64,000 bases of DNA, taken from positions 1-64,000 of the forward strand of contig NIVC01003150.1 in the NCBI GenBank assembly GCA_002269645.1, in the 5' to 3' direction. The stretch comes from Macrostomum lignano (lineage: Eukaryota). The notes under the pieces were generated by a model. The model ran no database searches. It saw only the letters and a list, made by a program, of their open reading frames with translations, and had not been told where the DNA came from. The translations under genes and the position numbers were made by a program. How positions within the stretch are numbered: the first letter of the stretch is position 1; each line of letters starts with the position of its first letter. Positions 1 through 64,000 of the stretch are shown here, piece after piece.

Positions 1-94
1 AGATAAAATAGATACGAAATCGATAGGAATCCAAAGGACAGTAAAATCTGTAATGAGTACGAATTCCCAGTGGCAATGCGCCAACACTAATCTA

Positions 95-330
95 GGTTGT
101 AGCCCAGTGGTCAGAGCGTCAGACTCACGACTTGAAGGTCGGGGTTCGATTCCCCACCCCACTGGAACAATTTGTGTCCTTGAGCAAGACACTTAACTCT
201 GCATTGCCTCAGTTCACTCAGCTGTAAATGGGTGCCCGCATTAGCTGGGGTAATTGAGGGTGTGTGTGGCGACCCCCCCCCCCCTTCAATCCTTGGACTG
301 AACAGCCGTACGCAGGCTTCAGATGCGCGG
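95..330 (+). mobile_element. tRNA-derived SINE with CORE-like segment
   Basis: A-box TAGCCCAGTGG (100-110) and B-box GGTTCGATTCC (143-153), then TGTGTCCTTGAGCAAGACACTTAAC...GCCTCAGTTCACTCAGCTGTAAATGGG, resembling the CORE domain. Ends approximate. Confidence 0.6.
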
Positions 331-1637
331 CAATAGCTGCGGCTGAGCTGTCGTTGCACATCTGTCTATTAGGGCAGTGTGATCAATTATTATTATTAAG
401 CTATTGTGGCTGTCCGAGGTCGCGAGGGTACCTGCAGTTGAGGCTTTTCGGTGCTAGGGGTGCCAGTGTTAGTGATTATTTAGTGTCCGAAAGAGAGATA
501 AAGACTCCTGGATTACTCTAACTGATTCATTTCAAGCTGACAAGGAAAATTAATAAAATACAATAGAACATCAGGGATGTCACGTATAGCATTGATTTAT
601 AGTACACGAGCACTCTTGCGCTGAACCCCTGTCTCCATCTCAGAGCAGAGTTTAGTTGCTAAACCATGCACCAAGCGTCTCTTTGGCGCCTAGTCTAATT
701 GAGTAAGTGAAGCCATGCATTTACTCTTTCTAGTTGCAGGTGTTTCGCAACTCTCTTGATGCTCTCTCTCCTATGCTTCATTCCCGCCATGTATTCCCGC
801 CCCAGGGTCAACACCCGAAGCACGATTGGAAAGTCAGGGACGCTGCTGGGATTCAGAACAACAATCTGCCTGACTCAGATTGAGACTACTCACTGACTGA
901 CTTAAGGCAAAAGTGCACAATTGAGCAGCTCAACTGCTGTCAGTACCAGAAGAACGGAGAAAAACGGAAAATAAAGAACTGAACTGAAAACCATTGACCA
1001 TCTGGTTGGGGAGACAGACAGCACTCTATACTCCAACGGGAACTCAAATTGGCTGAATGCATGGCCCAATAGTCACCTGGCTCACACTGCCCGGATATTT
1101 ACCCAAAATTTAGTCCCTAAAATGTTTGCCCGCATTATCTCCTCGCCATCTCGCCTCTCCAATATTTGAACAAATGTTTGAACGCCAAGCATAGATAAGA
1201 AAGTTCAAGTTTCCGGTACATAATTCATGCTGTAAGCAGCTAAAGAGTACACAGAACCTCCATTTTTGCAGAAGCGCTAGAAAGGCAAGGTCTTGAACTC
1301 CCTCGGGTCTCCGATCAGGACCGCACGAACATCTGCCTAGAAATGTACTTTCACCTTGTTTATCCATCAACAGCAAAAAAGACAATTCAAAGAGAGTTTA
1401 AGTAGAATTCATTTCGATATATTCCCAAAGAGACAATTGTTTTCTGTATTTTGAAATATGAACAGCCAGTGGACAACGGCTAGGCAGTACAAAAGCACAA
1501 TCTCCACAATTCCAACTTGCTTGCTCAAATAGAACACGAATGGTTTGGTTAAGACTGCAAGCATGGCAACTGCAAAGCTGGACTGCCAGAGACAAAATGT
1601 CATGCTTTCTTTGTGACGTAAAAACTCGATATACAGT

Positions 1638-1770
1638 TTATTGCAGTCCCGACTGCCGTTATTGCAATCCCAATTGCCGTTATTGAAGTCCCGACTGCCG
1701 TTATTGCAATCCCAATTGCCGTTATTGAAATCCCGATTGCCGTTATTGCAGTCCCAATCGCCTCTATTGA
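1638..1770. repeat. 21-bp minisatellite (~6 copies)
   Basis: Repeating GTTATTGCAATCCCAATTGCC / GTTATTGAAGTCCCGACTGCC units. Confidence 0.85.
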
Positions 1771-1872
1771 TTTCCATTAATTCCCATTATACCTAAATAT
1801 ATACGAAATGCCACTCGAACTAGCAGTCAAAAGTACTCAAAACGGCCTCAAATACAAAGGAAACAGTACTTG

Positions 1873-2254
1873 CTACACAAACTTGGTGGCAATGGCCAAT
1901 AGCTTAGTATAGTCTAGTTTGGGATTGCGATTAGCCCGAAGGAAGCTGGGCACAGGCGCCAGAATCCGGTTGCCAAGCGGCTGGCCTTCATCGTTCAGCA
2001 GCACCAGATTGTTGCTATCAAACTGCGGCCTGAGGGGACCTTCGGGTCGGCGGGCTCCGACAATGAAGCCGCGCCGCTTCTGGCCAAGAATGGCCACCAT
2101 GACCATGTCGCCCGTGGCTGCCTTCAGCTTCTTGCCGTAGACGTGCATCACTCTGGGCGGCTTGCCTGCCTCCATGGCCCGGCGGCCCAGTTCGCTGTTG
2201 TCCACGACACGGAGTCGGGTGCGCCGCTGAATGTAGTCAAGGCGCGGCGTTGTG
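1873..2254 (-). CDS. MRPL14: Mitochondrial ribosomal protein L14, 3' coding exon
   Basis: TRLRVVDNS...GDMVMVAILGQKRRGFIVG...FDSNNLVLLNDEGQPLGNRILAPVP is typical uL14m. Polypyrimidine acceptor (TTTTTCTTGTCCCCCCGCAG) at 2255-2256; upstream exon not located. Confidence 0.9.
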
Positions 2255-2286
2255 CTGCGGGGGGACAAGAAAAATGTACATGTAGC

Positions 2287-2765
2287 TCTGACCAATTAAC
2301 AGGCTTGTTCCATCCTGACCAATCGGCAATCAGTAGGTCTGTTCCCTCCTGACCAATCAGCAATCGGCAGGTCTGTTCCCTCCTGACCAATCAGCAATCG
2401 GCAGGTCTGTTTCCTCCTGACCAATCAGCAATCAGTAGGTCTGTTCCCTCCTGACCAATCAGCAATCAGTAGGTCTGTTCCCTCCTGACCAATCAGCAAT
2501 CAGTAGGTCTGTTCCTTCATGACCAATCAGCAATCGGCAGGTCTGTTTCCTCCTGACCAATCAGCAATCAGTAGGTATGTTCCCTACTGACCAATCAGGA
2601 ACCAGCAGTTCTGCTCCCTCCTGACCAATCAGCAATCAGCAGGTCTGTTCCTCCTGACCAATCAGCAATCAGTAGGTCTGTTCCCTACTGACCAATCAGG
2701 AACTAGCAGTTCTGCTCCCTCCTGACCAATCAGCAATCAGTTGGTTTGTTCCATCCTGACCAATC
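2287..2765. repeat. ~34-bp minisatellite with a CCAAT box in each unit (~14 copies)
   Basis: Unit CTGACCAATCAGCAATCAGTAGGTCTGTTCCCTC. Confidence 0.9.
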
Positions 2766-5191
2766 ACGCAAAAACTAGACCAGAGGGTAAGATCTGAAAC
2801 GAATCAGCTAATCTGAGCTAATCTGAGTTAAGGTAATCCGAAACGAGTAATGGTTTTGATTGTTTTTATAAAAACATTTATCCAGCTTTCAGAACAATTT
2901 TCACTAAGCTCGAGTGGAGCATCCTACCCTTTCTAAGAAGTCCTTGGTTGAAATAATCGCAGACTGAGAAGTTAAGACAACTGAGGGTAGGGCAGCACAG
3001 CATGGAACTGGTAGAAATCCAGACATGAATAAAACTCTCCTAACATACGGGCGAAAGTAAATGCAGTCGAATGCAAGCAAAACTACTTAAGTAGATTAAA
3101 AATTCTACATCGGAGCCGGTAAGAGACGCCGCACCGGCAGAACAACCCCAGTGCAGCTTATTGAAAATGCATGGGACGGAGGCTCAGACTTAATACACTT
3201 ATTACATTAAAAGAAAGCAACCACGTCTGATAGCTGATTTGATTAATTAATCCATATCTAATCAATGCAGCTGAGGTGGCCCCAAGTAACATCTGTGCCG
3301 CCCTGTCCCAACGCGCCGCCCACAGATCCCACCCACGTTTGCCATTTCAGACAGTTGTTTTAATTTAAACAAAAACGTCGGAAGTTTCTCGTCATTTTTC
3401 TTTAAAAAAGAATCACTAAAATATTGAAACGCTTTGCATCGGCCAGAAATATTGATTAAGTTTGCACAAAACCAAAATCAAACTGAAACTCTGCACGTGT
3501 ATAGGGAATTCGAGATGATAAAAGGCGACAGACGGGCGGGAAAAGCAAATAGGAAACAAAAAGTGTAAACCCAAATCCGAGCAGTACTTAGCATCTCGCA
3601 CAGAGTTTGTTGGAGCGAAAACAAGAAAAAGAGAGTTAAAGAAGAGATGCAGTTGAGCTTGGGCTTCTGGATTCTCTTCTCAGATTCAATTAATAGGGGG
3701 GGGGGTCACTTCAGTAGCCAGTCAGGCAGACATCCCGTCCGTTCGGCCTTCGTAGTCCCCCTTCTTTCTAGAAGAATCTTATACACCCCAACTTTGCCAA
3801 TTAGTTAAACTAGTTATACTTACAACTTAAACTAATAATAATAATAATAATAGTAATCGCTGCGACAGCAATAGTAAGAATACGGAGCATAATATAATAA
3901 AATTGTGACCCTACTCAACCCCATGGGGAGAGCCAACAGGCAAATTCCATTAGCAATGCCAGTACACTACATGTAAACCAAATATTTGAGAATCAAAGAG
4001 AAACTGCACACAGCAGGGAGGGAGGAGGACATTGATTTACGCGGAGCAAGGCTTGTGTTTACAAGGCTTCCTCGCTGGTCTGCCATTTATTCGTTCAGTC
4101 GTCATTCATTCGCTCATTCGTCTGTCAATGTTTCGGCGCTAACCTGTCAGTCTTCACTCTTCAAACGAAGGTCGGTTGCTGGGCCCCGAATTCAAGGCCT
4201 ATTTAGCAAATCGCTTGATTGCTTGCTCACAGAAGGAAGGTTTTTTGTTTTCGTCCCGGCTTTCATCGGAAATGCTAGGTAGACAATTTTTAAAAAGAAG
4301 GGATGTGGCTCGAACCAGATTTTGGATGAAGCAACGTGTCCATATGTTTGAACTAAAGATTCAAGGTCTCCTTGAGCTGGGTCTCTGAGATCCAGGCTTA
4401 TTACACCAATTGCAGGACACACAGAGAGATTAATAATTGTTAAGGAGAAGAATCTGGTAGATAAGAATGCGACAAGCTATAGGGATAAGCAATAGAAAAG
4501 TTGTGCACTACGCTCGTAAATTCGCTCTCTATTTTGTGCAGCCAGTGGAGGCAATTTTACCAGCAGCAATCCTAACACGACACAGATATAGGTAGAGGCA
4601 ATCTGCTACTTAGGAGCGCAAAATGTAAGCGGTAAAGTTCGATGAGGAAACGATGTCAAGTGAATGATTGACAGCAGCACGGAACGTATATTTTCAAGCG
4701 AATTCATCCAGCAATGGAGGGGGTGGGACTAAAAGCTGCTGGCAGATAAGCGCGAGATTAAACATTAAAAGCAAGGGCAAGAAAAAACAAGCACAGGAAC
4801 GGAACGAACACGCAGCGGCTCGATGGGCTTAAAATCAATTGCTGCAAACTTATTACTGACTTCCGCTAACGAATGTCAGACAAAATCTCACAGCTTGGCA
4901 AGGTAGGCGGCCAAATTGATTAGTAGCTACAGTACCATAGATAGCTAAAGCTGTATATATAGACCCCTTAGCAATTGGGTCCCATCGGTGCAATTATGAA
5001 TACTCATAATTGAAGAGCATGCAGCTGTGCAGATACATATTTTCCATCGACACTGGGTTTCAAATCTTTTAAGAAACTGACAAGTTTAATTTTGCAATTT
5101 TTATTATGAATTTTTCTCGCGTTATTGCTTGTCATTCGGGTCTACGACATTTGACTGACTGCCTTTTGACTGTGTACATGTCTTGGGGGTG

Positions 5192-5197
5192 GGGGGT
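5192..5197. repeat. Target site duplication, left copy (GGGGGT; right copy 15701-15706)
   Basis: Identical hexamer directly outside both TIRs; 6-bp TSD is typical of Polintons. Confidence 0.9.
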
Positions 5198-5842
5198 ACT
5201 ACTAAGGGATTCCGTATGGCGCGATTTTGCGAAGGTCCGTCGGGCTGATGTCGGCCTCTAGCACCGCGGCAAGGTGCTCCCTCGGGGTGTACCACCTCCC
5301 CCGGGGTGTACCTCCAGCGGGGTGGGTGTCCAGCGAGTGTACCTCCAGCGGGGTGGGCCTCCCGCGAGTGTACATCCGGCCGGCTGGGCGTCCAGCGAGT
5401 GTACCTTCAGCGCATGGGCCTCCCTCGGGGTGTACATCCGGCGGGGGGATTCCCGCCCCTCCCACCAATGTCGTGTGCACGCGGTTAGTGTAGGAAGGAA
5501 ACCCCGATGCTGACGCAGCCCTGTACACTGAGCAACCGGCCCCCCATGCGGGGGACAGAGAGCAGCCCCTGTAGCAGGAGGGGTAGTGCGTGGAGAGCCG
5601 CCATCCCCCTGTAGCAAGGGACAGATAACAGGCGGCCCCCTGTAGCAGTATGAGGTGGGGTACAAAGAGACACGGGGTGCTGGGACAGAGAGTGCGTGGA
5701 GGCACCCTGCGCTGCCCTGGCATGTCGCAGCACGCGGCGTGGACAGAGAGGGAGTGTGAGTCACACGGAGGGACAGAGAGCTTCCCCAGGCCGGGGTGGT
5801 AGAGGGACAGACCGGCGGTGAGTGATAGAGAGCTCCCCCAGG
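5198..5842 (+). repeat. Left terminal inverted repeat
   Basis: Begins ACTACTA; near-identical reverse complement of 15061-15700 apart from small indels and one 11-bp block. Confidence 0.95.
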
Positions 5843-5917
5843 CTGCAGAGGGACAGACAGGCCGCGAGCAACGTGTTAATGCAACCATAAATAGAAGCAG
5901 TGTACAAAACCCTCTGT

Positions 5918-6697
5918 ATGGAGAACATGGAAGAGGGTATAACTGATAACCCCTATTTCAGCAACGAGAGCGTGCGCGCCAGATTACCCCTCATTGAAAG
6001 ATTGTTATCAGACACTAGGAAAAGAATCGAGGGATTGACCGCAAAGGAGCGCTTAGAATTCACGTATCTAGCCCGGCTGGCATTCGTAACTGAAGTAAAC
6101 ATTGAGGAGAGAGAGGTGGCGTTGACTTGGGAGGAAGCAGAAGAAGCGATAAAAACCCGGTCCTGTATGGTCACAGCCAATCTATGGAGTGCGGCAATAC
6201 ACCTCAATGACACGAGGGGGTTAATTGACACAGAGTTTGTTAGACAAGTTCACACACGCGTGTGCAGAGGACTGCTCCCGAATGCAGGATCGTATAGAAT
6301 TAAGCACGCCAAGCCAGCAGGCGCGAGTATGTATTACAGTGCCCCAGAAAATATTGAACGGCAGCTGGTAAAATTAACTAGAGACATAAAAGAGCCACAA
6401 ATCTTGCGTGATGCAGTAGTGACAGGAGCATATTTCCTAGAAAAGTTTCTCACCATACACCCCTTTAGCGACGGCAATGGTAGAACTGCTAGGTTGTTAT
6501 TATCAAAGTTGATCAACCGGATTCTGCCAGAACCCGTATCATTTGCGTATGCAAATAGAGACACATATCTCAACTGTCTTTACGAAGCGCGCAGCAGCAA
6601 CCGGGGGCTCCTAGCGGCGTATTTACTTTTATCAATTGAGAGAACCGTTCTACAGTGGAGGGAATGGTTGGAAATCTGTTCAGACGGCAGCCTATAA
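5918..6697 (+). CDS. Fic-domain protein (putative AMPylase), class II-like
   Basis: Complete Fic motif HPFSDGNGRTAR; AGSYR flap; N-terminal TEVNIEE..LTWEE aligns by eye with the FICD inhibitory helix (TVAIEGNTLTLSE). First ATG at 5918. Confidence 0.92.
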   Translation: MENMEEGITDNPYFSNESVRARLPLIERLLSDTRKRIEGLTAKERLEFTYLARLAFVTEVNIEEREVALTWEEAEEAIKTRSCMVTANLWSAAIHLNDTRGLIDTEFVRQVHTRVCRGLLPNAGSYRIKHAKPAGASMYYSAPENIERQLVKLTRDIKEPQILRDAVVTGAYFLEKFLTIHPFSDGNGRTARLLLSKLINRILPEPVSFAYANRDTYLNCLYEARSSNRGLLAAYLLLSIERTVLQWREWLEICSDGSL

Positions 6698-6731
6698 ATA
6701 AATAAAATTGGTATTTCTCAACAATATCGAA

Positions 6732-7085
6732 ATGTACTGGCAATCGGAAATAGTGTACACCCACGTTGACAACGCAGTGCTGGAAGTGGGATATTGGGAC
6801 CCAAACAAACCGCGTTTCCGCATCCACTGTCAAAACTGTAGCTGTCCAGGAGCCGTGTTTAGTCGAGCACAATGGCATCGAATGAAATTTCTGGGCACTA
6901 GCTGCACAGATTACGATCTCGGAGGCGGCGCATCTATCAAAGTTATCGACGGGAAGCGCCTGTACGTAAAAGGAGACTGCGAATTTCACCTGTCAGACAA
7001 AATACTTTGTGCAGTTGAAAAGAATAGAGTCGACAATTTCTTCCACTATTTCTTTCTCGACGAATCTGACGAGTCAGAGGAATGA
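6732..7085 (+). CDS. Hypothetical viral protein, possibly PC4/Whirly-like
   Basis: ATG 39 nt after a TATAAATA box; LEVGY..P.FRI...GAVFSRAQWHRMK resembles the PC4 strand/helix pattern; acidic tail. Fold call is weak. Confidence 0.6.
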   Translation: MYWQSEIVYTHVDNAVLEVGYWDPNKPRFRIHCQNCSCPGAVFSRAQWHRMKFLGTSCTDYDLGGGASIKVIDGKRLYVKGDCEFHLSDKILCAVEKNRVDNFFHYFFLDESDESEE

Positions 7086-7462
7086 GCTGGATTTCTCGAG
7101 ACTACCCGCTTTTATCGAGCAAAGAAAGGGCAGAGTACGAGACCCTGAAAAAGTCCACAGACTGGTTATGCATTTGTCACGGCAAACCAATTCCCGAACG
7201 ATTAGTCACCTTTAATGTCGAGGTAGACGAAATTGGGCAAGGGCCTTACAGCACCCAAGAATATACAGATGCCCGAATTGACTACTACTTTAGAGACAAG
7301 ATGCATTTCAAAGCCAATCTTCAAAGAATGGAGCAGATAATTGCCCCAATATTACAAGAGGATCATCGTGAGAAAATACGGTACCGGAATCACCAGCCGA
7401 TTGCTCCCTCGTGGACGAACACCAAAGGATTTGGCGACCTAAACACAGTAGACCAGTGCTAG
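7082..7462 (+). CDS. Hypothetical viral protein (126 aa)
   Basis: ATGA start/stop overlap with the previous ORF; protein-like composition; no recognised motif. Confidence 0.7.
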   Translation: MSWISRDYPLLSSKERAEYETLKKSTDWLCICHGKPIPERLVTFNVEVDEIGQGPYSTQEYTDARIDYYFRDKMHFKANLQRMEQIIAPILQEDHREKIRYRNHQPIAPSWTNTKGFGDLNTVDQC

Positions 7463-7610
7463 CGAAGTTGACTATCAACCCTCACTGCAGCTGCATTAAC
7501 GACACGCCTCAAACCCCTCGACCAGAAGATCGAAACAAAAGGTTTATTTTTTCCGGATTTCCAACACCGGAAAGTGTCGTTAAAGAAGCACTATAACAAA
7601 AACGCCCAGC

Positions 7611-7640
7611 CACCCCACCCTCCGCCCAAGGGTATATAAG
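7611..7640 (+). promoter_or_regulatory. GC box plus TATATAAG promoter of the SSB-like/TBP-like unit
   Basis: CCACCCCACCCTCCGCCCAAGGGTATATAAG; TATA box at 7633 is 55 nt before ATG 7688. Confidence 0.55.
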
Positions 7641-7687
7641 GAGGCGCTCAGGGTGTGAGACCCACTCTCAGCAACAGCAGCAGCAAC

Positions 7688-8368
7688 ATGGATACCGTTC
7701 AAGACTACAATAGTGTTAGGATCGACCTATTCTCTCTCAAGTCGAGAGGTCCAAGCTACAACGGAACCGAGACGTACGACATTGAGTACGACGAACAGGG
7801 CCCTCTCTATCTTGCCAATGCGACGCCCGTACTGATTGTCAAGGGTGTGAGAACCGACAATGAAGGCCGCGAATTCATCATTCTTTCCCAAAAGCACTTG
7901 GAGAGCTGCATACCAGAAGCGTTCAATTCCGTGTGTCACCAGCTCTCTATCCAAGGAATGGCGCTATTGGGGTACAACCCCACTTTTGGCTGCGACAGCG
8001 CTGCATTCGGATTGGCTCACGACTTTAAAATGTACGACAAGAGCGGCAAGTTGTGCACCGACTACAAGAACAAGACGGGCTACTATAGAGTACTGTTCGC
8101 CCTAGACACGGCGGTGATTCACGACTCGGTTCTAACCGCGGTACCAAAAATTCAACAACTGCAATTCATAGAAGCTCCCAAGCAGGCGTTTGACCGCTGC
8201 TACTGGATTCCACCGTTAAAAATCAAGGTAGGACGCAAGCGCGGAGCTGGTGGAGCTGAGCGGAAACAAAAGCAACCGAAAAAACCGCTTGCAGAACGTC
8301 GTGTGCGTAAACAGGGTGTTTTGCGCAAGGTGGAACCACCTACCGAACTTGGACTGGGCGCGCGCTAG
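7688..8368 (+). CDS. Hypothetical viral protein, possibly OB-fold ssDNA-binding (DUF2738-like)
   Basis: ATG preceded by a GC box and TATATAAG. YDEQGPLYL..TP and YRVLFALDTAVIHD..TAVPKIQQLQFIE..FDRC resemble large-DNA-virus SSBs; basic NLS-like tail. ORF well supported, fold tentative. Confidence 0.65.
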   Translation: MDTVQDYNSVRIDLFSLKSRGPSYNGTETYDIEYDEQGPLYLANATPVLIVKGVRTDNEGREFIILSQKHLESCIPEAFNSVCHQLSIQGMALLGYNPTFGCDSAAFGLAHDFKMYDKSGKLCTDYKNKTGYYRVLFALDTAVIHDSVLTAVPKIQQLQFIEAPKQAFDRCYWIPPLKIKVGRKRGAGGAERKQKQPKKPLAERRVRKQGVLRKVEPPTELGLGAR

Positions 8369-8768
8369 AACGTTTCATAGACCCCGGGCATTGTACAACC
8401 TGAGGATCGGAAAGTGTACAATAAACTTTTTCAAACGTTCATTATCTGCCATTGTTTTTGGTTGCCAATCAACCAACGATGTGCTGCGTCTTTTTGCTCA
8501 ATGTAAACCAAACTCTGTTGTTATCACTACCGGTACTTATCGTGCAGAAGTTAATGTTAAGCCAAACTTTTTCCGCCTTGCCAACTCGAGCTCGCGCTGG
8601 GTTGAGTGGGAGAGTGAGGTATTCAATGGGCTTGTAATAAAGTCCCCATTCCGCAAGGCCAAGTGCCTGCTGTGCGGAAAGAATGGTCGGTTAGTGTTCC
8701 TAGGAATACGAAACTATGACGAACTGTGTAAAATGTACGACCACGTGACTGCTATTCTGCAACTCTAA
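8250..8768 (+). CDS. TATA-binding protein (TBP)-like protein, two-repeat core; no in-frame ATG
   Basis: RLQNVVCV ~ TBP [39 protein letters not shown] ~ [76 protein letters not shown] ~ [46 protein letters not shown]. Frame is open from 8232. Confidence 0.78.
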   Translation: [172 protein letters not shown]

Positions 8769-8806
8769 TTATGCTTTGCTTATAAATAAACAAAATATGC
8801 ACATGT

Positions 8807-9196
8807 ATGCACGCAATGCTTACCACCTTAATAATGACAAACGGAATTTCTCGTCTTTGTTCTTGCCGTCGCGAGCTAGAGGAGCTCGGTGACGCGCGAC
8901 CACATCGAAGGAGGGCCATTATTAGGGGAGCCGATAATGAGTTGATGCAGTGTCTGTGCGAGTTAAGCCACAATGTACTCAAGGGCAATATCGATCTATC
9001 CCCTAGACAGTTTGCAAGGTTGAAACGTTATAGAGAAGCCCTGCATGACATGGCCGACAAAAAACTGTCTATAAATAGGAAGAAGAATATGATACTATCG
9101 GACCCTCAAGTTGGAGGATTCCTACCAATTCTCGCCAAGATTGCTGCTCCGTTAATCACTGGACTGTTTGGTGGTCTGCTAGGACAACGACGTTGA
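8807..9196 (+). CDS. Conserved Polinton/adintovirus small protein with C-terminal GGFLP amphipathic segment (adenovirus pX-like)
   Basis: LCELSHNVLKGNIDLS...QVGGFLPILAKIAAPLITGLFGG pattern; true start may be ATG 8816 or 8834. Confidence 0.75.
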   Translation: MHAMLTTLIMTNGISRLCSCRRELEELGDARPHRRRAIIRGADNELMQCLCELSHNVLKGNIDLSPRQFARLKRYREALHDMADKKLSINRKKNMILSDPQVGGFLPILAKIAAPLITGLFGGLLGQRR

Positions 9197-9198
9197 AA

Positions 9199-9780
9199 AT
9201 GGACAAGTACGTTGTGGTCCCCGAGGAGGAATTCAATCAGCTTAGACAGGGTACTCCGCGAGAAATTGCCCCAAAATCGGAGTACGAAAAACTTGTAGAG
9301 TACAATGCAAAGCTACAGACCCAATTGGCTAAAGTAAAACCCCAAAAGACGACAAAGCAGCTATTTTCTGATAGGCAACAACGTATATGGAATATACTAA
9401 CAGAAAAGCACCCCAGCCTAAATTACAACCAATCGTGGGAAGTCGTTTTTGATGGTGAAACTTGGGGTGGCAGCAACGTTTTTGATCTTCTACAAGCCGT
9501 CACCACCAACACTAATAATCACCCGAAATATTCGACCGCTTTCTGGGCTCTGCTAGACAAGGCCCGTATACCAATGTCTATGCTCGGTCGGAAACAGCTC
9601 CCTGTGGAGGAAAAGAAGGTTGACCATATGGTTGGTACCGATGATTACCGCGATGAATATGAGCACACAATTGCGACAGACACCCGCGATTTAACGACCA
9701 CGCGCAACAAAGGTGTAAATGCTATGCCCAACTTGTGGATCAAGGTGCCGGGATGGGTAAATATCACGATTACCAACTAA
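9199..9780 (+). CDS. Conserved Polinton hypothetical protein
   Basis: MDKYVVVP start and W.VVFDGETWGGSNVFDLL...P....F...L...RIP pattern recalled from Polinton ORFs upstream of integrase. Confidence 0.65.
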   Translation: MDKYVVVPEEEFNQLRQGTPREIAPKSEYEKLVEYNAKLQTQLAKVKPQKTTKQLFSDRQQRIWNILTEKHPSLNYNQSWEVVFDGETWGGSNVFDLLQAVTTNTNNHPKYSTAFWALLDKARIPMSMLGRKQLPVEEKKVDHMVGTDDYRDEYEHTIATDTRDLTTTRNKGVNAMPNLWIKVPGWVNITITN

Positions 9781-9951
9781 GACCGCCCGGAACCGAAAAT
9801 ACGATACTCTTTATAAATAGAACCCTAATCCATACATAACCGCGCCCGGCGGTCATGGGCGCAGCAGCCGCCGCATCAAAGCTTTGTGTAGACAACTCCC
9901 CAGCCGACATTACGTGCAACTATTCATGCTGTGCATCCACACTTGTTGTCA

Positions 9952-11031
9952 ATGAGGGCTCTAACCGCTCTTCGTCGAGTTTACGAACAAGGAGCCGCCG
10001 CTTTTTCAAATGCTGCCCGTGTCTATCAGGAGGCCAAACGTCTGGCGCCAAACCTGACAAGACGCCAAACCAGGGAATGGCTAGAAACCCAACCGAGTTA
10101 CACCCGTCACCGGAGAGTCAACAGGACATTTAAAACGGGAAAAGTAATGTCGGGAGGATTCATGGAAACTCTACAAGCCGATTTGATGGACATGTCGCGA
10201 TACAAACGTTGGAATGACGGACATAAATATATACTAGTTGTTATTGATGTGCTTAGTAAGCAGGCTTTTTGTAGGGCAATTAAACTAAAGAGTGATACCC
10301 CCGCAGCGTTTGAGTCAATGTTGGCGAATGATTTCCCTGCCCGCCCCCTTTACCTGCACGTGGATCGGGGTACCGAGTTTTATAATCAGCGAATGCGCCG
10401 CATACTAAAAGACAATAATGTTAAAATGTACAGCACCAACTCTGTGTACAAGGCAAACATGGCCGAGAGGCTGATTAGAACTCTTCGAAAGCGTCTGGCT
10501 CGCTACTTTGAGCACAACAACACGTGGCGTTGGGTTGACTACTTACCCAATTTGGTAGGTAATTACAACAACACGACGCATTCTACTATTGAGATGAAAC
10601 CGTCAAGTGTAGGGTTCCACAATCAGAAGCGTGTGTGGGAAAAGCTCTACCCGGATCAGCAAAAAGACGACCCCGTATATAAAAAGGGGGATTTTGTGAG
10701 AATTTCGAAATCTCGCCGGGCATTCGACAAGGAGGCGTACGACATGTATAGTGAGGAGGTGTACATTATATCCAAAGTTTGTCCTGGACCCCCACATTTT
10801 TATCGTATTTCTGATTTGTCTGGTGAAGTGATTGAGGGACGGTTTTACTACAATGAACTGTCCAAATCTACCCGACCCGAGCGTTTTGTAATCAATAAAG
10901 TTTTGCGTAGAAACGTGTTAATAAATGGTGTTGCGCACCATTACGTTAGCTGGCGCGGTTATCCCGACACTTTTAATTCATTTGTACCTGTAAATGAAGT
11001 TATAAATATACGTCAACGTAATAATAACTAA
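9952..11031 (+). CDS. Retroviral-type (rve) integrase with C-terminal chromodomain
   Basis: DDE triad LQADL / LHVDRGTEF / AERLIRTL; YILVVIDVLSK; chromo-like YVSWRGYPDTFNSFVP. Confidence 0.97.
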   Translation: MRALTALRRVYEQGAAAFSNAARVYQEAKRLAPNLTRRQTREWLETQPSYTRHRRVNRTFKTGKVMSGGFMETLQADLMDMSRYKRWNDGHKYILVVIDVLSKQAFCRAIKLKSDTPAAFESMLANDFPARPLYLHVDRGTEFYNQRMRRILKDNNVKMYSTNSVYKANMAERLIRTLRKRLARYFEHNNTWRWVDYLPNLVGNYNNTTHSTIEMKPSSVGFHNQKRVWEKLYPDQQKDDPVYKKGDFVRISKSRRAFDKEAYDMYSEEVYIISKVCPGPPHFYRISDLSGEVIEGRFYYNELSKSTRPERFVINKVLRRNVLINGVAHHYVSWRGYPDTFNSFVPVNEVINIRQRNNN

Positions 11032-11034
11032 TGC

Positions 11035-12170
11035 ATGGCTACCATGCATCTCTTTCTGCCTAGCAATGCGTGCCCCGAGCACTATCCCGAAAATAATCCG
11101 GCTCATTATTTTATTAATTTACCGGACACTCTCCACTTTCCGAATCATGAGGTTTGCCTCGAACGGATCTACTTTACCAAAGAATTTGAATCTTTCAAAA
11201 AATCTATACCGATCACCATTCGCGAACAGGAGGGCCTCTTGACGGCTTCGTCGTTTGCAAACCTTTGTCTCGCAGCGGGTCTGAAAACCCCTGAAGAATG
11301 TATTTCCGGCTTTCTAAACGGTATCCGATACGTTGAAGGGGATAATAAGAAAATTGTCTTTTTAAGAACATCCCCAACCGCCTTTATGATTGTGAATACT
11401 TCAAAATCCACCGTCGGCATCAAATTCCCGGATACCCTACCCAAGGTGTTTAAACTAGTCGCCGGCTTCGAGTCTAATGAGGATCTACCTACTGAACTCG
11501 TATTACACGCGGGGTGTGCAGCCTCCATCACCGCAGTTGTTGAGGAACCGACTGTGCAGTCAATGGACCATGCTCCAATAATAAGACAAGTTACTAGCGC
11601 AGCGTCTGATCAAATATTTTTTATGCAGGGAGGATACTATAGTACACCTAAAAGAATGGTGGAGGAACTCAACAATTTAATTTGGAAACGGATCAAAGAT
11701 CTCATAGCGGCTCCAGCACCTAGAACGGACTTTTTCGGATACAGCGAAGTTACGAATAGGTGTTATTACATTGGCTCGATGGATTACATGTTTGGGCTGG
11801 GGCGCTTGACCGGCATGCTTGGTTTCCCAGAGCATGATTATACAACCCCATTTTTCGGTATATCGGACTTTCAGCCACATCAATGGAATTAACCGGTGGA
11901 ATACAAACAATGTACATCTATTCGAGCATAGTCGATTCTGTTATTGTAGGAGACGTTAAAGTTCCTCTGTTGGGAGCTATACCGATGGATCCCAAAGTTC
12001 AGGGCGGTCGCGAGTACTACGAGTTTGTCAATCCGGCATATCTACCGCTGGTTAAGCACCCATTCAAAACTATTGAAGTACAAATTAACGATGATATGGG
12101 CAGGGATATGACAAAAGTAATGAGGGGCAAGACCGTCTTGAGCGTTAACATCCGCGAAAAGAAGCTATAA
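11035..12170 (+). CDS. Minor capsid protein (penton), split by a 1-nt frameshift near 11851-11855
   Basis: N-terminal HLFLPSNAC..YPENNPAHYFINLP (11035-11892) and C-terminal MYIYSSIVDSVIVGDVKVPLLG..YEFVNPAYLPL..IEVQINDDMG (11883-12170) are the two halves of a Polinton penton. Confidence 0.85.
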
Positions 12171-12213
12171 ATAAACAGCACAGCCTCAGTAAACTATATC
12201 CTAGTGCTTAATC

Positions 12214-12558
12214 ATGCCTTCTATTCTGATTGGTGGAGCTTTGCCTGTTTTCGCGGGCGCCCAGAGGGGCAACGGTTTGTTTGGAAGCATTGCCCGCTTC
12301 GCGCTGCCAATTCTAAAGAGTTTTGGTAAAAACGTTCTCCGTCATGGTACTAGAGCCCTAGCAACTACTGTTAACGATAGCCTCGAGCAAGGAGGCAATT
12401 TGAAGGAGTCTGTCCTGCGCAATTCTGTTCAGGCTGCCAAGGACGCCTTTAAAGACACGGTTACCCAAAGGGGTAGCGGACGAAGAAGAAAAAAGGCTCC
12501 GAAGCGTCTCAATTCAGACATTTTCAGCACTATAAATAAAAAGCCCCGCTTCAATTAG
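12214..12558 (+). CDS. Polinton core/membrane-lytic-like protein (QRGxG motifs)
   Basis: FAGAQRGNGLFGSIARFALPILK amphipathic helix, second QRGSG, basic tail with DIF. Confidence 0.75.
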   Translation: MPSILIGGALPVFAGAQRGNGLFGSIARFALPILKSFGKNVLRHGTRALATTVNDSLEQGGNLKESVLRNSVQAAKDAFKDTVTQRGSGRRRKKAPKRLNSDIFSTINKKPRFN

Positions 12559-12587
12559 ATTCGCCGAATCGAGTCTGTCTACTAAAC

Positions 12588-13871
12588 ATGTCCGAGTGTC
12601 TGTGTACAAAGTCCGAGTTTGAGCTCTTTGCCCCTCGAGCCCACCAGATTGCCGCTGTAGGTTCAACTACTGAAGAAATCCACCCGGTTGCCAGCGTCGA
12701 AAATGCGAGTGTGGTTGAGTTTAGAATTGTGGGCGGCGAGACGTTTGTCGATCTTAATGACATTGATCTCGAGATTAAAGGTTGTATTAAAAGAGCTAAT
12801 GGAGCCGATTTGGCGGCGGATTCAAACGTGGCGCCAATCAATTACCTCTTGGAGACCATGTTCAAAAACGTGTCTCTTTCCATAAATGGTACACATATCG
12901 AGTCTAGCAACAACAACCATGCCTACAAGGCGTACATTCGTACATGCTTGAGTTATGGGTCTGATTCAAAGTCTAACCAACTGCGGATGATGGGCTACGC
13001 TAAAGACGCTGGGGGTCAAATGGCTGCGGTTGGAAATCCTGGCTTTGTAACTCGCAAGGCGATGGCTGCCGGTTCTCGAACATTTCACCTGTATGGCCCT
13101 CTTAGTCTCGACTTTTTTGTCACCAACGATCGTATGCTGCTACCCTACACTGATATGGTGGTTACGCTCACTCTGCAAAATTCGGGATTCGTTGTAGAGA
13201 ATCACGCCGAAGGGGTTGATGCAAAGTTGGTTCTTCAAAGTGCAAAATTACACGTTCGTCGGGTAAAGGCTAACCCCCAACTGGCCTTGGAGATTGAAGA
13301 ACAGCTGGCAACTCAGAATGCAGTCTACCCCATCGAGCGCCTCGTTGTACACAACACCTCTGTCGCTGTAGGAGTTCGCGACGTGTCAATCAATAATATT
13401 TTCCCGGAGCAGAAGCCTAAACTTGTCATTATGGGGATGGTAAATAGTGCCGCATATAACGGGGTGGCTACCCATAATCCGTTCAATTTCGAGCCATTTG
13501 GGGCTGACAGTGTGGCCCTGTACAAGGACGGTGTCAGTCTGTGCGGTCAACCATTCACTCCAAGGTTCGCTGCCCAAAACTATGCTCGCGAATACGCCAT
13601 GCTGTTTAAGAGCCTAGGGAAAATGAATCGCGATTTGGACATTGACCTGTCATATTCGGATTATCGCGCCGGTTACTGCTTATTTGCGTGGAATCTAATG
13701 CCCGATATGGAACTGGGTGGACATAGCATGCCTCGCGAGAGAGGGAATCTGACCCTACAGATAAAGTTTTCTGCAGCCCTACCTGCCGGGATTAACGTTT
13801 TGGTGTTTGGTTACTTTGACAACGCGGTGCAAATCACTAGAGGCCGCCAGCCCATTCTGGACTACGTATGA
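12588..13871 (+). CDS. Major capsid protein (double jelly-roll, Polinton PY)
   Basis: 427 aa; CTKSEFELF, EFRI, INYLLETMFKNV, YKAYI..LSYG, PKLVIMGMV..AYNG...NPFNF, GYCLFAWNLMPD, GNLTLQIKF. Confidence 0.95.
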   Translation: MSECLCTKSEFELFAPRAHQIAAVGSTTEEIHPVASVENASVVEFRIVGGETFVDLNDIDLEIKGCIKRANGADLAADSNVAPINYLLETMFKNVSLSINGTHIESSNNNHAYKAYIRTCLSYGSDSKSNQLRMMGYAKDAGGQMAAVGNPGFVTRKAMAAGSRTFHLYGPLSLDFFVTNDRMLLPYTDMVVTLTLQNSGFVVENHAEGVDAKLVLQSAKLHVRRVKANPQLALEIEEQLATQNAVYPIERLVVHNTSVAVGVRDVSINNIFPEQKPKLVIMGMVNSAAYNGVATHNPFNFEPFGADSVALYKDGVSLCGQPFTPRFAAQNYAREYAMLFKSLGKMNRDLDIDLSYSDYRAGYCLFAWNLMPDMELGGHSMPRERGNLTLQIKFSAALPAGINVLVFGYFDNAVQITRGRQPILDYV

Positions 13872-14305
13872 ACACGTTGGAAATTTTGGAGTGTTTAAAA
13901 CTACCTGTGGAAGTGCACGTTTGCCCTCTCGACAGAATTCCTGCACCTGTTTACCCTGCTGCATATGTAATTAATTTTGACACGGGTAATCTGCCAGGCA
14001 CCCACTGGGGACTGATTTGCCTACACGATGATAAGAGTGTGACATTTTTTGACCCTCTGTGTATTGAACCCGTGCCGGAATTGCTCTCGGCTTGGATCTC
14101 GAAGCATGTACATTCACCTGTTGCTATGAATCGCCACCCTGTTCAACACCCTCTAAGTGTAGCGTGTGGGCCGCATGTGATTTTTGTGGCCGAAAAGCAC
14201 TTTTTAGAGGGGTTGTCGATTGAAAAGATTTTAAGGGAATGTTACTCTACCAATCTGCTTGAAAATGATTTGATGGTTCGAAAACATGTTCTACAAATAA
14301 AATAG
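13868..14305 (+). CDS. Adenain-like cysteine protease
   Basis: Catalytic residues present: GTHW, FFDP, VQHPLSVACG. Confidence 0.95.
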   Translation: MNTLEILECLKLPVEVHVCPLDRIPAPVYPAAYVINFDTGNLPGTHWGLICLHDDKSVTFFDPLCIEPVPELLSAWISKHVHSPVAMNRHPVQHPLSVACGPHVIFVAEKHFLEGLSIEKILRECYSTNLLENDLMVRKHVLQIK

Positions 14306-14339
14306 TTTTTAATATTTGGAGTGTCAACTCGCCCTGAAA

Positions 14340-14969
14340 ATGTACCAAACAATTGATCCTGACGCTCTAAAGTTTGCTCCAAATACTTCGGCGATTTTTG
14401 CTGGTGTTAACCAGAGCGGAAAAACAACTCTTGTTAAAGAATTGCTGCGAAACGAGTTTTTTCAGGACCCTAAGCCTGTTCGCGTTGATTGGTTTGGGCA
14501 CTATCCAGACCCGGAACTGTTTGAATTACCGTACCCTGTCAATTTTCGCTCGTCTACATTTAACCCTGAAACCTATGTTCCCGCTCCGAATATTCTACTC
14601 GTTGTCGATGATCAAATGCAAGCCATGGAAAAAAACGCTGCTTTTACCGCATTTTTCACTCGCAAAGTCAGCCATGTGGGATTCCGGCTTTGGTACCTTG
14701 TACAAAACCTGTTTGCCAAGGGCAAGGAGCACCGCACTCAATCCCTTAACGCAAACTACCTTGTATTGTTCCGCAATGTACGGGACGTTAGTACAGTCGC
14801 CCATATTGCAAAGCAGCTTGTCCCCGCTAACCCAAAAAGTTTTGTTCAAATGTACGAAGACGCCACTAGGGAGCCCTACTCCTACTTGATTGTTAATTGC
14901 TTGCAGAACGCATCTGTTCGCTACTATGCTAATGTGTTGGGGCGCTACCCCGTAGTTTATGCTAAATAA
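14340..14969 (+). CDS. A32/FtsK-HerA genome packaging ATPase
   Basis: Walker A GVNQSGKTT, Walker B LLVVDD, LVQNLF, RTQSLNANYLVLFRNVRD. Confidence 0.95.
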   Translation: MYQTIDPDALKFAPNTSAIFAGVNQSGKTTLVKELLRNEFFQDPKPVRVDWFGHYPDPELFELPYPVNFRSSTFNPETYVPAPNILLVVDDQMQAMEKNAAFTAFFTRKVSHVGFRLWYLVQNLFAKGKEHRTQSLNANYLVLFRNVRDVSTVAHIAKQLVPANPKSFVQMYEDATREPYSYLIVNCLQNASVRYYANVLGRYPVVYAK

Positions 14970-15060
14970 AACACTGTTGGAGAGCTTTGCTCTGTTTGCC
15001 GGATGGCCTGAACCTGAAACAACTAAAATACGTGTTTTTTCTTTTCAAGTCCTCTACTGC

Positions 15061-15700
15061 CCTGGGGGAGCTCTCTATCACTCACCGCCGGTCTGTCCCT
15101 CTACCACCCCGGCCTGGGGAAGCTCTCTGTCCCTCCGTGTGACTCACACTCCCTCTCTGTCCACGCCGCGTGCTGCGACATGCCAGGGCAGCGCAGGGTG
15201 CCTCCACGCACTCTCTGTCCCAGCACCCCGTGTCTCTTTGTACCCCACCTCATACTGCTACAGGGGGCCGCCTGTTATCTGTCCCTTGCTACAGGGGGAT
15301 GGCGGCTCTCCACGCACTACCCCTCCTGCTACAGGGGCTGCTCTCTGTCCCCCGCATGGGGGGCCGGTTGCTCAGTGTACAGGGCTGCGTCAGCATCGGG
15401 GGTTTCCTTCCTACACTAACCGCGTGCACACGACATTGGTGGGAGGGGCGGGAATCCCCCCGCCGGATGTACACCCCGAGGGAGGCCCATGCGCTGAAGG
15501 TACACTCGCTGGACGCCCAGCCGGCCGGATGTACACTCGCGGGAGGCCCACCCCGCTGGAGGTACACTCGCTGGACACCCACCCCGCTGGAGGTACACCC
15601 CGGGTGTACACCCCGAGGGAGCACCTTGCCGCGGTGCTAGAGGCCGACATCAGCCCGACGGACCTTCGCAAAATCGCGCCATCTGCCAGTCCATAGTAGT
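15061..15700 (-). repeat. Right terminal inverted repeat
   Basis: Ends TAGTAGT; CCTGGGGGAGCTCTCTATCACT at 15061 is the reverse complement of 5821-5842. Confidence 0.95.
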
Positions 15701-17499
15701 GGGGGTCACGCCAGTTAAGGGTCACAGGGACGGATCAAGATCTCTCTTGAAGGGACATCTGTTTCGCAGGGGATCATTTTATCATTTCATTTCAAGAGAA
15801 ATTCAAGCGAGATTATAGCGCTATAATTAGCACCACAGTAGGGATCGTAATGCTATTTTTGGTGTCACAGGAGGGATCTTAGTAGCATTGATCGCAGATG
15901 GGATTTGACTCCCTGCAGACGTGGATCCAGAAAATTTCTTGAGGAGGGAACCCCTACACCCTGACGAAGCCCTTAAGCGCCAAAATAAGAAAGCAAGTGC
16001 CAAACTAGCAAGGGTCGAGGCGCAAAAACTAGGCATCATATTGCTGGCAGTCAAATGACGGTATCTCCTGTGATTTATTGACCGTTTATGTTACCAATGT
16101 GCCGGATTTACGAGTAACTGGAAGAAGAAGCAACACCTGCTTCTTACAAGTTCATTTCGGATTTGAGAGAGGCGTTGGAGAAAAGTTGGAACAAGGTTTG
16201 GCGGAATAGGCGAGCCTCCCCGCCGCATCCCGGACGGACCGGAGCCCCTGCAGTTAAGTCAAGCAAGCTACTATTTGAAACAAAGCTCCTCCCTCTTATG
16301 CGCTACCTTGGAGACCGCTATTTAACTGCGACCATATCTCGTAAATAGACAAATGTACAATGCTTTCAAACTAGTCATTGTGGATAGAAATAAGTTCGCA
16401 TGAATAACATCAAATCACGCTATTTTGATCTCCAATTGGAAGCCTTGAATAGCAGAGAAATCCGAAAGATTTCCAACAAAGCTATCAGCCCCATTTAATC
16501 CCTTTCGGGGCGATTCCGGGTACATGGGAGTGATTCAACGCACATTTGATTTTCCCATCATGGTTCCGAAATTAAAGTTGGACAAAGAAGAGACACCTTT
16601 TAGGGAAATAAGTTAAGCTTAGACGGTAAATTAGTGCATTAGTGCCAGACAGAGAGTATTGAAATTGAAAGCATGCATCAGCTTTTAGAGCGCAGCGATA
16701 AAGGCGGATCAATTAGGTTCAGTCAAGCTGGCAAAGCGTCAAATATTGTATATGGATAAAATGATGTGGAGAATGTTTTTTATAAATTCACTCCGCGAGT
16801 CAAGCTGGTGGAAATCTATTTCACATATTGATGTTCTCTGTACGTCAGTTTTATCAACTAAATTCATTTCTATACGAACCAGAATTAATTGATCAAACAG
16901 AAAATATATAATAACTGAATAGTTCAGTCAAAATATGAAAAGTATGGTTTCTCTTTAATAAAAACCTTATGCAAGTTTCTAAATATAGCCATTCCTAAAT
17001 CAGGTGCCAAAAGGTTTGAGGATATAAAAACACAGCAATCTAAGCAGCATCCTTGACAGCAGAAGCAGCAGACAGGATGCTGGCAATGGCCGCCCGCAGT
17101 GAGTGTGTGGCAACAACAAATGACCAGCCTCTATGTTTAGGACGCAATTAACAACAAGTCAATGTTTTGTAATTGCACTTTAGAGCAACGTAATGGATGG
17201 AGCTTTACAAGGAAAGCAACTTAAACACTAGGCCAGTAATGGTATAAGCCATCAGAGTGGTTAAAGGACCTAGGCAGCACCGGGACGACGAGTAAGAGGA
17301 TGCATTAAATTACATGAAATTAAGACACCGCATCTGTCTGCCAGTGCCAATGCACATAGAAAACGCACACATAAATATGAATTCTCCTATTCATTGCATG
17401 CACTGTGCAGCATCACTTTCCATTGCACTGATTTAGCCATAGTTTCCATGCAAACCAAATTTATATTTTACGATCAAACCCAAGCAGACATTCCGATTT

Positions 17500-17592
17500 A
17501 ACCCCAAATTAATGTGACTGCACTTGGAATCAAGCCTGGGCCGCTGGCACATAGGAGCGCCACACTAGACCAGTAGGCTACGCCCCCCCCCC
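17500..17592 (-). mobile_element. tRNA-derived SINE head (degenerate)
   Basis: Minus strand TAGCCTACTGG (A-box-like) ... GGCTTGATTCC (B-box-like). Confidence 0.45.
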
Positions 17593-18094
17593 CATAAGCC
17601 TGGGGTTTGGCTCTCGTGACTATGACGAACGCGAATGAGTGCGACCGCACACGGAATCGAAGCATTAAGAGTTGAGCTGTTTCTGCACTCAAGTGGCTTG
17701 GTGGACTCTATCGCGATTAATGGCCCTGTGCACCTGTTCTAGCATGCACAGACTGACGGAAAAAGGACAGTTCAACCTACCTAATCCAGTTGCGACAGAC
17801 GCAGCAGCCGGTGGCAGGTACCGCTGCCTGAATGCGCAAGGCAGCTCCCAGGAGACACTGCATGCATTAAAGAACAGTTTAGGCCAATGCTGCAGAGCCA
17901 TTCTGGGTTGACTAAGTACGCAACTCACTCAGCTAGTCATAGAATAATAACAGGCTGGGAAATAGCAGGTGTCTAACATCAGCTACCTGGCTATGGAGCA
18001 CGTAATAATTATTTGAACTGACATCGATGCTCAGTCAGTACTGCGGTAAGCTTAGACAGCTGGCGACTTGCTGGGCCAGCCTGCTAGACTGCCG

Positions 18095-18632
18095 ATCTGG
18101 GAGGCTGGTGCAGCAACTGAGGATCTGGGAGGCTGGCCCAGCAACTGAGGATCTGGGAGGCTGGCTCAGCAACTGAGGATCTGGGAGGCTGGCCCAGCAA
18201 CTGAGGATCTGGGAGGCTGGCCCAGCAACTGAGGATCTGGGAGGCTGGCACAGAAACTGAGGATCTGGGAGGCTGGCCCAGCAACTGAGGATCTGGGAGG
18301 CTGGCCCAGCAACTGAGGATCTGGGAGGCTGGCCCAGCAACTGAGGATCTGGGAGGCTGGCCCAGCAACTGAGGATCTGGGAGGCTGGCACAGCGACTGA
18401 GGATCTGGGAGGCTGGCCCAGCAACTGAAGATCTGGGAGGCTGGCCCAGCAACTGAAGATCTGGGAGGGTAGCACAGCAACTGAGGATCTGGGAGGCTGG
18501 CCCAGCAACTGAGGATCTGGGAGGCTGGCCCAGCAACTGAAGATCTGGGAGGGTAGCACAGCAACTGAGGATCTGGGAGGCTGGCCTAGCAACTGAGGAT
18601 CTGGGAGGGTGGCACAGCGACTGAGGGTCTAG
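18095..18632. repeat. 28-bp minisatellite (~18 copies)
   Basis: Unit CAGCAACTGAGGATCTGGGAGGCTGGCC. Confidence 0.92.
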
Positions 18633-20226
18633 GATGTTAGCGGTGAGCCAACAACGGAAAATTGAGGTTGGTGAAATTCGCGGAGGATGGTTATCAAGCA
18701 CATGCATGGATACAAGGAAAAAGGTTATTGAGTTTCCATCACAATCCACGAAAACACCGAATTTCCCTATTATCCTATTTAGAGTAGTAATGGAAGCGAA
18801 AGACAGACAAAATTAAAGACACCTGTACTAAAAGATATGCAATATAAGTGGCTATTTCTGAAAGTGGCCGTTTATTTAGAAGTTACCCTTTCAATTATCA
18901 AATGTGCTTTAACCATACGCCAAAAAGCATAATATTGCTCTACTAGATTGGGTTGTTGGTTGTCGGTGTGTGTACTTTAATGTCTGGGACTAGATTGGGG
19001 GCTGGTTGCCGGTGTGTGTATTTTAATGTCTGGGACTAGGTTGGGGGTTTGGTTGTTGGTATGTGTACTTAAATTGGCTGGGACTAGATTGCGGGGTTGG
19101 TTGTTGGTGTGTGTACTTTAATTAGCTGGGACTAGATTAGGGGTCTGGATGGTTGGTTGTAAGTGCTTACTTCAAAGAATAGGCTACAGTGACAGTAAGT
19201 ATTATAAGTGTTGCGTCACCAATGCCAATTAATATAAAGGCAATATGATTTAATAAAATGTTTCAATGGAAAGTATATATATATATATATAACAGTTAAT
19301 CTGGTTTTAAAATATTTAGTGTTACATCGCGCAAAAATATTATAAGGAAGCAGTTATGCTATATATAATTTAAAAAATAGGTAGATATCAGCCAAAATCT
19401 GACGAAACAAAAGCTATTATAAAAACCGACACCAGCAGAAGCGGAAAAATCCGCGGTCAATAAAATCACCTCTGATACATGTAGTATAATAAATCTCGTG
19501 AATAGAAAGACGCGCAGACAACTTCGGCTTAAAATATGAGCACAAGAGCATACGGCAGCAAAGCACCAGGCCCCAAGTGAGGAAAGCAATTAGTTAAAAG
19601 TACAAGGTACCAGTCTATTTGTAAATGACCTTAGTTGTAAGCGTGTTATAATTCCACGCCTAGATTGCATGCACCAGCACCGACATTGTGACTGACCTTC
19701 GGTTCAATAAACAAGCCACACCAGAGACCAATAAACAAATCATTTATACGCCATAAATCATGTACAAGCACGAAGTAAACAATTTGTAATCCCTGGATTA
19801 ACTAGACTAGCTGGAGAGGTTATCAATAATAATGCAAATTATTAAATTCTGCTGAAATCTGATAAGATATGCGAACATGTAATATCAAGTAACAAATACT
19901 CGTAAGTAGGTATTAGAAGTAGTAGAACCCATTGTAAGAGGTAAAAGTCACTAAGAAATCGTAGTCATTGGTTTCGATCGCTTTCTCTGCCGTCAAATAG
20001 TTTAACAAACTAGCTAGGTAAAACGGTTTACGCTACATATCGGTAGTGTGAATATAACTGCAAATAGTATGCAATACGATAGGATACCTTTCAAAAATTA
20101 CTTTTTCGATACATATCGGCAGTCCAGAAGCAATAGAAACTATGCCTCTCTAAAATAATATACGCAACATATCGGCAGACAATGCGACAGAATTTTGAAA
20201 GGCCAATAGTGCCAGTCCAGGGATCG

Positions 20227-21135
20227 TCAGTCCAGGCCAACGGACGGCAGGTGCCGGTCGGACAGGGCGCCGCTCCGGTGGTAGCGATCCCGATCGCCGT
20301 AGTCACCGTCGGTGCCCTGGGTGGCCAGAGTGGCCGGCTTGGCCGTCAGAGGCAGCTCGGGCACCGCGGTCGGCTTCAACACCAGCTGGCGAGCTTCGTC
20401 ATCATCATCATCATCATTGTCGCCTTCTCCGCCTTCACCGTTAGCATCGCCGTGACCGTGGTGACGCTGACTGGCCGGGCAGCAGCAGCGACAGCAGCAG
20501 CACCGACGAAGCTGCCTAGCCAAGTCGGTCAGCCAGTCGGTCAGGGAGAACTGAGCGGTGATGCCTGGAGCGGCGCCCGGGTAGGCCCGGCCCAGGTAGA
20601 GGTGCAGGGCGGCCAGCAGCAGCACGGCGGCGAGGGCGTACTCCCAGCGGGTGGCAAACATTACGGCCAGACAGGCTATAGCGGTTGCTAAGGAGACCCA
20701 ACGGTTGCTAAGGCTGGCGTAGCGAGCGGTTGACTTGTCTAGAATCGCTGAAGGTGAAGGAGGAACCGCCTGCTGCTGCTTGTCAGGCGAGGCGGAAGAC
20801 TTCACCGAGGCGGCCGAGCCATTCCGCCTGCGCTCGGCTGGAAACAGCTTGTCCAGGTCGCTGCTGCGGGACAGAGCCCGCTGCCTGTTGCCGGCCAGGT
20901 CTCCCGCAGTCTCCGGCCGAGCCGCCGCGGTGGTCACGCTCTTGGCGGCGTCGAAACGCCTGCGCTGACGTTGCTCCAAGTCGAAGGACATTGCCAACGC
21001 GAAATAGGCGTAGTTCACAGCGGCGTAGGTAAGTAGGAACGGCATAGCAACTATTGGACCCAATAAGTTTACGTTGCCAATCAGGATAAATAGCAGGGAG
21101 ATGCTGGCCACAGTTAATAGGGAGTAGACGGGCAC
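20227..21135 (-). CDS. SLC12A8: SLC12A8-like, exon 3
   Basis: PFLLTYAAVNYAYFALAMS and NRWVSLATAIACLAVMFATRWEYAL; acceptor TTTCTCTTTGCCCAG, phase 0. Confidence 0.85.
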   Translation of the reverse strand: MPVYSLLTVASISLLFILIGNVNLLGPIVAMPFLLTYAAVNYAYFALAMSFDLEQRQRRRFDAAKSVTTAAARPETAGDLAGNRQRALSRSSDLDKLFPAERRRNGSAASVKSSASPDKQQQAVPPSPSAILDKSTARYASLSNRWVSLATAIACLAVMFATRWEYALAAVLLLAALHLYLGRAYPGAAPGITAQFSLTDWLTDLARQLRRCCCCRCCCPASQRHHGHGDANGEGGEGDNDDDDDDEARQLVLKPTAVPELPLTAKPATLATQGTDGDYGDRDRYHRSGALSDRHLPSVGLD

Positions 21136-21194
21136 CTGGGCAAAGAGAAACGATTGCTGTTTTATTTAAAAACATTCAAAAGACCAGTAGAAAA

Positions 21195-23722
21195 GCGGGT
21201 CAAATCGGGTCAAGCTAGGTCAAGCCAAGTGAGAAAATCGGTCAAGCTAGGTCAAGCCAGGTGAGAAAATCGGGTCAAGCTGGGTCAAGCCAGGTGAGAA
21301 AATCGGGTCAAGCTGGGTCAAGCCAGGAGAAAAAATCGGGTCAAGCTAGGTCAAGCCAGGTGAAAAAATTGGGTCAAGCTAGGTCAAGCCAAGTGAGAAA
21401 ATCGGGTCAAGCTACGTCAAGCCAGGTGAGAAAATCGGGTCAAGCTACGTCAAGCCAGGTGAGAAAATTAGGTCAAGCTAGGTCAAGCCAGGTGAGAAAA
21501 TCGGTCAAGCTGGGTCAAGCCAGGTGAGAAAATCGGTCAAGCTGGGTCAAGCCAGGTGAGAAAATCGGTCAAGCTGGGTCAAGCCAGGTGAGAAAATCGG
21601 TCAAGCTAGGTCAAGCCAGGTGAGAAAATCGGGTCAAGCTACGTCAAGCCAGGTGAGAAAATCGGTCAAGCTGGGTCAAGCCAGGTGAGAAAATCGGTCA
21701 AGCTGGGTCAAGCCAGGTGAGAAAATCGGTCAAGCTGGGTCAAGCCAGGTGAGAAAATCGGTCAAGCTAGGTCAAGCCAGGTGAGAAAATCGGGTCAAGC
21801 TACGTCAAGCCAGGTGAGAAAATCGGTCAAGCTAGGTCAAGCCAGGTGAGAAAATCGGGTCAAGCTGGGTCAAGCCAGGTGAAAAAATCGGGTCAAGCTA
21901 CGTCAAGCCAGGTGAGAAAATCGGGTCAAGCTAGGTCAAGCCATGTGAAAAAATCGGGTAAAACTAGGTCAAGCTAGGTCAAGCCAGGTGAGAAAATCGG
22001 GTCAAGCTAGGTCAAGCCAGGTGAGAAAATCGGGTCAAGCTAGGTCAAGCCATGTGAGAAAATCGGGTCAAGCTAGGTCAAGCCAGGTGAGAAAATCGGG
22101 TCAAGCTAGGTCAAGCCAGGTGAGAAAATCGGGTCAAGCTGGGTCAAGCCAGGTGAGAAAATCGGTCAAGCTGGGTCAAGCCAGGTGAGAAAATCGGTCA
22201 AGCTGGGTCAAGCCAGGTGAGAAAATCGGTCAAGCTGGGTCAAGCCAGGTGAGAAAATCGGTCAAGCTAGGTCAAGCAAGGTGTGAAAATCGGGTCAAGC
22301 TGGGTCAAGCCAGGTGAGAAAATCGGGTCAAGCTGGGTCAAGCCAGGTGAGAAAATCGGGTCAAGCTGGGTCAAGCCAGGTGAGAAAATCGGTCAAGCTA
22401 GGTCAAGCCATGTGAGAAAATCGGTCAAGCTGGGTCAAGCCAGGTGAGAAAATCGGTCAAGCTGGGTCAAGCCAGGTGAGAAAATCGGGTCAAGCTGGGT
22501 CAAGCCAGGTGAGAAAATCGGTCAAGCTGGGTCAAGCCAGGTGTGAAAATCGGGTCAAGCTGGGTCAAGCCAGGTGAGAAAATCGGGTCAAGCTAGGTCA
22601 AGCCAGGTGAGAAAATCGGGTCAAGCTACGTCAAGCCAGGTGAGAAAATCGGGTCAAGCTAGGTCAAGCCATGTGAAAAAATCGGGTAAAACTAGGTCAA
22701 GCTAGGTGAGAAAATCGGGTCAAGCTAGGTCAAGCCAGGTGAGAAAATCGGGTCAAGCTACGTCAAGCCAGGTGAGAAAATCGGGTCAAGCTAGGTCAAG
22801 CCATGTGAAAAAATCGGGTAAAACTAGGTCAAGCTAGGTCAAGCCAGGTGAGAAAATCGGGTCAAGCTAGGTCAAGCCAGGTGAGAAAATCGGGTCAAGC
22901 TAGGTCAAGCCATGTGAGAAAATCGGGTCAAGCTAGGTCAAGCCAGGTGAGAAAATCGGGTCAAGCTGGGTCAAGCCAGGTGAGAAAATCGGTCAAGCTG
23001 GGTCAAGCCAGGTGAGAAAATCGGTCAAGCTGGGTCAAGCCAGGTGAGAAAATCGGTCAAGCTGGGTCAAGCCAGGTGAGAAAATCGGTCAAGCTAGGTC
23101 AAGCCAGGTGTGAAAATCGGGTCAAGCTGGGTCAAGCCAGGTGAGAAAATCGGGTCAAGCTGGGTCAAGCCAGGTGAGAAAATCGGGTCAAGCTGGGTCA
23201 AGCCAGGTGAGAAAATCGGTCAAGCTGGGTCAAGCCAGGTGAGAAAATCGGTCAAGCTGGGTCAAGCCAGGTGAGAAAATCGGTCAAGCTAGGTCAAGCA
23301 AGGTGTGAAAATCGGGTCAAGCTGGGTCAAGCCAGGTGAGAAAATCGGGTCAAGCTGGGTCAAGCCAGGTGAGAAAATCGGTCAAGCTGGGTCAAGCCAG
23401 GTGAGAAAATCGGTCAAGCTACGTCAAGCCAGGTGAGAAAATCGGGTCAAGCTAGGTCAAGCCAGGTGAGAAAATCGGTCAAGCTGGGTCAAGCCAGGTG
23501 AGAAAATCGGTCAAGCTAGGTCAAGCCAGGTGAGAAAATCGGTCAAGCTGGGTCAAGCCAGGTGAGAAAATCGGTCAAGCTGGGTCAAGCCAGGTGAGAA
23601 AATCGGTCAAGCTGGGTCAAGCCAGGTGAGAAAATCGGTCAAGCTGGGTCAAGCCAGGTGAGAAAATCGGTCAAGCTAGGTCAAGCCAGGTGAGAAAATC
23701 GGGTCAAGCTAAGTCAAGTCGG
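21195..23722. repeat. 32-33-bp satellite, ~2.5 kb, in SLC12A8 intron 2
   Basis: Unit GTCAAGCT(A/G)GGTCAAGCCAGGTGAGAAAATCG(G). Confidence 0.97.
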
Positions 23723-23834
23723 GAAAGAAACCGGGTCCCCTTGGTCAGTAAATCGAGTGGATAAAGTATATAAATCGGTTCAAGAAGCAAACGGAAGCAA
23801 ACAAATAGTGGAACAGATCAAGCCCAACACAAAC

Positions 23835-24557
23835 CTGCACAGAGAACTTGCGAACAGCCAGGGGTTCCATGAAAGCCAATTTCGTATCAGCGGCTATTGC
23901 CGACAAAATTCTACAGGCGCCGGACATGCCACCGAGAGCGGCGCTGAGCGCGCTAACGTAGAGGCCGCACAGGAATAGCGGGCCAAGCAGGGATACCTTC
24001 TGAGCGATGGCGTAGTCTGTTAGCAGAGCCTGACGGTAGCAGGTGGCGCCCAGCACCATGGCGAAGGTGAGGTACAGCAGGCAGCTGGCGCCGATAGCGC
24101 ACAGGCTGCCGAGCGGTATGTTGCGCTTCGGATCGCGCAGATCTGCGCACATATTAACGCCGGACATGACGCCAGTTATAGTTGGAAAGAATACACCAAG
24201 CACAGTGAAGAAACCATTAACGGAGTCATTGTCGACGTGGTACCCATGGTTGCTAGGTGGAAAAGTGTTGTTACTAAGGACGCCAGCTGAGTAGCCCGCA
24301 AAGCCGACTGGATGGCGCCAATTAGCGAAGGAGCCGAGCAGGAAGTCCAGCACAGCGGCCAGCAGCACTGCCAGCAGGGCCAGCTGCAGTCGGACAACCC
24401 ACTTCACCCCGGCCGCGTTGACGCCGACCAGGCCGACAGTGACGGCGACGGCGAATCCGCGGGCTGCCCAGGCTGCCGACGTTGACGACGGCGCCAGCGG
24501 GAGCAGAGAGGCGGCCGATTCGCCCAAGCCGACGGCGTTCAGAGAGGCACCGATGGT
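23835..24557 (-). CDS. SLC12A8: SLC12A8-like, exon 2
   Basis: FFTVLGVFFPTITGVMSGVNMCADLRDPKRNIPLGSL; AG acceptor 24558-24559 and GT donor 23834-23833, both phase 0. Confidence 0.85.
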
Positions 24558-25341
24558 CTGCGAAAGTGCAGAGTGTACTTTTCATTAGCGGACAGCACGC
24601 TTGTGGACTGAATGATTCATTCTATTTATTCCACTTCTTGCGAGGCCGGAAAAGGGCCGATTTGTAGGACTAATGGTGATTTCCAGAATCTCAGCATTGA
24701 GCAACCGGGCCATTCGCAAAGCGCATTTGTCCAAAGAGGTCTATCAAATTTGCTTGCGAGAAGTTTGCTTGCGAAATTTTGCTTGCAGGAAATTTGCTTG
24801 CAGGAAATTTGCTTGCTGCACATAAGCTCGCCGAAGTCTGCTTGCAGAAATTTTGCTTGCCGAGGTTTGCCAGCCAGTTTTCTTGCGGAACCTTAAAGAA
24901 CCTATTTTTGAGCTCTTGTATTTCTAATTTTCATCCATTGTACAAAAATCATTTTCTAAGATTTGTGGAAGTCGCCTATAGTGTTATGACTTTGTATGAG
25001 AATATAGCGGATTTGAAAAGCCCTAACGCAGAAATGGAATAATTTAGTTTTTTACTCACAAGCAATCAACTTCCAACTTGACAAGCAATTAAAGCAAGCA
25101 AGCAAGAAGACATCAAAATTCCTGCAAGCAAACTTCGGCAAGCAAAATTCTTGCAAGCAAACTTCATACTTCCCAATCAATCTACTCGTACTAATCTCTT
25201 AATCCTATCAACCAATTAAAATACGAACAAACAGTATCAATCCTATGTATCAAATAATCTATCTACCTATCTGTCTATCTACCCTGCCTTATCTATTTAT
25301 CTAGCTGCCTATGAATCAATAAATCAATCAACCCATCTCAC

Positions 25342-25767
25342 CTGAGCCAGGCAGTACATCAGGCCGATAGCCGCAGCCCGCCGGCCGCCCAGCACGCGGC
25401 CCAGCAGCGGATAGACTCCGCAGGCCTCGGCGCCGCAGCGCTCCAGCACGCCAATAACGCTGAGCACGGAGAACAGGGCCACGGACACGGGTATGAGGAT
25501 GACCAGCAAGCCCAGAAGCAGGCCGGCATTGCCAACAACCCAGCCGGTGCGCAGAAACACCACCATGCCGACCGTGTTCAACAGGCAGGTGGTGAACACA
25601 CCGTCCCAGGTGCCGAATTTCACTGATTCGCCGAATCGAAGCAGGAAATTGGCCCGCCACCAGGGCAGCGCGGAGTCGTGGCCCTCCTCACAGAACAGCT
25701 CGCCTTCTCGAACAGGCGGCGCGGCAGGGCTGACGCCGCCGTTCAGCAGCACGTCTCGCTCGCTCAT
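25342..25767 (-). CDS. SLC12A8: SLC12A8-like cation-chloride cotransporter, exon 1
   Basis: KFGTWDGVFTTCLLNTVGMVVFLRTGWVVGNAG; GT donor after CAG at 25342 (phase 0). Confidence 0.85.
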
Positions 25768-25919
25768 TTATATTAGATGTTCCCTAGTTCTTGTTCCCTT
25801 GAGCTGAGCATTGCGACAGACATGCAATAAATTAAGTTTGGCTTATAAGCTACTTTTACCAGTCTCTGATGCGCATTCTAAATAAGGGACGAGAAGGAGA
25901 GGAGACAAGCAGCTCATTC

Positions 25920-26868
25920 CGCTGACCCTGAGAACGGATAAGTATGCAGGCACACGCTCACATAGGGTGTACAGCAGCCCTCAAACTAGCCCCAAAACTA
26001 ATGTGACCGCTTGTGTAACTTGAGCACTGTGTCTCGACAGTCAGACACAGACCCTCATGGGTATCCCAACTAATACTGGGTGAATTGAAGCAATGCAGGG
26101 TGAAGTGTCTTGCTCAAGGACACTAATAGTTCCAACAAGTCAAGAATTGAACCCTTGACCTTTTAGCCGTTAAGTCCGAGGCCCAAACCAGCAGGCTTCC
26201 AGTGAGTCGAGAATTGAACCCTTGACCTTTTAGACGTTAAGTCCGAGGCCCAAACCAGCAGGCTTCCAGTGAGTCGAGAATTGAACCCTTGACCTTTTAG
26301 ACGTTAAGTCCGAGGCCCAAACCAGCAGGCTTCCAGTGAGTCGAGAATTGAACCCTTGACCTTTTAGACGTTAAGTCCGAGGCCCAAACCAGCAGGCTTC
26401 CAGTGAGTCGAGAATTGAACCCTTGACCTTTTAGACGTTAAGTCCGAGGCCCAAACCAGCAGGCTTCCAGTGAGTCGAGAATTGAACCCTTGACCTTTTA
26501 GACGTTAAGTCCGAGGCCCAAACCAGCAGGCTTCCAGTGAGTCGAGAATTGAACCCTTGACCTTTTAGACGTTAAGTCCGAGGCCCAAACCAGCAGGCTT
26601 CCAGTGAGTCGAGAATTGAACCCTTGACCTTTTAGACGTTAAGTCCGAGGCCCAAACCAGCAGGCTTCCAGTGAGTCGAGAATTGAACCCTTGACCTTTT
26701 AGACGTTAAGTCCGAGGCCCAAACCAGCAGGCTTCCAGTGAGTCGAGAATTGAACCCTTGACCTTTTAGACGTTAAGTCCGAGGCCCAAACCAGCAGGCT
26801 TCCAGTGAGTCGAGAATTGAACCCTTGACCTTTTAGTCGTTAAGTCCGAAGCCCAAACCAGAAGGCTA
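25920..26868 (-). mobile_element. tRNA-derived CORE-like SINE with its 67-bp head tandemly amplified ~11 times (26143-26868)
   Basis: Unit on the minus strand contains GGTTCAATTC (B-box); the array is followed by GTGTCCTTGAGCAAGACACTTCAC, as in the SINE at 95-330. Confidence 0.7.
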
Positions 26869-27130
26869 CAAATCCTATTTTAACTACTGAATAAGTTCTG
26901 AAACAAGTAGTATGCAGTGGAAAATAAAAAACGCTGACACAGCTGTTTCTTTCCAACAAACAGCTAATCGCGCGCTATTCTCAGGTACGCACTCTTCAAA
27001 TCGTTTACTTTCTCACAGCGAGGTCTCACAACCAGCTCAATGCAAAACTGAAAAAAGGTTCAAACAGACAATTCTCTCCCGATTCGATAGAAGCGGACAG
27101 ACTTAGTCTGCTCAACCGGCAGCTGCCTTC

Positions 27131-27286
27131 TTACAACCTCAGCTTGGTGCGGCGCCAGTGACGCCTTTTCGCGTTGTACCTGACCGTGTTTCCTGTGCGC
27201 ATGCGGACCCACTGCGGCACAGGCCTGTTCACCTTCTGCTTGCGGGCCAGCTTCATCTTCATGCGGAACGTCTTGTGGGACGGCAT
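27131..27286 (-). CDS. RPL39: 60S ribosomal protein L39 (51 aa, intronless)
   Basis: Hand translation [51 protein letters not shown]; too short for the ORF track. Confidence 0.96.
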
Positions 27287-27425
27287 GACGGCATGCATTC
27301 ATTTATAAGTAATTTGAGCAACTGGAGTACAAATGGAGCTGGGGAGAACAACGGGCGTTGAGTGATTTTTAAAGGAATTTATCAAATAGATAACAATGAA
27401 CCACTCGGTAGTCTCTCGCTAGTAA

Positions 27426-27524
27426 TTTAGCTGCTTATCTACCTATTAGTTGATCTATCTCTATCCATCTATCTATCTATCTACCTATCTATCTATCTAT
27501 CTATCTACCTATCTATCTATCTAC

Positions 27525-27561
<37 letters not shown>

Positions 27562-27582
27562 CATCTATCTATCTATCTATCC

Positions 27583-27659
<77 letters not shown>

Positions 27660-27742
27660 CCTATCATCTATCATCTATCTACCTATCTATCTATCTATCT
27701 ATCTATCTATCCATCTATCTATCTATCTATCTATCTATCTAC

Positions 27743-27773
<31 letters not shown>

Positions 27774-27804
27774 CCTATCTATCTATCTATCTATCTATCC
27801 ATCA

Positions 27805-27839
<35 letters not shown>

Positions 27840-27840
27840 C

Positions 27841-27925
<85 letters not shown>

Positions 27926-27978
27926 CCTATCATCTATCATCTATCTACCTATCTATCTATCTATCTATCTATCTATCC

Positions 27979-28011
<33 letters not shown>

Positions 28012-28012
28012 C

Positions 28013-28081
<69 letters not shown>

Positions 28082-28127
28082 CATCTATCTATCTATCTAT
28101 CTATCTACCTATCATCTATCATCTATC

Positions 28128-28214
<87 letters not shown>

Positions 28215-28243
28215 CATCTATCTATCTATCTATCTATCTATCC

Positions 28244-28334
<91 letters not shown>

Positions 28335-28335
28335 C

Positions 28336-28366
<31 letters not shown>

Positions 28367-28412
28367 CATCTATCTATCTATCTATCTATCTACCTATCAT
28401 CTATCATCTATC

Positions 28413-28487
<75 letters not shown>

Positions 28488-28568
28488 CATCTATCTATCT
28501 ATCTATCTATCTATCCATCTATCTATCTATCTATCTATCTATCTACCTATCATCTATCATCTATCTAC

Positions 28569-28605
<37 letters not shown>

Positions 28606-28630
28606 CATCTATCTATCTATCTATCTATCC

Positions 28631-28707
<77 letters not shown>

Positions 28708-28760
28708 CCTATCATCTATCATCTATCTACCTATCTATCTATCTATCTATCTATCTATCC

Positions 28761-28797
<37 letters not shown>

Positions 28798-28798
28798 C

Positions 28799-28867
<69 letters not shown>

Positions 28868-28913
28868 CATCTATCTATCTATCTATCTATCTACCTATCA
28901 TCTATCATCTATC

Positions 28914-28980
<67 letters not shown>

Positions 28981-29009
28981 CATCTATCTATCTATCTATC
29001 TATCTATCC

Positions 29010-29080
<71 letters not shown>

Positions 29081-29081
29081 C

Positions 29082-29112
<31 letters not shown>

Positions 29113-29158
29113 CATCTATCTATCTATCTATCTATCTACCTATCATCTATCATCTATC

Positions 29159-29217
<59 letters not shown>

Positions 29218-29298
29218 CATCTATCTATCTATCTATCTATCTATCCATCTATCTATCTATCTATCTATCTATCTACCTATCATCTATCATCTATCTAC

Positions 29299-29339
<41 letters not shown>

Positions 29340-29360
29340 CATCTATCTATCTATCTATCC

Positions 29361-29453
<93 letters not shown>

Positions 29454-29506
29454 CCTATCATCTATCATCTATCTACCTATCTATCTATCTATCTATCTAT
29501 CTATCC

Positions 29507-29539
<33 letters not shown>

Positions 29540-29854
29540 CCTATCATCTATCATCTATCTACCTATCTATCTATCTATCTATCTATCCATCTATCTATCT
29601 ATCTATCTATCTACCTATCATCTATCATCTATCTACCTATCTATCTATCTATCTATCTATCCATCTATCTATCTATCTATCTATCTACCTATCATCTATC
29701 ATCTATCTACCTATCTATCTATCTATCTATCTATCCATCTATCTATCTATCTATCTATCTACCTATCATCTATCATCTATCTACCTATCTATCTATCTAT
29801 CTATCTATCTATCCATCTATCTATCTATCTACCTATCATCTATCATCTATCTAC

Positions 29855-29891
<37 letters not shown>

Positions 29892-29901
29892 ATCTATCTA
29901 C

Positions 29902-29948
<47 letters not shown>

Positions 29949-29949
29949 C

Positions 29950-29993
<44 letters not shown>

Positions 29994-30015
29994 TTATCTA
30001 TTTATCTATCTATCC
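27426..30015. repeat. (ATCT)n/(GATA)n microsatellite, ~2.6 kb
   Basis: Direct reading; interspersed ATCC, ACCT and ATC variants. Confidence 0.99.
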
Positions 30016-30560
30016 ACACTTTAAATTATCAAAGCTATAAACAACAAAATCGGATAGCAGTTTGATAACATTACAATGGCATACTATTAAAGCGGCAATC
30101 TAAAAAGTAAAACGGATTATGTTAGAGCTAATGAAGGCAATGGCTAATGAAGACAAAGCTTCAATCTTTGGCAATAGAAAAAACACAATTGAGAACCAAT
30201 GGTGAGAATATTGATTACTTTGATTTGTTTGATTTGTTTTCTTTTAAAAATTGGAACAACCTTACTAATGACACACTGTAAAAGCGTAATTTTACTACAA
30301 TACTGCAGAAAATTATTCAGCAAAAATGTTCACTGGAATAGTATAACGTCGTCACAATGGCAGAAAAACAGGACATGGCAAAAGTTAAAAAAGAGTACAT
30401 AAAGGACTTCGATACGAGAGAAGAAGTATAGTTACTGGGTGATTATTCAAAAATCTAGAATATAAAAAATAAACTAAAAAACAGGTTTTAAAACAAAATG
30501 GCAGATTATTGAGCTCGAAATTCGCAGTCAGTCAGCATGGCAAATATCAAATAGCATCAT

Positions 30561-30836
30561 TCATTCTTTAACTGTGACGCCAACCGCCGCCAGACTGCTG
30601 CTATCGCACCGGTCGAGCACGCTGCAAACAAACTGACCTGTGCGGTCTCGCAGTTCGGTTTCCATAGCAACCACCCCGCCTACATAGGGGTGCTCCAGTA
30701 ACTGGGGAAGTCGCCAACGATCATTCGCCTTCTTGGCCAAACAGCAGGATAAAAAGTCGTTCAGCTCCTGTGGGAACCGGCCGGCTGCGGCCTCGGCCGA
30801 AAGCGACGGTGGCGGGCCTTCGGTCAGGTGCTGCAC
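30561..30836 (-). CDS. MAP2K, last exon
   Basis: VQHLTEGPPPSL...ELNDFLSCCLAKKANDRWRLPQLLEHPYV; phase-0 acceptor at 30837-30838. Confidence 0.85.
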   Translation of the reverse strand: MQHLTEGPPPSLSAEAAAGRFPQELNDFLSCCLAKKANDRWRLPQLLEHPYVGGVVAMETELRDRTGQFVCSVLDRCDSSSLAAVGVTVKE

Positions 30837-30914
30837 CTGCGCAGTGGAAGGGGGCGGTAGAGTTAGCGAATGCCTGCCGACTGATCTCACAGTTAGTAGC
30901 GTATGCAGCTTCCT

Positions 30915-31890
30915 CCGTGGGTGTCATACTGGTTCATCAGTTGGTGTCATACTGGTTCATCAGTTGGTGTCATACTGGTTCATCAGTGGGTGTCATACTG
31001 GTTCATCAGTGGGTGTCATACTGGTTCATCAGTGGGTGTCATACTGGTTCATCAGTGGGTGTCATACTGCTCATCAGTGGGTGTCATACTGCTCATCAGT
31101 GGGTGTCATACTGGTTCATCAGTGGGTGTCATACTGCTCATCAGTGGGTGTCGTACTGCTCATCAGTGGGTGTCATACTGCTCATCAGTGGGTGTCATAC
31201 TGCTCAATGCTCATCAGTGGGTGTCATACTGCTTATCAGTGGGTGTCATACTGCTCAATGCTCATCAGTGGGTGTCATACTGCTCATCAGTGGGTGTCAT
31301 ACTGCTCAATGCTCATCAGTGGGTGTCGTACTGCTCATCAGTGGGTGTCATACTGCTCATCAGTGGGTGTCATACTGCTCAATGCTCATCAGTGGGTGTC
31401 ATACTGCTCATCAGTGGGTGTCATACTGCTCAATGCTCATCAGTGGGTGTCATACTGCTCATCAGTGGGTGTCATACTGCTCAATGCTCATCAGTGGGTG
31501 TCATACTGCTCATCAGTGGGTGTCATACTGCTCATCAGTGGGTGTCATACTGCTCAATGCTCATCAGTGGGTGTCATACTGCTCATCAGTGGGTGTCATA
31601 CTGCTCAATGCTCATCAGTGGGTGTCATACTGCTCATCAGTGGGTGTCATACTGCTCAATGCTCATCAGTGGGTGTCATACTGCTCATCAGTGGGTGTCA
31701 TACTGCTCATCAGTGGGTGTCATACTGCTCAATGCTCATCAGTGGGTGTCATACTGCTCATCAGTGGGTGTCATACTGCTCATCAGTGGGTGTCATACTG
31801 CTCAATGCTCATCAGTGGGTGTCATACTGCTCATCAGTGGGTGTCATACTGCTCAATGCTCATCAGTGGGTGTCATACTGCTCATCAGTC
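30915..31890. repeat. 22/30-bp minisatellite in a MAP2K intron
   Basis: Unit CATCAGTGGGTGTCATACTGCT with optional CAATGCT. Confidence 0.95.
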
Positions 31891-31912
31891 ACAAGCAAAC
31901 TATTCAAGCTAC

Positions 31913-32201
31913 CTGATGAAAGGGATTCTTCCACGAGCCGTAGGGATGGGCGCCGGACGCCAGCTCCAGCAAGCTGATGCCCAGAGACCACACGTCCGAG
32001 GCGGTGGTGAAGCCGGGCTCATCGCCGGCACCAAGGCCTCCTCCGGTTGCCATGGAGATAGAAACTCTCTCCGGGGCAACGTACAGTTGGCAGCCAACGT
32101 TTGACTTGGCGATGCTATTTTTAAGAATGCCAGCAACGCCAAAGTCGCAGAGTTTCACTTGGCCAGACCGATTAATAAGCATGTTGCTGGGCTTGATGTC
32201 T
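31913..32201 (-). CDS. MAP2K, middle exon
   Basis: Splices to HRDIKPSNMLINRSGQVKLCDFG; activation loop NSIAKSNVGCQLYVAPER; SDVWSLGISLLEL. Confidence 0.9.
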
Positions 32202-32310
32202 CTGGAATTGCGTTGCCATTGCGAATCCGTCTAACTGGTAAGACTTCTTCAACAGTGGGAACGGCTAAATATCTAAGGGTCGATTCTGGTTGGGGAGCTT
32301 AGGTGCAAAC

Positions 32311-34684
32311 GGGGGCCTTCACAAGACCGAAATTTCACATTGTAGAAAACTTAACTCAACAAGGACTATGCATAAGGCAGGTGTCTTTCGGCGTTGTGAA
32401 ATTCGGTCTTGTGAAGGCAGGTGTCTTTCGGCGTTGTGAAATTCGGTCTTGTGAAGGCAGGTGTCTTTCGGCGTTGTGAAATTTGGTCTTTTGAAGGCAG
32501 GTGTCTTTCGGCGTTGTGTGAAATTTCGGTCTTGTTAGGCAGGTGTCTTTTGGTGTTGTGTGAAATTTCGGTCTTGTGAAGGCAGGTGTCTTTCGGCGTT
32601 GTGAAATTCGGTCTTGTGAAGGCAGGTGTCTTTTGGTGTTGTGTGAAATTTCGGTCTTGTGAAGGCAGGTGTCTTTTGGTGTTGTGTGAAATTTCGGTCT
32701 TGTGAAGGCAGGTGTCTTTTGGTGTTGTGTGAAATTTCGGTCTTGTGAAGGCAGGTGTCTTTTGGTGTTGTGTGAAATTTCGGTCTTGTGAAGGCAGGTG
32801 TCTTTCGGCGTTGTGAAATTTGGTCTTTTGAAGGCAGGTGTCTTTCGGCGTTGTGTGAAATTTCGGTCTTGTGAAGGCAGGTGTCTTTCGGCGTTGTGAA
32901 ATTCGGTTTTGTGAAGGCAGGTGTCTTTTGGTGTTGTGTGAAATTCGGTTTTGTGAAGGCAGGTGTCTTTTGGTGTTGTGTGAAATTTCGGTCTTGTGAA
33001 GGCAGGTGTCTTTCGGCGTTGTGAAATTCGGTCTTGTGAAGGCAGGTGTCTTTCGGCGTTGTGAAATTCGGTTTTGTGAAGGCAGGTGTCTTTTGGTGTT
33101 GTGTGAAATTCGGTTTTGTGAAGGCAGGTGTCTTTTGGTGTTGTGTGAAATTTCGGTCTTGTGAAGGCAGGTGTCTTTCGGTGTTGTGTGAAATTTCGGT
33201 CTTGTGAAGGCAGGTGTCTTTCGGCGTTGTGTGAAATTTCGGTCTTGTGAAGGCAGGTGTCTTTTGGCGTTGTGAAATTCGGTCTTTTGAAGGCAGGTGT
33301 CTTTCGGCATTGTGTGAAATTTCGGTCTTGTGAAGGCAGGTGTCTTTTGGCGTTGTGAAATTTCGGTCTTGTGAAGGCAGGTGTCTTTTGGTGTTGTGTG
33401 AAATTTGGTCTTGTGAAGGCAGGTGTCTTTCGGCGTTGTGAAATTCGGTCTTGTGAAGGCAGGTGTCTTTTGGTGTTGTGTGAAATTTCGGTCTTGTGAA
33501 GGCAGGTGTCTTTCGGTGTTGTGTGAAATTTGGTCTTGTGAAGGCAGGTGTCTTTCGGTGTTGTGTGAAATTTCGGTCTTGTGAAGGCAGGTGTCTTTTG
33601 GTGTTGTGTGAAATTTCGGTCTTGTGAAGGCAGGTGTCTTTCGGCGTTGTGAAATTTGGTCTTTTGAAGGCAGGTGTCTTTTGGTGTTGTGTGAAATTCG
33701 GTCTTGTGAAGGCAGGTGTCTTTTGGTGTTGTGTGAAATTTCGGTCTTGTGAAGGCAGGTGTCTTTCGGCATTGTGTGAAATTTCGGTCTTTTGAAGGCA
33801 GGTGTCTTTCGGCATTGTGTGAAATTTCGGTCTTGTGAAGGCAGGTGTCTTTTGGCGTTGTGAAATTTCGGTCTTGTGAAGGCAGGTGTCTTTTGGTGTT
33901 GTGTGAAATTTGGTCTTGTGAAGGCAGGTGTCTTTCGGCGTTGTGAAATTCGGTCTTGTGAAGGCAGGTGTCTTTTGGTGTTGTGTGAAATTTCGGTCTT
34001 GTGAAGGCAGGTGTCTTTCGGTGTTGTGTGAAATTTGGTCTTGTGAAGGCAGGTGTCTTTCGGTGTTGTGTGAAATTTCGGTCTTGTGAAGGCAGGTGTC
34101 TTTTGGTGTTGTGTGAAATTTCGGTCTTGTGAAGGCAGGTGTCTTTCGGCGTTGTGAAATTCGGTCTTGTGAAGGCAGGTGTCTTTTGGTGTTGTGTGAA
34201 ATTCGGTCTTGTGAAGGCAGGTGTCTTTTGGTGTTGTGTGAAATTTCGGTCTTGTGAAGGCAGGTGTCTTTCGGCATTGTGTGAAATTTCGGTCTTGTGA
34301 AGGCAGGTGTCTTTTGGTGTTGTGTGAAATTTGGTCTTGTGAAGGCAGGTGTCTTTCGGCGTTGTGAAATTCGGTCTTGTGAAGGCAGGTGTCTTTTGGT
34401 GTTGTGTGAAATTTCGGTCTTGTGAAGGCAGGTGTCTTTTGGTGTTGTGTGAAATTTGGTCTTGTGAAGGCAGGTGTCTTTCGGTGTTGTGTGAAATTTG
34501 GTCTTGTGAAGGCAGGTGTCTTTCGGTGTTGTGTGAAATTTCGGTCTTGTGAAGGCAGGTGTCTTTCGGTGTTGTGTGAAATTTCGGTCTTGTGAAGGCA
34601 GGTGTCTTTTGGTGTTGTGTGAAATTTCGGTCTTGTGAAGGCAGGTGTCTTTTGGTGTTGTGTGAAATTTGGTCTTGTGAAGGC
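32311..34684. repeat. ~40-43-bp satellite in a MAP2K intron, derived from a foldback-type transposon end
   Basis: Array unit TGTGAAATTTCGGTCTTGTGAAGGCAGGTGTCTTTYGGYGT; one inverted copy (GCCTTCACAAGACCGAAATTTCACA) at 32315. Confidence 0.85.
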
Positions 34685-34924
34685 AGGAACCACATGGGTC
34701 AGCCTTAAAAGCCCAGAGACTGCACATGCCCGACGATTGGAAAGGCAGGGCCACTGTACACCCTGTGAGTGTGTGCCTGCGTACGTGCTCTTGCTCAGGG
34801 ATCGGTGGAATTGGCACAACTGTTCAGGTCTCCATACTGGCTTTGGGTTGACTGTCGCCTTTGAACTATCTAACAGACAACTAGCTAACTAGCATACAGC
34901 GGCTTATTGAACTTTCACGCGCAC

Positions 34925-35493
34925 CTATGCATGACCTCAATGCTGCGTATGTAACTCAAAGCCTTCAGAACCGAATAGGCAATGTATTGCAGCACCGGAT
35001 TAGTGATTGGCATATTCACAGCCGAACTATACGCTGCCAAGTAGAACTGCCTAAGCGAGGCGTCCATCAGCTCCATCAGAATATGTATGTCGCCGTCGTG
35101 AAACATTGCCCCATAGAAGTACACAACAAACGGGCACTCGACAGTGCGCTTGAGGACGCTAATCTCGCGCTGCTGCAGCTCGTGCTCCTGCTGATCAAAG
35201 GACAGCCGGATTCGCTTCCGAGCAAACAGGCAGCCAGAGTCGCGGTGAATCACGCGGTCGACAACGCCGAATCGTCCGCTACCGAGCTCGTCCAGACTGT
35301 CAAAGTCGGTGGCTCGAGCCGTCATTGTGACGCCATCGACGCTAAATGCGGCAACATCGGCCAGACTCTGCGACTGGCTAATAGTGTCAGTCAGTTTTGC
35401 GGCCCTAGTGGCGGCCTCAATGGCCTCAGCGAAGTTTAATGGCAAGGCCAACTTTACGCCGCCAAAACGGCGGGCTGATTTGGCTGGGGAAGC
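34925..35493 (-). CDS. MAP kinase kinase (MKK3/4/6-like), first visible exon
   Basis: LGSGRFGVV, FARKRI, CPFVVYFYGAMF, ILMELMDASL, VMHR; acceptor TTCTCCAG at 35494-35495; phase-2 donor. Confidence 0.88.
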
Positions 35494-36463
35494 CTGGAGA
35501 AGATTGGGATGATTGCATTACAATACTTTTAATAGCAATGGAAGCACAGTTGAGACAAGGATAAAGTACTACTATATTATAGCTTGTAGCTACAATCCTA
35601 GGATTTCGAGATAATGTGGCTGGGATGACTATACCTTTACTTATATATCACACATTATTAAACTGAAAAGGATCAATTTTAGATTGTGTAAGACTGGAAT
35701 CCAAGCCTGCCCTCTAATAACTAGGTAATATTACTAATCAAGAGCTTTCTAACCAATAAAGATACAAATTCAAAATGTTAGTCTAACATGAACATTTTAA
35801 AGGTTTTATAATAATTTTTTAGTATTGCGCTAAAAATTTGGCATAAGAAAATCAATACATACAATAAACAATGTATTATCAATATTTGACTTATATTAAT
35901 CTAACTACCAAATATCAACAGGTATACATTCAAAGATTAGATACTAGTGTGCTACACCTACATTTATATTATATTATAGAATTGTTAGCTAATTTGCAAC
36001 TAGATATAAAGATAATTCTAATACTACTGATATTAGCAAAAAGAAAAGAACTTAGTTGATATTAGATAGATAGTTTTAATTCTTAACTTAGGTTCCATTT
36101 GAGTTGATTAGCTAGGCTTTTTTTATAATATATAGTTAAACACATATTTAATAAAACAAGCTGAACTTTATGATACTTAGTCATAACATTTATAATAAGG
36201 GTATTTAGGGTTTAAGGTTGGGTTGGGGTTCAGAGTCAGGTTTTGATACTAGGTTTTGGGTTTGGGAGGGGTATTGGGTTGGGTCAGGGTTTGGGATTAG
36301 AGCACTGGGTTTGGGGTTTGGGTCAGTTGGGTTTAGCCACTAGGTTTTTGGGTTTTAGCATAATTATTATTTTCAAGTTAGTTTTTAGCCAGTTTTGACA
36401 CTTTAGGCCTATGCAAAAAAACAATACAAAAATTTTCTATGACCTTTAGAAATATTAAGATAT

Positions 36464-37490
36464 TGTGGCAGTCGAGTGCCACTGATGAACACTTAATCAA
36501 GCAATTACGCAAAGTTGCATGCCCAAGAAACATTAATTTTTTATCCATCCAGTGAATTTCTGGCGCATCTTTTTTCCGTCAAGTGGCCGTCCAGCCACTG
36601 TTTTAGTTTCCACTGGGTGCTAAAACGCGCTCCCTTGCGGTGGATTTTGTTAAAATTTTTCTCCCTTTTCCTTTGCGGCAAGCCGTCCACCCAAAGTTTC
36701 CACGCTTTGAAACTTTGCTCCATCGGCCTGTCCAATTTAACTTCCAAACGTTGTGCATGCAATTCTCTCTCTTTATTTATAATCTGCGCATGATGAGTGG
36801 TTTCTAACCTTTCTCCCCCACCCTTCCCTTTTTGGTTTTCGACCCCCTATTTTCCTTAATCTAATTTTCGTTTTTTAAGTTTATTTAGCGCACCGGCGCC
36901 CGTGAACATCTCAGTCGTCTAAAAATCAATATTACTAATCATAAGCCTGCATTATTCTTAATAAACCAAGCCCATAAACCATTATTCCGAATCATATTTA
37001 ATCTGCTGACATAAGCCATAGCATTTATTGAGTCATTTGCCCGTGGGGCGTAAAATAACCAAGTTCTCATCTCAAAGAAAGCTCTGAGACTTATCCGTTC
37101 CATAATACGTAAATTACGGTGGTGGCAGCAACTACCCTACTGAAAGTAACCAGTTCAACACATCGACGCATTAATTTACAGAGCCAGAAATCTCCGGTGT
37201 TTCATTCCTTTGAACGACCCGAGCCGCTAAACGACCGCTCTGCTACGATTACGACTACCCTCCCCCCGGACTTGAGAACCCGGCAGTCGGAGAAAAGGAG
37301 AAGAAATTCCGTTGTGATTCATCTGCGCGATTTTTCCGGTTTTATTCGTGCGAACGCAACGCCACCGGTTTCGAAGAATTTCGGCCGACCTTCAACCCAG
37401 GAGTTTAAATCTTCTCCACCCCCACCTCACTGGTGTCAACAAATTTTCAAAACTCAGAACTTCCAAAAAATTCTTCTCCGCCCCACCTCA
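36464..37490 (+). repeat. 5' LTR (1027 bp)
   Basis: TGTGGCAG...CCCCACCTCA; differs from the 3' LTR at roughly 8-10 positions by eye. Confidence 0.96.
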
Positions 37491-37491
37491 T

Positions 37492-37509
37492 TGGTGGCAG
37501 TGGTGGGAT
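37492..37509 (+). promoter_or_regulatory. Primer binding site, tRNA-Leu type
   Basis: TGGTGGCAGTGGTGGGAT is complementary to the tRNA-Leu 3' end (..AUCCCACCACUGCCACCA), 1 nt after the LTR. Confidence 0.85.
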
Positions 37510-37558
37510 AACGAGACGCCAAAACCCTTTCAACGAGTCGTTCAAACGCTACACTACT

Positions 37559-38950
37559 ATGGCTTCAACTAATACTAATTCAACGACCGCGGACGCGACA
37601 GCCGACGCCGCGGGCCCCGACAACTCAACGACAAGACCGACCTACGACGAGATGATTCGCGCGGTGACCGAAGAGGTGCGCCGGCGACTGGAGCAGACCA
37701 GCCTGGGCCAGCCGCAACACCATCATCATGTGTACCAGCAGCCCCAGCAGCAGGATCGAGCTCCAGCGCCGAAACCGGTCAAGATTCAGCGGTATACGCA
37801 GAACCAGGAATTCGACGTCTGGATCCAGGCTCTGGAAAAGCGTTGCGAGCTCAACGGGATCACAGACGACAGATGCAAGAAGGCGGAGGTCCTCGTGAAT
37901 CTGGACATCGCCACCACCTATCCCGCAGTCGTCAGGATGGAGCTGCCAGACAATCTAACGTTTGGTGAGTTCAAACAGCGATTGTCTGAACGTTTTACGC
38001 ATGTTGCCGACACGCTGGAGTACCGGGAGCAGTTCCGAAGCTGCCAGCAAGGCAAGAACGAGAGCGTTGACGACTATGGCGATCGACTAATTGCTCTGGC
38101 CGATAGAGCATTTCCGCATTTTACCCCGGTTCAGAAGCAGGCTGAACTGGTGGATCAGTTCACAGTGGGAGTGCGGATTGCTCAGTCGGCGAGAGAACAG
38201 CTAATCCTGGTGCGACCGCAGAATCTGACCGCAGCGAGACGGGCCGTGCTACGCTTGGAGACAGCAGCTAGTCTGGCTCAGCGAGTAGCACCGCCGCCAG
38301 CAGCGAGACATGTCCGGGTCCTCGAAGATGACAATGGTCAGACGCCCACTGTGGTGCAACACGACAAGTCATCTCGGCCCGAGGAGAACTGGTTGCGTGA
38401 AGTGATGGAACAACAAGCCGAAACTCTGCAGGAGCAGCGACGCCTACTGGAGACATTGAGTAACGAGATGCGAGAATTCTACTCACGGGGATCGCGCGAC
38501 AACGACACCCCGGAGCCATTGGAGCCTCGCCACCAGCCGCGGGACTCGTGGGGCCAACGCTCCAGATGTCTGGTACCCTCGACTCCTCGCCGCAGCGCTG
38601 ACGGAAGCGCCCAATTTACGACACCCGGCACGCGAATGGTGCCACAGCAACCGTTCCATCGACTTCAGCAACCGCGAGACGGCAGCAACCCGCCGCCGAG
38701 AACGCCGCCAGCAGGAGGTCCACGTCAGCAGCAGCAGCAGCAGCAGCAGCAGCCGAGTTCAAGGCCGCCGCCTTACCAGTTGCGACGGCAGAATGCCATG
38801 TGTTACAGGTGCAATCGCGAGCATCGTGCCGATGAGTGCCCGCACCGGCGGTCGGCCAGCACCGCGTCCCAGCGCAACGGCAGCTCGGGAAACGGGACGG
38901 CTGGACGCGCCATCGGGGGCAGCGCCATCCAGCAGCCGCGCCAGCACTGA
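37559..38950 (+). CDS. Gag
   Basis: Capsid-like region (CQQGKNESVDDYGDRL...LVDQFTVG) and zinc knuckle CYRCNREHRADEC. Confidence 0.9.
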   Translation: MASTNTNSTTADATADAAGPDNSTTRPTYDEMIRAVTEEVRRRLEQTSLGQPQHHHHVYQQPQQQDRAPAPKPVKIQRYTQNQEFDVWIQALEKRCELNGITDDRCKKAEVLVNLDIATTYPAVVRMELPDNLTFGEFKQRLSERFTHVADTLEYREQFRSCQQGKNESVDDYGDRLIALADRAFPHFTPVQKQAELVDQFTVGVRIAQSAREQLILVRPQNLTAARRAVLRLETAASLAQRVAPPPAARHVRVLEDDNGQTPTVVQHDKSSRPEENWLREVMEQQAETLQEQRRLLETLSNEMREFYSRGSRDNDTPEPLEPRHQPRDSWGQRSRCLVPSTPRRSADGSAQFTTPGTRMVPQQPFHRLQQPRDGSNPPPRTPPAGGPRQQQQQQQQQPSSRPPPYQLRRQNAMCYRCNREHRADECPHRRSASTASQRNGSSGNGTAGRAIGGSAIQQPRQH

Positions 38951-41900
38951 AGTCCCCGCCGAGGACTTTAGTCGCTCAGCAGGCCACTGCTGAGACAGCC
39001 TCCGCCGCACCTGTACAGAATTCTGCACCCAAGCGACCTCGGAGAGACCCGTTTTTAACTGGTGAGATTCAAGGCCGCTATTTTGCTTTCTTGCTTGATA
39101 CCGGGTCCAAGTGTGAAGTCCTAGGATTCAGCACCTGGCACCGCCTATGTACTGACGACCCGACCCTGCGTGGCCAAATCAAGCCCTGCCTTCAGCGCAT
39201 TGTGACCTACAATGGTGAACCAATTCAGATGGCAGGAGAACTATCCATCAAAGTGAAGATTGGTAATTTTGAGCCTACAGTCAAGTTTCTGCTAGCGAAA
39301 GGATCGCATGACAACATTCTGGGCTTCGAGTTCCTGGAGAAGTACAGCACATCACTGGACCTCGCCGCCGGAATGCTGTTTTTCAAGGACGGCACTGCCG
39401 CACCACTGCGCTATACGCGAACCGAAGCTACTACGTGCAGAATCTACACGGCCGAGAGCACAACCGTGCCGCCGTTATCATCAGCCCGAATTAAAATCAA
39501 ATTAGCCAAAGGACGAGAAGAAAACCAGGGTACAACCGCCGTGATCGAGCCGCTGAAACCGGCTCGTCGCGAAGAAGATGTGCAGCACTTGGACGCCGCG
39601 CCTGCCCTGATTTCCATGGCTAATGGAGAAGGCGCTATCGAAATGATCAACCGTGGCACTACAGCCATCAAAGTGCGAGCGAATGCCCTAGTCGGGATTG
39701 CTAGACCAATCAGACTGCCCGAGCTACATTTCTTCCCGCTGCTGAAATCAGAAGACTCTGTCAATCAAATCCAAGACGAGGATCCCGATGCTTGGATTAA
39801 GGAGATCGATATCAGCGAGGATCTGTCCAGTGACCAGCGCGCTCAAGTCATCGAGCTATTGAGAAAGTACCAGACCATCTTCTCGCAGGGGCCACACGAT
39901 CTCGGCCGAACTCATCTGGTCACCCACAACATCGTACTGAAGGACAAAGATCCGGTGCATCTCCCAACGCGAAGGATCCCGCCGCACCTGCTACCCAAGG
40001 TGGACCAGTTACTCGACGATCTGCTGGCCAAAGGCGTGATTCGACCGAGCTTCTCCAGCTACAACACCCCGCTGGTGATCATCCCGAAGAAGGACGGCAG
40101 CCTAAGAATTGTACAAGATTTCCGGAGTCTGAATCAAAAGTGCGAGTATTTTCCGTACCCGATTCCTAATATTCAAGAAGCATTCGCCAGCCTCGAAGGA
40201 AGCCAGCTATTTAGTACATTCGATTTGAATAGCGGCTACTATCAGATTCCTCTGCGTCCGGAAGATCAAGACCTGACTGCCTTTGCCACGCTGCACCGCG
40301 GACAGTTCGCCTACAATGTTATGCCAATGGGGTTAAGTTCAGCTCCAGCCAGCTTCATGCGCCTCATGAACGCTGTGCTCAACGGGATTGCCTACAAAAG
40401 TGCTATCGCCTACCTGGATGACGTAATCGTCTATTCTAAGAAATTTAACGACCACCTACGGCATATGGAAAAAGTATTTAAGAGAGTCCAAGAAGCTAAT
40501 CTAAAGTTCAAAGGCAAGAAGTGCCATTTATTTCGGGCAAGCCTCCACTACCTGGGACACGTAGTAACCAAAGATGGAATCAAGACCGACCCGGCGAAAA
40601 TCGAAGCTATTCAAACCTGGCCAAGACCAAGAGTTTTGTCTGCACGTGCGCTTACTATGCTAAATTCGTACCTGGCTACGCAGAACTTGCAGCTCCGCTC
40701 CACGACCTAATCAAGGAAAAGAAGATTAGAAATTTCAATTGTCTATGGGGAAAAGCCCAGCAAGACGCGTTTGATCAGCTCAAAGCAGCCATGACTTCGA
40801 CATCAGTGCTCGCGTATCCGCAGTTCAGCGAGGATCCGGAAGTAATGTTTATCCTGGACACGGATGCTTCTGCGACCAGAATCGGAGCCTGCCTGAGCCA
40901 ACGCCAAGCTGATGGAGTAGAGCGACCAATCGGCTATTTCTCCCGGCGACTCAAACCGGCCGAAGCCCGTTATCCGATTACGAAACAGGAACTCTTGGCA
41001 GTCGTAGATGGAATGCGACACTTCAGATTCTACCTGCTGGCCAAGAAGTTCATCTGCCGAACCGATCATGCCGCATTAACCTGGATCCTGAGGCGAACTC
41101 AGCAAGAAGGAATCTTTGGACGATGGCTACAGCGCCTCAGCGAATTCGAGTTCGAGATCCAGCATCGAAAATCAAGTCAGCACCAAAACGCCGACGGCCT
41201 CTCAAGACGGCCTGAGGACGACGCTGAATGTTTGGAGGAGGCTCAGCGAGAGGCCGCCGTCGAGGACCAAAGTAAGCAGCCAGCCGCGATAACTGGCGCA
41301 GCGGCGCCGAAGGTCCACGACAGCAGCCACCCTAGTCCTCCACCGAGCAAGAAGCGACCGACCCGCCGTCACCGACTAAAGCCGCCGACGAAATCAACTG
41401 AGTCCAACGGCGAGACTACGCCGCCCGCAACACCGACAGCCGACAGCAAGCCGCTGACAGAGCTGCATCCGCCGGCGACGAAGTCGAGGCCATCTGCCAG
41501 TCGTTATTGGGACTCACAGAGGTCGCCCACCAGTTTTAGCAGCACGACATGTTGCCCGTCAAGGGGCCGCCGGCTACTAGCTGAAGGCGACGAGGATAGC
41601 GACCACAGCGCAGCCAACGAAGACCGCTGCCAACCCGCTCGCCGTCCTGTGTTCAAGAAGGTGAGATTCAGCCTTGATACCGACAGTTCCGCTGACTCAC
41701 TCTCATCTGCTGACGAATCTAATGCTGACGAAGCCGACGCTGACATGACCGACGAGGATCGGCCCTCAAATTCTTCATCGACCCGGCAACCGGCCAGAGT
41801 AGCGATTATGCGGAGGGAGCTCCAGACCCCGAACCATGCCGCCACAGCCGAAGCCGCGCCGACTAATTTGACTAACAGACGCCAAACTTTGAACTTAACT

Positions 41901-43454
41901 GATCACATCCCGAGACCAGTCACACGTGAGGAGCTCCAGACCCATCAGCGTGCTGACTCCGCCATCGCGATGATGATCAACTTAATTGAAAGTCGACAAC
42001 CGAAGCCGCCGCTGAATCAGCGATTAAATCTAACAAGAGATGAGCGAAATCTCTTAGCATTCTATGAGCAATTGGAAGTCCGAGACGACGGACTATTAGT
42101 CATCCATCTCGACGATGTTGGCGAGGAGGACAATGCGAGGATCGTCCTGCCGAAGAGTCTCGACGCCACAGTGTTTGCCGACCTGCATGGTTCGCCCTAC
42201 TGCGGACACATGGGCCGAGATCTCACCATCGCAAAGGTGCGCGAGAGGTTCTGGCGACCGGCCCTGGCCAAGGCCGTGTCCGACTATGTCGCTTCCTGCC
42301 AGACCTGCACTCAGAGTAAAGGACGGCGACGCATCCCAGCGCATGTACAATCATTTCCGGTCTGCGAAATCTATGGGCGATGTGCGATCGACATCATGGG
42401 CCCCACTGGAGACCCGACAGACCGAGGCAACAAGTACATCCTCACCTACGTCGACACGACGTCAAAGTACCCCTTCGCTTTCGCCATGAAGAATCAGCGC
42501 GCCAAGACGATAATAACTCTCCTGCAAGAACAAGTCTTCCCGATCACCGGAATCCCCGCGTGGATCCATTCGGACCAAGGCAAACAGTTCACAGGGCACG
42601 AGTTTCGACATTTCTGCGAAGTCTATGGCATCCGGCAGACAACGACGCCGCCATACTCGCCCTGGGCCAACGGTCAAGCTGAATCGTGCAACAAAGACAT
42701 CAAGAAGGTGCTCACTTGTCTTCTCGAAGATCATCAACAGTGGGACAAGATGTTGCCAGCCGCTCTGACAGCCTTGCGATCAGCTGTCAATCGTACGACG
42801 GGATTCTCGCCGCATTACGTCATCTACGGAGTGCCCTACCGGTATCCGATCGATAACACCCTAGACCGCCTGGACGTATCGCCGGACCTCCCCGAGTACA
42901 TCGCAAAGCATCAGCGTAGACTGGCCGAGACTGAAAGGATTGTGCGACAGCGATTGCGAGCTGAGATCCAACGCCGTGAAGAGTACTACGAGAACCGACC
43001 CAAGCCCGTGGAACTGCAGCGAGGAGACCTGGTTTGCCTGGCCAACCCGAAGCTCGAGTTGGGCGAGCTGCCGAAGTTTCACCGGCCGTACAAAAGCATG
43101 TACAAGGTCAACAGGAGGGTCGGCGAAGTAGCCTACTGGATCCAGCCAGCAACAGCCCGACGTGGACGCCCAGCTGAAATGCTCGTACACCGCAACAACA
43201 TCATAAAGGTGCCGCAGATGATGGCAGATCGACCGCAGGAGCCGCCGCGCCAGACAGAGCGGCCAATGTTGCCCTACGAGTCGAGCGATGAAAGCGAAGT
43301 CGAACCAGCCGATCTGCCCGCTCCAGAACAGCCAGTCGCAGCTCAGCCTGACCTGCGCGGCAGCCAATTGTTCGAGCCGAGCCTCCGCCATCCGGAAGTG
43401 CTGTCTGAAGGCGACCCGGATCTGCCTGACATCGGTATGGAGCTCGAGATCTGA
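38887..43454 (+). pseudogene. Pol (protease-RT-RNase H-integrase) in the -1 frame, frameshifted near 40625-40640
   Basis: LLDTGS, YLDDVIV, DTDASA/ELLAV/TDH, HHCC motif and IDIMG..SDQG..ESCN. The reading frame changes at WPRP. Confidence 0.92.
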
Positions 43455-44829
43455 AAAGGTAATTACCAATGAGTTTTCTGTTGCGCCAAGTTGCTAACTT
43501 CTGATGCGCATTACTATTAGTAGTTGTATTTGCGAACGCGTTCCAATTCTAATTTTGCTGTAAGCTTTCTCTGCACCTGCTCTGTGCTGAAAGCCGATTT
43601 TAATTTTCCGTTTAAATTCAATGTACTTTTCCTTATGCTTTCAGGATAAAAGCAGGCGTCGTTCCAATGTACTTTTCCTTATGCTTCAGGTTAAAAGCAG
43701 TTTCTCTTTTCCTTATGCTTTCCGGTAAAAGCAGTGCATAGTTTCCGGTGCTCATGTATAGCGTAAAACTTTGCTAATTTTATTAAATGCGAATTCATTA
43801 ATCAGCACCATGCTCTCTGTAAATTTCCTTACGCTTTGCGGTGAAAAGCACGCACCAATGCGACAATATTTAATCAACGCGTCCTCATTAAACAATGCGA
43901 TACAGTAAGATCATTGCTTCATTTTGCGTTTCCTCTTTTCATCTAAATTTTGTGCATCCCTGTTGCTGTAAGCTTCTTTGCACACGTTCAAAGTGCAGAA
44001 GTGCCCCCCCTTTCTAATGCTTTCAGGAAAGCAGTGAATTTGTACACCTTACAGTTTGATTAAACTGTAGGTATTTTAATTTTCCTTCCGGTTTGTAAGC
44101 CCACTGTCTAAGGGCCAAACTGTCTTTTGCCCGCTCAGGTCAAGCGCCCCTGTTCTAGGCCTTGTCCTCAGTGGAGGGCATTTAAGGTGACTCGACCCCT
44201 GCTCTTTGTTCGATTTTGCTCGAGCCTGGAAACGTTGTAAGGGCTGCCCAGTTGGGCTCCCCTACCCAGTGCCATTTGTGAGCCCCCCGCTCCTGTAACT
44301 CCTTATGGAGCCCCGGTCACTAAACTGTTCATTCAATATTATCTTAGTATGGAGCCCGCCAATTGCTCCTTTATTTTTTCTATCTGTTTACGCGCAATTC
44401 AGCTATCCTAACCGCCGACCTATTTTGTGTGAGCCGCTCAGGCGCCCCATTTCAATTCTTTGATTTCGGACCTCCCCCTGCCGCGCGGTTATCTGTTTTA
44501 TGGCCTTTCGTTCATTCAACCCCCCCCCCATCCGCGTATGGTGGTGGCTGGTTTCTCTGGTTGGAACACCCTTTCTCCAGCCAGTGGATAACCTTTTTGG
44601 AGTATTTAAACCGCAACTTGGCTCGGAACTGATTTTCTCAATTTGTAAATTGAATTCCTGCGCTCCTAGCTATTTGTCCTATTTGTTATTTATCTGCCAG
44701 CCAACTTGTTCATACTCCTGTATATATTTATCCACTATCCTGTATATATTTTGCTCACCATCATAATTATTTTCCCTTATTGCTTCAACTGAGAACTCTG
44801 CCCAACCGGCTATTACGGAGGACATCGTA

Positions 44830-45390
44830 ATGTTGGAAGGAACTGCACCTCAGGAGCCGCCCGCTCTGCAAGCGCCCGAGCTTCAAGCGACCCTGCAGCG
44901 CGCCCCATGGCTTCGCCCTGATGAGGCGGCCAAGCTGCGAGTTTGGAATTCCGCCACGGCCGGCGCAACACCGGCGCGCCTACGCCTGCGCAAAGTTTTA
45001 TTCGACGCTTTCGACCTCGCCGCCCAGAAGGGGCGGGTACAAATTGATGCCCCCTGGCGCCGGCTCTGTGTCCTAATGCCTCCGGCGGCGACGAAAGACT
45101 TACTGGACAAGCAGTTAACACGGGCCGAGGAACTGTTCCGCCTGAGACCAACCCAATTCCGCCCAGCCCTGGCTCTACTTCTGGCATTGGCCTATTTTGA
45201 AGCTGGCCACCTAGAAGGCGGCTGGTTTCCGCGCCTACGAGCTTTCTGGGACTGTGCGATAGAGAAATACCCTGAGCGCCTCCACATCGTCGACAGTCAC
45301 GTACAAATATATGGCTGGCCCCCGGCGGCCAGCTCAGCTAGCGACCGGCCCAGAACGGCGAGGAACGCCAACCCCGAGCATCCTATTTGA
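44830..45390 (+). CDS. Extra ORF of unknown function between pol and the 3' LTR (186 aa)
   Basis: ATG-initiated, GC-rich and coding-like after an AT/pyrimidine-rich UTR; no signal peptide or env features seen. Confidence 0.6.
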   Translation: MLEGTAPQEPPALQAPELQATLQRAPWLRPDEAAKLRVWNSATAGATPARLRLRKVLFDAFDLAAQKGRVQIDAPWRRLCVLMPPAATKDLLDKQLTRAEELFRLRPTQFRPALALLLALAYFEAGHLEGGWFPRLRAFWDCAIEKYPERLHIVDSHVQIYGWPPAASSASDRPRTARNANPEHPI

Positions 45391-45501
45391 GGAGACCACC
45401 CGGCCAATCGAGGCGGCCGAGCTGCCGGACGCGGACGCCGCGGTGGCCAAGGAAGCAGCGGCTGCTGCTAACTCTGCGCAACCCTCCGGCCACCCTGCGC
45501 A

Positions 45502-46526
45502 TGTGGCAGTCGAGTGCCACTGATGAACACTTAATCAAGCAATTACGCTAAGTTGCATGCCCAAGAAACATTAATTTTTTATCCATCCAGTGAATTTCTG
45601 GCGCATCTTTTTTCCGTCAAGAGGCCGTCCAGCCACTGTTTTAGTTTCCACTGGGTGCTAAAATGCGCTCCCTTGCGGTGGATTTTGTTAAAATTTTTCT
45701 CCCTTTTCCTTTGTGGCAAGCCGTCCACCCAAAGTTTCCACGCTTTGAAACTTTGCTCCATCGGCCTGTCCAATTTAACTTCCAAACGTTGTGCATGCAA
45801 TTCTCTCTTTATTTATAATCTGCGCATGATGAGTGGTTTCTAACCTTTCTCCCCCACCCTTCCCCTTTTGGTTTTCGACCCCCTATTTTCCTTAATCTAA
45901 TTTTCATTTTTTAAGTTTATTTAGCGCACTGGCGCCCGTGAACATCTCAGTCGTCTAAAAATCAATATTACTAATCATAAGCCTGCATTATTCTTAATAA
46001 ACCAAGCCCATAAACCATTATTCCGAATCATATTTAATCTGCTGACATAAGCCATAGCATTTATTGAGTCATTTGCCCGTGGGGCGTAAAATAACCAAGT
46101 TCTCATCTCAAAGAAAGCTCTGAGACTTATCCGTTCCATAATACGTAAATTACGGTGGTGGCAGCAACTACCCTACTGAAAGTAACCAGTTCAACACATC
46201 GACGCATTAATTTACAGAGCCAGAAATCTCCGGTGTTTCATTCCTTTGAACGACCCGAGCCGCTAAACGACCGCTCTGCTACGATTACGACTACCCTCCC
46301 CCCGGACTTGAGAACCCGGCAGTCGGAGAAAAGGAGAAGAAATTCCGTTGTGATTCATCTGCGCGATTTTTCCGGTTTTATTCGTGCGAACGCAACGCCA
46401 CCGGTTTCGAAGAATTTCGGCCGACCTTCAACCCAGGAGTTTAAATCTTCTCCACCCCCACCTCACTGGTGTCAACAAATTTTCAAAACTCAGAACTTCC
46501 AAAAAATTCTTCTCCACCCCACCTCA
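45502..46526 (+). repeat. 3' LTR (1025 bp)
   Basis: Direct repeat of 36464-37490. Confidence 0.96.
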
Positions 46527-47805
46527 ATATATATTACAAAGGGTTAAAAATAAAAATAGCAAATAGTACCATATATAGATATATGCAAACCTTTTTGGAA
46601 ATAACAAAAGTAATTGATTTTGACATTTTAAAGTCAGCTGGAATTATACTTAGCAATTGTCAAAAGTTCTATGTTTTCAACTCATATGTAGCTAGAAAGA
46701 TAAACTTATTAAAATGCACAATATTTTATACAAATATTTTAACCTTAACATGTCAATGCAATTACTTTTTTTATTTTGCTAGACTAGGCCTACTATCAAT
46801 AAAAACACCTCTTAGCTGCAATAAGCCTTTTGGTATTAAGGTCTTTAGACTAGTTATTATAGATAAATGTCTAAGGAAATTATCAAAGCAATCCTTTAAT
46901 TTTATATATCCAACTATTTTATCAAAGGGCCAAATAGAGAGGCTTTGTAGGCTGGAGTTTGCTTACCTATGGCTTAAGCTAAAAAATCAAATTTGCAAAA
47001 CTAAAGGATTGCCATATCAAAATAATAGTACAATATTAAATTAACAAATATTATAAAACAAAAAAATGCTAAAGGGTCACTCTCTAAGGTATATAGGCTA
47101 TATCAAAAGGTGACAAAGTATGCACCAAAGCCTAGGAAGCATTGCAACAATAAAGGATCCTTTCGTAATTGGATTAATAAAAGACCTTTTTTCCTTTTTG
47201 GTAGGCCTAGGCTTGAACCCTATTTTACATTGCTCTAACAATGGTACCATACTAATAAAACAGTACTACTACAAAGAGCATGCCAAAAAAACTTTGCCAA
47301 CTTTTGACATTTATTAGGCCATTTGCATTCTATGTATAGGGTAGACCTATGGCCATTTTGAGTCTTTGACATTGATTCCAAGCATAGTCTCAAGTGTCAA
47401 TGTCACACTGTAGTTTGCATCGCAGCTGCACCAAGTGCTACCTTACAGAAAATGTGTTGCACTGCAGGATCATTTTAAATATATGCCAGACAGGCATCCA
47501 CCATTTAGCAACTTTTTCCAATAGAGCATAGGGTCTCAATAACAATAACAACTGCCATGCCATTAAAAATAGGTCCTAGACTAATCTAGGCCCTAAGCCT
47601 AAGGCCTAATCAATAAGATAACTATCTAGACTAACAAATGAAATAATAGAAATTGGGAATTGACAGGACAAAGAAAAAACAGTTGAAACACAAAGCTCAA
47701 TTGTTCATTTTTGTAGGGGCCTAACCAACCAAAACATTAGCATATTTTGGTTGGGTTTGGTTGGTTGATTGATACTGATAGTTAACCGCAAAAATCCTAA
47801 ACATA

Positions 47806-48346
47806 CAGGGTGACCCAGAAGTACCCAAAAATTACATAGCACAAACAATTAATTAAAGGCATAATCCTAGTTTCCTGTATTAAATTATTTTTAGTTAAAA
47901 ATCGACTCACTAAGTTAAAACAAGTTAGTCCATAGCAGTCAATAGTCCACTGAGCTCACTAAATGGCATAATAATAGGCAACTCAGAACAAGAAGTTGCC
48001 GAAGGTCGAAGGACTCTTCTAGGTAAAGCCTTTAAGCTAGAGGTGGTGCCAGAGGTACTCGTTCAGGCGCAAATCGAATAGGTCGTCGCTGGTGCCATAC
48101 ATGTTCTTGAACTTTGCCTTGACATGCGCCCAGGTCCTTTCAATGGCATTCATATGCAAAGTTCTTAGTTTCCAACTAGTTTTAAGTTGCTCATTATTAT
48201 GCCATTTAGTGAGCTCAGTGGACTATTAAGGATTATGGATTAACTTGTTTTAACTTATTGAGTCAATTTTTAACTCCAAATAATTTAACGCGGAAAACTA
48301 GGATTATGCCCAATTAAAAAATGTCAGCTACCTTTGGGTCACTCTG
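47806..48346. mobile_element. Tc1/mariner-type remnant (outer element)
   Basis: TA|CAGGGTGACCCA ... TGGGTCACTCTG|CA termini. Confidence 0.55.
47858..48310 (-). mobile_element. Merlin/IS1016-like non-autonomous element
   Basis: GGCATAATCC...GGATTATGCC TIRs of >100 bp, 8-bp TSD TAATTAAA/CAATTAAA, internal transposase remnant NAIERTWAHVKAKFKNMYGTSDDLFDLRLNEYLWH. Confidence 0.75.
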
Positions 48347-48692
48347 CAGTGTGCTCTGCATTAGTTCTTTTGTCGACCGTCACATGTTGTATCCGAAAGT
48401 TTTGGATTCAAAATTTTATTATAGGCCTAATATCAGATCTCAAATTAGTCGTTAGTGAGTTATTTTAAAATGCAGTTAGAAAAACCTTGTTCTTAACAAA
48501 TCTTAGGAGGGGCACAGCCCAAGCCCAATAAATCACCATCACTTCCTGTTGTAATTTATTGACGTGTTAAAAAAATGAATCTATTTGCCTTAATGCCCTA
48601 AAGAGTAGGAATTGTACAATTTTATTTTCGAATTGCTCAGTTCATGAAGTTAACGAGCTTGAAAAATGAAATTCAACTTTTTTTCTTCCCAT

Positions 48693-49133
48693 CATAGGCG
48701 TAAGAACGGGGGGGCCGGTGGGGCCATGCCCCACTCTTTAAAATGGGGGGGGGGCAATAAAGGTATCGGGCCCCTCCACATTTTAAATGTAAAATGCAGA
48801 CTTTTTGCTTATTTTTGGTTTTTGCTGCTTTGCATGAATGCATTTTGCTGCAGGGCGACAAAACATAGCACCTGCAGCGCTAAAATGAGTGGCTGCGGCG
48901 CTAAAATGAGTGCCTGCAGCGCTAAAATGAGTGCCTGCGGGCCTACGGCGCTATAAAATGATTGCCTGCGTTTAGTGCTGACAAGACGGATTCTGAAAAT
49001 AATCGGGATAATGTGCCTTTTCCATATAAAAAATCTAACTCGACGGGAGCATGCGCCCTGTGCACCCCCCCCTCCTAAATCCGCCACTAAACCTGCCCCA
49101 CCCCCCACTTTTTGAAACGTATCTACGCCTATG
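48693..49133. mobile_element. hAT-type MITE carrying a few 21-bp repeats
   Basis: TIR CATAGGCGTA/TACGCCTATG and perfect 8-bp TSD CTTCCCAT. Confidence 0.88.
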
Positions 49134-50100
49134 CTTCCCATGCAGCTTTGAACAGCTAAAAAAGCCTATAATAGCGCGTGGAAATATAGATATAGGGGCA
49201 TATAAGGCGTCAGAATGTGGGGCAGTGGACCAGGGCCACCACTTTAAGCTACCTTTGATATATTTTCTTTACATAGGTTTAATTCATATTCAATTTAGTA
49301 TGCATCTATGGCTATAAAGGTTCATTTATATAGAACGGATCGAGGCCGGTAAAAAAGGATAGATTGAAGAAACCATGGTGTGCTACCAGCTGCAGAGGAA
49401 AATTGTGCTAAAGAGACTGGGCAGAGGTAGAAAGTACCATGATCAGGACCCCAACGCATGTTTCGCCATCAGTTTTAGGAAGATCATTTTTAGTATATAG
49501 AAAGGGTCCGAATCTCGAACTACATGTAAAAAAATATGTACGTATAGATTATTAGACTTGCCGCGTTCTCCCTTTTAAAGATCTAAAGGAGCAGTATACA
49601 AACTATTCTATTGAAAGTAGTAAAGGGCAAGTTTGTATATTACCAGTCTAGAAATTTTCCTCACAGCTTATTTGACAGAAGTATCATCCAATCGGAGACA
49701 GGAAGCTACTCGTAAAGAATTGAAATGAAAAACCGTTTAAAAGGTTCGAGTCTTTGAAAAAAAAGATTTTTTAACTCCTTGACTTGACTATAGCTAATAG
49801 CATCGAAAATCTGTATCGAAGTTTTTATTTTAAAATCGCCACTTTAAGAGGCAAGAGAACTTGCACGATTTGCACGAATGACTCTAATCTCGTGTGGAAC
49901 AACAATCGTACGAATGGACATGGAAACTTCTCAACCGGTATGAGTACAACTAGCTGGCTTTTTTAACTTTGTATACATGGAGATTGTAGCTGTTGATATG
50001 ATTGAACTATGAACTATTAATTGAGTGTTATAAATATAAAGCATCAGTCTTCAGATTAAATCCATCAAACATCAATTCCTCTTTCGCCTAACCTTATTAG

Positions 50101-50395
50101 GATCGCGCAGTAACAAGCTACTGTCAGCGTCTCAACGCTGTGCTGAACGTGTCCACAGAGTCAGATCGTCAGCTGCTGCAGTCGATGCTAAATTTTCGCC
50201 ACGCCTGTCCCGATAAATTCCGCGAACTAATTCGCGTTCACTTGTCATTTCTAGTCGATTTGCCGCACTTTGATAGCGACCATAGTTGCGGCAGTGGCGG
50301 CGGCAGCACCAGCAGTTGGAAGCGAAAGTGTTACCTGCACGGTCTGCTCAGATTTCCATCGCCGCTGCGATTACGGGAACGCAGCTCCGGTTGCA
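50101..50395 (+). CDS. ARHGAP19: ARHGAP19-like RhoGAP, first visible exon (5' boundary uncertain)
   Basis: FRHACPDKFRELIRVHLSFLVDLP resembles the ARHGAP19 N-terminus; GTAAGT donor at 50396 (phase 1). Confidence 0.7.
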
Positions 50396-51944
50396 GTAAG
50401 TAGTGATGTGAATGTTAAATGTACCGGTAGTATATAATTTTCAGTGGCATTGCCATGAGTTTCTTCTAAAGGCAGGGGTGGGCAAACTCCGGCCCGCAAA
50501 GCCTCTATCCGGCCTTCGGGTCTTTGGACACTAGAATGGCAATCCGGCCCGCTCAAGGTTGTACTCTTCTTAGTTATCTCCTCTCCTGATCCTCATCTCC
50601 TCTCTCCTCTTCTCTATTTTCGCCTTTCCTCTCCCCTACTCTCTTCTCTCATCTTATCTCCTTTCTTCTTACTCATCTCTTCTCTCATAGCCTCTCATCT
50701 CGCCTCTCACCTCTCCTCTTTTCTGTCATCTCTCATCTGCTCTTTCTTCTCTCTCCCCATCCCCTCTTCTTTCCACTCCTGCCTGATCGCAGTCATGAGC
50801 TGGATTGTTTATCTGGTCCTAGAGGTAAAAAATTTGCGGACCCCCCCCCCCCCCCCTGTTTAAAAGGGGTAAGGGGGGAAGGGGGTCATGAGTCATGACC
50901 AGGAGTCAGCGCCCGCAGTGCGCTACTGCATCCATAGTCAATGCCATGTGTAACATTGCCAGGGCAAGCGGCGATAGTCCAGTCCCAGTTCCCAATCAGC
51001 AGTCCATGCGCTAAAAGAAACATTTTAGCGCCGTACGTAGCGTATTCGGCCCATGTTTTGAAACTATAAACAGTAAGCTTCAAGGTAGTATAAATAGTTA
51101 AATGCCTGAGACGTCATAACTGTACAGGGGCTGAATATTTAGTTAGTTTGAACTGAATGCACTCTATAGTCTCTAAGATCATGCTGTTGCGTGGGCTGCA
51201 GATAGAACAACCAGGAAGAAAACAAGTTTTGGGGGTCACGTTAGGACACGTTTTACCTATATACTACGGGCTCTGCTAGTAAACACTGCAATGCGATATT
51301 GGAATTGGTTTTATTTATGGTCATCGGGGTTGCCCCGGCTGTCTGCTCGATTTGCAGACAAACAAGACTATGGAACAATTACTAGAGCTATGAGAGCTGT
51401 AAAATTTATTGCTAGGACGAGCCACGCAAAAAGGCAGGCGGGACGCAGGAGGCTAAGGAGCACTCGATTGAGGATAGGGAAGAAATCCCCCATATAGAAG
51501 AAAGAAAATGTCATTCATTGTTGAAGTTTAATGCGTCTCTGTCTGGGGATGGAACTGAAGCCCCTGTCTGTGACCTGGGGCTCCACAGGGCTTGCCAATG
51601 ATTATTCCTCACACAAGGGCGCCTGCCTGCCTGATCGAAAGCGCGACTCCTGTGGCGGCGGCAGGTGTTTCTTTAAAAAAATTCCCAGGAGGGCCCGGGC
51701 CGCACGGTCGCGCCGCCACCCCACTCAATGCCTGCAGGATGAAGGCGGTAAACTAGGTCGGTGCATGGTGTGGCAAACAGGAACAAGCCAGCATGAGATG
51801 GATGGTGGGTGGGCTGTATAGATTCAGCTGTCTTCAATCTGTCTTGTTGCTCTCTGCAGTTCTGCATCTGCGCGCATTCAGACCGCACATTCCAATACTA
51901 ACTGCCCATCAATAATATTCTATTCCCTTTCCACGAAATTTCAG

Positions 51945-52073
51945 GCATATCGGAGCGCGCCAGACCTGGGGACCCCGTTGGGCAAGGGAAACAGCAGTCG
52001 CAGCATCAGCATCTCTGCCAAGCTGGTTTTAATAAAATCTCGCATTTGATTAGATTTTTAACTGAGAATGATC
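51945..52073 (+). CDS. ARHGAP19: ARHGAP19-like, exon
   Basis: AGFNKISHLIRFLTEND; phase 1-1 splice sites fit both neighbours. Confidence 0.75.
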
Positions 52074-52659
52074 GTAAGTCATTATGTGTTTATTATGTTC
52101 CGTATGTCCCAGCCGCCCTCGTTAAAGTGCTTTTAATGGAGTCTTGGACAGTCGTAAAAATATTTGTCTGTCTGGACTGATAAGAAATATTCTATTGCGC
52201 GGTTGGTTGGCGTTAAAACAGTTAAATTGTCAGTTAAAAGGCTGGCGGCGCTGACTAGCTATCTGATGGGACTTTCCCACGGGGTTGAGCCAGCTTACTT
52301 CACACCCTCCGAGAGCTATAATATAAAATCAGCCGAAAAGGGGTGGAAGCTATTAGCACCCTTCGACAATCCCAATTCTGACTGGCCGTTTTAAACCGTA
52401 GCTAATAATAAGACTGCTAAATAATAAATGTTTACATTTTACTATCCTTATCTGGTGCACTCAAGGATGCGTACATAGTGTTATACTCTAGCCGAAACTA
52501 TAATCATATTTTGCACCTATAATCATTCATCTGCAAAAGCCAAATTTATCTTTTTGATTTTTGAGTTCTTTTGAGTCTTTGAGTCTGTTTTGAGTTTTGA
52601 GTCTTTGAGTTAGTCCAATTTGAAGCTATATAATACAATAGATCAAATTGATACAATGG

Positions 52660-54324
52660 ACGGTGGGGACAGTGGGGCCATGGCCTCCACTTTTTAAAAT
52701 GCGGGGAGGCCAGTAATGGTATCTGGCCCCTTCACATTTTAAAGGTAAAATGTAGACTTGTTTATTTTTGGTTTTTGCTGCTTTAAATGAATGCATTTTG
52801 CAGAAGGGCGACAAAACATAGCGCCTGCAGCGCCAAAATAAGTGCCTACAGCGCTAAAATGAGTGCCTGCAGCGCCAAAATAAGTGTTGCAGCGCTAAAA
52901 TGAGTGCCTGTGGCGCTAAAATGAGTGCCTGCGGCGCTAAAATGAGTGCCTGCGGCGCTAAAATGAGTGCCTGTGGCGCTAAAATGAGTGCCTGTGGCGC
53001 CAAAATGAGTTCCTGCAGCGCTAAAATGAGTGCCTGTGGCGCTAAAATGAGTGCCTGCAGCGCTAAAAATGAGTGCCTGCAGTGCTAAAAATGAGTGCCT
53101 GTAGCGCTAAAAATGAGTGCCTGCAGCGCTAAAAATGAGTGCCTGTGGCGCTAAAATGAGTGCCTGTAGCGCTAAAAATGAGTGCCTGCAGCGCTAAAAA
53201 TGAGTGCATGTGGCGCTAAAATGAGTGCCTGCGGCGCTAAAATGAGTGCCTGCGGCGCTAAAATGAGTGCCTGTGGCGCTAAAATGAGTGCCTGTGGCGC
53301 TAAAATGAGTGCCTGCAGCGCCAAAATAAGTGTTGCAGCGCTAAAATGAGTGCCTGTGGCGCTAAAATGAGTGCCTGCGGCGCTAAAATGAGTGCCTGCG
53401 GCGCTAAAATGAGTGCCTGTGGCGCTAAAATGAGTGCCTGTGGCGCCAAAATGAGTGCCTGCAGCGCTAAAATGAGTGCCTGTGGCGCTAAAATGAGTGC
53501 CTGCAGCGCTAAAATGAGTGCCTGCAGTGCTAAAAATGAGTGCCTGTAGCGCTAAAAATGAGTGCCTGCGGCGCTAAAATGAGTGCATGTGGCTCTAAAA
53601 TGAGTGCCTGCGGCGCTAAAATGAGTGCCTGTGGCGCTAAAATGAGTGCCTGTGGCGCTAAAATGAGTGCCTGCGGCGCTAAAATGAGTGCCTGTGGCGC
53701 TAAAATGAGTGCCTGCGGCGCTAAAATGAGTGCCTGTGGCGCTAAAATGAGTGCCTGTGGCGCTAAAATGAGTGCCTGCAGCGCCAAAATAAGTGTTGCA
53801 GCGCTAAAATGAGTGCCTGTGGCGCTAAAATGAGTGCCTGCGGCGCTAAAATGAGTGCCTGTGGCGCTAAAATGAGTGCCTGTAGCGCTAAAAATGAGTG
53901 CCTGCAGCGCTAAAAATGAGTGCATGTGGCGCTAAAATGAGTGCCTGCGGCGCTAAAATGAGTGCCTGTGGCGCTAAAATGAGTGCCTGCGGCGCTAAAA
54001 TGAGTGCCTGTGGCGCTAAAATGAGTGCCTGCGGCGCTAAAATGAGTGCCTGTGGCGCTAAAATGAGTGCCTGTGGCGCTAAAATGAGTGCCTGTGGCGC
54101 TAAAATGAGTGCCTGTGGCGCTAAAATGAGTGCCTGCGGCGCTAAAATGAATGCTGACAAGACGGATTCTAAAAATAATCGGTACATGATAATGTGCATT
54201 TTCCATATATGAAAATCTTACTCGATGGAGGCGTGCGCGCGCGGCGCCCCCTGTGCGTCCCCCCCCCTAAATCCGCCACTGAACCTGCCTCCCCCCCACT
54301 TTTTGAAACGTTCCTACGCCTATG
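52660..54324. mobile_element. hAT-type MITE copy with an expanded 21-bp satellite
   Basis: Same body and right end (TACGCCTATG) as 48693-49133; tens of GCGCTAAAATGAGTGCCTG(T/C)G units; left end not resolved. Confidence 0.8.
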
Positions 54325-54714
54325 GAAAGCCAGATGTGTTTTCCTAAAAAAATAGTAGTAACACGGAGGCATGATAAAAATTGCACCTACAAAGTGCTTA
54401 ATTTATTGCGTGCCCGCTTTTACCTTTGCAGCCAGCTGTAACAAAAGTAGTCTCCATCGTGCGCTCTTGGTGTAATGGTGTTCGATCGGCAGCTGTTTTT
54501 TTAAAGGCACGACAATGGCTAATGGCCAAGAACATAAATTTATAGCTTTATTGCTCTTAGGGAAATTCGACTAAACAGGCTTAAATTTTTAATATGGTCC
54601 CTGTTGTTTACAGTCCATTCCTTTTACTAGATAATGCCATTTTCACGTGCCCTCCTGTCTCCGGGCCTTTAATTGGTAATGGAAGTAGATAGAGAATTTT
54701 ACCTGAACTTTATG

Positions 54715-55448
54715 GGGGGGTTTCACAAACTCGAAATTTCACAACGTCGAAAGCACCTTCTTTCACAAGGTCGAAATTTCACAAGGTCGAAATTTCATAA
54801 CATCGAAAACTCAAATAGCAGCCACTTTCACAAGGTCGAAACTTCACAAGGTCGAAATTTCACAACATCGAAAACTTTAGCAAAAGACTTCATAAGGTCG
54901 AAAATTCACAAGGTCGAAATTTCACAACATCGAAAACTCGAAAAGCAGCCACTTTCATAAGGTAGAAATTTCACAAGGTCGAAACTTCACAACATCGAAA
55001 ACTTTAGCAAGAGACTTCATAAGGTCGAAAATTCACAAGGTCGAAATTTCACAACATCGAAAACTCGAAAAGCAGCCACTTTCATAAGGTAGAAATTTCA
55101 CAAGGTCGAAATTTCACAACATCGAAAACTTTAGCAAGAGACTTCATAAGGTCGAAATTTCATAAGGTCGAAATTTCACAACGTAGAAAACTACTGTATG
55201 GTTCTTGATAGATAAAATTTTCGACTTTGTGAAATTTCGAGCTTATGAAGTTTCGACCTTGTGAAAGTGGCTGCACTTGAGTTTTCAATGTTATGAAATT
55301 TCGACCTTGTGAAATTTCGACCTTATGAAATCTCTTGCTAGATTTTTCGATGTTGTGAAATTTCGACCTTGTGAAGTTTCGACCTTGTGAAAGTGGCTGC
55401 TATTTGAGTTTTCGATGTTGTGAAATTTCGACCTTGTGAAAGCACCCC
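54715..55448. mobile_element. Foldback/Mutator-like element with modular TIRs
   Basis: GGGG..TTTCACAA / TTGTGAAAGCACCCC ends, 9-bp TSD AACTTTATG (54706-54714, 55449-55457), internal TTCACAAGGTCGAAAT repeats in both orientations. Confidence 0.82.
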
Positions 55449-55569
55449 AACTTTATGAGCGAGAGCCTGCATGGTTAGCAAATTAGCAAATTGTATGTTG
55501 TTGCTCCCAGAAAACTTGGGGAGAAGTGGCCGAGACTGCTCCAACCCGAACTCAACCCGAAACCTGCAG

Positions 55570-55830
55570 GCTACAAAGTCGAGGGCCTGTTTCGCAAAAC
55601 GGGTCACTGCGCCCGTCAGAAAGCGCTTCATCAACAGCTGACCGCAGGCGCAACGGCGGCAGCCCCCCCGCTGCGGTGCTCCACCGCCCGCACCCAGCCC
55701 GATGTCGGAATTCCCGACAGCACGACCGTGCACGACGCAGCCAACGTGCTCAAAATGTTGCTCCGCGGCGGCGACGGTCAGGCGAGCATTTTAAATCAAA
55801 GACTGGTGGATGTACTTTTGGCGATTGAAG
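55570..55830 (+). CDS. ARHGAP19: ARHGAP19-like, RhoGAP exon
   Basis: KVEGLFRKTG with the arginine finger; VHDAANVLKMLLR. Confidence 0.85.
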
Positions 55831-56143
55831 GTACGCATTCGAAACATATTAATCTAGATTTTCACTGAGAATATGAGATTAATCTGATTCATTAAGATTA
55901 GTGAGATTATGGGGGCCCAATTTAGGCCAAGCAAATGCTATATAAAGAGGGCAACGTCTCCAAACGTTACCTATAGTCTCCTGAGAGAAAATGGGGGTTG
56001 GGAGGCCACAAGCTTCACACAGTCGGAAAGACTTAACTTGCCAGGAGTCTCGCCATTCTGTAGATTTTGACTATATCCTCCGCCCCCGACTGCGACCCCA
56101 GCCTATACAGCCTTCCCTTCTTACGTAATCAATCAATTCGCAG

Positions 56144-56382
56144 AGCTAACCAGCGCCGAGTCGCTCTGCGGCCGCACAGATTCCGAGCAGCAGCTGGCCC
56201 TCTGTAGGCAGCATCGCGCTCTTCGCCTGTTCCAACTGCTGCTGCCGGAGACCAACGCGTCGGCTTTGTTGTCCGTCTTGCACCTGCTGAGCCTGGTGGC
56301 CTCCTGCCCGGAGACTCGGATGAGCGTCGGCAGTCTGGGCACGGTCTTCGGACCAGTGCTGCTCGGCGGCGGCGTCGGACAG
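56144..56382 (+). CDS. ARHGAP19: ARHGAP19-like, RhoGAP exon
   Basis: Hand translation ALRLFQLLLPETNASALLSVLHLLSLVASCPETRMSVGSLGTVFGPVLL. Confidence 0.85.
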
Positions 56383-56429
56383 GTGGGCTTGGACTCATGT
56401 GGGTTGGGTTTCAGCGAATTTTAATTGGT

Positions 56430-56720
56430 GTCAGTGACGTCTAATTTGGGTGTCAGCGACATCTAATTTGAGTGTCAGCGACATCTAATTTGGGTGTCAG
56501 CGACGTCTAATTTGGGTGTCAGCGACGTCTAATTTGGGTGTCAGCAACGTCTAATTTGGGTGTCAGCAACGTCTAATTTGGGTGTCAGCAACGTCTAATT
56601 TGGGTGTCAGCGACGTCTAATTTGGGTGTCAGCGACGTCTAATTTGGGTGTCAGCAACGTCTAATTTGGGTGTCAGCGACGTCTAACTTTAGCTGTCAGC
56701 AATTCTATTTGGGTGTCAGG
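56430..56720. repeat. 22-bp minisatellite
   Basis: Unit GTCAGCGACGTCTAATTTGGGT. Confidence 0.9.
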
Positions 56721-57024
56721 GGTGCCAAAAACATTCCTTCTTGAACATGTCAATTGTTACTTACACAATTTTTACTTAAATTTAATAGGATCAAGCGGGG
56801 TTTCATTCTCTGCGGAAGGTTGAGCACCTGAACAGGGCTGTCTCACTGCTCATCTCAAATTGCTCGCTGCTTAGCCAGGTAAGCTATAGGGTGATTTCAT
56901 TTTGGGAAGTTAAAGCCGCTGCTGTTAACGAAGCTTTATGTCCTTCGTCAGTTTATACTAATCAGGGATTTATGAAATTGATGGCTGCAAAACCAACGAG
57001 TTATATAACGAGCTACTTGCCAAA

Positions 57025-57397
57025 ACTAGCGCCTCCGGTGCTGGCGCCTCCGGTGCTGGCGCCTCCGGTGCTGGCGCCTCCGGTGCTGGCGCCTCCGGTG
57101 CTGGCGCCTCCGGTGCTTGCGCCTCCGGTGCTGGCGCCTCCGGTGCTGGCGCCTCCGGTGCTGGCGCCTCCGGTGCTGGCGCCTCCGGTGCTGGCGCCTC
57201 CGGTGCTGGCGCCTCCGGTGCTGGCGCCTCCGGTGCTGGCGCCTCCGGTGCTGGCGCCTCCGGTGCTGGCGCCTCCGGTGCTGGCGCCTCCGGTGCTGGC
57301 GCCTCCGGTGCTGGCGCCTCCGGTGCTGGCGCCTCCGGTGCTGGCGCCTCCGGTGCTGGCGCCTCCGGTGCTGGCGCCTCCGGTGCTGGCGCCTCCA
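57025..57397. repeat. 15-bp minisatellite (~25 copies)
   Basis: Unit GCGCCTCCGGTGCTG. Confidence 0.95.
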
Positions 57398-57471
57398 ATG
57401 GCTCACATATCAGCGAGTTGCGAAATGCCAAGCATATAGCTATTGAATTGTGCACCATGCTCGCAATGCAG

Positions 57472-57846
57472 GTGCCCCGCACCTTCGCGGAGGAGGTGGC
57501 TGGCCAATGGTCGGCTCTGCTGCTGCTAGTGCCGGATTCAGCTGGGTCTCCGATCCGATTTACTCGTCCGGCCGAGCCGGCGGTGGCTGCGGCTGTCAAA
57601 GCCGGCGACGATCCAACCGCCGAACTGTGCGCCCACATCCGCCGGATGCCGGAGTCGCGACGGAAGCGCCAGCTGGAGAAGCGGCTGGCTGAGCAGGAGA
57701 AGCTGACCGGATTGTCGCTGGGGCGGCAGAAGCAGCGCCAGGAGCCGCATCGCTCTCTGCAGAAGAGGCTGCGTTTGAGAAGCTGCACTCGACTTGTCAC
57801 TCCTGCTGCTGACGCCGCCTGCCAGGGGACAGCGGAGGAGGATAGT
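57472..57846 (+). CDS. ARHGAP19: ARHGAP19-like, exon
   Basis: Phase-0 CAG acceptor, VPRTFAEEVAGQW..., GTAAGT donor at 57847. Confidence 0.65.
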
Positions 57847-57847
57847 G

Positions 57848-58415
57848 TAAGTGACAGTGTCAGAAGATCGGGTGAGTGACAGTGCCAGAAGACAGAGTGA
57901 CAGTGCCAGAAGACAGAGTGACAGTGTCAGAAGATGGAGTGACAGTGTCAGAAGACAGAGTGACAGTGTCAGAAGACAGAGTGACAGTGTCAGAAGACAG
58001 AGTGACAGTGTCAGAAGACAGAGTGACAGTGTCAGAAGACAGAGTGACAGTGTCAGAAGACAGAGTGACAGTGCCAGAAGACAGAGTGACAGTGCCAGAA
58101 GACAGAGTGAGAGTGCCAGAAGATGGAGTGACAGTGTCAGAAGACAGAGTGACAGTGTCAGAAGATGGAGTGACAGTGTCAGAAGACAGAGTGACAGTGT
58201 CAGAAGACAGAGTGACAGTGTCAGAAGACAGAGTGACAGTGTCAGAAGACAGAGTGACAGTGCCAGAAGACAGAGTGACAGTGCCAGAAGACAGAGTGAC
58301 AGTGTCAGAAGATGGAGTGACAGTGTCAGAAGACAGAGTGACAGTGTCAGAAGACAGAGTGACAGTGTCACAAGACAGAGTGACAGTGTCACAAGACGGA
58401 GTGACAGTGTCAGAA
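57848..58415. repeat. 21-bp minisatellite (~27 copies)
   Basis: Unit GTGACAGTGTCAGAAGACAGA. Confidence 0.95.
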
Positions 58416-58483
58416 ACTGGGGCACTGCCAAACCCGTATAAGCATTATAATTGGCCATCGCTGGTCCCCTGGATGCCCTTCAG

Positions 58484-58690
58484 CTGCAGATTCGCCAGCC
58501 GCAGTCCCGACGGCTGTGCCGCAGCGACAGCGGCTCCAATACCCGACCCAGCGGCGCTTATCGGTCGCTAAGCAACAGTTTCGGTAGCGGCGCCGATTCG
58601 AAAAGTTGTAGCTCGCGATCCGGCGGCGCCGTTGCTAATGACAGCAAAATTGCGGCGGCGAAATTGCCTTTCCGACAAACAGCACTTTGA
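58484..58690 (+). CDS. ARHGAP19: ARHGAP19-like, probable last exon
   Basis: Phase-0 acceptor (58484 or 58490); Ser/Gly-rich coding-like sequence to a stop at 58690. Confidence 0.5.
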   Translation: MQIRQPQSRRLCRSDSGSNTRPSGAYRSLSNSFGSGADSKSCSSRSGGAVANDSKIAAAKLPFRQTAL

Positions 58691-59049
58691 TGATAAACTA
58701 GCTACGACAGCCGTTTCCACTGCGTGTATAAGTTTATATTGTTTTGTAGCAATCTCGTTTACTTCTGCTTTTAAATGCCTGTAAATATGCTAAGTTACAT
58801 ATGTAGATAATGCGGAAAAATATTTAAGTTTTTATAGTGTTAGCGACAATATGAAATTTGATTCAACAATTAAGTATGCGTAAATATTGATGTTATATTT
58901 TGCACCGTTATTTGGGAACAATAATATAATAATAATTGGTTACAAAAATATAATTTTTATTAATAAAGTTAACGATTTGTAAACTAACTAATTTAGCTAG
59001 CAAAATTAGTTCTCATCCCTGTATGCTTCCTTCGTTGGAGCCTGAATAA

Positions 59050-59179
59050 TCTGTCTGTCTGTCTGTCTGCCTGTCTGTCTGTCTGTCTGCCTGTCTGCCT
59101 GCCTGTCTGTCTGTCTGTCTGTCTGCCTGTCTGCCTGCCTGTCTGCCTGTCTGTCTGTCTGTCTGTCTGTCAGTCATAG

Positions 59180-59266
<87 letters not shown>

Positions 59267-59272
59267 ATATCT
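59050..59272. repeat. (CTGT)n microsatellite
   Basis: Direct reading. Confidence 0.95.
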
Positions 59273-60473
59273 GTCGCTCAGACAGATAGGCACACTGCTC
59301 TGTCCAGAAGGGTGGAAGGTTTTTTGCATGCACAAATTCAGATTCTGTGCCAAATTCTCACGATGTGAAATTCCATGCTTGTGAAAGCGCTCCGCCCCAA
59401 TGCAAGAGATGAGTTGTCCGCAATGTCTGGCAACCTTCTCGCGATTCTCTTTGCTCCCCTTCTCTCGTGTCCAGTTCTCATGATTCCTATATATTTGGCC
59501 TCGATTCTATTACGAGTCGACCAAGTCAACAAACAACTATTCCTAAATTATTAATTATGTCGCATGCGAACTTCTTGCCTTGAATATTGCCTTCCCGTCT
59601 CAGTCTTTGTTTCTACTATATCCTAAGTCTTTGTTTCTATGCATACAAAGACTTGGAAATCGGTACGCTCGTATTGAATCCTTGGCGGAACAGCTGACAG
59701 GACAGGACAGGACCACATTAGAAGCGCTTTCTATAAGTTACTCGAGATAAGACTGATGATTACTTACCTAGTCTACAGAGCATAAGGGAGTAGTATCTGA
59801 GAAAATGGATAATTTGTTTGAGTTCCCACCGTTAAGCGTCGAATAAGTCAGTCTATTTAGCAGCCCACTGTGGCGCTGCCAAGCTACAGAACAGACTGCT
59901 CAACTATAGCTATGTTTGACTTCATTTCATAACCTTTACAGTTTATGGCAGATTTTGGCAATCGTCCAAGTTTTAATTTTCCCATTTAACTGGCTATTAA
60001 CGAGCTAAAATATTATTTATACGCTTCTATTCGAAATAATTCTTGCTAAATTAGCAAGCTAAAGCTATAAACTATAACGAGTATGACTCACTGTCTCAAG
60101 CCTCTCTTGTTCTGAGCTAATACCAAGGAGTCCTATTGGCTAATATATATAGAACAGGATAAACAGTTTGTCGAGTTTGGGAAAACAGCGTTTGGGAAGG
60201 GGGGTAACCGAATTATTTTGGACATCAGACATGACAAAAGTTCCGTTTTTAGACTGGGTGGTCTTCAAAAACAACTTGTATACTCTTAAGTTATATGAAT
60301 CAGTTTTGCATTTGAAGGGCTTCTATATATGTGCCAGTCTGCTTGCTTATTATTTAAATATGCTGTGTCCGTTGTATGTAAAGTTCTCTTCCTGCTATAT
60401 ATATCGGAAATTAATAACACTGTTTTTGTGCTTCGATTGTAAATTGAATAAAGAATATAATCCGCAGTGCAGT

Positions 60474-61204
60474 CAGGGGCGTCACCGCCAAGGATGGGAA
60501 ATGCTTTGTGCGACCCGTTAATCAACCATTTTTGTCTCCGAGCGCCAAAATATAGCACCGGGGCCAAAATGAGTGCCTGCGGCGCCAAAATGAGTGTCTG
60601 CGGCGCTAAAATGAGTGCCTGCGGCGCTAAAATGAGTGCATGCGGCGCCAAAATATAGCACCGGGGCCAAAATGAGTGCCTGCGGCGCCAAAATGAGTGT
60701 CTGCGGCGCTAAAATGAGTGCCTGCGGCGCTAAAATGAGTGCCTGCGGCGCTAAAATGAGTGCCTGCGGCGCTAAAATGAGTGCCTGCGGCGCCAAAATG
60801 AGTGCCTGCGGCGCCAAAATGAGTGCATGCGGCGCTAAAATGAGTGCCTGCTGCGCCAAAATGAGTGCCTGCGGTGCTAAAATGAGTGCCTGCGGCGCTA
60901 AAATGAGTGCCTGCTGCGCCAAAATGAGTGCATGCGGCGCCAAAATGAGTGCATGCGGCGCCAAAATGAGTGTCTGCGGCGCAAAAATGAGTGTCTGCTG
61001 CGCCAAAATGAGTGCCTGCGGCGCCAAAATGAGTGTCTGCTGCGCCAAAATGAGTGTCTGCTGCGCCATAATGAGTGCCTGCAGCTCAAAAATGATTGCT
61101 GACAACACTGATTCCCAAAATAATGAAGGAATTTAATTGTCATTAAAAATTCTTGGCTTTATTGCCCCTATAGTCATAATATCCATCGCATGACGACGCC
61201 TCTG
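60474..61204. mobile_element. Probable hAT-type MITE carrying the same 21-bp satellite
   Basis: CAGGGGCGTC...GACGCCTCTG termini, degenerate 8-bp TSD (5/8 match), GCGCTAAAATGAGTGCCTGCG array. Confidence 0.6.
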
Positions 61205-61899
61205 GTTCCAGTTGTGCAATTGGTTTTAACCCAGCAATTCACTGGCTATAGCTATATATTAGTGTGTAATTAGGACGAACACATTCCGTCAGATGCAAGT
61301 GTGATTGAGGAGATGAGTAGTGCATGATTTTGGTGCAGAGAACTGAAAAAAAAGCCCTATATCTACATCGCCCTAAATCCTTTAAATCTGAACTGAAGGA
61401 AATTAGGTGGAATAAAATAAAGCTTCTTAATCTCTCGTTGCTAGGTTCCGCTTGCATGATTTCCTCAAGATTTGATCTCCTCACTTTCTACTACTAAAGC
61501 TGATAATTGGTTGGTTTTTATTTGCAGCTTTACAAAACCACGGCAGCTATCTCACCCCACGTCAGCAACAATTAGGATTAGAGCCTTATACCCTGTAGTT
61601 GCACAATCTTCGCGCCTTGATTTTAGCTTCGTATGCTTCGGTCTTAAGCCTCTTGCCATCTGTATGTGCGCCAGTCATCAAAGGGAATGCTTTCAAATCA
61701 ATTTTAAATAGAAAGCTAGGAGTGGCTTCAGTCAGAATTTTCCAGCAAATCGCCCATGCAATGGCCTTCCACCCTCCTCTGAGTCAGCAAGGGCCACTCT
61801 ATATTTTCAAAAGCTCCTTTGGAATTCATGCACAATTTCCTTGTAGTACTACTGTTAAGACTAAGGAGCAAAACGAAAATAGAAATACAACAAACGCAC

Positions 61900-62500
61900 A
61901 TATTACCTAAACAGTGCACGAGGGTAAGATGCTCTTCCAGGAAGGTCTGCACCTCGGTGAGAATACCTCGGTTTTCCAAGCTGAAATTTGCGCCATTGAG
62001 CAGTGCGCCCAGCACCTGCTCCAGGTGAACATTAATAACTTCAATATTAACTTTTACACTGATAGCCAAGCCACTATTAAGGCCTTAACCACCGAGAATA
62101 TCTCCGCTGCTACAGTATCTTAATGCCACCGCAGTGTGCAATCTCTCTCAGTCCTTAACAGGATTAGAATTATCTGGACACCCGGTCACAGCAACATCCT
62201 GGGCAACGAACTCGCGGACTCTCTCGCCAAGAAGGGCAGCAACCCAGACGGCAATTAACCACCGTCTGATGAGGCTACCCACTCCCAGGTCACAAGTCAC
62301 CCACCATATCAACAGATGGCTCCACCAGCAACACCAGCTTCACTGGAACAGCTGCACCGACTACAGGCAGACCCGCTCTGCTATGCCTAATCTGAACAGG
62401 AAAGTATCTGATTATCTGATCTCGCTTAACAGAACCGACCTCAGGGAGATGTGCATGGTCCTGCCATGCATGGCTTCTTCCAGAGACATATATCTCGCTG
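61900..62500 (+). pseudogene. Non-LTR retrotransposon RNase H fragment, degenerate
   Basis: [10 protein letters not shown]...[12 protein letters not shown] and [22 protein letters not shown] in shifting frames. Confidence 0.8.
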
Positions 62501-64000
62501 CAAACCGGTTGCCCTCCCACCTGTCCTTTTTCATAGGAGGAGACCGCGGAGCATCACGTCACCTTCTGCCCCTTACTTCAACAAGGGCGCAGCATAAATA
62601 CCTCGGCCACCCCCAGCGGATGCATGGACGAGCTGACCACACCCCGGACAATATCCGTGACCTTCGCGCCTCGTCCGGGACTCCGGCCGGATGAGGGTCG
62701 CCGATGCCTCCACTGCGAACCTGCCGACTACTGGCGGGGACTGGGCGCACCCCCAGGGTTCATCCTTGTTGTGCTCTTACCTTGGGGTTGCGATAGGGGC
62801 TCCCCGTCAGTAGTAAGTACATGTAAGTACCCAAACAGTGTGTCAAAGATGATAACAATACGAAAATTGTTATAAAAATAAACCAAAGTAATCTAAAAAT
62901 TAAAATTGCGCTAATTGTCTGCGTGAAATGAAGTTTAAAATTTTGTTAAGCCTTGCCATTTTTCAAACAACTTTTTAAATTTATGATAATGTTTTCTAAG
63001 ATAGTACGTCGTATATTGCCAGCCAGCAATCTTTAAATTCGTGATTCGATATTTGATATTAACTGATATACCTGATATACTTATTTTAATCACTTACTGG
63101 ATGAATTGCTCTCCATGAATTTCATACAGTATCTGTTTTATAATTCCTCATTTAAATACTTTTCGTTTCGTAGCCGTTAAAGATCGTTTGAAGATTCGTA
63201 GAAAAGTGTTAAGCCGCTCTTTCAAATTACTATACTTTTACAAAAAATCGGGTAGTGTAGCTCGCTTGGCGGCAATCCTGAAGAATCCCGCGTTTAATTA
63301 TTTTACGGAATTATTTCGCCCTCTATTCAAGGGTGGTGGGGGGTGGGGTTTAAATTAAACGCGGGAATCTTCAGGATAACCCGCTTGGCTAGTAAAAGGA
63401 AAATGAATCCGAATTCTTTCCGCCCCGGACTTCACTCTGCCGTACGGACTAACTCATGTGTTCTCCAATATCGATTTGTTCAATAATTTTTCTAATTTTT
63501 CTTGTTTACCTACAACCAACTCCACATATTTATTCGCAAAACCTGTTCAATTTCGTTGTTGAAAAAATAAACCTGAAGATGCACCTAGGAGTGCAAAACG
63601 CGTTGTTACTTACACAATGTTGATTTTCAGATTCATTTTCCTTTTACAAAAAAGTTCTGATCATACTTTAAATGTAACCCTCCAGCAGGCTCCAGCTGGC
63701 CTCTTCAGTCCTCTTGAATAATTATTTAATACATTGAATTATACTGGCCAACCAACCATGCATTTTGCCTGAGCCAAAATGACTACTATGTATATTAAGA
63801 TTAAAGATTTTAGTTTAGTTCAAATTAGCCGTCATTGACAAGCATTAATTGTTCCATATTGTTTAACCTAGTCTAGATAATTCACATTTACTCTATATAT
63901 TTTTTATCATGAGCTGTCAGGCATTCTACTTAGTTAGAGTGTATGATAAACTAATAATCTATCTAGACGTAGCCAGTTAGTTACCTTAACTGTAGCTAGG

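Follow-up and report, generated by a model that had tools for sequence, protein, structure and literature searches.

How can a Polinton that encodes a virion and an integrase, and no polymerase, be copied? The question is raised by positions 5198–15700 of contig NIVC01003150.1 of Macrostomum lignano, which lie in the window analysed here (the first 64,000 nucleotides of the contig). This segment is a Polinton (Maverick)-type element of 10.5 kb, a single copy of a recently active family of virus-like mobile elements in the flatworm genome. A first-pass annotation had described it as an endogenous virus with intact ends, integrase and virion module, not a decayed copy, whose lineage depends on a helper or on host polymerase and whose cargo would fit gene exchange with a large DNA virus.

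Gene content and expression signals

The element is bounded by TIRs of about 650 bp, the left at 5198–5851 on the forward strand (starting 5'-ACTACT) and the right at 15051–15700 on the reverse strand. It is flanked by the TSD GGGGGT (5192–5197 and 15701–15706, forward strand). The TIRs match at 639 positions over 654 nt (left) and 650 nt (right). Seven of the nine mismatches are confined to 5205–5215, and the two tips of the window copy differ at 7 positions. All genes lie on the forward strand; the dN/dS values given with them come from the comparison of subfamily A, to which the window copy belongs, with subfamily B.

An rve (DDE) integrase of 359 aa is encoded at 9952–11031 (PF00665, E 1.9e-9, above the cut-off; dN/dS 0.10). 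Its C-terminus looks chromodomain-like, by eye only. The minor capsid (penton) gene follows at 11035–12170; 10 of 19 sister copies encode it as a single ORF of about 378 aa, and its frame is interrupted near 11870–11890 in the window copy. ORF114 (12214–12558) encodes a small basic protein, putatively a core protein. The major capsid protein (MCP; 12588–13871, 427 aa, dN/dS 0.036) is of the F54H12.2-like Polinton type, as judged from sequence homology only (30–35% identity to animal Polinton-type MCPs, 32% to a Patiria protein); a PDB search with it gave no sequence match. An adenain-like cysteine protease (13868–14305, 145 aa; weak Pfam cysteine-protease match, E 0.06) and a P-loop packaging ATPase (14340–14969, 209 aa, dN/dS 0.055) lie downstream. 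By homology, the Polintoviricetes virion module (Polinton-type MCP, penton, cysteine protease and A32/FtsK-like ATPase) is present. Its MCP, penton, ATPase and protease are 25–42% identical to their counterparts in resident PolB-bearing Polintons.

No polymerase, primase or helicase was recognised in 5198–15700 by Pfam, NCBIfam and other profile searches. Thirty-five PolB queries gave 0 tblastn matches in the element, and PolB had no Pfam match there. Rfam gave no match. The largest unassigned gap in the interior is 171 nt. TIR/TSD alignment, Pfam and homology searches upheld the features annotated within 10.5 kb (TIRs, TSD, integrase, MCP, penton, protease and ATPase), and gap size, profile searches and PolB tblastn bore out the absence of room or remnant for PolB, primase or helicase. 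The claim of intactness held for the ends and the integrase; it failed for the virion module, in which the penton frame is broken. ORF3 and ORF193 of the window copy are also below the commonest sister-copy lengths. Such breaks may be peculiar to this copy or reflect errors of the assembly.

The left arm opens with a Fic-domain protein (5918–6697, 259 aa, motif HPFSDGNGRTAR, Pfam E 6.6e-14) and ORF2 (6732–7085, 117 aa, no family match), both accessory and missing in subfamily B. ORF3 (7082–7462, dN/dS 0.11) is kept in B; its length is 126 aa in the window copy, and 14 of 18 sister copies have 171 aa. The ORF4 domain (7688–8227, 180 aa, dN/dS 0.08) is probably exon 1 of a spliced gene, and its unspliced frame extends to 8368. 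The label 'DUF2738-like' given to 7688–8368 was not confirmed by any sequence search: ORF4 and its homologs had no Pfam match, to DUF2738 (PF10927) or otherwise, and PHROGs, NCBIfam, PDB, phage tblastn and ESM Atlas yielded no usable match of ORF4 to DUF2738 or an SSB. The fold models of ORF4 (pLDDT 33.5 and 42.5) are too poor to judge, and fold searches were empty or non-significant. No homolog of ORF3 or ORF4 was found among the PolB loci compared from the same genome. Further right, a conserved Polinton accessory ORF (8807–9196, 129 aa) is homologous to ORFs of resident PolB-bearing Polintons, and ORF193 (9199–9780), which reaches 208 aa in 8 of 20 sister copies, has a homolog in one PolB-bearing Polinton.

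The frame at 8295–8768 (157 aa, no ATG, dN/dS 0.09) is, by its similarity to the TBP repeat, a divergent TBP family member. Its C-terminal repeat reached 22.4 bits with Pfam TBP (cut-off 22.9; E 1.1e-4) and E 1.3e-4 with NCBIfam, and its best PDB match is TATA-binding protein (E 0.0023). The N-terminal repeat was not detected by profiles. Judged from DNA alone, this frame is probably exon 2 of a gene with ORF4 as exon 1. The probable GT–AG intron (8228–8294, forward strand) measures 67 nt in A and 195–206 nt in B and is in phase 0 on both sides; GT and AG with their flanks are retained in 40 of 40 loci. Splicing is preferred over a TTG start or a frameshift because the length of the linker varies over all three phases in B, and because the homolog peptide P0036 appears not to permit TTG at that place. 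Contigs from four sequencing runs (three guessed to be RNA) showed even cover, including the non-coding TIR, and no splice joint; they behave like DNA and therefore carry no weight on splicing or expression. The genes carry TATA boxes: TATAAATA has 7 sense-strand occurrences and none on the reverse strand (0.16 expected).

Gene exchange with a large DNA virus was not supported for this cargo. Other resident Polintons have TBP-like genes next to PolB, DUF2738 was undetected, and the nearest relative of the Fic gene among the matches is a genomic locus, 45–52% identical, on three contigs.

Two subfamilies and their termini

Subfamily A copies are 97–100% identical, and subfamily B (about 9.6 kb, against 10.5 kb in A) shares about 75% DNA identity with them. 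The TIRs of A and B are unalignable; the ends of both read 5'-ACTAC (ACTACT in A, ACTAC-G/A in B). Left arms were analysed for 21 A and 19 B copies of roughly at least 29 and at least 34 positions, copy counts being lower bounds. The arm is colinear from TIR through MCP in 18 of the 21 A copies, and all 19 B copies have the order ORF4, TBP-like frame, accessory ORF, integrase and MCP. Among two-ended copies, the 6-bp TSDs match in 12/13 in A (window copy included; 12 different TSDs) and in 15/17 in B (13 different TSDs). The insertions are therefore independent, and the PolB-less layout, whose recurrence with different TSDs had been proposed as a check, does recur.

The finding named in advance as contrary, a sister copy with the same TIRs and pPolB, did not turn up: tblastn with 35 queries gave 0 PolB matches in 116 loci plus the window, and the positive control worked. 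PolB hidden in insertions within copies was ruled out as well, the inserts of 1.1 and 3.4 kb in two A copies containing no ORF of at least 110 aa and no PolB match. Between A and B, dN/dS is 0.04–0.11 and dS 1.3–2.7, near saturation, in the 8 of 11 shared genes with computable dS, every one of which is under purifying selection. Virion and integrase functions have therefore long been needed without PolB. The MCP genes of A (n = 15) differ by 0.0097 on average, hence recent activity. These data support a stable PolB-less lineage whose polymerase has long been missing; to this extent the annotation, which read the element as a lineage and not as a decayed copy, holds.

The classical Maverick-Polinton definition includes an rve integrase, long TIRs and a TSD of 5–8 bp, which this family has, and PolB, which it lacks. 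A 5'-AG terminal motif also belongs to that definition, and the 5'-ACTAC ends of A and B depart from it.

Next to the termini, a hypervariable tip (positions 8–27 of the TIR; 5205–5224, forward strand, in the window copy) has a fixed length between ACTAC and TTTTG. Over 37 family-A ends, pairwise diversity was 0.40 at positions 7–27 and 0.002 further in. Left and right tips of a single insertion agree fully in 9/13 cases in A and 10/14 in B, as against 15 of 483 pairs (A) and 2 of 513 pairs (B) between different insertions. As a control, a PolB family had 1 tip sequence among 11 ends. End-matched, insertion-specific tips are an indirect record of end copying and offer natural barcodes for tracing transposition. 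Intrachromosomal gene conversion could also explain the matching of ends.

Possible sources of a polymerase

Since the lineage has long lacked a polymerase, its replication is most likely borrowed from a helper or from the host. The best reading, held at a little under an even chance, is a nuclear satellite, self-sufficient for its virion but dependent on a protein-primed polymerase supplied in trans. Such an element would build particles from its MCP, penton, protease and ATPase, integrate with its own rve integrase and be transcribed in the nucleus by host Pol II from its TATA boxes. The ORF4/TBP-like product might bind DNA and so assist transcription or the use of origins. A polymerase and a terminal protein would most likely be provided by autonomous Polintons active in the same cells. 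Strand displacement would multiply free linear genomes, whose TIRs could pair as a panhandle so that one tip is copied onto the other. The A-first ends with a short repeat (ACTACT; ACTAC-G/A) resemble protein-primed origins.

Potential donors exist. The genome has at least 119 PF03175 matches, many in long open frames (91 of 974 PolB candidates were scored), and the 35 sequences compared form 9 clusters. Five PolB-bearing Polinton families of this genome have capsids about 30% identical to that of the element. All five, the PolB-bearing families with readable ends, start 5'-AGTAGT; the two largest PolB clusters lie outside this set. Against the satellite reading, no autonomous family with 5'-ACTAC ends was found among the five read. 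The TIRs of A and B had no match among the PolB loci compared. Further against it, polymerase and terminal protein of Polintons are parts of a single polypeptide (PMC11161782), and the terminal protein would have to act in trans. A bipartite system with a PolB-only partner was rejected, the largest AT-rich PolB cluster carrying, by eye, its own penton, ATPase and capsid ORFs; the GC-rich PolB cluster (C1131 type) was considered for PolB only in this check. In the contigs of the four runs, element depth was only about 4–6x that of the flank and terminal junctions were lacking, as integrated copies by themselves would give; TIR–TIR junctions and end pile-up were absent from these contigs, a data type unable to show ends.

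The element might instead use host polymerase, which we consider rather unlikely. The integrase would excise and re-insert it, extra copies would arise from host replication or gap repair, ORF3 and ORF4/TBP-like would be unrecognised initiators or recruiters of host factors, and the capsid would move excised copies between cells or animals. Ends unlike those of every autonomous family checked, nuclear expression signals and a left arm held by ORF3, ORF4 and the TBP-like frame, all under strong selection and the first two without homologs in the PolB loci compared, fit this account. For protist elements that have no polymerase, Bellas et al. consider other modes of replication or enzymes that escaped detection (PMC10120064). 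However, plain cut-and-paste keeps left/right tip pairs and leaves near-unique, end-matched tips unexplained, and no ORF is big enough for a known helicase or primase-polymerase or matched one.

A virophage-like satellite, whose integrated copies an incoming large DNA virus would activate and replicate, is improbable. It has precedents in protists, and an association of polinton-like elements with entomopoxviruses is described (PMC11296320). Fic and variable tips would suit conflict with a second virus, and several NCLDV proteins are among the non-significant fold matches of ORF4 (best E 0.41; model pLDDT 42). Nevertheless, NCLDV capsid, D5 helicase and DUF2738 were unmatched in the assembly, a weak point as two of the searches had no positive control, and the PF00136 matches all belong to three groups that are split by introns and resemble host polymerases. 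TBP-like genes are already available in the resident Polintons. A nuclear phase is indicated by the TATA boxes and the probable intron, so that a large virus would have to be a nuclear one; a cytoplasmic helper of the virophage type, one form of the annotated helper dependence, fits poorly. Simple loss of PolB from a sister element that shares the TIRs, such a sister being absent from the assembly or missed by searches that give lower bounds and cover part of the copies, is very improbable and largely refuted in this assembly: non-autonomous Polintons do exist, but the identical PolB-less layout recurs in two subfamilies with unalignable TIRs and saturated dS, each of the 98 MCP candidates scored belongs to A/B or lies near 30% identity, and six metagenome homologs keep the ORF4 tail overlapping the TBP-like frame.

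Taking the satellite reading further, we tentatively regard the family, with distinctly less than even confidence, as an ancient but still mobile lineage of animal viruses, satellite to other Polintons. It would combine a full virion and integrase, no replicase, its own terminal motif, a spliced DNA-binding/TBP-like regulator and fast-diversifying, nearly insertion-specific 20-nt tips.

Comparison with known systems

An MCP tree of 19 rows, without named group references, unites A, B and three metagenome MCPs in a single clade (100/100), with weak deeper forks. Scans of viral contigs and metagenomes gave one distant MCP locus (29%) and no clade member, so the PolB-less layout is shown only in the M. 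lignano genome. No description of this family was found in the literature searched (mostly open-access main texts). The polymerase defines Polintons, and screens often demand it; lineages without a replicase would be missed or dismissed as decayed. One nematode survey retained only blocks with all five query proteins. Here the polymerase-less state is old, selected and recently mobile, and a free virion phase and parasitism of Polinton on Polinton therefore become testable in an animal, a flatworm kept in the laboratory.

The helpers of virophages and of entomopoxvirus-associated polinton-like viruses are cytoplasmic large viruses. As proposed for the present element, these viruses (mavirus among the virophages) act as satellites with their own capsid and can integrate in a host genome; unlike it, with its nuclear signals and no replicase, mavirus and the entomopoxvirus-associated elements are described with PolB or primase-helicase modules (PMC11296320). 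Replicase-free polinton-like viruses of protists and water (VC40 subgroup; protist EVEs, PMC10120064) share a small genome, a capsid module and no detectable replication gene. They belong to another capsid lineage and to other hosts, whereas the element has an rve integrase and a protease and is amplified in an animal genome. Group 2 Maverick-Polintons (10.64898/2026.06.19.733378) have the animal Polinton virion module without pPolB, which is replaced by a helicase or primase-polymerase; the element has no recognisable replacement. With Maverick-Polintons/adintoviruses (Polintoviricetes) it shares the rve integrase, F54H12.2-like MCP, penton, protease, ATPase, long TIRs and 6-bp TSD; Jeong et al. 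(10.1101/2023.08.22.554363) report TIRs of 100–1500 bp and TSDs of 5–8 bp. It differs from them in lacking pPolB or a replacement replicase and in its length of 10.5 kb (A) or about 9.6 kb (B), compared with 13–25 kb in the same paper. From the resident PolB families, which start 5'-AGTAGT, it is set apart by its 5'-ACTAC ends and hypervariable tips.

Element structure and expression signals

The segment at 5198–15700 is a Polinton-type element with terminal inverted repeats (TIRs) of 654 and 650 nt, matching at 639 positions, and with GGGGGT as target-site duplication (TSD) at both flanks. Every gene lies on a single strand, in the order Fic, ORF2, ORF3, ORF4, a TBP-like frame, two accessory ORFs, rve integrase, penton, a small basic ORF, major capsid protein (MCP), protease and ATPase; the biggest unassigned gap is 171 nt. 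A UniRef entry with ORF4 among its sequences gives Macrostomum lignano as the host. The penton frame is broken near 11870–11890, and ORF3 and ORF193 fall below the commonest sister-copy lengths; these features may be real or assembly errors. A 92-aa ORF beginning MGAAA (9855–10133, +) overlaps the integrase in a different frame and starts 43 nt downstream of a TATA box at 9812. Its counterpart in subfamily B (the window copy belongs to subfamily A) has 88 aa, and conservation includes the stretch upstream of the integrase start. It may be a genuine overlapping, myristoylated protein.

Elsewhere in the window, an LTR retrotransposon-like segment (37409–46500) carries gag- and pol-like frames, named by eye, and a leader peptide repeated at 37409 and 46445 suggests LTRs. 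What we take to be host exons resemble a cation-chloride cotransporter-like gene (20227–24581, −) and a MAP kinase kinase (34915–35517, −). Many tandem arrays with periods of 15–67 nt occupy 17948–34700 and 52700–61100, and a 2.6-kb TATC-type microsatellite lies at ~27.4–30.0 kb.

The frame at 8295–8768 gave weak but consistent TBP matches and is under purifying selection, yet has no ATG. It is linked in frame to ORF4 by a GT..AG segment (8228–8294). Splicing between the two is likely, because all 40 loci retain both GT and AG, the segment length varies (67 nt in A; 195–206 nt in B, with every phase represented) and the peptides of six of six full-length ORF4 homologs match, reading K-V, a variable basic linker of 18–59 residues, then A/S-E. 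Four sequencing runs compared with the element behaved like DNA. The sense strand holds seven occurrences of the motif TATAAATA and the opposite strand none (0.16 expected; maximum of two in 300 resamples), and six TATA-like boxes lie 26–57 nt upstream of an ORF start. TATA boxes and the probable intron point to nuclear expression by host Pol II and away from a cytoplasmic giant-virus factory.

The first-pass annotation had read the TBP-like and DUF2738-like cargo as fitting gene exchange with a large DNA virus. Such a donor is not needed for the former, since the genome has further Polintons in which a TBP-like gene lies beside the protein-primed polymerase (PolB); one of these genes is full-length (Pfam E 6.9e-21), and five more loci hold partial ones. 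As to the latter, profile, sequence and fold searches tied ORF4 neither to DUF2738 nor to any fold. The TBP-carrying Polintons lie on contig G000:C114 (~251–265 kb; loci L156, L157) and at L008–L012; the C114 element additionally carries a PC4-like ORF. Of the Fic relatives seen, the closest (45–52% identity) sits at a genomic locus that recurs on three contigs and has no other long ORF in its 1.9-kb surroundings. Two Fic paralogs 2.6 kb apart (G000:C458:74345-77542, C2412, C42), 52% and 38% identical to the element Fic, are a host gene pair or an old insertion.

A PolB-less lineage with two subfamilies

An MCP search (98 of 451 candidates scored) gave matches at ~100%, ~88% and ~30% identity. 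By ORF4, ~29 A-type and ~34 B-type positions were counted by hand, some being the same insertion repeated. Left arms were compared for 21 A and 19 B copies. Colinearity from TIR to MCP was found in 18 of the 21 A arms; the other three stop at a contig or fetched-sequence edge, two of them with non-coding inserts. In B, gene order between ORF4 and MCP is the same in all 19 arms, Fic and ORF2 are missing throughout, and the TIRs are B's own; the single copy in which it was measured has its left TIR beginning ~1.2 kb upstream of ORF3. Matching 6-bp TSDs flank 12 of the 13 A copies with both ends available, the window copy among them (12 different TSDs), and 15 of 17 B copies (13 different). Searched with 35 PolB queries from the same genome, which matched the control loci, the window and 116 A/B loci gave no PolB match. 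The PolB-less state thus recurs at different TSDs in both subfamilies and, as had been proposed, is a lineage trait rather than a decayed one-off.

A degraded third subfamily retains Fic, ORF4 and TBP-like remnants at ~76–94% identity (G000:C100, C4654, C5131, C1382). B capsid modules form an inverted pair in a rearranged locus (G000:C1313, ~245–256 kb), and the right end of one A copy (G000:C150, ~79.7 kb) continues into a repeat of the ATPase region.

Protein identity between A and B is 49–88%. For the eight of 11 genes with computable dS, dN/dS is 0.04–0.11 and dS 1.3–2.7; the other three are saturated. The 15 A MCP genes compared show an average difference of 0.97%. These values argue for long selection on virion and integrase genes without a polymerase, and for recent spread; the lineage is almost certainly real, old and recently mobile. 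Three metagenome MCPs (80–81% identity) fall in one clade with A and B (support 100/100), and seven ORF4 homologs were found at 36–60%; both sets are known from proteins alone. For both the ORF4 homolog P0033 and the distant MCP P0005, the longest contig recorded measures 8848 nt; viral-contig scans did not recover it. If this contig is identical, the ORF4 module may also pair with another capsid lineage, and coincidence is possible.

Termini and the route of copying

At least 119 PF03175 matches occur in the genome (91 of 974 candidates scored), and 35 PolB sequences compared form nine clusters. MCPs of the PolB-bearing elements examined are ~30% identical to that of the window element. All five PolB families with readable ends start 5′-AGTAGT; A and B ends start 5′-ACTAC, and their TIRs, which share the fixed spacing ACTAC–22 nt–TTTTG, match neither the PolB loci examined nor one another. 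By sequence, the autonomous Polintons examined in this genome are not sisters of the PolB-less element. An AT-rich PolB family (~31% GC; G000:C2506, ~60–73 kb; L022, L168, L169) accounts for 20 of the 35 sequences. By eye, it encodes a penton-, an ATPase- and a capsid-like protein of its own; it gave no tblastn match to proteins of the PolB-less element and looks like a separate polinton-like virus. In a numerous GC-rich family (G000:C1131, C173 and similar; L033–L036), different copies have their PolB frame interrupted at identical places, possibly by introns.

The TIR tips are hypervariable. Pairwise diversity is 0.40 in A (positions 7–27; 16 types in 37 ends) and 0.34 in B (positions 6–27; 21 types in 37 ends), against 0.002 and 0.07 further in, where part of the stretch served as search anchor. 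Both tips of one insertion are identical in 9/13 A and 10/14 B cases; between different insertions, identity occurs in 15/483 and 2/513 comparisons. In a PolB-bearing control family, all 11 ends, which include repeats of one insertion, shared a single tip sequence. Matched within and differing between insertions, the tips suggest that, in a free molecule, one end serves as template for the other, by analogy with the panhandle repair during strand-displacement replication known from adenovirus work, and that some process diversifies tip sequences. The tips might vary to escape a DNA-binding factor of the host, to suit changing helpers, or because initiation is error-prone.

The reading favoured, though only tentatively, is a cycle in which the host would transcribe integrated copies, the integrase would excise the element, a protein-primed polymerase provided in trans would copy its linear DNA, the element's own capsid would package it, and re-integration would produce a 6-bp TSD. 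The chief argument against this cycle is the failure to find an autonomous family whose ends match. Copying by a host polymerase with an unrecognised initiator is somewhat unlikely. That a nuclear large virus acts as helper is quite unlikely; the genome search gave no PF00136 polymerases other than intron-split, host-like ones, and no NCLDV capsid or D5 helicase, all of these being weak negatives. A missed PolB-bearing sister is highly improbable.

Comparison with known Polintons

In excerpts of PMC8502044, PMC11131425 and 10.1101/2023.08.22.554363, PolB is carried by nearly all animal Polintons. Parts of 10.64898/2026.06.19.733378 describe a replicase-free subgroup among aquatic PLVs, and group 2 elements in which a helicase or primase-polymerase gene often stands in for PolB; an excerpt of PMC10120064 reports polymerase-less EVEs in protists. 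Replicase mosaicism is general according to portions of 10.64898/2026.10.13.758929 and PMC11071296, and a MELD-virus figure legend in PMC8502044 names a TBP-like gene. No account of the PolB-less family or of such TIR tips came up in the literature searched. The window element lacks the PolB of a classical Polinton, whereas its virion module and integrase are shared with Polintons. Despite falling outside the classical definition on PolB, it is, judged by these modules, to be placed with the Polintons.

Follow-up and report, generated by a model that had tools for sequence, protein, structure and literature searches.

How Polinton genes are controlled, and how the virion genes of silent integrated copies are switched on, is the problem raised by a locus of Macrostomum lignano (GCA_002269645.1, contig NIVC01003150.1, positions 1 to 64,000 of the forward strand). 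This stretch of 64,000 nucleotides, here called the window, holds an integrated element in which one 8-mer, TATAAATA, recurs in front of most genes. An earlier note had proposed that the 8-mer is a promoter box in a cascade, with host TBP making a viral TBP-like protein that then reads late promoters; we asked which factor reads the box.

Gene map and class of the element

The element is about 10.5 kb long, with 9,218 nt between its terminal repeats, and carries integrase and virion genes. Its candidates for the double jelly-roll capsid, protease and packaging ATPase of a Polinton were named by motifs, gene order and relatives, their Pfam matches being weak or absent.

5192..5197, no strand: target-site duplication GGGGGT, 6 bp, left copy
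5198..5842, + strand: left terminal inverted repeat; the element begins ACTACT
5918..6697, + strand: Fic/DOC-domain ORF, cargo (PF02661, E 6.6e-14)
6732..7085, + strand: 117-aa ORF with no assigned function
7082..7462, + strand: ORF with no assigned function and no box of its own; ATGA overlap with ORF 6732..7085
7688..8368, + strand: 226-aa ORF; codons 1-180 form the predicted first exon
8228..8294, + strand: predicted 67-nt intron, GTAGGA ... TTGCAG, both ends phase 0
8295..8768, + strand: TBP-like frame, 157 aa, predicted second exon (PF00352, E 9.5e-5; model and fold search)
8807..9196, + strand: basic ORF with an amphipathic tail at its end, probably a virion core or membrane-active protein
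9199..9780, + strand: ORF with no assigned function; weak match in a distant family
9855..10133, + strand: cysteine-rich 92-aa ORF beginning MGAAA (the MG ORF), in a different frame from the integrase that it overlaps; conserved in the sister family
9952..11031, + strand: retroviral-type integrase (PF00665, E 1.9e-9)
11035..12170, + strand: probable minor capsid protein, from position and relatives
12214..12558, + strand: basic 114-aa ORF, probable core protein
12588..13871, + strand: probable major capsid protein, 427 aa (relatives; no Pfam match)
13868..14305, + strand: probable maturation protease with no box; ATGA overlap with the capsid gene (weak Peptidase_C48, E 0.061)
14340..14969, + strand: probable packaging ATPase (Walker A in sequence; weak AAA match; relatives)
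15061..15700, - strand: right terminal inverted repeat; the element finishes AGTAGT
15701..15706, no strand: target-site duplication GGGGGT, right copy

Terminal inverted repeats of ~645 nt with a 6-bp target duplication, and a retroviral-type (rve) integrase, place the element beside Polintons/Mavericks and adintoviruses, with which it also shares probable capsid, protease and ATPase genes. It differs from Polintons in that (i) no protein-primed polymerase, which the available sections of PMC5499653 make a definitional requirement, is present in the window or sister family, as no polymerase ORF lies between the repeats and tblastn was blank in eight family copies and the flanks of two sister copies; and (ii) its ends are ACTAC...GTAGT (ACTACT...AGTAGT for the window element), not AGTAGT...ACTACT or, by the strict Polinton rule, AGT...ACT. 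Relatives in the same host carry a long polymerase-like ORF; AGTAGT...ACTACT was found at or beside the ends of six of eight such polymerase-bearing elements (no repeat was found in the other two), and the probable major capsid protein of the window is 30-33% identical to that of these elements. The Fic gene was not found in any of the six sister-family copies. The probable minor capsid ORF is split over two frames in the window copy, with the break near 11.88 kb.

Promoter boxes in front of the genes

The earlier note had placed seven copies of TATAAATA on the coding strand of the element, and each was found at its exact position. These boxes and two one-mismatch sites are as follows.

5886..5893, + strand: CATAAATA, one-mismatch box 32 nt 5′ of the Fic ORF; weak alone
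6693..6700, + strand: TATAAATA box 1, spanning the Fic stop codon, 39 nt 5′ of ORF 6732; retained in the sister family, there with no AATAAA
8781..8788, + strand: TATAAATA box 2, intergenic
9070..9077, + strand: TATAAATA box 3, within coding sequence (SINR), 129 nt 5′ of ORF 9199
9812..9819, + strand: TATAAATA box 4, intergenic, 43 nt 5′ of the MG ORF (9855)
11001..11008, + strand: TATAAATA box 5, within the integrase (VINI)
12166..12173, + strand: TATAAATA box 6, spanning a stop codon, with an overlapping AATAAA that window and sister families both retain
12531..12538, + strand: TATAAATA box 7, in coding sequence (TINK), 57 nt 5′ of the capsid gene; overlapping AATAAA kept in window and sister families
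14292..14299, + strand: TACAAATA, one-mismatch site 48 nt 5′ of the ATPase, overlapping AATAAA

Across both strands of the whole window TATAAATA was detected 12 times, compared with a mean of 2.37 after shuffling (0/100 shuffles reached 12). Between the repeats it occurs seven times on the + strand, against 0.17-0.30 expected copies (Markov orders 0-3), and never on the - strand; it ranks first among 8-mers (P 8e-10 to 3e-8, uncorrected; about 5e-5 to 2e-3 when multiplied by the 65,536 possible 8-mers). The 53.5 kb of window outside the element hold two copies on the + strand and three on the - strand. A pyrimidine lies directly 5′ of all seven boxes, and six of them are positioned 34-57 nt 5′ of a start codon, zones that make up 5.8% of the element (P 2.5e-7; starts 8816 and 9855 were picked after the boxes were seen, and with 5/7 P is still 1.2e-5). 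Out-of-frame ATG counts gave no signal of a transcript start at +30 (5 in 748 nt versus 8 in 1,577 nt, P 0.41). The CATAAATA site at 5886, also part of the original claim, is genuine and present in 8/8 other family copies fetched; it carries little weight, being one of five one-mismatch sites on the + strand and lying before a gene that was not found in the six sister copies. When the element was scanned for the canonical TATA box TATAWAWR, the host consensus, TATAAATA was found to match it.

All seven boxes are letter-identical in the sister family, where fourfold sites are identical at only 145/387 positions (37%). Five of the six sister copies hold the full set, and the sixth stretch begins past box 1. 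In the 30 nt 3′ of intergenic boxes 2 and 4, 10/30 positions are common to window and sister. Three copies had rightly been described as in-frame Ile-Asn codons (SINR, VINI and TINK), and the probability that all three were kept by chance is about 0.005 (rough). That the boxes are poly(A) signals, codon bias or chance and nothing else is extremely improbable and by now largely refuted. AATAAA does overlap four of the element's seven boxes, and in the sister family two of the four retain it; yet the other two lose AATAAA there and stay intact, three boxes, correctly noted before as not followed by AA, never occur with it, and the counterpart boxes of other lineages contain none. Enrichment and placement speak against it as well. 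Strand bias, position and conservation favor a promoter role, and the reading of the TATAAATA copies as promoter boxes, not merely poly(A) signals, is well supported by these comparisons.

The first unit and the TBP-like frame

The unit that holds the ORF at 7688 is preceded by a promoter of another kind.

7611..7640, + strand: host-type promoter, CACCC/GC element (7611-7627) and TATATAAG (7633-7640)

Of the GC box and TATATAAG previously assigned to this unit, TATATAAG at 7633 is real and conserved, while the GC/CACCC box is absent from the sister copy checked. First units of elements carry TATAWAAG in 9/11 cases and TATAWAAT in 2/11, several of them close kin. The label SSB given to the ORF at 7688-8368 is unsupported by any search: for an OB fold or family match, the predicted first exon had no hit in Pfam, PDB or the Atlas, and one family member matches a phage SSB family weakly (E 0.55).

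The TBP-like frame scores 22.6 bits against PF00352, below the curated cut-off of 22.9. Modeled alone, its sequence gave a poor structure (pLDDT 42); modeled with an alignment it gave a two-repeat saddle with the full TBP fold (pLDDT 88; Foldseek E 4e-9 to TBP, TM about 0.72), a fold that is partly by construction because the alignment held host TBP. The domain is 21% identical to host TBP, and the host genome itself encodes an intact TBP along with a TRF2-like paralogue. Numbered as in Table 1 of PMC12529657, F207 and P191 are lost in the alignment, N159 is Thr, and F99 is uncertain beside a gap, while F116, F190 and N69 are retained. The four intercalating Phe and two base-reading Asn of the TBP family are therefore incomplete, and with these DNA-face losses the domain may bind DNA weakly or differently. 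E188, a TFIIB contact according to the sections of PMC12529657 available, and F190 are kept in all viral rows covering them. The neighboring acidic residue is also retained, and by sequence the acidic stirrup for TFIIB is present.

The frame has no ATG at its start and its first Met is residue 147, a point absent from the earlier note; because the ATG is missing, such TBP genes are easily overlooked. The frame is predicted to be fused by splicing to the upstream protein. A phase-0 donor and acceptor are present in 8/8 other family copies, AAG/GTAGG and TTGCAG in 6/6 sister copies, and four distant elements have a phase-0 GTRAG donor with a CAG acceptor rich in pyrimidines; the window acceptor has no pyrimidine tract (0.36). 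In four outside homologues IK-V is retained and the next residue has a codon compatible with a +5 G; from there to the acceptor their lengths diverge. A separate question from that of the box reader is whether a host spliced leader is instead trans-spliced, with its terminal AUG as start, or TTG at 8289 is used, which we consider unlikely. The acceptor is in phase 0 and fits the flatworm motif YTNCAG (PMC8629364, in part), flatworm leaders end in an AUG able to initiate (PMC9851317, in part), and 34 sites in the genome match leader end plus donor exactly (control 0), many of them grouped on a few contigs. Absence of an upstream donor is what favors trans-splicing in the sections of PMC8629364 available, whereas all six element families with the acceptor also conserve a phase-0 donor upstream of it. 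At three leader-match loci that were inspected, the upstream letters are not those of leader genes.

Lineage boxes and their possible readers

Every Polinton-like lineage examined in this host was found to combine a divergent TBP-like frame with a box of its own, which is TATAAATA, TATAAG(C/T), TATAAGAA or CTTAAGAA. On the sense strand of gene blocks of 7.5-9.2 kb, (i) TATAAATA occurs 7 and 7 times in the window and sister families and 0 times in all nine other elements; (ii) TATAAG(C/T) occurs 5, 7, 10 and 5 times in four elements (expected 0.5-0.8) and 0-2 times elsewhere; (iii) TATAAGAA occurs 3 times in one element (expected 0.11); and (iv) YTTAAGAA occurs 8, 7, 7 and 7 times in four elements (expected about 0.4) and 0-1 times elsewhere. 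Spacing is alike across lineages, with 42-57 nt from box to ATG in 20/34 hand-assigned cases. In the tree of TBP-like proteins each lineage forms its own clade (four groups, support 98-100/96-99) outside the cellular TBP group (midpoint root). The most alike DNA-face residues go with the most alike boxes, those of the two lineages with TATAAGAA and CTTAAGAA, in a set of only four lineages with few independent pairs, where kin share box and TBP traits. A different TBP-like protein with a different box in each lineage suggests a private transcription switch per virus lineage, for which the window family is the weakest case since its box fits TATAWAWR.

The explanation that we favor, with moderate confidence, is that a host-read first unit makes the viral TBP-like protein, which would be the main reader of the lineage box at the core promoters of this Polinton-like virus. 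Host TBP/TFIID would start the TATATAAG unit at 7633; unspliced RNA is predicted, from conserved sites, to give the 226-aa protein, and removal of the 67-nt intron a 337-aa fusion of its first 180 residues to the TBP-like domain. This domain would bind YTATAAATA about 30 nt 5′ of each start and recruit host TFIIB and RNA polymerase II by way of the acidic stirrup that it retains; integrase, core, capsid and accessory genes would come on together. A gene with no box would be carried on the upstream message via ATGA overlaps, and two boxes may double as poly(A) signals for the preceding gene. The cascade as originally proposed is partly supported, in its promoter role by strand bias, position and conservation, and in its viral-TBP link by the box per lineage and the host-type first units; in the CTTAAGAA lineage the TBP gene itself lies 77-83 nt 3′ of the lineage box, a misfit with a plain two-step order (the exonuclease gene of that lineage mostly has TATATAAGAA). 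More speculatively, and as a tentative extension, at least four mutually exclusive TBP-box pairs may coexist in one host, each a private route into host polymerase II that takes a single protein; in the window family TBP would be made solely as a fusion, by splicing, with a DNA-binding replication protein, and splicing and replicating DNA would together time the switch to virion genes.

It is rather doubtful that host TBP/TFIID reads the boxes as ordinary TATA boxes, with the element holding to a single strong variant and its TBP-like protein serving another role (shielding, titrating host cofactors or replication). An intact host TBP, with its TRF2-like paralogue, could read TATAAATA unaided given the TATAWAWR fit, and several DNA-face residues are lost from the viral domain. 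A single host TBP, however, leaves four private boxes in one genome unexplained, CTTAAGAA is not a TATAWAWR box, and first units carry TATAWAAG/T as opposed to the lineage box at other genes. Improbable, too, is that each lineage follows a different helper, a large DNA virus whose late-promoter or initiator signals the boxes would be. A/T-TAAG is found in three of the four boxes and TAAAT in the fourth, resembling baculovirus and poxvirus late motifs, and the element has no polymerase of its own. Virophages carry the helper's late promoter 5′ of most genes (PMC6723459, in part). Against a helper, a TBP-like factor is encoded by every lineage for itself, and the host-type first promoters, the introns and the AATAAA signals that the lineages keep indicate host nuclear polymerase II.

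No paper describing such a pairing of viral TBP and private box was found in the literature; in the available sections of Starrett et al. 2021, TBP appears only in a figure legend on elements from non-animal datasets and the word promoter is absent. By analogy, the preferred reading possibly resembles late transcription in beta/gamma-herpesviruses, perhaps with one protein: KSHV ORF24 and EBV BcRF1 (TATTWAA box) are likewise virus-coded TBP folds, with a dedicated TATA-like box 5′ of structural genes, host-type promoters earlier and host polymerase II (PMC12529657, in part). Unlike ORF24, the TBP domain of the element is minimal, retains the acidic TFIIB-contact residue and is without N159 and F207, both of which ORF24 keeps; a counterpart to the herpesvirus complex of five other viral proteins is not evident in 10 kb (Pfam, 15 frames, no such match); and the element is an integrated Polinton-like virus, with several lineages using different boxes in one genome. 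If true, small integrating viruses would join herpesviruses and giant viruses in TBP mimicry, with a much simpler version of it. Virophages (mavirus, Sputnik) are likewise small integrating elements that code for a capsid and have one conserved motif 5′ of most genes (PMC6723459, in part), except that their reader is coded by the giant helper, whereas the element itself codes a candidate reader. A self-coded TBP with a lineage-specific box offers a testable switch, the short motif could serve to call late genes in other elements, and a genome with four natural TBP variants, each with a different box, would, if true, provide a series for studying how a TBP surface reads DNA. Among viral structures, the best matches are divergent TBP folds from large nucleocytoplasmic DNA viruses, which mostly come with an RNA polymerase of their own; the element has none. 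With cellular TBP and TATAWAWR the element shares fold, box consensus and spacing to the start codon, and it departs from cellular TBP in its low identity, its altered DNA face and a domain start with no ATG.

Boxes of the element and their conservation

The following features of the integrated Polinton-like virus were considered:

5198-15700, whole element, with inverted repeats of ~645 nt and a GGGGGT duplication
6693, 8781, 9070, 9812, 11001, 12166, and 12531 (+ strand), starts of boxes 1 to 7, exact copies of the 8-mer TATAAATA
7633-7640, host-type TATA sequence TATATAAG
7688-8368, 226-aa ORF
8295-8768, TBP-like frame, predicted second exon

The seven exact copies of TATAAATA that an earlier note had placed on the coding strand were found at the coordinates it gave, all on the + strand. 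This sequence was the top-ranked 8-mer between the terminal repeats of the element (9,218 nt), where 0.17-0.30 copies were expected and 7 were found, with 0 on the − strand. A C or T directly precedes every one of the seven copies, and a start codon is located 34-57 nt downstream of six of the seven boxes (two of these starts were picked after the boxes were seen). Three boxes reside within coding sequence, as had also been described, and the remaining boxes are positioned over stop codons (two) or in intergenic regions (boxes 2 and 4). The variant CATAAATA that had been counted with them at 5886 is present, but there are five such one-mismatch sites, and by itself it counts for little. An out-of-frame-ATG test for transcription start sites near the boxes was empty, and contigs assembled from 4 of 24 listed runs, none of the four marked as DNA, revealed no joints and no starts over 5700-15200, a result that weighs neither way as contigs drop rare forms. 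No run is recorded as RNA, although 14 are presumed to be.

The boxes were also found to be conserved across related elements, the comparison that the earlier note had proposed. All seven were detected in 8 of 8 fetched copies of the window family, and at the corresponding places in five of six copies of the sister family (related polymerase-less elements of the same genome), with the sixth stretch beginning past the first box. Between the two families, 145 of 387 fourfold sites are identical, and 10 of the 30 nt downstream of boxes 2 and 4 are shared. Judged from these alignments, the TATAAATA boxes are under selection.

Boxes and TBP-like proteins of other lineages

Searching the genome with a TBP profile identified host TBP and a TRF2-like paralogue as well as numerous divergent copies (150 of 330 candidates were scored); the divergent copies that were fetched reside in polymerase-bearing elements. 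Among 149 new proteins listed by TBP profile search, five were of viral types and the others were nearest host TBP. TBP-like frames were also present in all four of the distant elements that the capsid search had identified, as detected by tblastn to host TBP (one), by alignment (two), or by eye only (one, a broken copy). No TBP-less element was found among the elements examined or the viral and metagenome contigs searched, and the search of such contigs for related loci outside this genome returned none.

The Pfam score of the TBP-like frame in the window was just below the cut-off. When folded from an 11-row alignment including host TBP, the protein was modeled at pLDDT 88 and matched TBP structures at E 4e-9, while the single-sequence fold was poor. 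The viral proteins group into four clades with support, and relatives of each clade occur in public data. By alignment (numbering from PMC12529657), E188 and F190 are invariant and N159 is replaced by Thr or Ser in every viral row; F207 and P191 have been lost from the window family, with F99 uncertain.

Boxes of the other lineages include TATAAGCA, TATAAGAA, and CTTAAGAA. On the sense strand, TATAAATA was counted 7 times in each of the two related families and was absent from nine other elements. Counts of TATAAG(C/T) in the elements of one clade were 5, 7, 10, and 5; another element had 3 copies of TATAAGAA; and in a fourth group the counts of YTTAAGAA were 8, 7, 7, and 7. Equivalent genes are preceded by boxes across the lineages, at 42-57 nt from the start in 20 of 34 cases (starts hand-assigned). 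Each element has TATAWAAG (9 of 11) or TATAWAAT (2 of 11) before its first unit or its TBP gene. The box differs by lineage, a pattern that from these sequences is not easily explained by a single host TBP, above all for CTTAAGAA; the box/TBP pairing rests on four lineages, which amount to few independent pairs.

In the CTTAAGAA lineage (L083 9531, L087 9284), the TBP gene starts with an ATG of its own and is preceded by the lineage box, which could create a positive feedback loop. The early/late cascade of the earlier note is consistent with the host-type first units, but this placement of the TBP gene speaks against a plain cascade. The promoter of ORF 7688 (7611-7640) closely resembles that of a gene in a distant lineage which we take by eye to be PC4-like (L083, L087, L093), including a CACCC run, CTCCGC, and TATAWAAG; this likeness points to a shared host activator. 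In L095, L096, L097, and L100, the ORF next after the TBP-like frame is presumably nucleoside-kinase-like (Walker A, judged by eye), and in L097 both are in one frame.

Predicted splicing and candidate readers of the boxes

The first Met of the TBP-like frame is residue 147. A donor at 8228 and a CAG acceptor at 8292-8294, both phase 0, occur in every copy checked of either family, and the same layout was found in four distant elements with GTRAG donors, pyrimidine-rich acceptors, and introns of 259-619 nt. The protein sequences of four outside homologues retain the donor and acceptor signature, separated by a tail that varies in length. Splicing is predicted to yield a 337-aa fusion. The fused form was found in 0 of 4 homologues of the 226-aa ORF (124-396 aa searched), and the search of longer relatives of another lineage's TBP also revealed none, which is weak evidence. 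For ORF 7688-8368, previously labeled "SSB" and supplying the first part of the predicted fusion, no significant match was found; its counterpart in the TATAAG lineage has no detectable homology to it (probability 0.5%).

Programmed frameshifting into the TBP frame was ruled out by the upstream ORF, whose frame at that place varies among sister copies, and assembly error behind the missing ATG by the same frame in identical copies and the sister family. A rival to the predicted fusion is trans-splicing of the TBP-like frame to an AUG-ending leader. The host has a spliced leader that matches a published flatworm leader, which suggests a free-living flatworm. Flatworm leaders end in an AUG able to initiate translation (PMC9851317), but trans-splicing is favored at acceptors that lack a donor upstream (PMC8629364), and the phase-0 donors upstream make it the less likely reading here. 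Spliced-leader pieces with no donor after them are scattered in the genome (e.g., L101, L104, and L105; 135 matches, control 22) and are probably processed copies.

We favor as reasonably probable, taken as a whole, a mechanism in which (i) host machinery would start the TATATAAG unit; (ii) the TBP-like domain would come from the spliced form; and (iii) this domain would read YTATAAATA, bringing host TFIIB and polymerase II to the genes for integrase, core, and capsid. Such a mechanism would work like beta/gamma-herpesvirus late transcription (PMC12529657), but the element does not belong to that system. The interpretation in the earlier note is partly supported overall and is strengthened by the box/TBP pairing across lineages; the GC box it had described before TATATAAG was absent from the sister copy checked, ruling it out as a conserved feature.

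Host TATA boxes follow the consensus TATAWAWR with a spacing of 30 nt to the start, and baculovirus and poxvirus motifs offer a comparison for the boxes. That host TBP reads all of the boxes is rather unlikely: the box of the window, alone among the four lineage boxes, also fits the host consensus, but the private boxes, above all CTTAAGAA, are hard to derive from one host TBP. Because of this fit, viral and host readers may both act on the window box. Reading by a helper virus is quite improbable; virophages likewise have one motif ahead of most genes, but the reader there is the helper (PMC6723459). That the boxes are poly(A) signals or chance occurrences is hardly credible. Four window boxes overlap AATAAA; in the sister family, two of these keep the box but lose AATAAA and two keep both, so poly(A) use would be a second job at most. 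In the available portions of Starrett et al. (PMC8502044, 10.1101/697771), TBP appears only in legends of figures that show elements of non-animal datasets. In the mostly open-access literature searched on Polintons, Mavericks, and adintoviruses, no paper was found that describes TBPs of Polintons together with promoter boxes; such genes may be annotated in the maps supplementary to Starrett et al.

The element, its family, and the surrounding window

The element codes for Fic, integrase, and the TBP-like frame (Pfam), and probably for capsid, protease, and ATPase, as assigned by motifs, gene order, and relatives rather than folds. Because DNA polymerase is absent from the window element and the sister family, the element falls outside the strict Polinton definition, yet it works like one. 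When the genome was searched for the capsid, 98 of 451 candidates were scored and gave at least 101 matches, which fall into three identity tiers (about 100%, about 88%, and 30-33%). The capsid protein is 100% identical at ten loci, including that of the window, and the DNA of eight fetched family copies is 98-99.9% identical to the window. This near-identity suggests recent spread, with some copies possibly being haplotype duplicates. The polymerase-less window and sister families have ends of ACTAC...GTAGT (window 5198 and 15700; L110/L111), the reverse of the AGTAGT...ACTACT of polymerase-bearing elements.

The Fic-domain cargo (5918-6697) has an HPFxDGNGR motif and was not found in the sister family. 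A conserved cysteine-rich ORF starting with MG (9855-10133) overlaps the integrase, and its product is possibly lipid-modified; a similar NCC/YSCC motif occurs in small ORFs located upstream of the integrase in two TATAAG-lineage elements. Three ORFs appear broken in the window copy near 7.42 kb, 9.73 kb, and 11.87 kb, where the run contigs also differ, likely reflecting assembly or copy variation.

Elsewhere in the window, a host exon at 1873-2175 (−), which by eye we take to resemble mitochondrial ribosomal protein L14, adjoins a tandem array rich in CCAATCAG units in the 2290-2765 region. A long (TATC)n microsatellite begins at ~27450 and accounts for the GC-skew of −1 up to 30 kb.

Follow-up and report, generated by a model that had tools for sequence, protein, structure and literature searches.

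The first gene of a virus-like mobile element in the Macrostomum lignano genome encodes an intact Fic protein, and this gene is under purifying selection. The element lies complete within the window, by which we mean the whole stretch of 64,000 nucleotides that was analysed, and belongs to a multi-copy, Maverick-like family without a polymerase (family A). We consider an auto-inhibited AMPylase/deAMPylase to be the best reading of the protein as judged from its residues. We also propose, with slightly more confidence than doubt, that it modifies its target in a regulated way, the target being either a host protein of the cytosol or nucleus or a helper protein, and that an active polymerase-less family carries it as accessory cargo. 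Public proteins labelled Macrostomum lignano are 99-100% identical to the Fic proteins of the element and of the host. The original prediction had recognised a catalytically complete Fic AMPylase at the start of a viral element. It missed that the element lacks a polymerase and that the nearest relative of the Fic is a host gene other than FICD.

In a profile search, the Fic open reading frame matched Pfam Fic (PF02661) at E 6.6e-14, with 53 bits against a curated cut-off of 24. The catalytic motif HPFSDGNGRTAR is complete (H181-P-F-S-D-G-N-G-R189-T-A-R192), in agreement with the original prediction. The Fic consensus is given as HxFx(D/E)GN(G/K)RxxR in PMC8097203, and because HPFSDGNGRTAR fits it, the protein carries the Fic (Fido) motif. 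AlphaFold modelling from 100 relatives gave a pLDDT of 95, and the model aligned with residues 187-441 of human FICD (4u0u) over 238 residues, with a Z of 26.2 and an rmsd of 2.6. The modelled protein has the helical Fic fold. The name AMPylase stands as far as the intact fold and motif are concerned, but it appears too narrow, since an enzyme that has retained the Glu is likely to be auto-inhibited and to work in both directions.

The evidence on this Glu is mixed. VNIEE holds two glutamates, and E64 shares a MAFFT column with the Glu of the FICD xxxIEG motif. Of 100 aligned relatives, 97 have Glu at this position, and E64 directly follows helix 42-63 in the AlphaFold model. However, the full (S/T)xxxE(G/N) inhibitory sequence was not found in the element Fic, which has V60 in place of S/T and R65 in place of G/N; both positions are variable across its relatives. 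When the family was aligned to FICD with an HMM, its Glu fell three residues earlier, with a low posterior. Given the altered flanks and the shifted register, the predicted correspondence of E64 to the inhibitory Glu of FICD is likely but unproven. An acidic residue was present five positions before E64 in 85 of the 100 relatives. The model suggests that the protein is likely class II-like, with an inhibitory helix that precedes the core and ends in a conserved Glu.

The protein has neither TPR repeats (no match in a Pfam profile search) nor a hydrophobic segment, its top 19-residue hydropathy being 1.03 compared with 2.1-2.5 in three FICDs. The expectation that it would lack transmembrane and TPR regions was thus confirmed. 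Because there is no TPR and no membrane anchor, action in the ER on BiP, as by FICD, is unlikely. The gene is the first ATG open reading frame past the left inverted repeat, as predicted, and its GC content is similar to that of the rest of the element. Assembled contigs from two runs, guessed to be RNA, span the Fic gene (5852-8162 and 5804-7497) and none lies on the single-copy flanks, a pattern that multi-copy DNA could also produce. The features of the element are listed in Table 1.

Table 1. Features of the Fic-bearing family A element and its flanks (positions in the window).
Feature	Positions	Strand	Remarks
Whole polymerase-less Maverick-like element, family A	5198..15700	+	10,503 bp; ends ACTACT...AGTAGT; all genes on the + strand
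Target-site duplication, left copy (GGGGGT)	5192..5197	+	6 bp
Target-site duplication, right copy	15701..15706	+	6 bp
Left terminal inverted repeat	5198..5842	+	about 645 bp; three arms: 344 nt (100%), 206 nt (100%) and 95 nt (93%)
Right terminal inverted repeat	15061..15700	-	inverted-repeat arms
TATA-like site CATAAAT	5886..5892	+	32 bp 5' of the Fic start; pattern match only
Fic gene	5918..6697	+	259 aa, intronless
Codon of Glu64, inhibitory-Glu position	6107..6109	+	from MAFFT column
Catalytic motif (H181-R192)	6458..6493	+	from translated ORF
AATAAA poly(A)-like signal	6697..6702	+	at the Fic stop; pattern match only
ORF2	6732..7085	+	117 aa; no known family; present or absent together with Fic
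ORF3	7082..7462	+	126 aa; no family named; common to family B
ORF4	7688..8368	+	226 aa; may be an OB-fold protein that binds single-stranded DNA, on weak evidence
129-aa ORF, which we take to be pX	8807..9196	+	relatives in polymerase-bearing Mavericks of the genome
193-aa ORF	9199..9780	+	no family named
rve integrase	9952..11031	+	359 aa; PF00665, E 1.9e-9
Probable minor capsid gene	11035..12170	+	two frames here; position and weak likeness, no family match
114-aa ORF, presumably the core protein	12214..12558	+	probable core protein
Probable major capsid protein	12588..13871	+	427 aa; 30-33% identical to polymerase-bearing Maverick ORF; no Pfam match
Probable adenovirus-type cysteine protease	13868..14305	+	145 aa; Peptidase_C48 E 0.06, under cut-off
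Probable packaging ATPase	14340..14969	+	209 aa; likeness to polymerase-bearing Mavericks

The carrier resembles Polintons/Mavericks, Tlr1 and Polinton-like viruses in its inverted ends, its 6-bp target duplication, its rve integrase and its capsid, protease and ATPase genes. The labels of the last three derive from tblastn likeness to open reading frames beside polymerase genes, together with recall, and not from family matches; the three proteins are 26-38% identical to their counterparts in polymerase-bearing Mavericks of the same genome. A capsid-protease-packaging ATPase module is probably present in family A. Unlike those systems, family A has neither a polymerase nor a helicase. The longest open reading frame in the element is 427 aa, and a search with four of the genome's polymerases gave a best match of E 0.09 in family A or in one copy of a sister family, B. 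No open reading frame above 427 aa, and hence no large SF1 helicase, was found in the element; the SF1 helicases of Tlr1 and Polinton-like viruses measure 1,000-1,400 aa (PMC5499653). The same source states that Polintons have a protein-primed polymerase by definition and that Tlr1 and many Polinton-like viruses carry the large helicase instead. Insect polinton variants in which LINE or gypsy sequence replaces the polymerase are described in a preprint (10.1101/2025.02.07.637071), and another mentions a Polinton-related insertion in a flatworm (10.1101/2025.04.19.649669).

We found 14 other family A stretches collinear with the window element at 95-99.9% identity. The 6-bp duplication was perfect in 6 of 10 copies examined and imperfect in another; the ends of the remaining three were not found. 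In addition, one sequencing run, among four examined out of 24, contained an empty-site allele (joint 5190/15701). The collinear copies, their own duplications and the empty site together indicate recent insertion of the polymerase-less form, as one whole. Family A is young, as 17 open full-length Fic copies, separate insertion sites and the empty-site allele show, and it is still spreading. No related element was confirmed in viral or metagenome contigs.

AGTAGT-type ends are the Polinton/Maverick consensus. Such ends were present in three co-resident polymerase-bearing Mavericks, whereas family A has ACTACT and family B ACTACG. A blastn comparison of 18 stretches at E 1e-3 revealed no end sequence in common with co-resident polymerase-bearing Mavericks. 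Families A and B are both complete and multi-copy, and their ACTACT/ACTACG ends are the reverse complement of AGTAGT ends. This polymerase-less pair with reversed ends may outweigh the Fic gene in importance, and an actively inserting Maverick-like element without a replication enzyme turns the question of how such elements copy into a testable one. At their outer tips, over some 20 bases, the two repeats are not alike (5198-5217 vs 15681-15700), and in other copies either variant can lie on either side; the mixed end variants suggest exchange between end types. The probable minor capsid gene is split near 11.88 kb in some copies and not in others, and no other gene diverges as much between the two families (about 37% in the middle of the gene). 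An open frame without an ATG at 8232-8768 matches a 142-aa open reading frame of family B and is likely an unannotated gene.

Absence of the reading frame from other copies, or relaxed selection, had been named as evidence that would speak against the original prediction. A genome search gave 69 Fic matches, among which 17, including the window copy, were open, full length and 91-100% identical. We fetched 20 copies and compared 19 with the window copy. E64, H181, D185, R189 and R192 were kept in all 19, and frame breaks or stops elsewhere were present in three. Variants found in at least two copies comprised 17 synonymous and 17 non-synonymous changes on 176:601 sites (pN/pS 0.29), where some of the counted copies may be allelic or duplicated assemblies of one locus. 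The synonymous excess was significant (p 4e-4; p 0.011 when transitions were generously allowed for), and dN/dS against two old decayed relatives was 0.28-0.33. The gene is thus under purifying selection and not relaxed. A recent, inert capture without function is highly improbable. Several copies are decayed, and the constraint on Fic (0.29) is weaker than on the other element genes (0.14 pooled), a non-significant difference (Fisher p 0.09), as a passenger would lead one to expect. Nevertheless, the selection test on the Fic copies largely refuted it, and all catalytic residues have been kept at an identity of only 44-47% to the nearest host protein. Old decayed cassettes of Fic and ORF2 (about 76% DNA identity) were also observed, some of them in tandem blocks (contigs C40, C1500 and C2311); no other element genes were seen in the stretches read.

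We compared the two families for the presence of Fic. By hand count, of 27 contigs that hold an A-type capsid gene, 26 also had a Fic match, the remaining one ending before the Fic site, and none of 35 B-type loci had one nearby; these locus counts are lower bounds, as 98 of 451 candidates were scored. None of the eight family B copies read directly has Fic or ORF2. Family B is closely related to family A (capsid 88%, integrase 81% and ATPase 87% identical), with about 75% DNA identity and unrelated inverted repeats. It is itself polymerase-less, with its own repeats and target duplications, and occupies at least 35 loci; it may be complemented in trans. One family B copy, on contig C1313, is rearranged and has two capsid genes that are inverted in orientation.

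Since family B lacks Fic, the gene is an accessory, and it is unlikely that the integrase or ATPase of the element needs it as a regulator. The original suggestion that it might regulate these two proteins is weakened accordingly. A fuller form of this idea, in which Fic modifies the element's integrase, packaging ATPase or ORF2 and so times integration or packaging, is improbable in our view. It would fit a first gene with promoter-like and poly(A)-like signals of its own, the joint presence or absence of ORF2 and Fic, and a probably long history of Fic in the family A lineage. It has to contend with the Fic-less B loci, elements that have close integrase and ATPase orthologues and target duplications at their ends, and with the polymerase-bearing Mavericks examined, which hold none of the genome's 37 Pfam Fic matches. 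The absence of Fic in B means that it is dispensable for B; it is no proof that Fic ignores element proteins in A.

The joint gain and loss of Fic and ORF2 as a two-gene cassette could also point to a selfish toxin or competition factor, which would harm element-free cells or embryos or block competing elements, with ORF2 as the antidote. The cargo of nematode Mavericks is reported to have given rise to a toxin-antidote pair (10.1101/2022.07.12.499685). Yet a Fic with its own Glu at the inhibitory position makes a separate antitoxin unneeded, and in some copies ORF2 is whole although Fic is broken. We regard this explanation as distinctly improbable.

We next turn to the origin of the gene. 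Among 1.84 billion proteins, the best non-self matches were P0003 (47%, E 4e-41) and P0004 (41%, E 7e-40), followed by a match at E 4e-23. P0003 is a host gene, FicA, which was found at three loci with a GT-AG intron (about 4-6 kb) and has kept the Glu. No element genes were found within about 30 kb of FicA at the three loci. Identity between the element Fic and FicA is 44-47%, with all catalytic residues kept. A second host gene, FicB, is the tandem neighbour of FicA, about 1.6 kb apart at three loci (contigs C42, C458 and C2412). It is a single 328-aa frame with the full motif and has Ser in the E64 column, where FicA and the element Fic have Glu. A third kind of host Fic has the motif HPYKNGNGRVAR (contigs C3124 and C173), with no element genes in the stretches read, and a TPR-bearing FICD is present elsewhere in the genome.

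Phylogeny had been proposed as a check, and we built a quick tree of 77 rows, picked from 132 collected, and a careful tree of 26 rows. The viral Fic, FicA and P0004 formed a clade in both (support 99 and 98/94, respectively), and this clade sits inside a broad group of soluble Fics. A FICD origin was rejected: the quick tree excluded grouping with metazoan FICD (p-AU 8e-5). Bacterial class II Fics fell in a separate clade of the quick tree. Of the comparison proposed, the trees thus cover the FICD and bacterial parts. Recent capture from a phage or an IMG/VR virus was likewise rejected; a direct scan gave no relative, and an alignment scan gave at most 33% over 134 residues. The IMG/VR rows fell outside the viral/FicA/P0004 clade in the quick tree.

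As the best non-self match is an intron-bearing host gene, the Fic appears to have moved between host chromosome and element. The comparison points to an exchange long ago, in either direction. The careful tree was ((viral,(FicA,P0004)),FicB), with 97/77 for FicA plus P0004 and 91/81 for the FicB branch, neither of them starred, and the alternative grouping of viral Fic with FicA was not rejected (AU p 0.21). Transfer from host to element would agree with the FicA intron, with the tandem paralogue as a weakly supported sister and with a cargo position like that in nematode Mavericks. Transfer from element to host, or long residence in the element, would agree with P0004 as a viral outgroup and FicA among viral sequences, a placement whose support is not firm. 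P0004 (a 41% Fic) and P0297 (a 46-52% relative of ORF4) were each traced to a Logan contig 3,894 bases long. This is probably one and the same contig, which would then be a relative of the element that carries Fic but is more distant. If so, P0004 is a viral outgroup and a loss of Fic in family B is implied. Fic is probably old in the family A lineage.

The host pair suggests a further explanation, in which the additional Fic genes of the host serve defence or stress responses through AMPylation, with FicB as a writer and FicA as an eraser, and the element's FicA-type enzyme strips host AMP from its own or helper proteins as counter-defence. The close tandem arrangement at three host loci and the Ser of FicB opposite the Glu of FicA and the element Fic would suit such a pair, and Glu is reported as a deAMPylation signature (PMC6408439). 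Against this, a defence role of FicA/FicB is a supposition, the N-terminus of FicB is divergent (long branch) so that the column may be misaligned, and family B spreads without Fic. We think this explanation unlikely. A broader picture is just as speculative: families A and B would be satellite relatives of Mavericks, with reversed ends, a giant-virus-type SSB and an unknown helper, and Fic would reverse a FicA/FicB defence or tune the helper. If true, animals would have a conflict system based on AMPylation that operates outside the ER.

We return to the preferred reading of a regulated modifier carried as accessory cargo. In Fic chemistry, the catalytic His activates the hydroxyl of the target and the Asp binds a metal. 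By analogy with known Fic enzymes, His181 and an Asp185-bound Mg would take AMP from ATP and attach it to a hydroxyl on the target protein, and Glu64 would restrain AMPylation and support AMP removal. The wild-type protein would then probably be a weak writer and a competent eraser. A kept inhibitory Glu has been proposed as the signature of two-way (AMPylating and deAMPylating) Fics (PMC6408439). Considering the dispensability and origin of the gene, the enzyme may act on a host protein in the cytosol or nucleus, or on one belonging to the helper that would provide replication. The modification would help family A to persist or spread and would not be a step of its own transposition cycle.

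Comparison with known systems places the protein between several of them. It resembles metazoan FICD/HYPE (human FICD, C. elegans FIC-1) in the Fic core fold (Z 24-26), the catalytic motif and an N-terminal inhibitory helix with Glu, but differs in the missing membrane anchor and TPR, in a structural identity of about 19% and in its separate clade. Like the class II bacterial Fics (SoFic, BtFic and CdFic), it is stand-alone and soluble, with an inhibitory helix before the core (Z 17-23); unlike them, it lacks the S/T and G/N of the motif, and an extra acidic residue is common in its relatives. The closest viral precedents are wsv406 and the FIC-like protein of Oryctes rhinoceros nudivirus, stand-alone Fics of invertebrate DNA viruses. 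The top viral structural match was wsv406 (E 5.6e-9, 259 aa). However, these proteins are only 22-25% identical to the element Fic and belong to large autonomous viruses, in contrast to the element Fic, whose carrier integrates and measures 10.5 kb and whose close relative is a host gene. As for cargo, the wasp proteases and krma kinases of nematode Mavericks are likewise bacterial-effector-like enzymes with host kin (10.1101/2022.07.12.499685), located in the gap between left repeat and integrase. Here the cargo is instead an intronless Fic with element-like GC in a carrier without a polymerase.

A viral Fic as such is therefore not new, and effector-like Maverick cargo is also known. We found no paper on Fic in a Polinton, Maverick, Polinton-like virus or giant virus, or on Fic as Maverick cargo, in a search in which subscription papers were mostly out of reach and bioRxiv supplements may bear on the point. 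The same literature yielded nothing relevant on Polintons or Mavericks in Macrostomum lignano. Most animals are described with one Fic gene, the ER-bound FICD (PMC8097203). Macrostomum lignano has FICD, three further soluble kinds of Fic and a multi-copy element with a selected relative of FicA. In a flatworm kept in the laboratory, this provides a testable case of AMPylation in the conflict between host and mobile element, with the Fic-less sister family B as a natural control.

ORF2 and ORF4 gave no usable match in the ESM Atlas and none in Pfam. The model of ORF4 was poor (pLDDT 47), and four relatives only were found. Its top fold matches were ASFV CP312R (Z 4.1) and T7 gp2.5 (Z 2.6), together with many giant-virus proteins. 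ASFV CP312R is reported to bind single-stranded DNA (PMC9963768). The model suggests that ORF4 may be a single-stranded DNA binder.

The rest of the window contains a gypsy-type LTR retrotransposon at 37559-43454, with gag, reverse transcriptase, RNase H and integrase frames. Tandem arrays occupy 18094-34687 and 52823-61099, with units of 28, 33, 67, 43 and 21 bp and a 2.5-kb TCTA microsatellite. The long open reading frames within these arrays are repeat artefacts.
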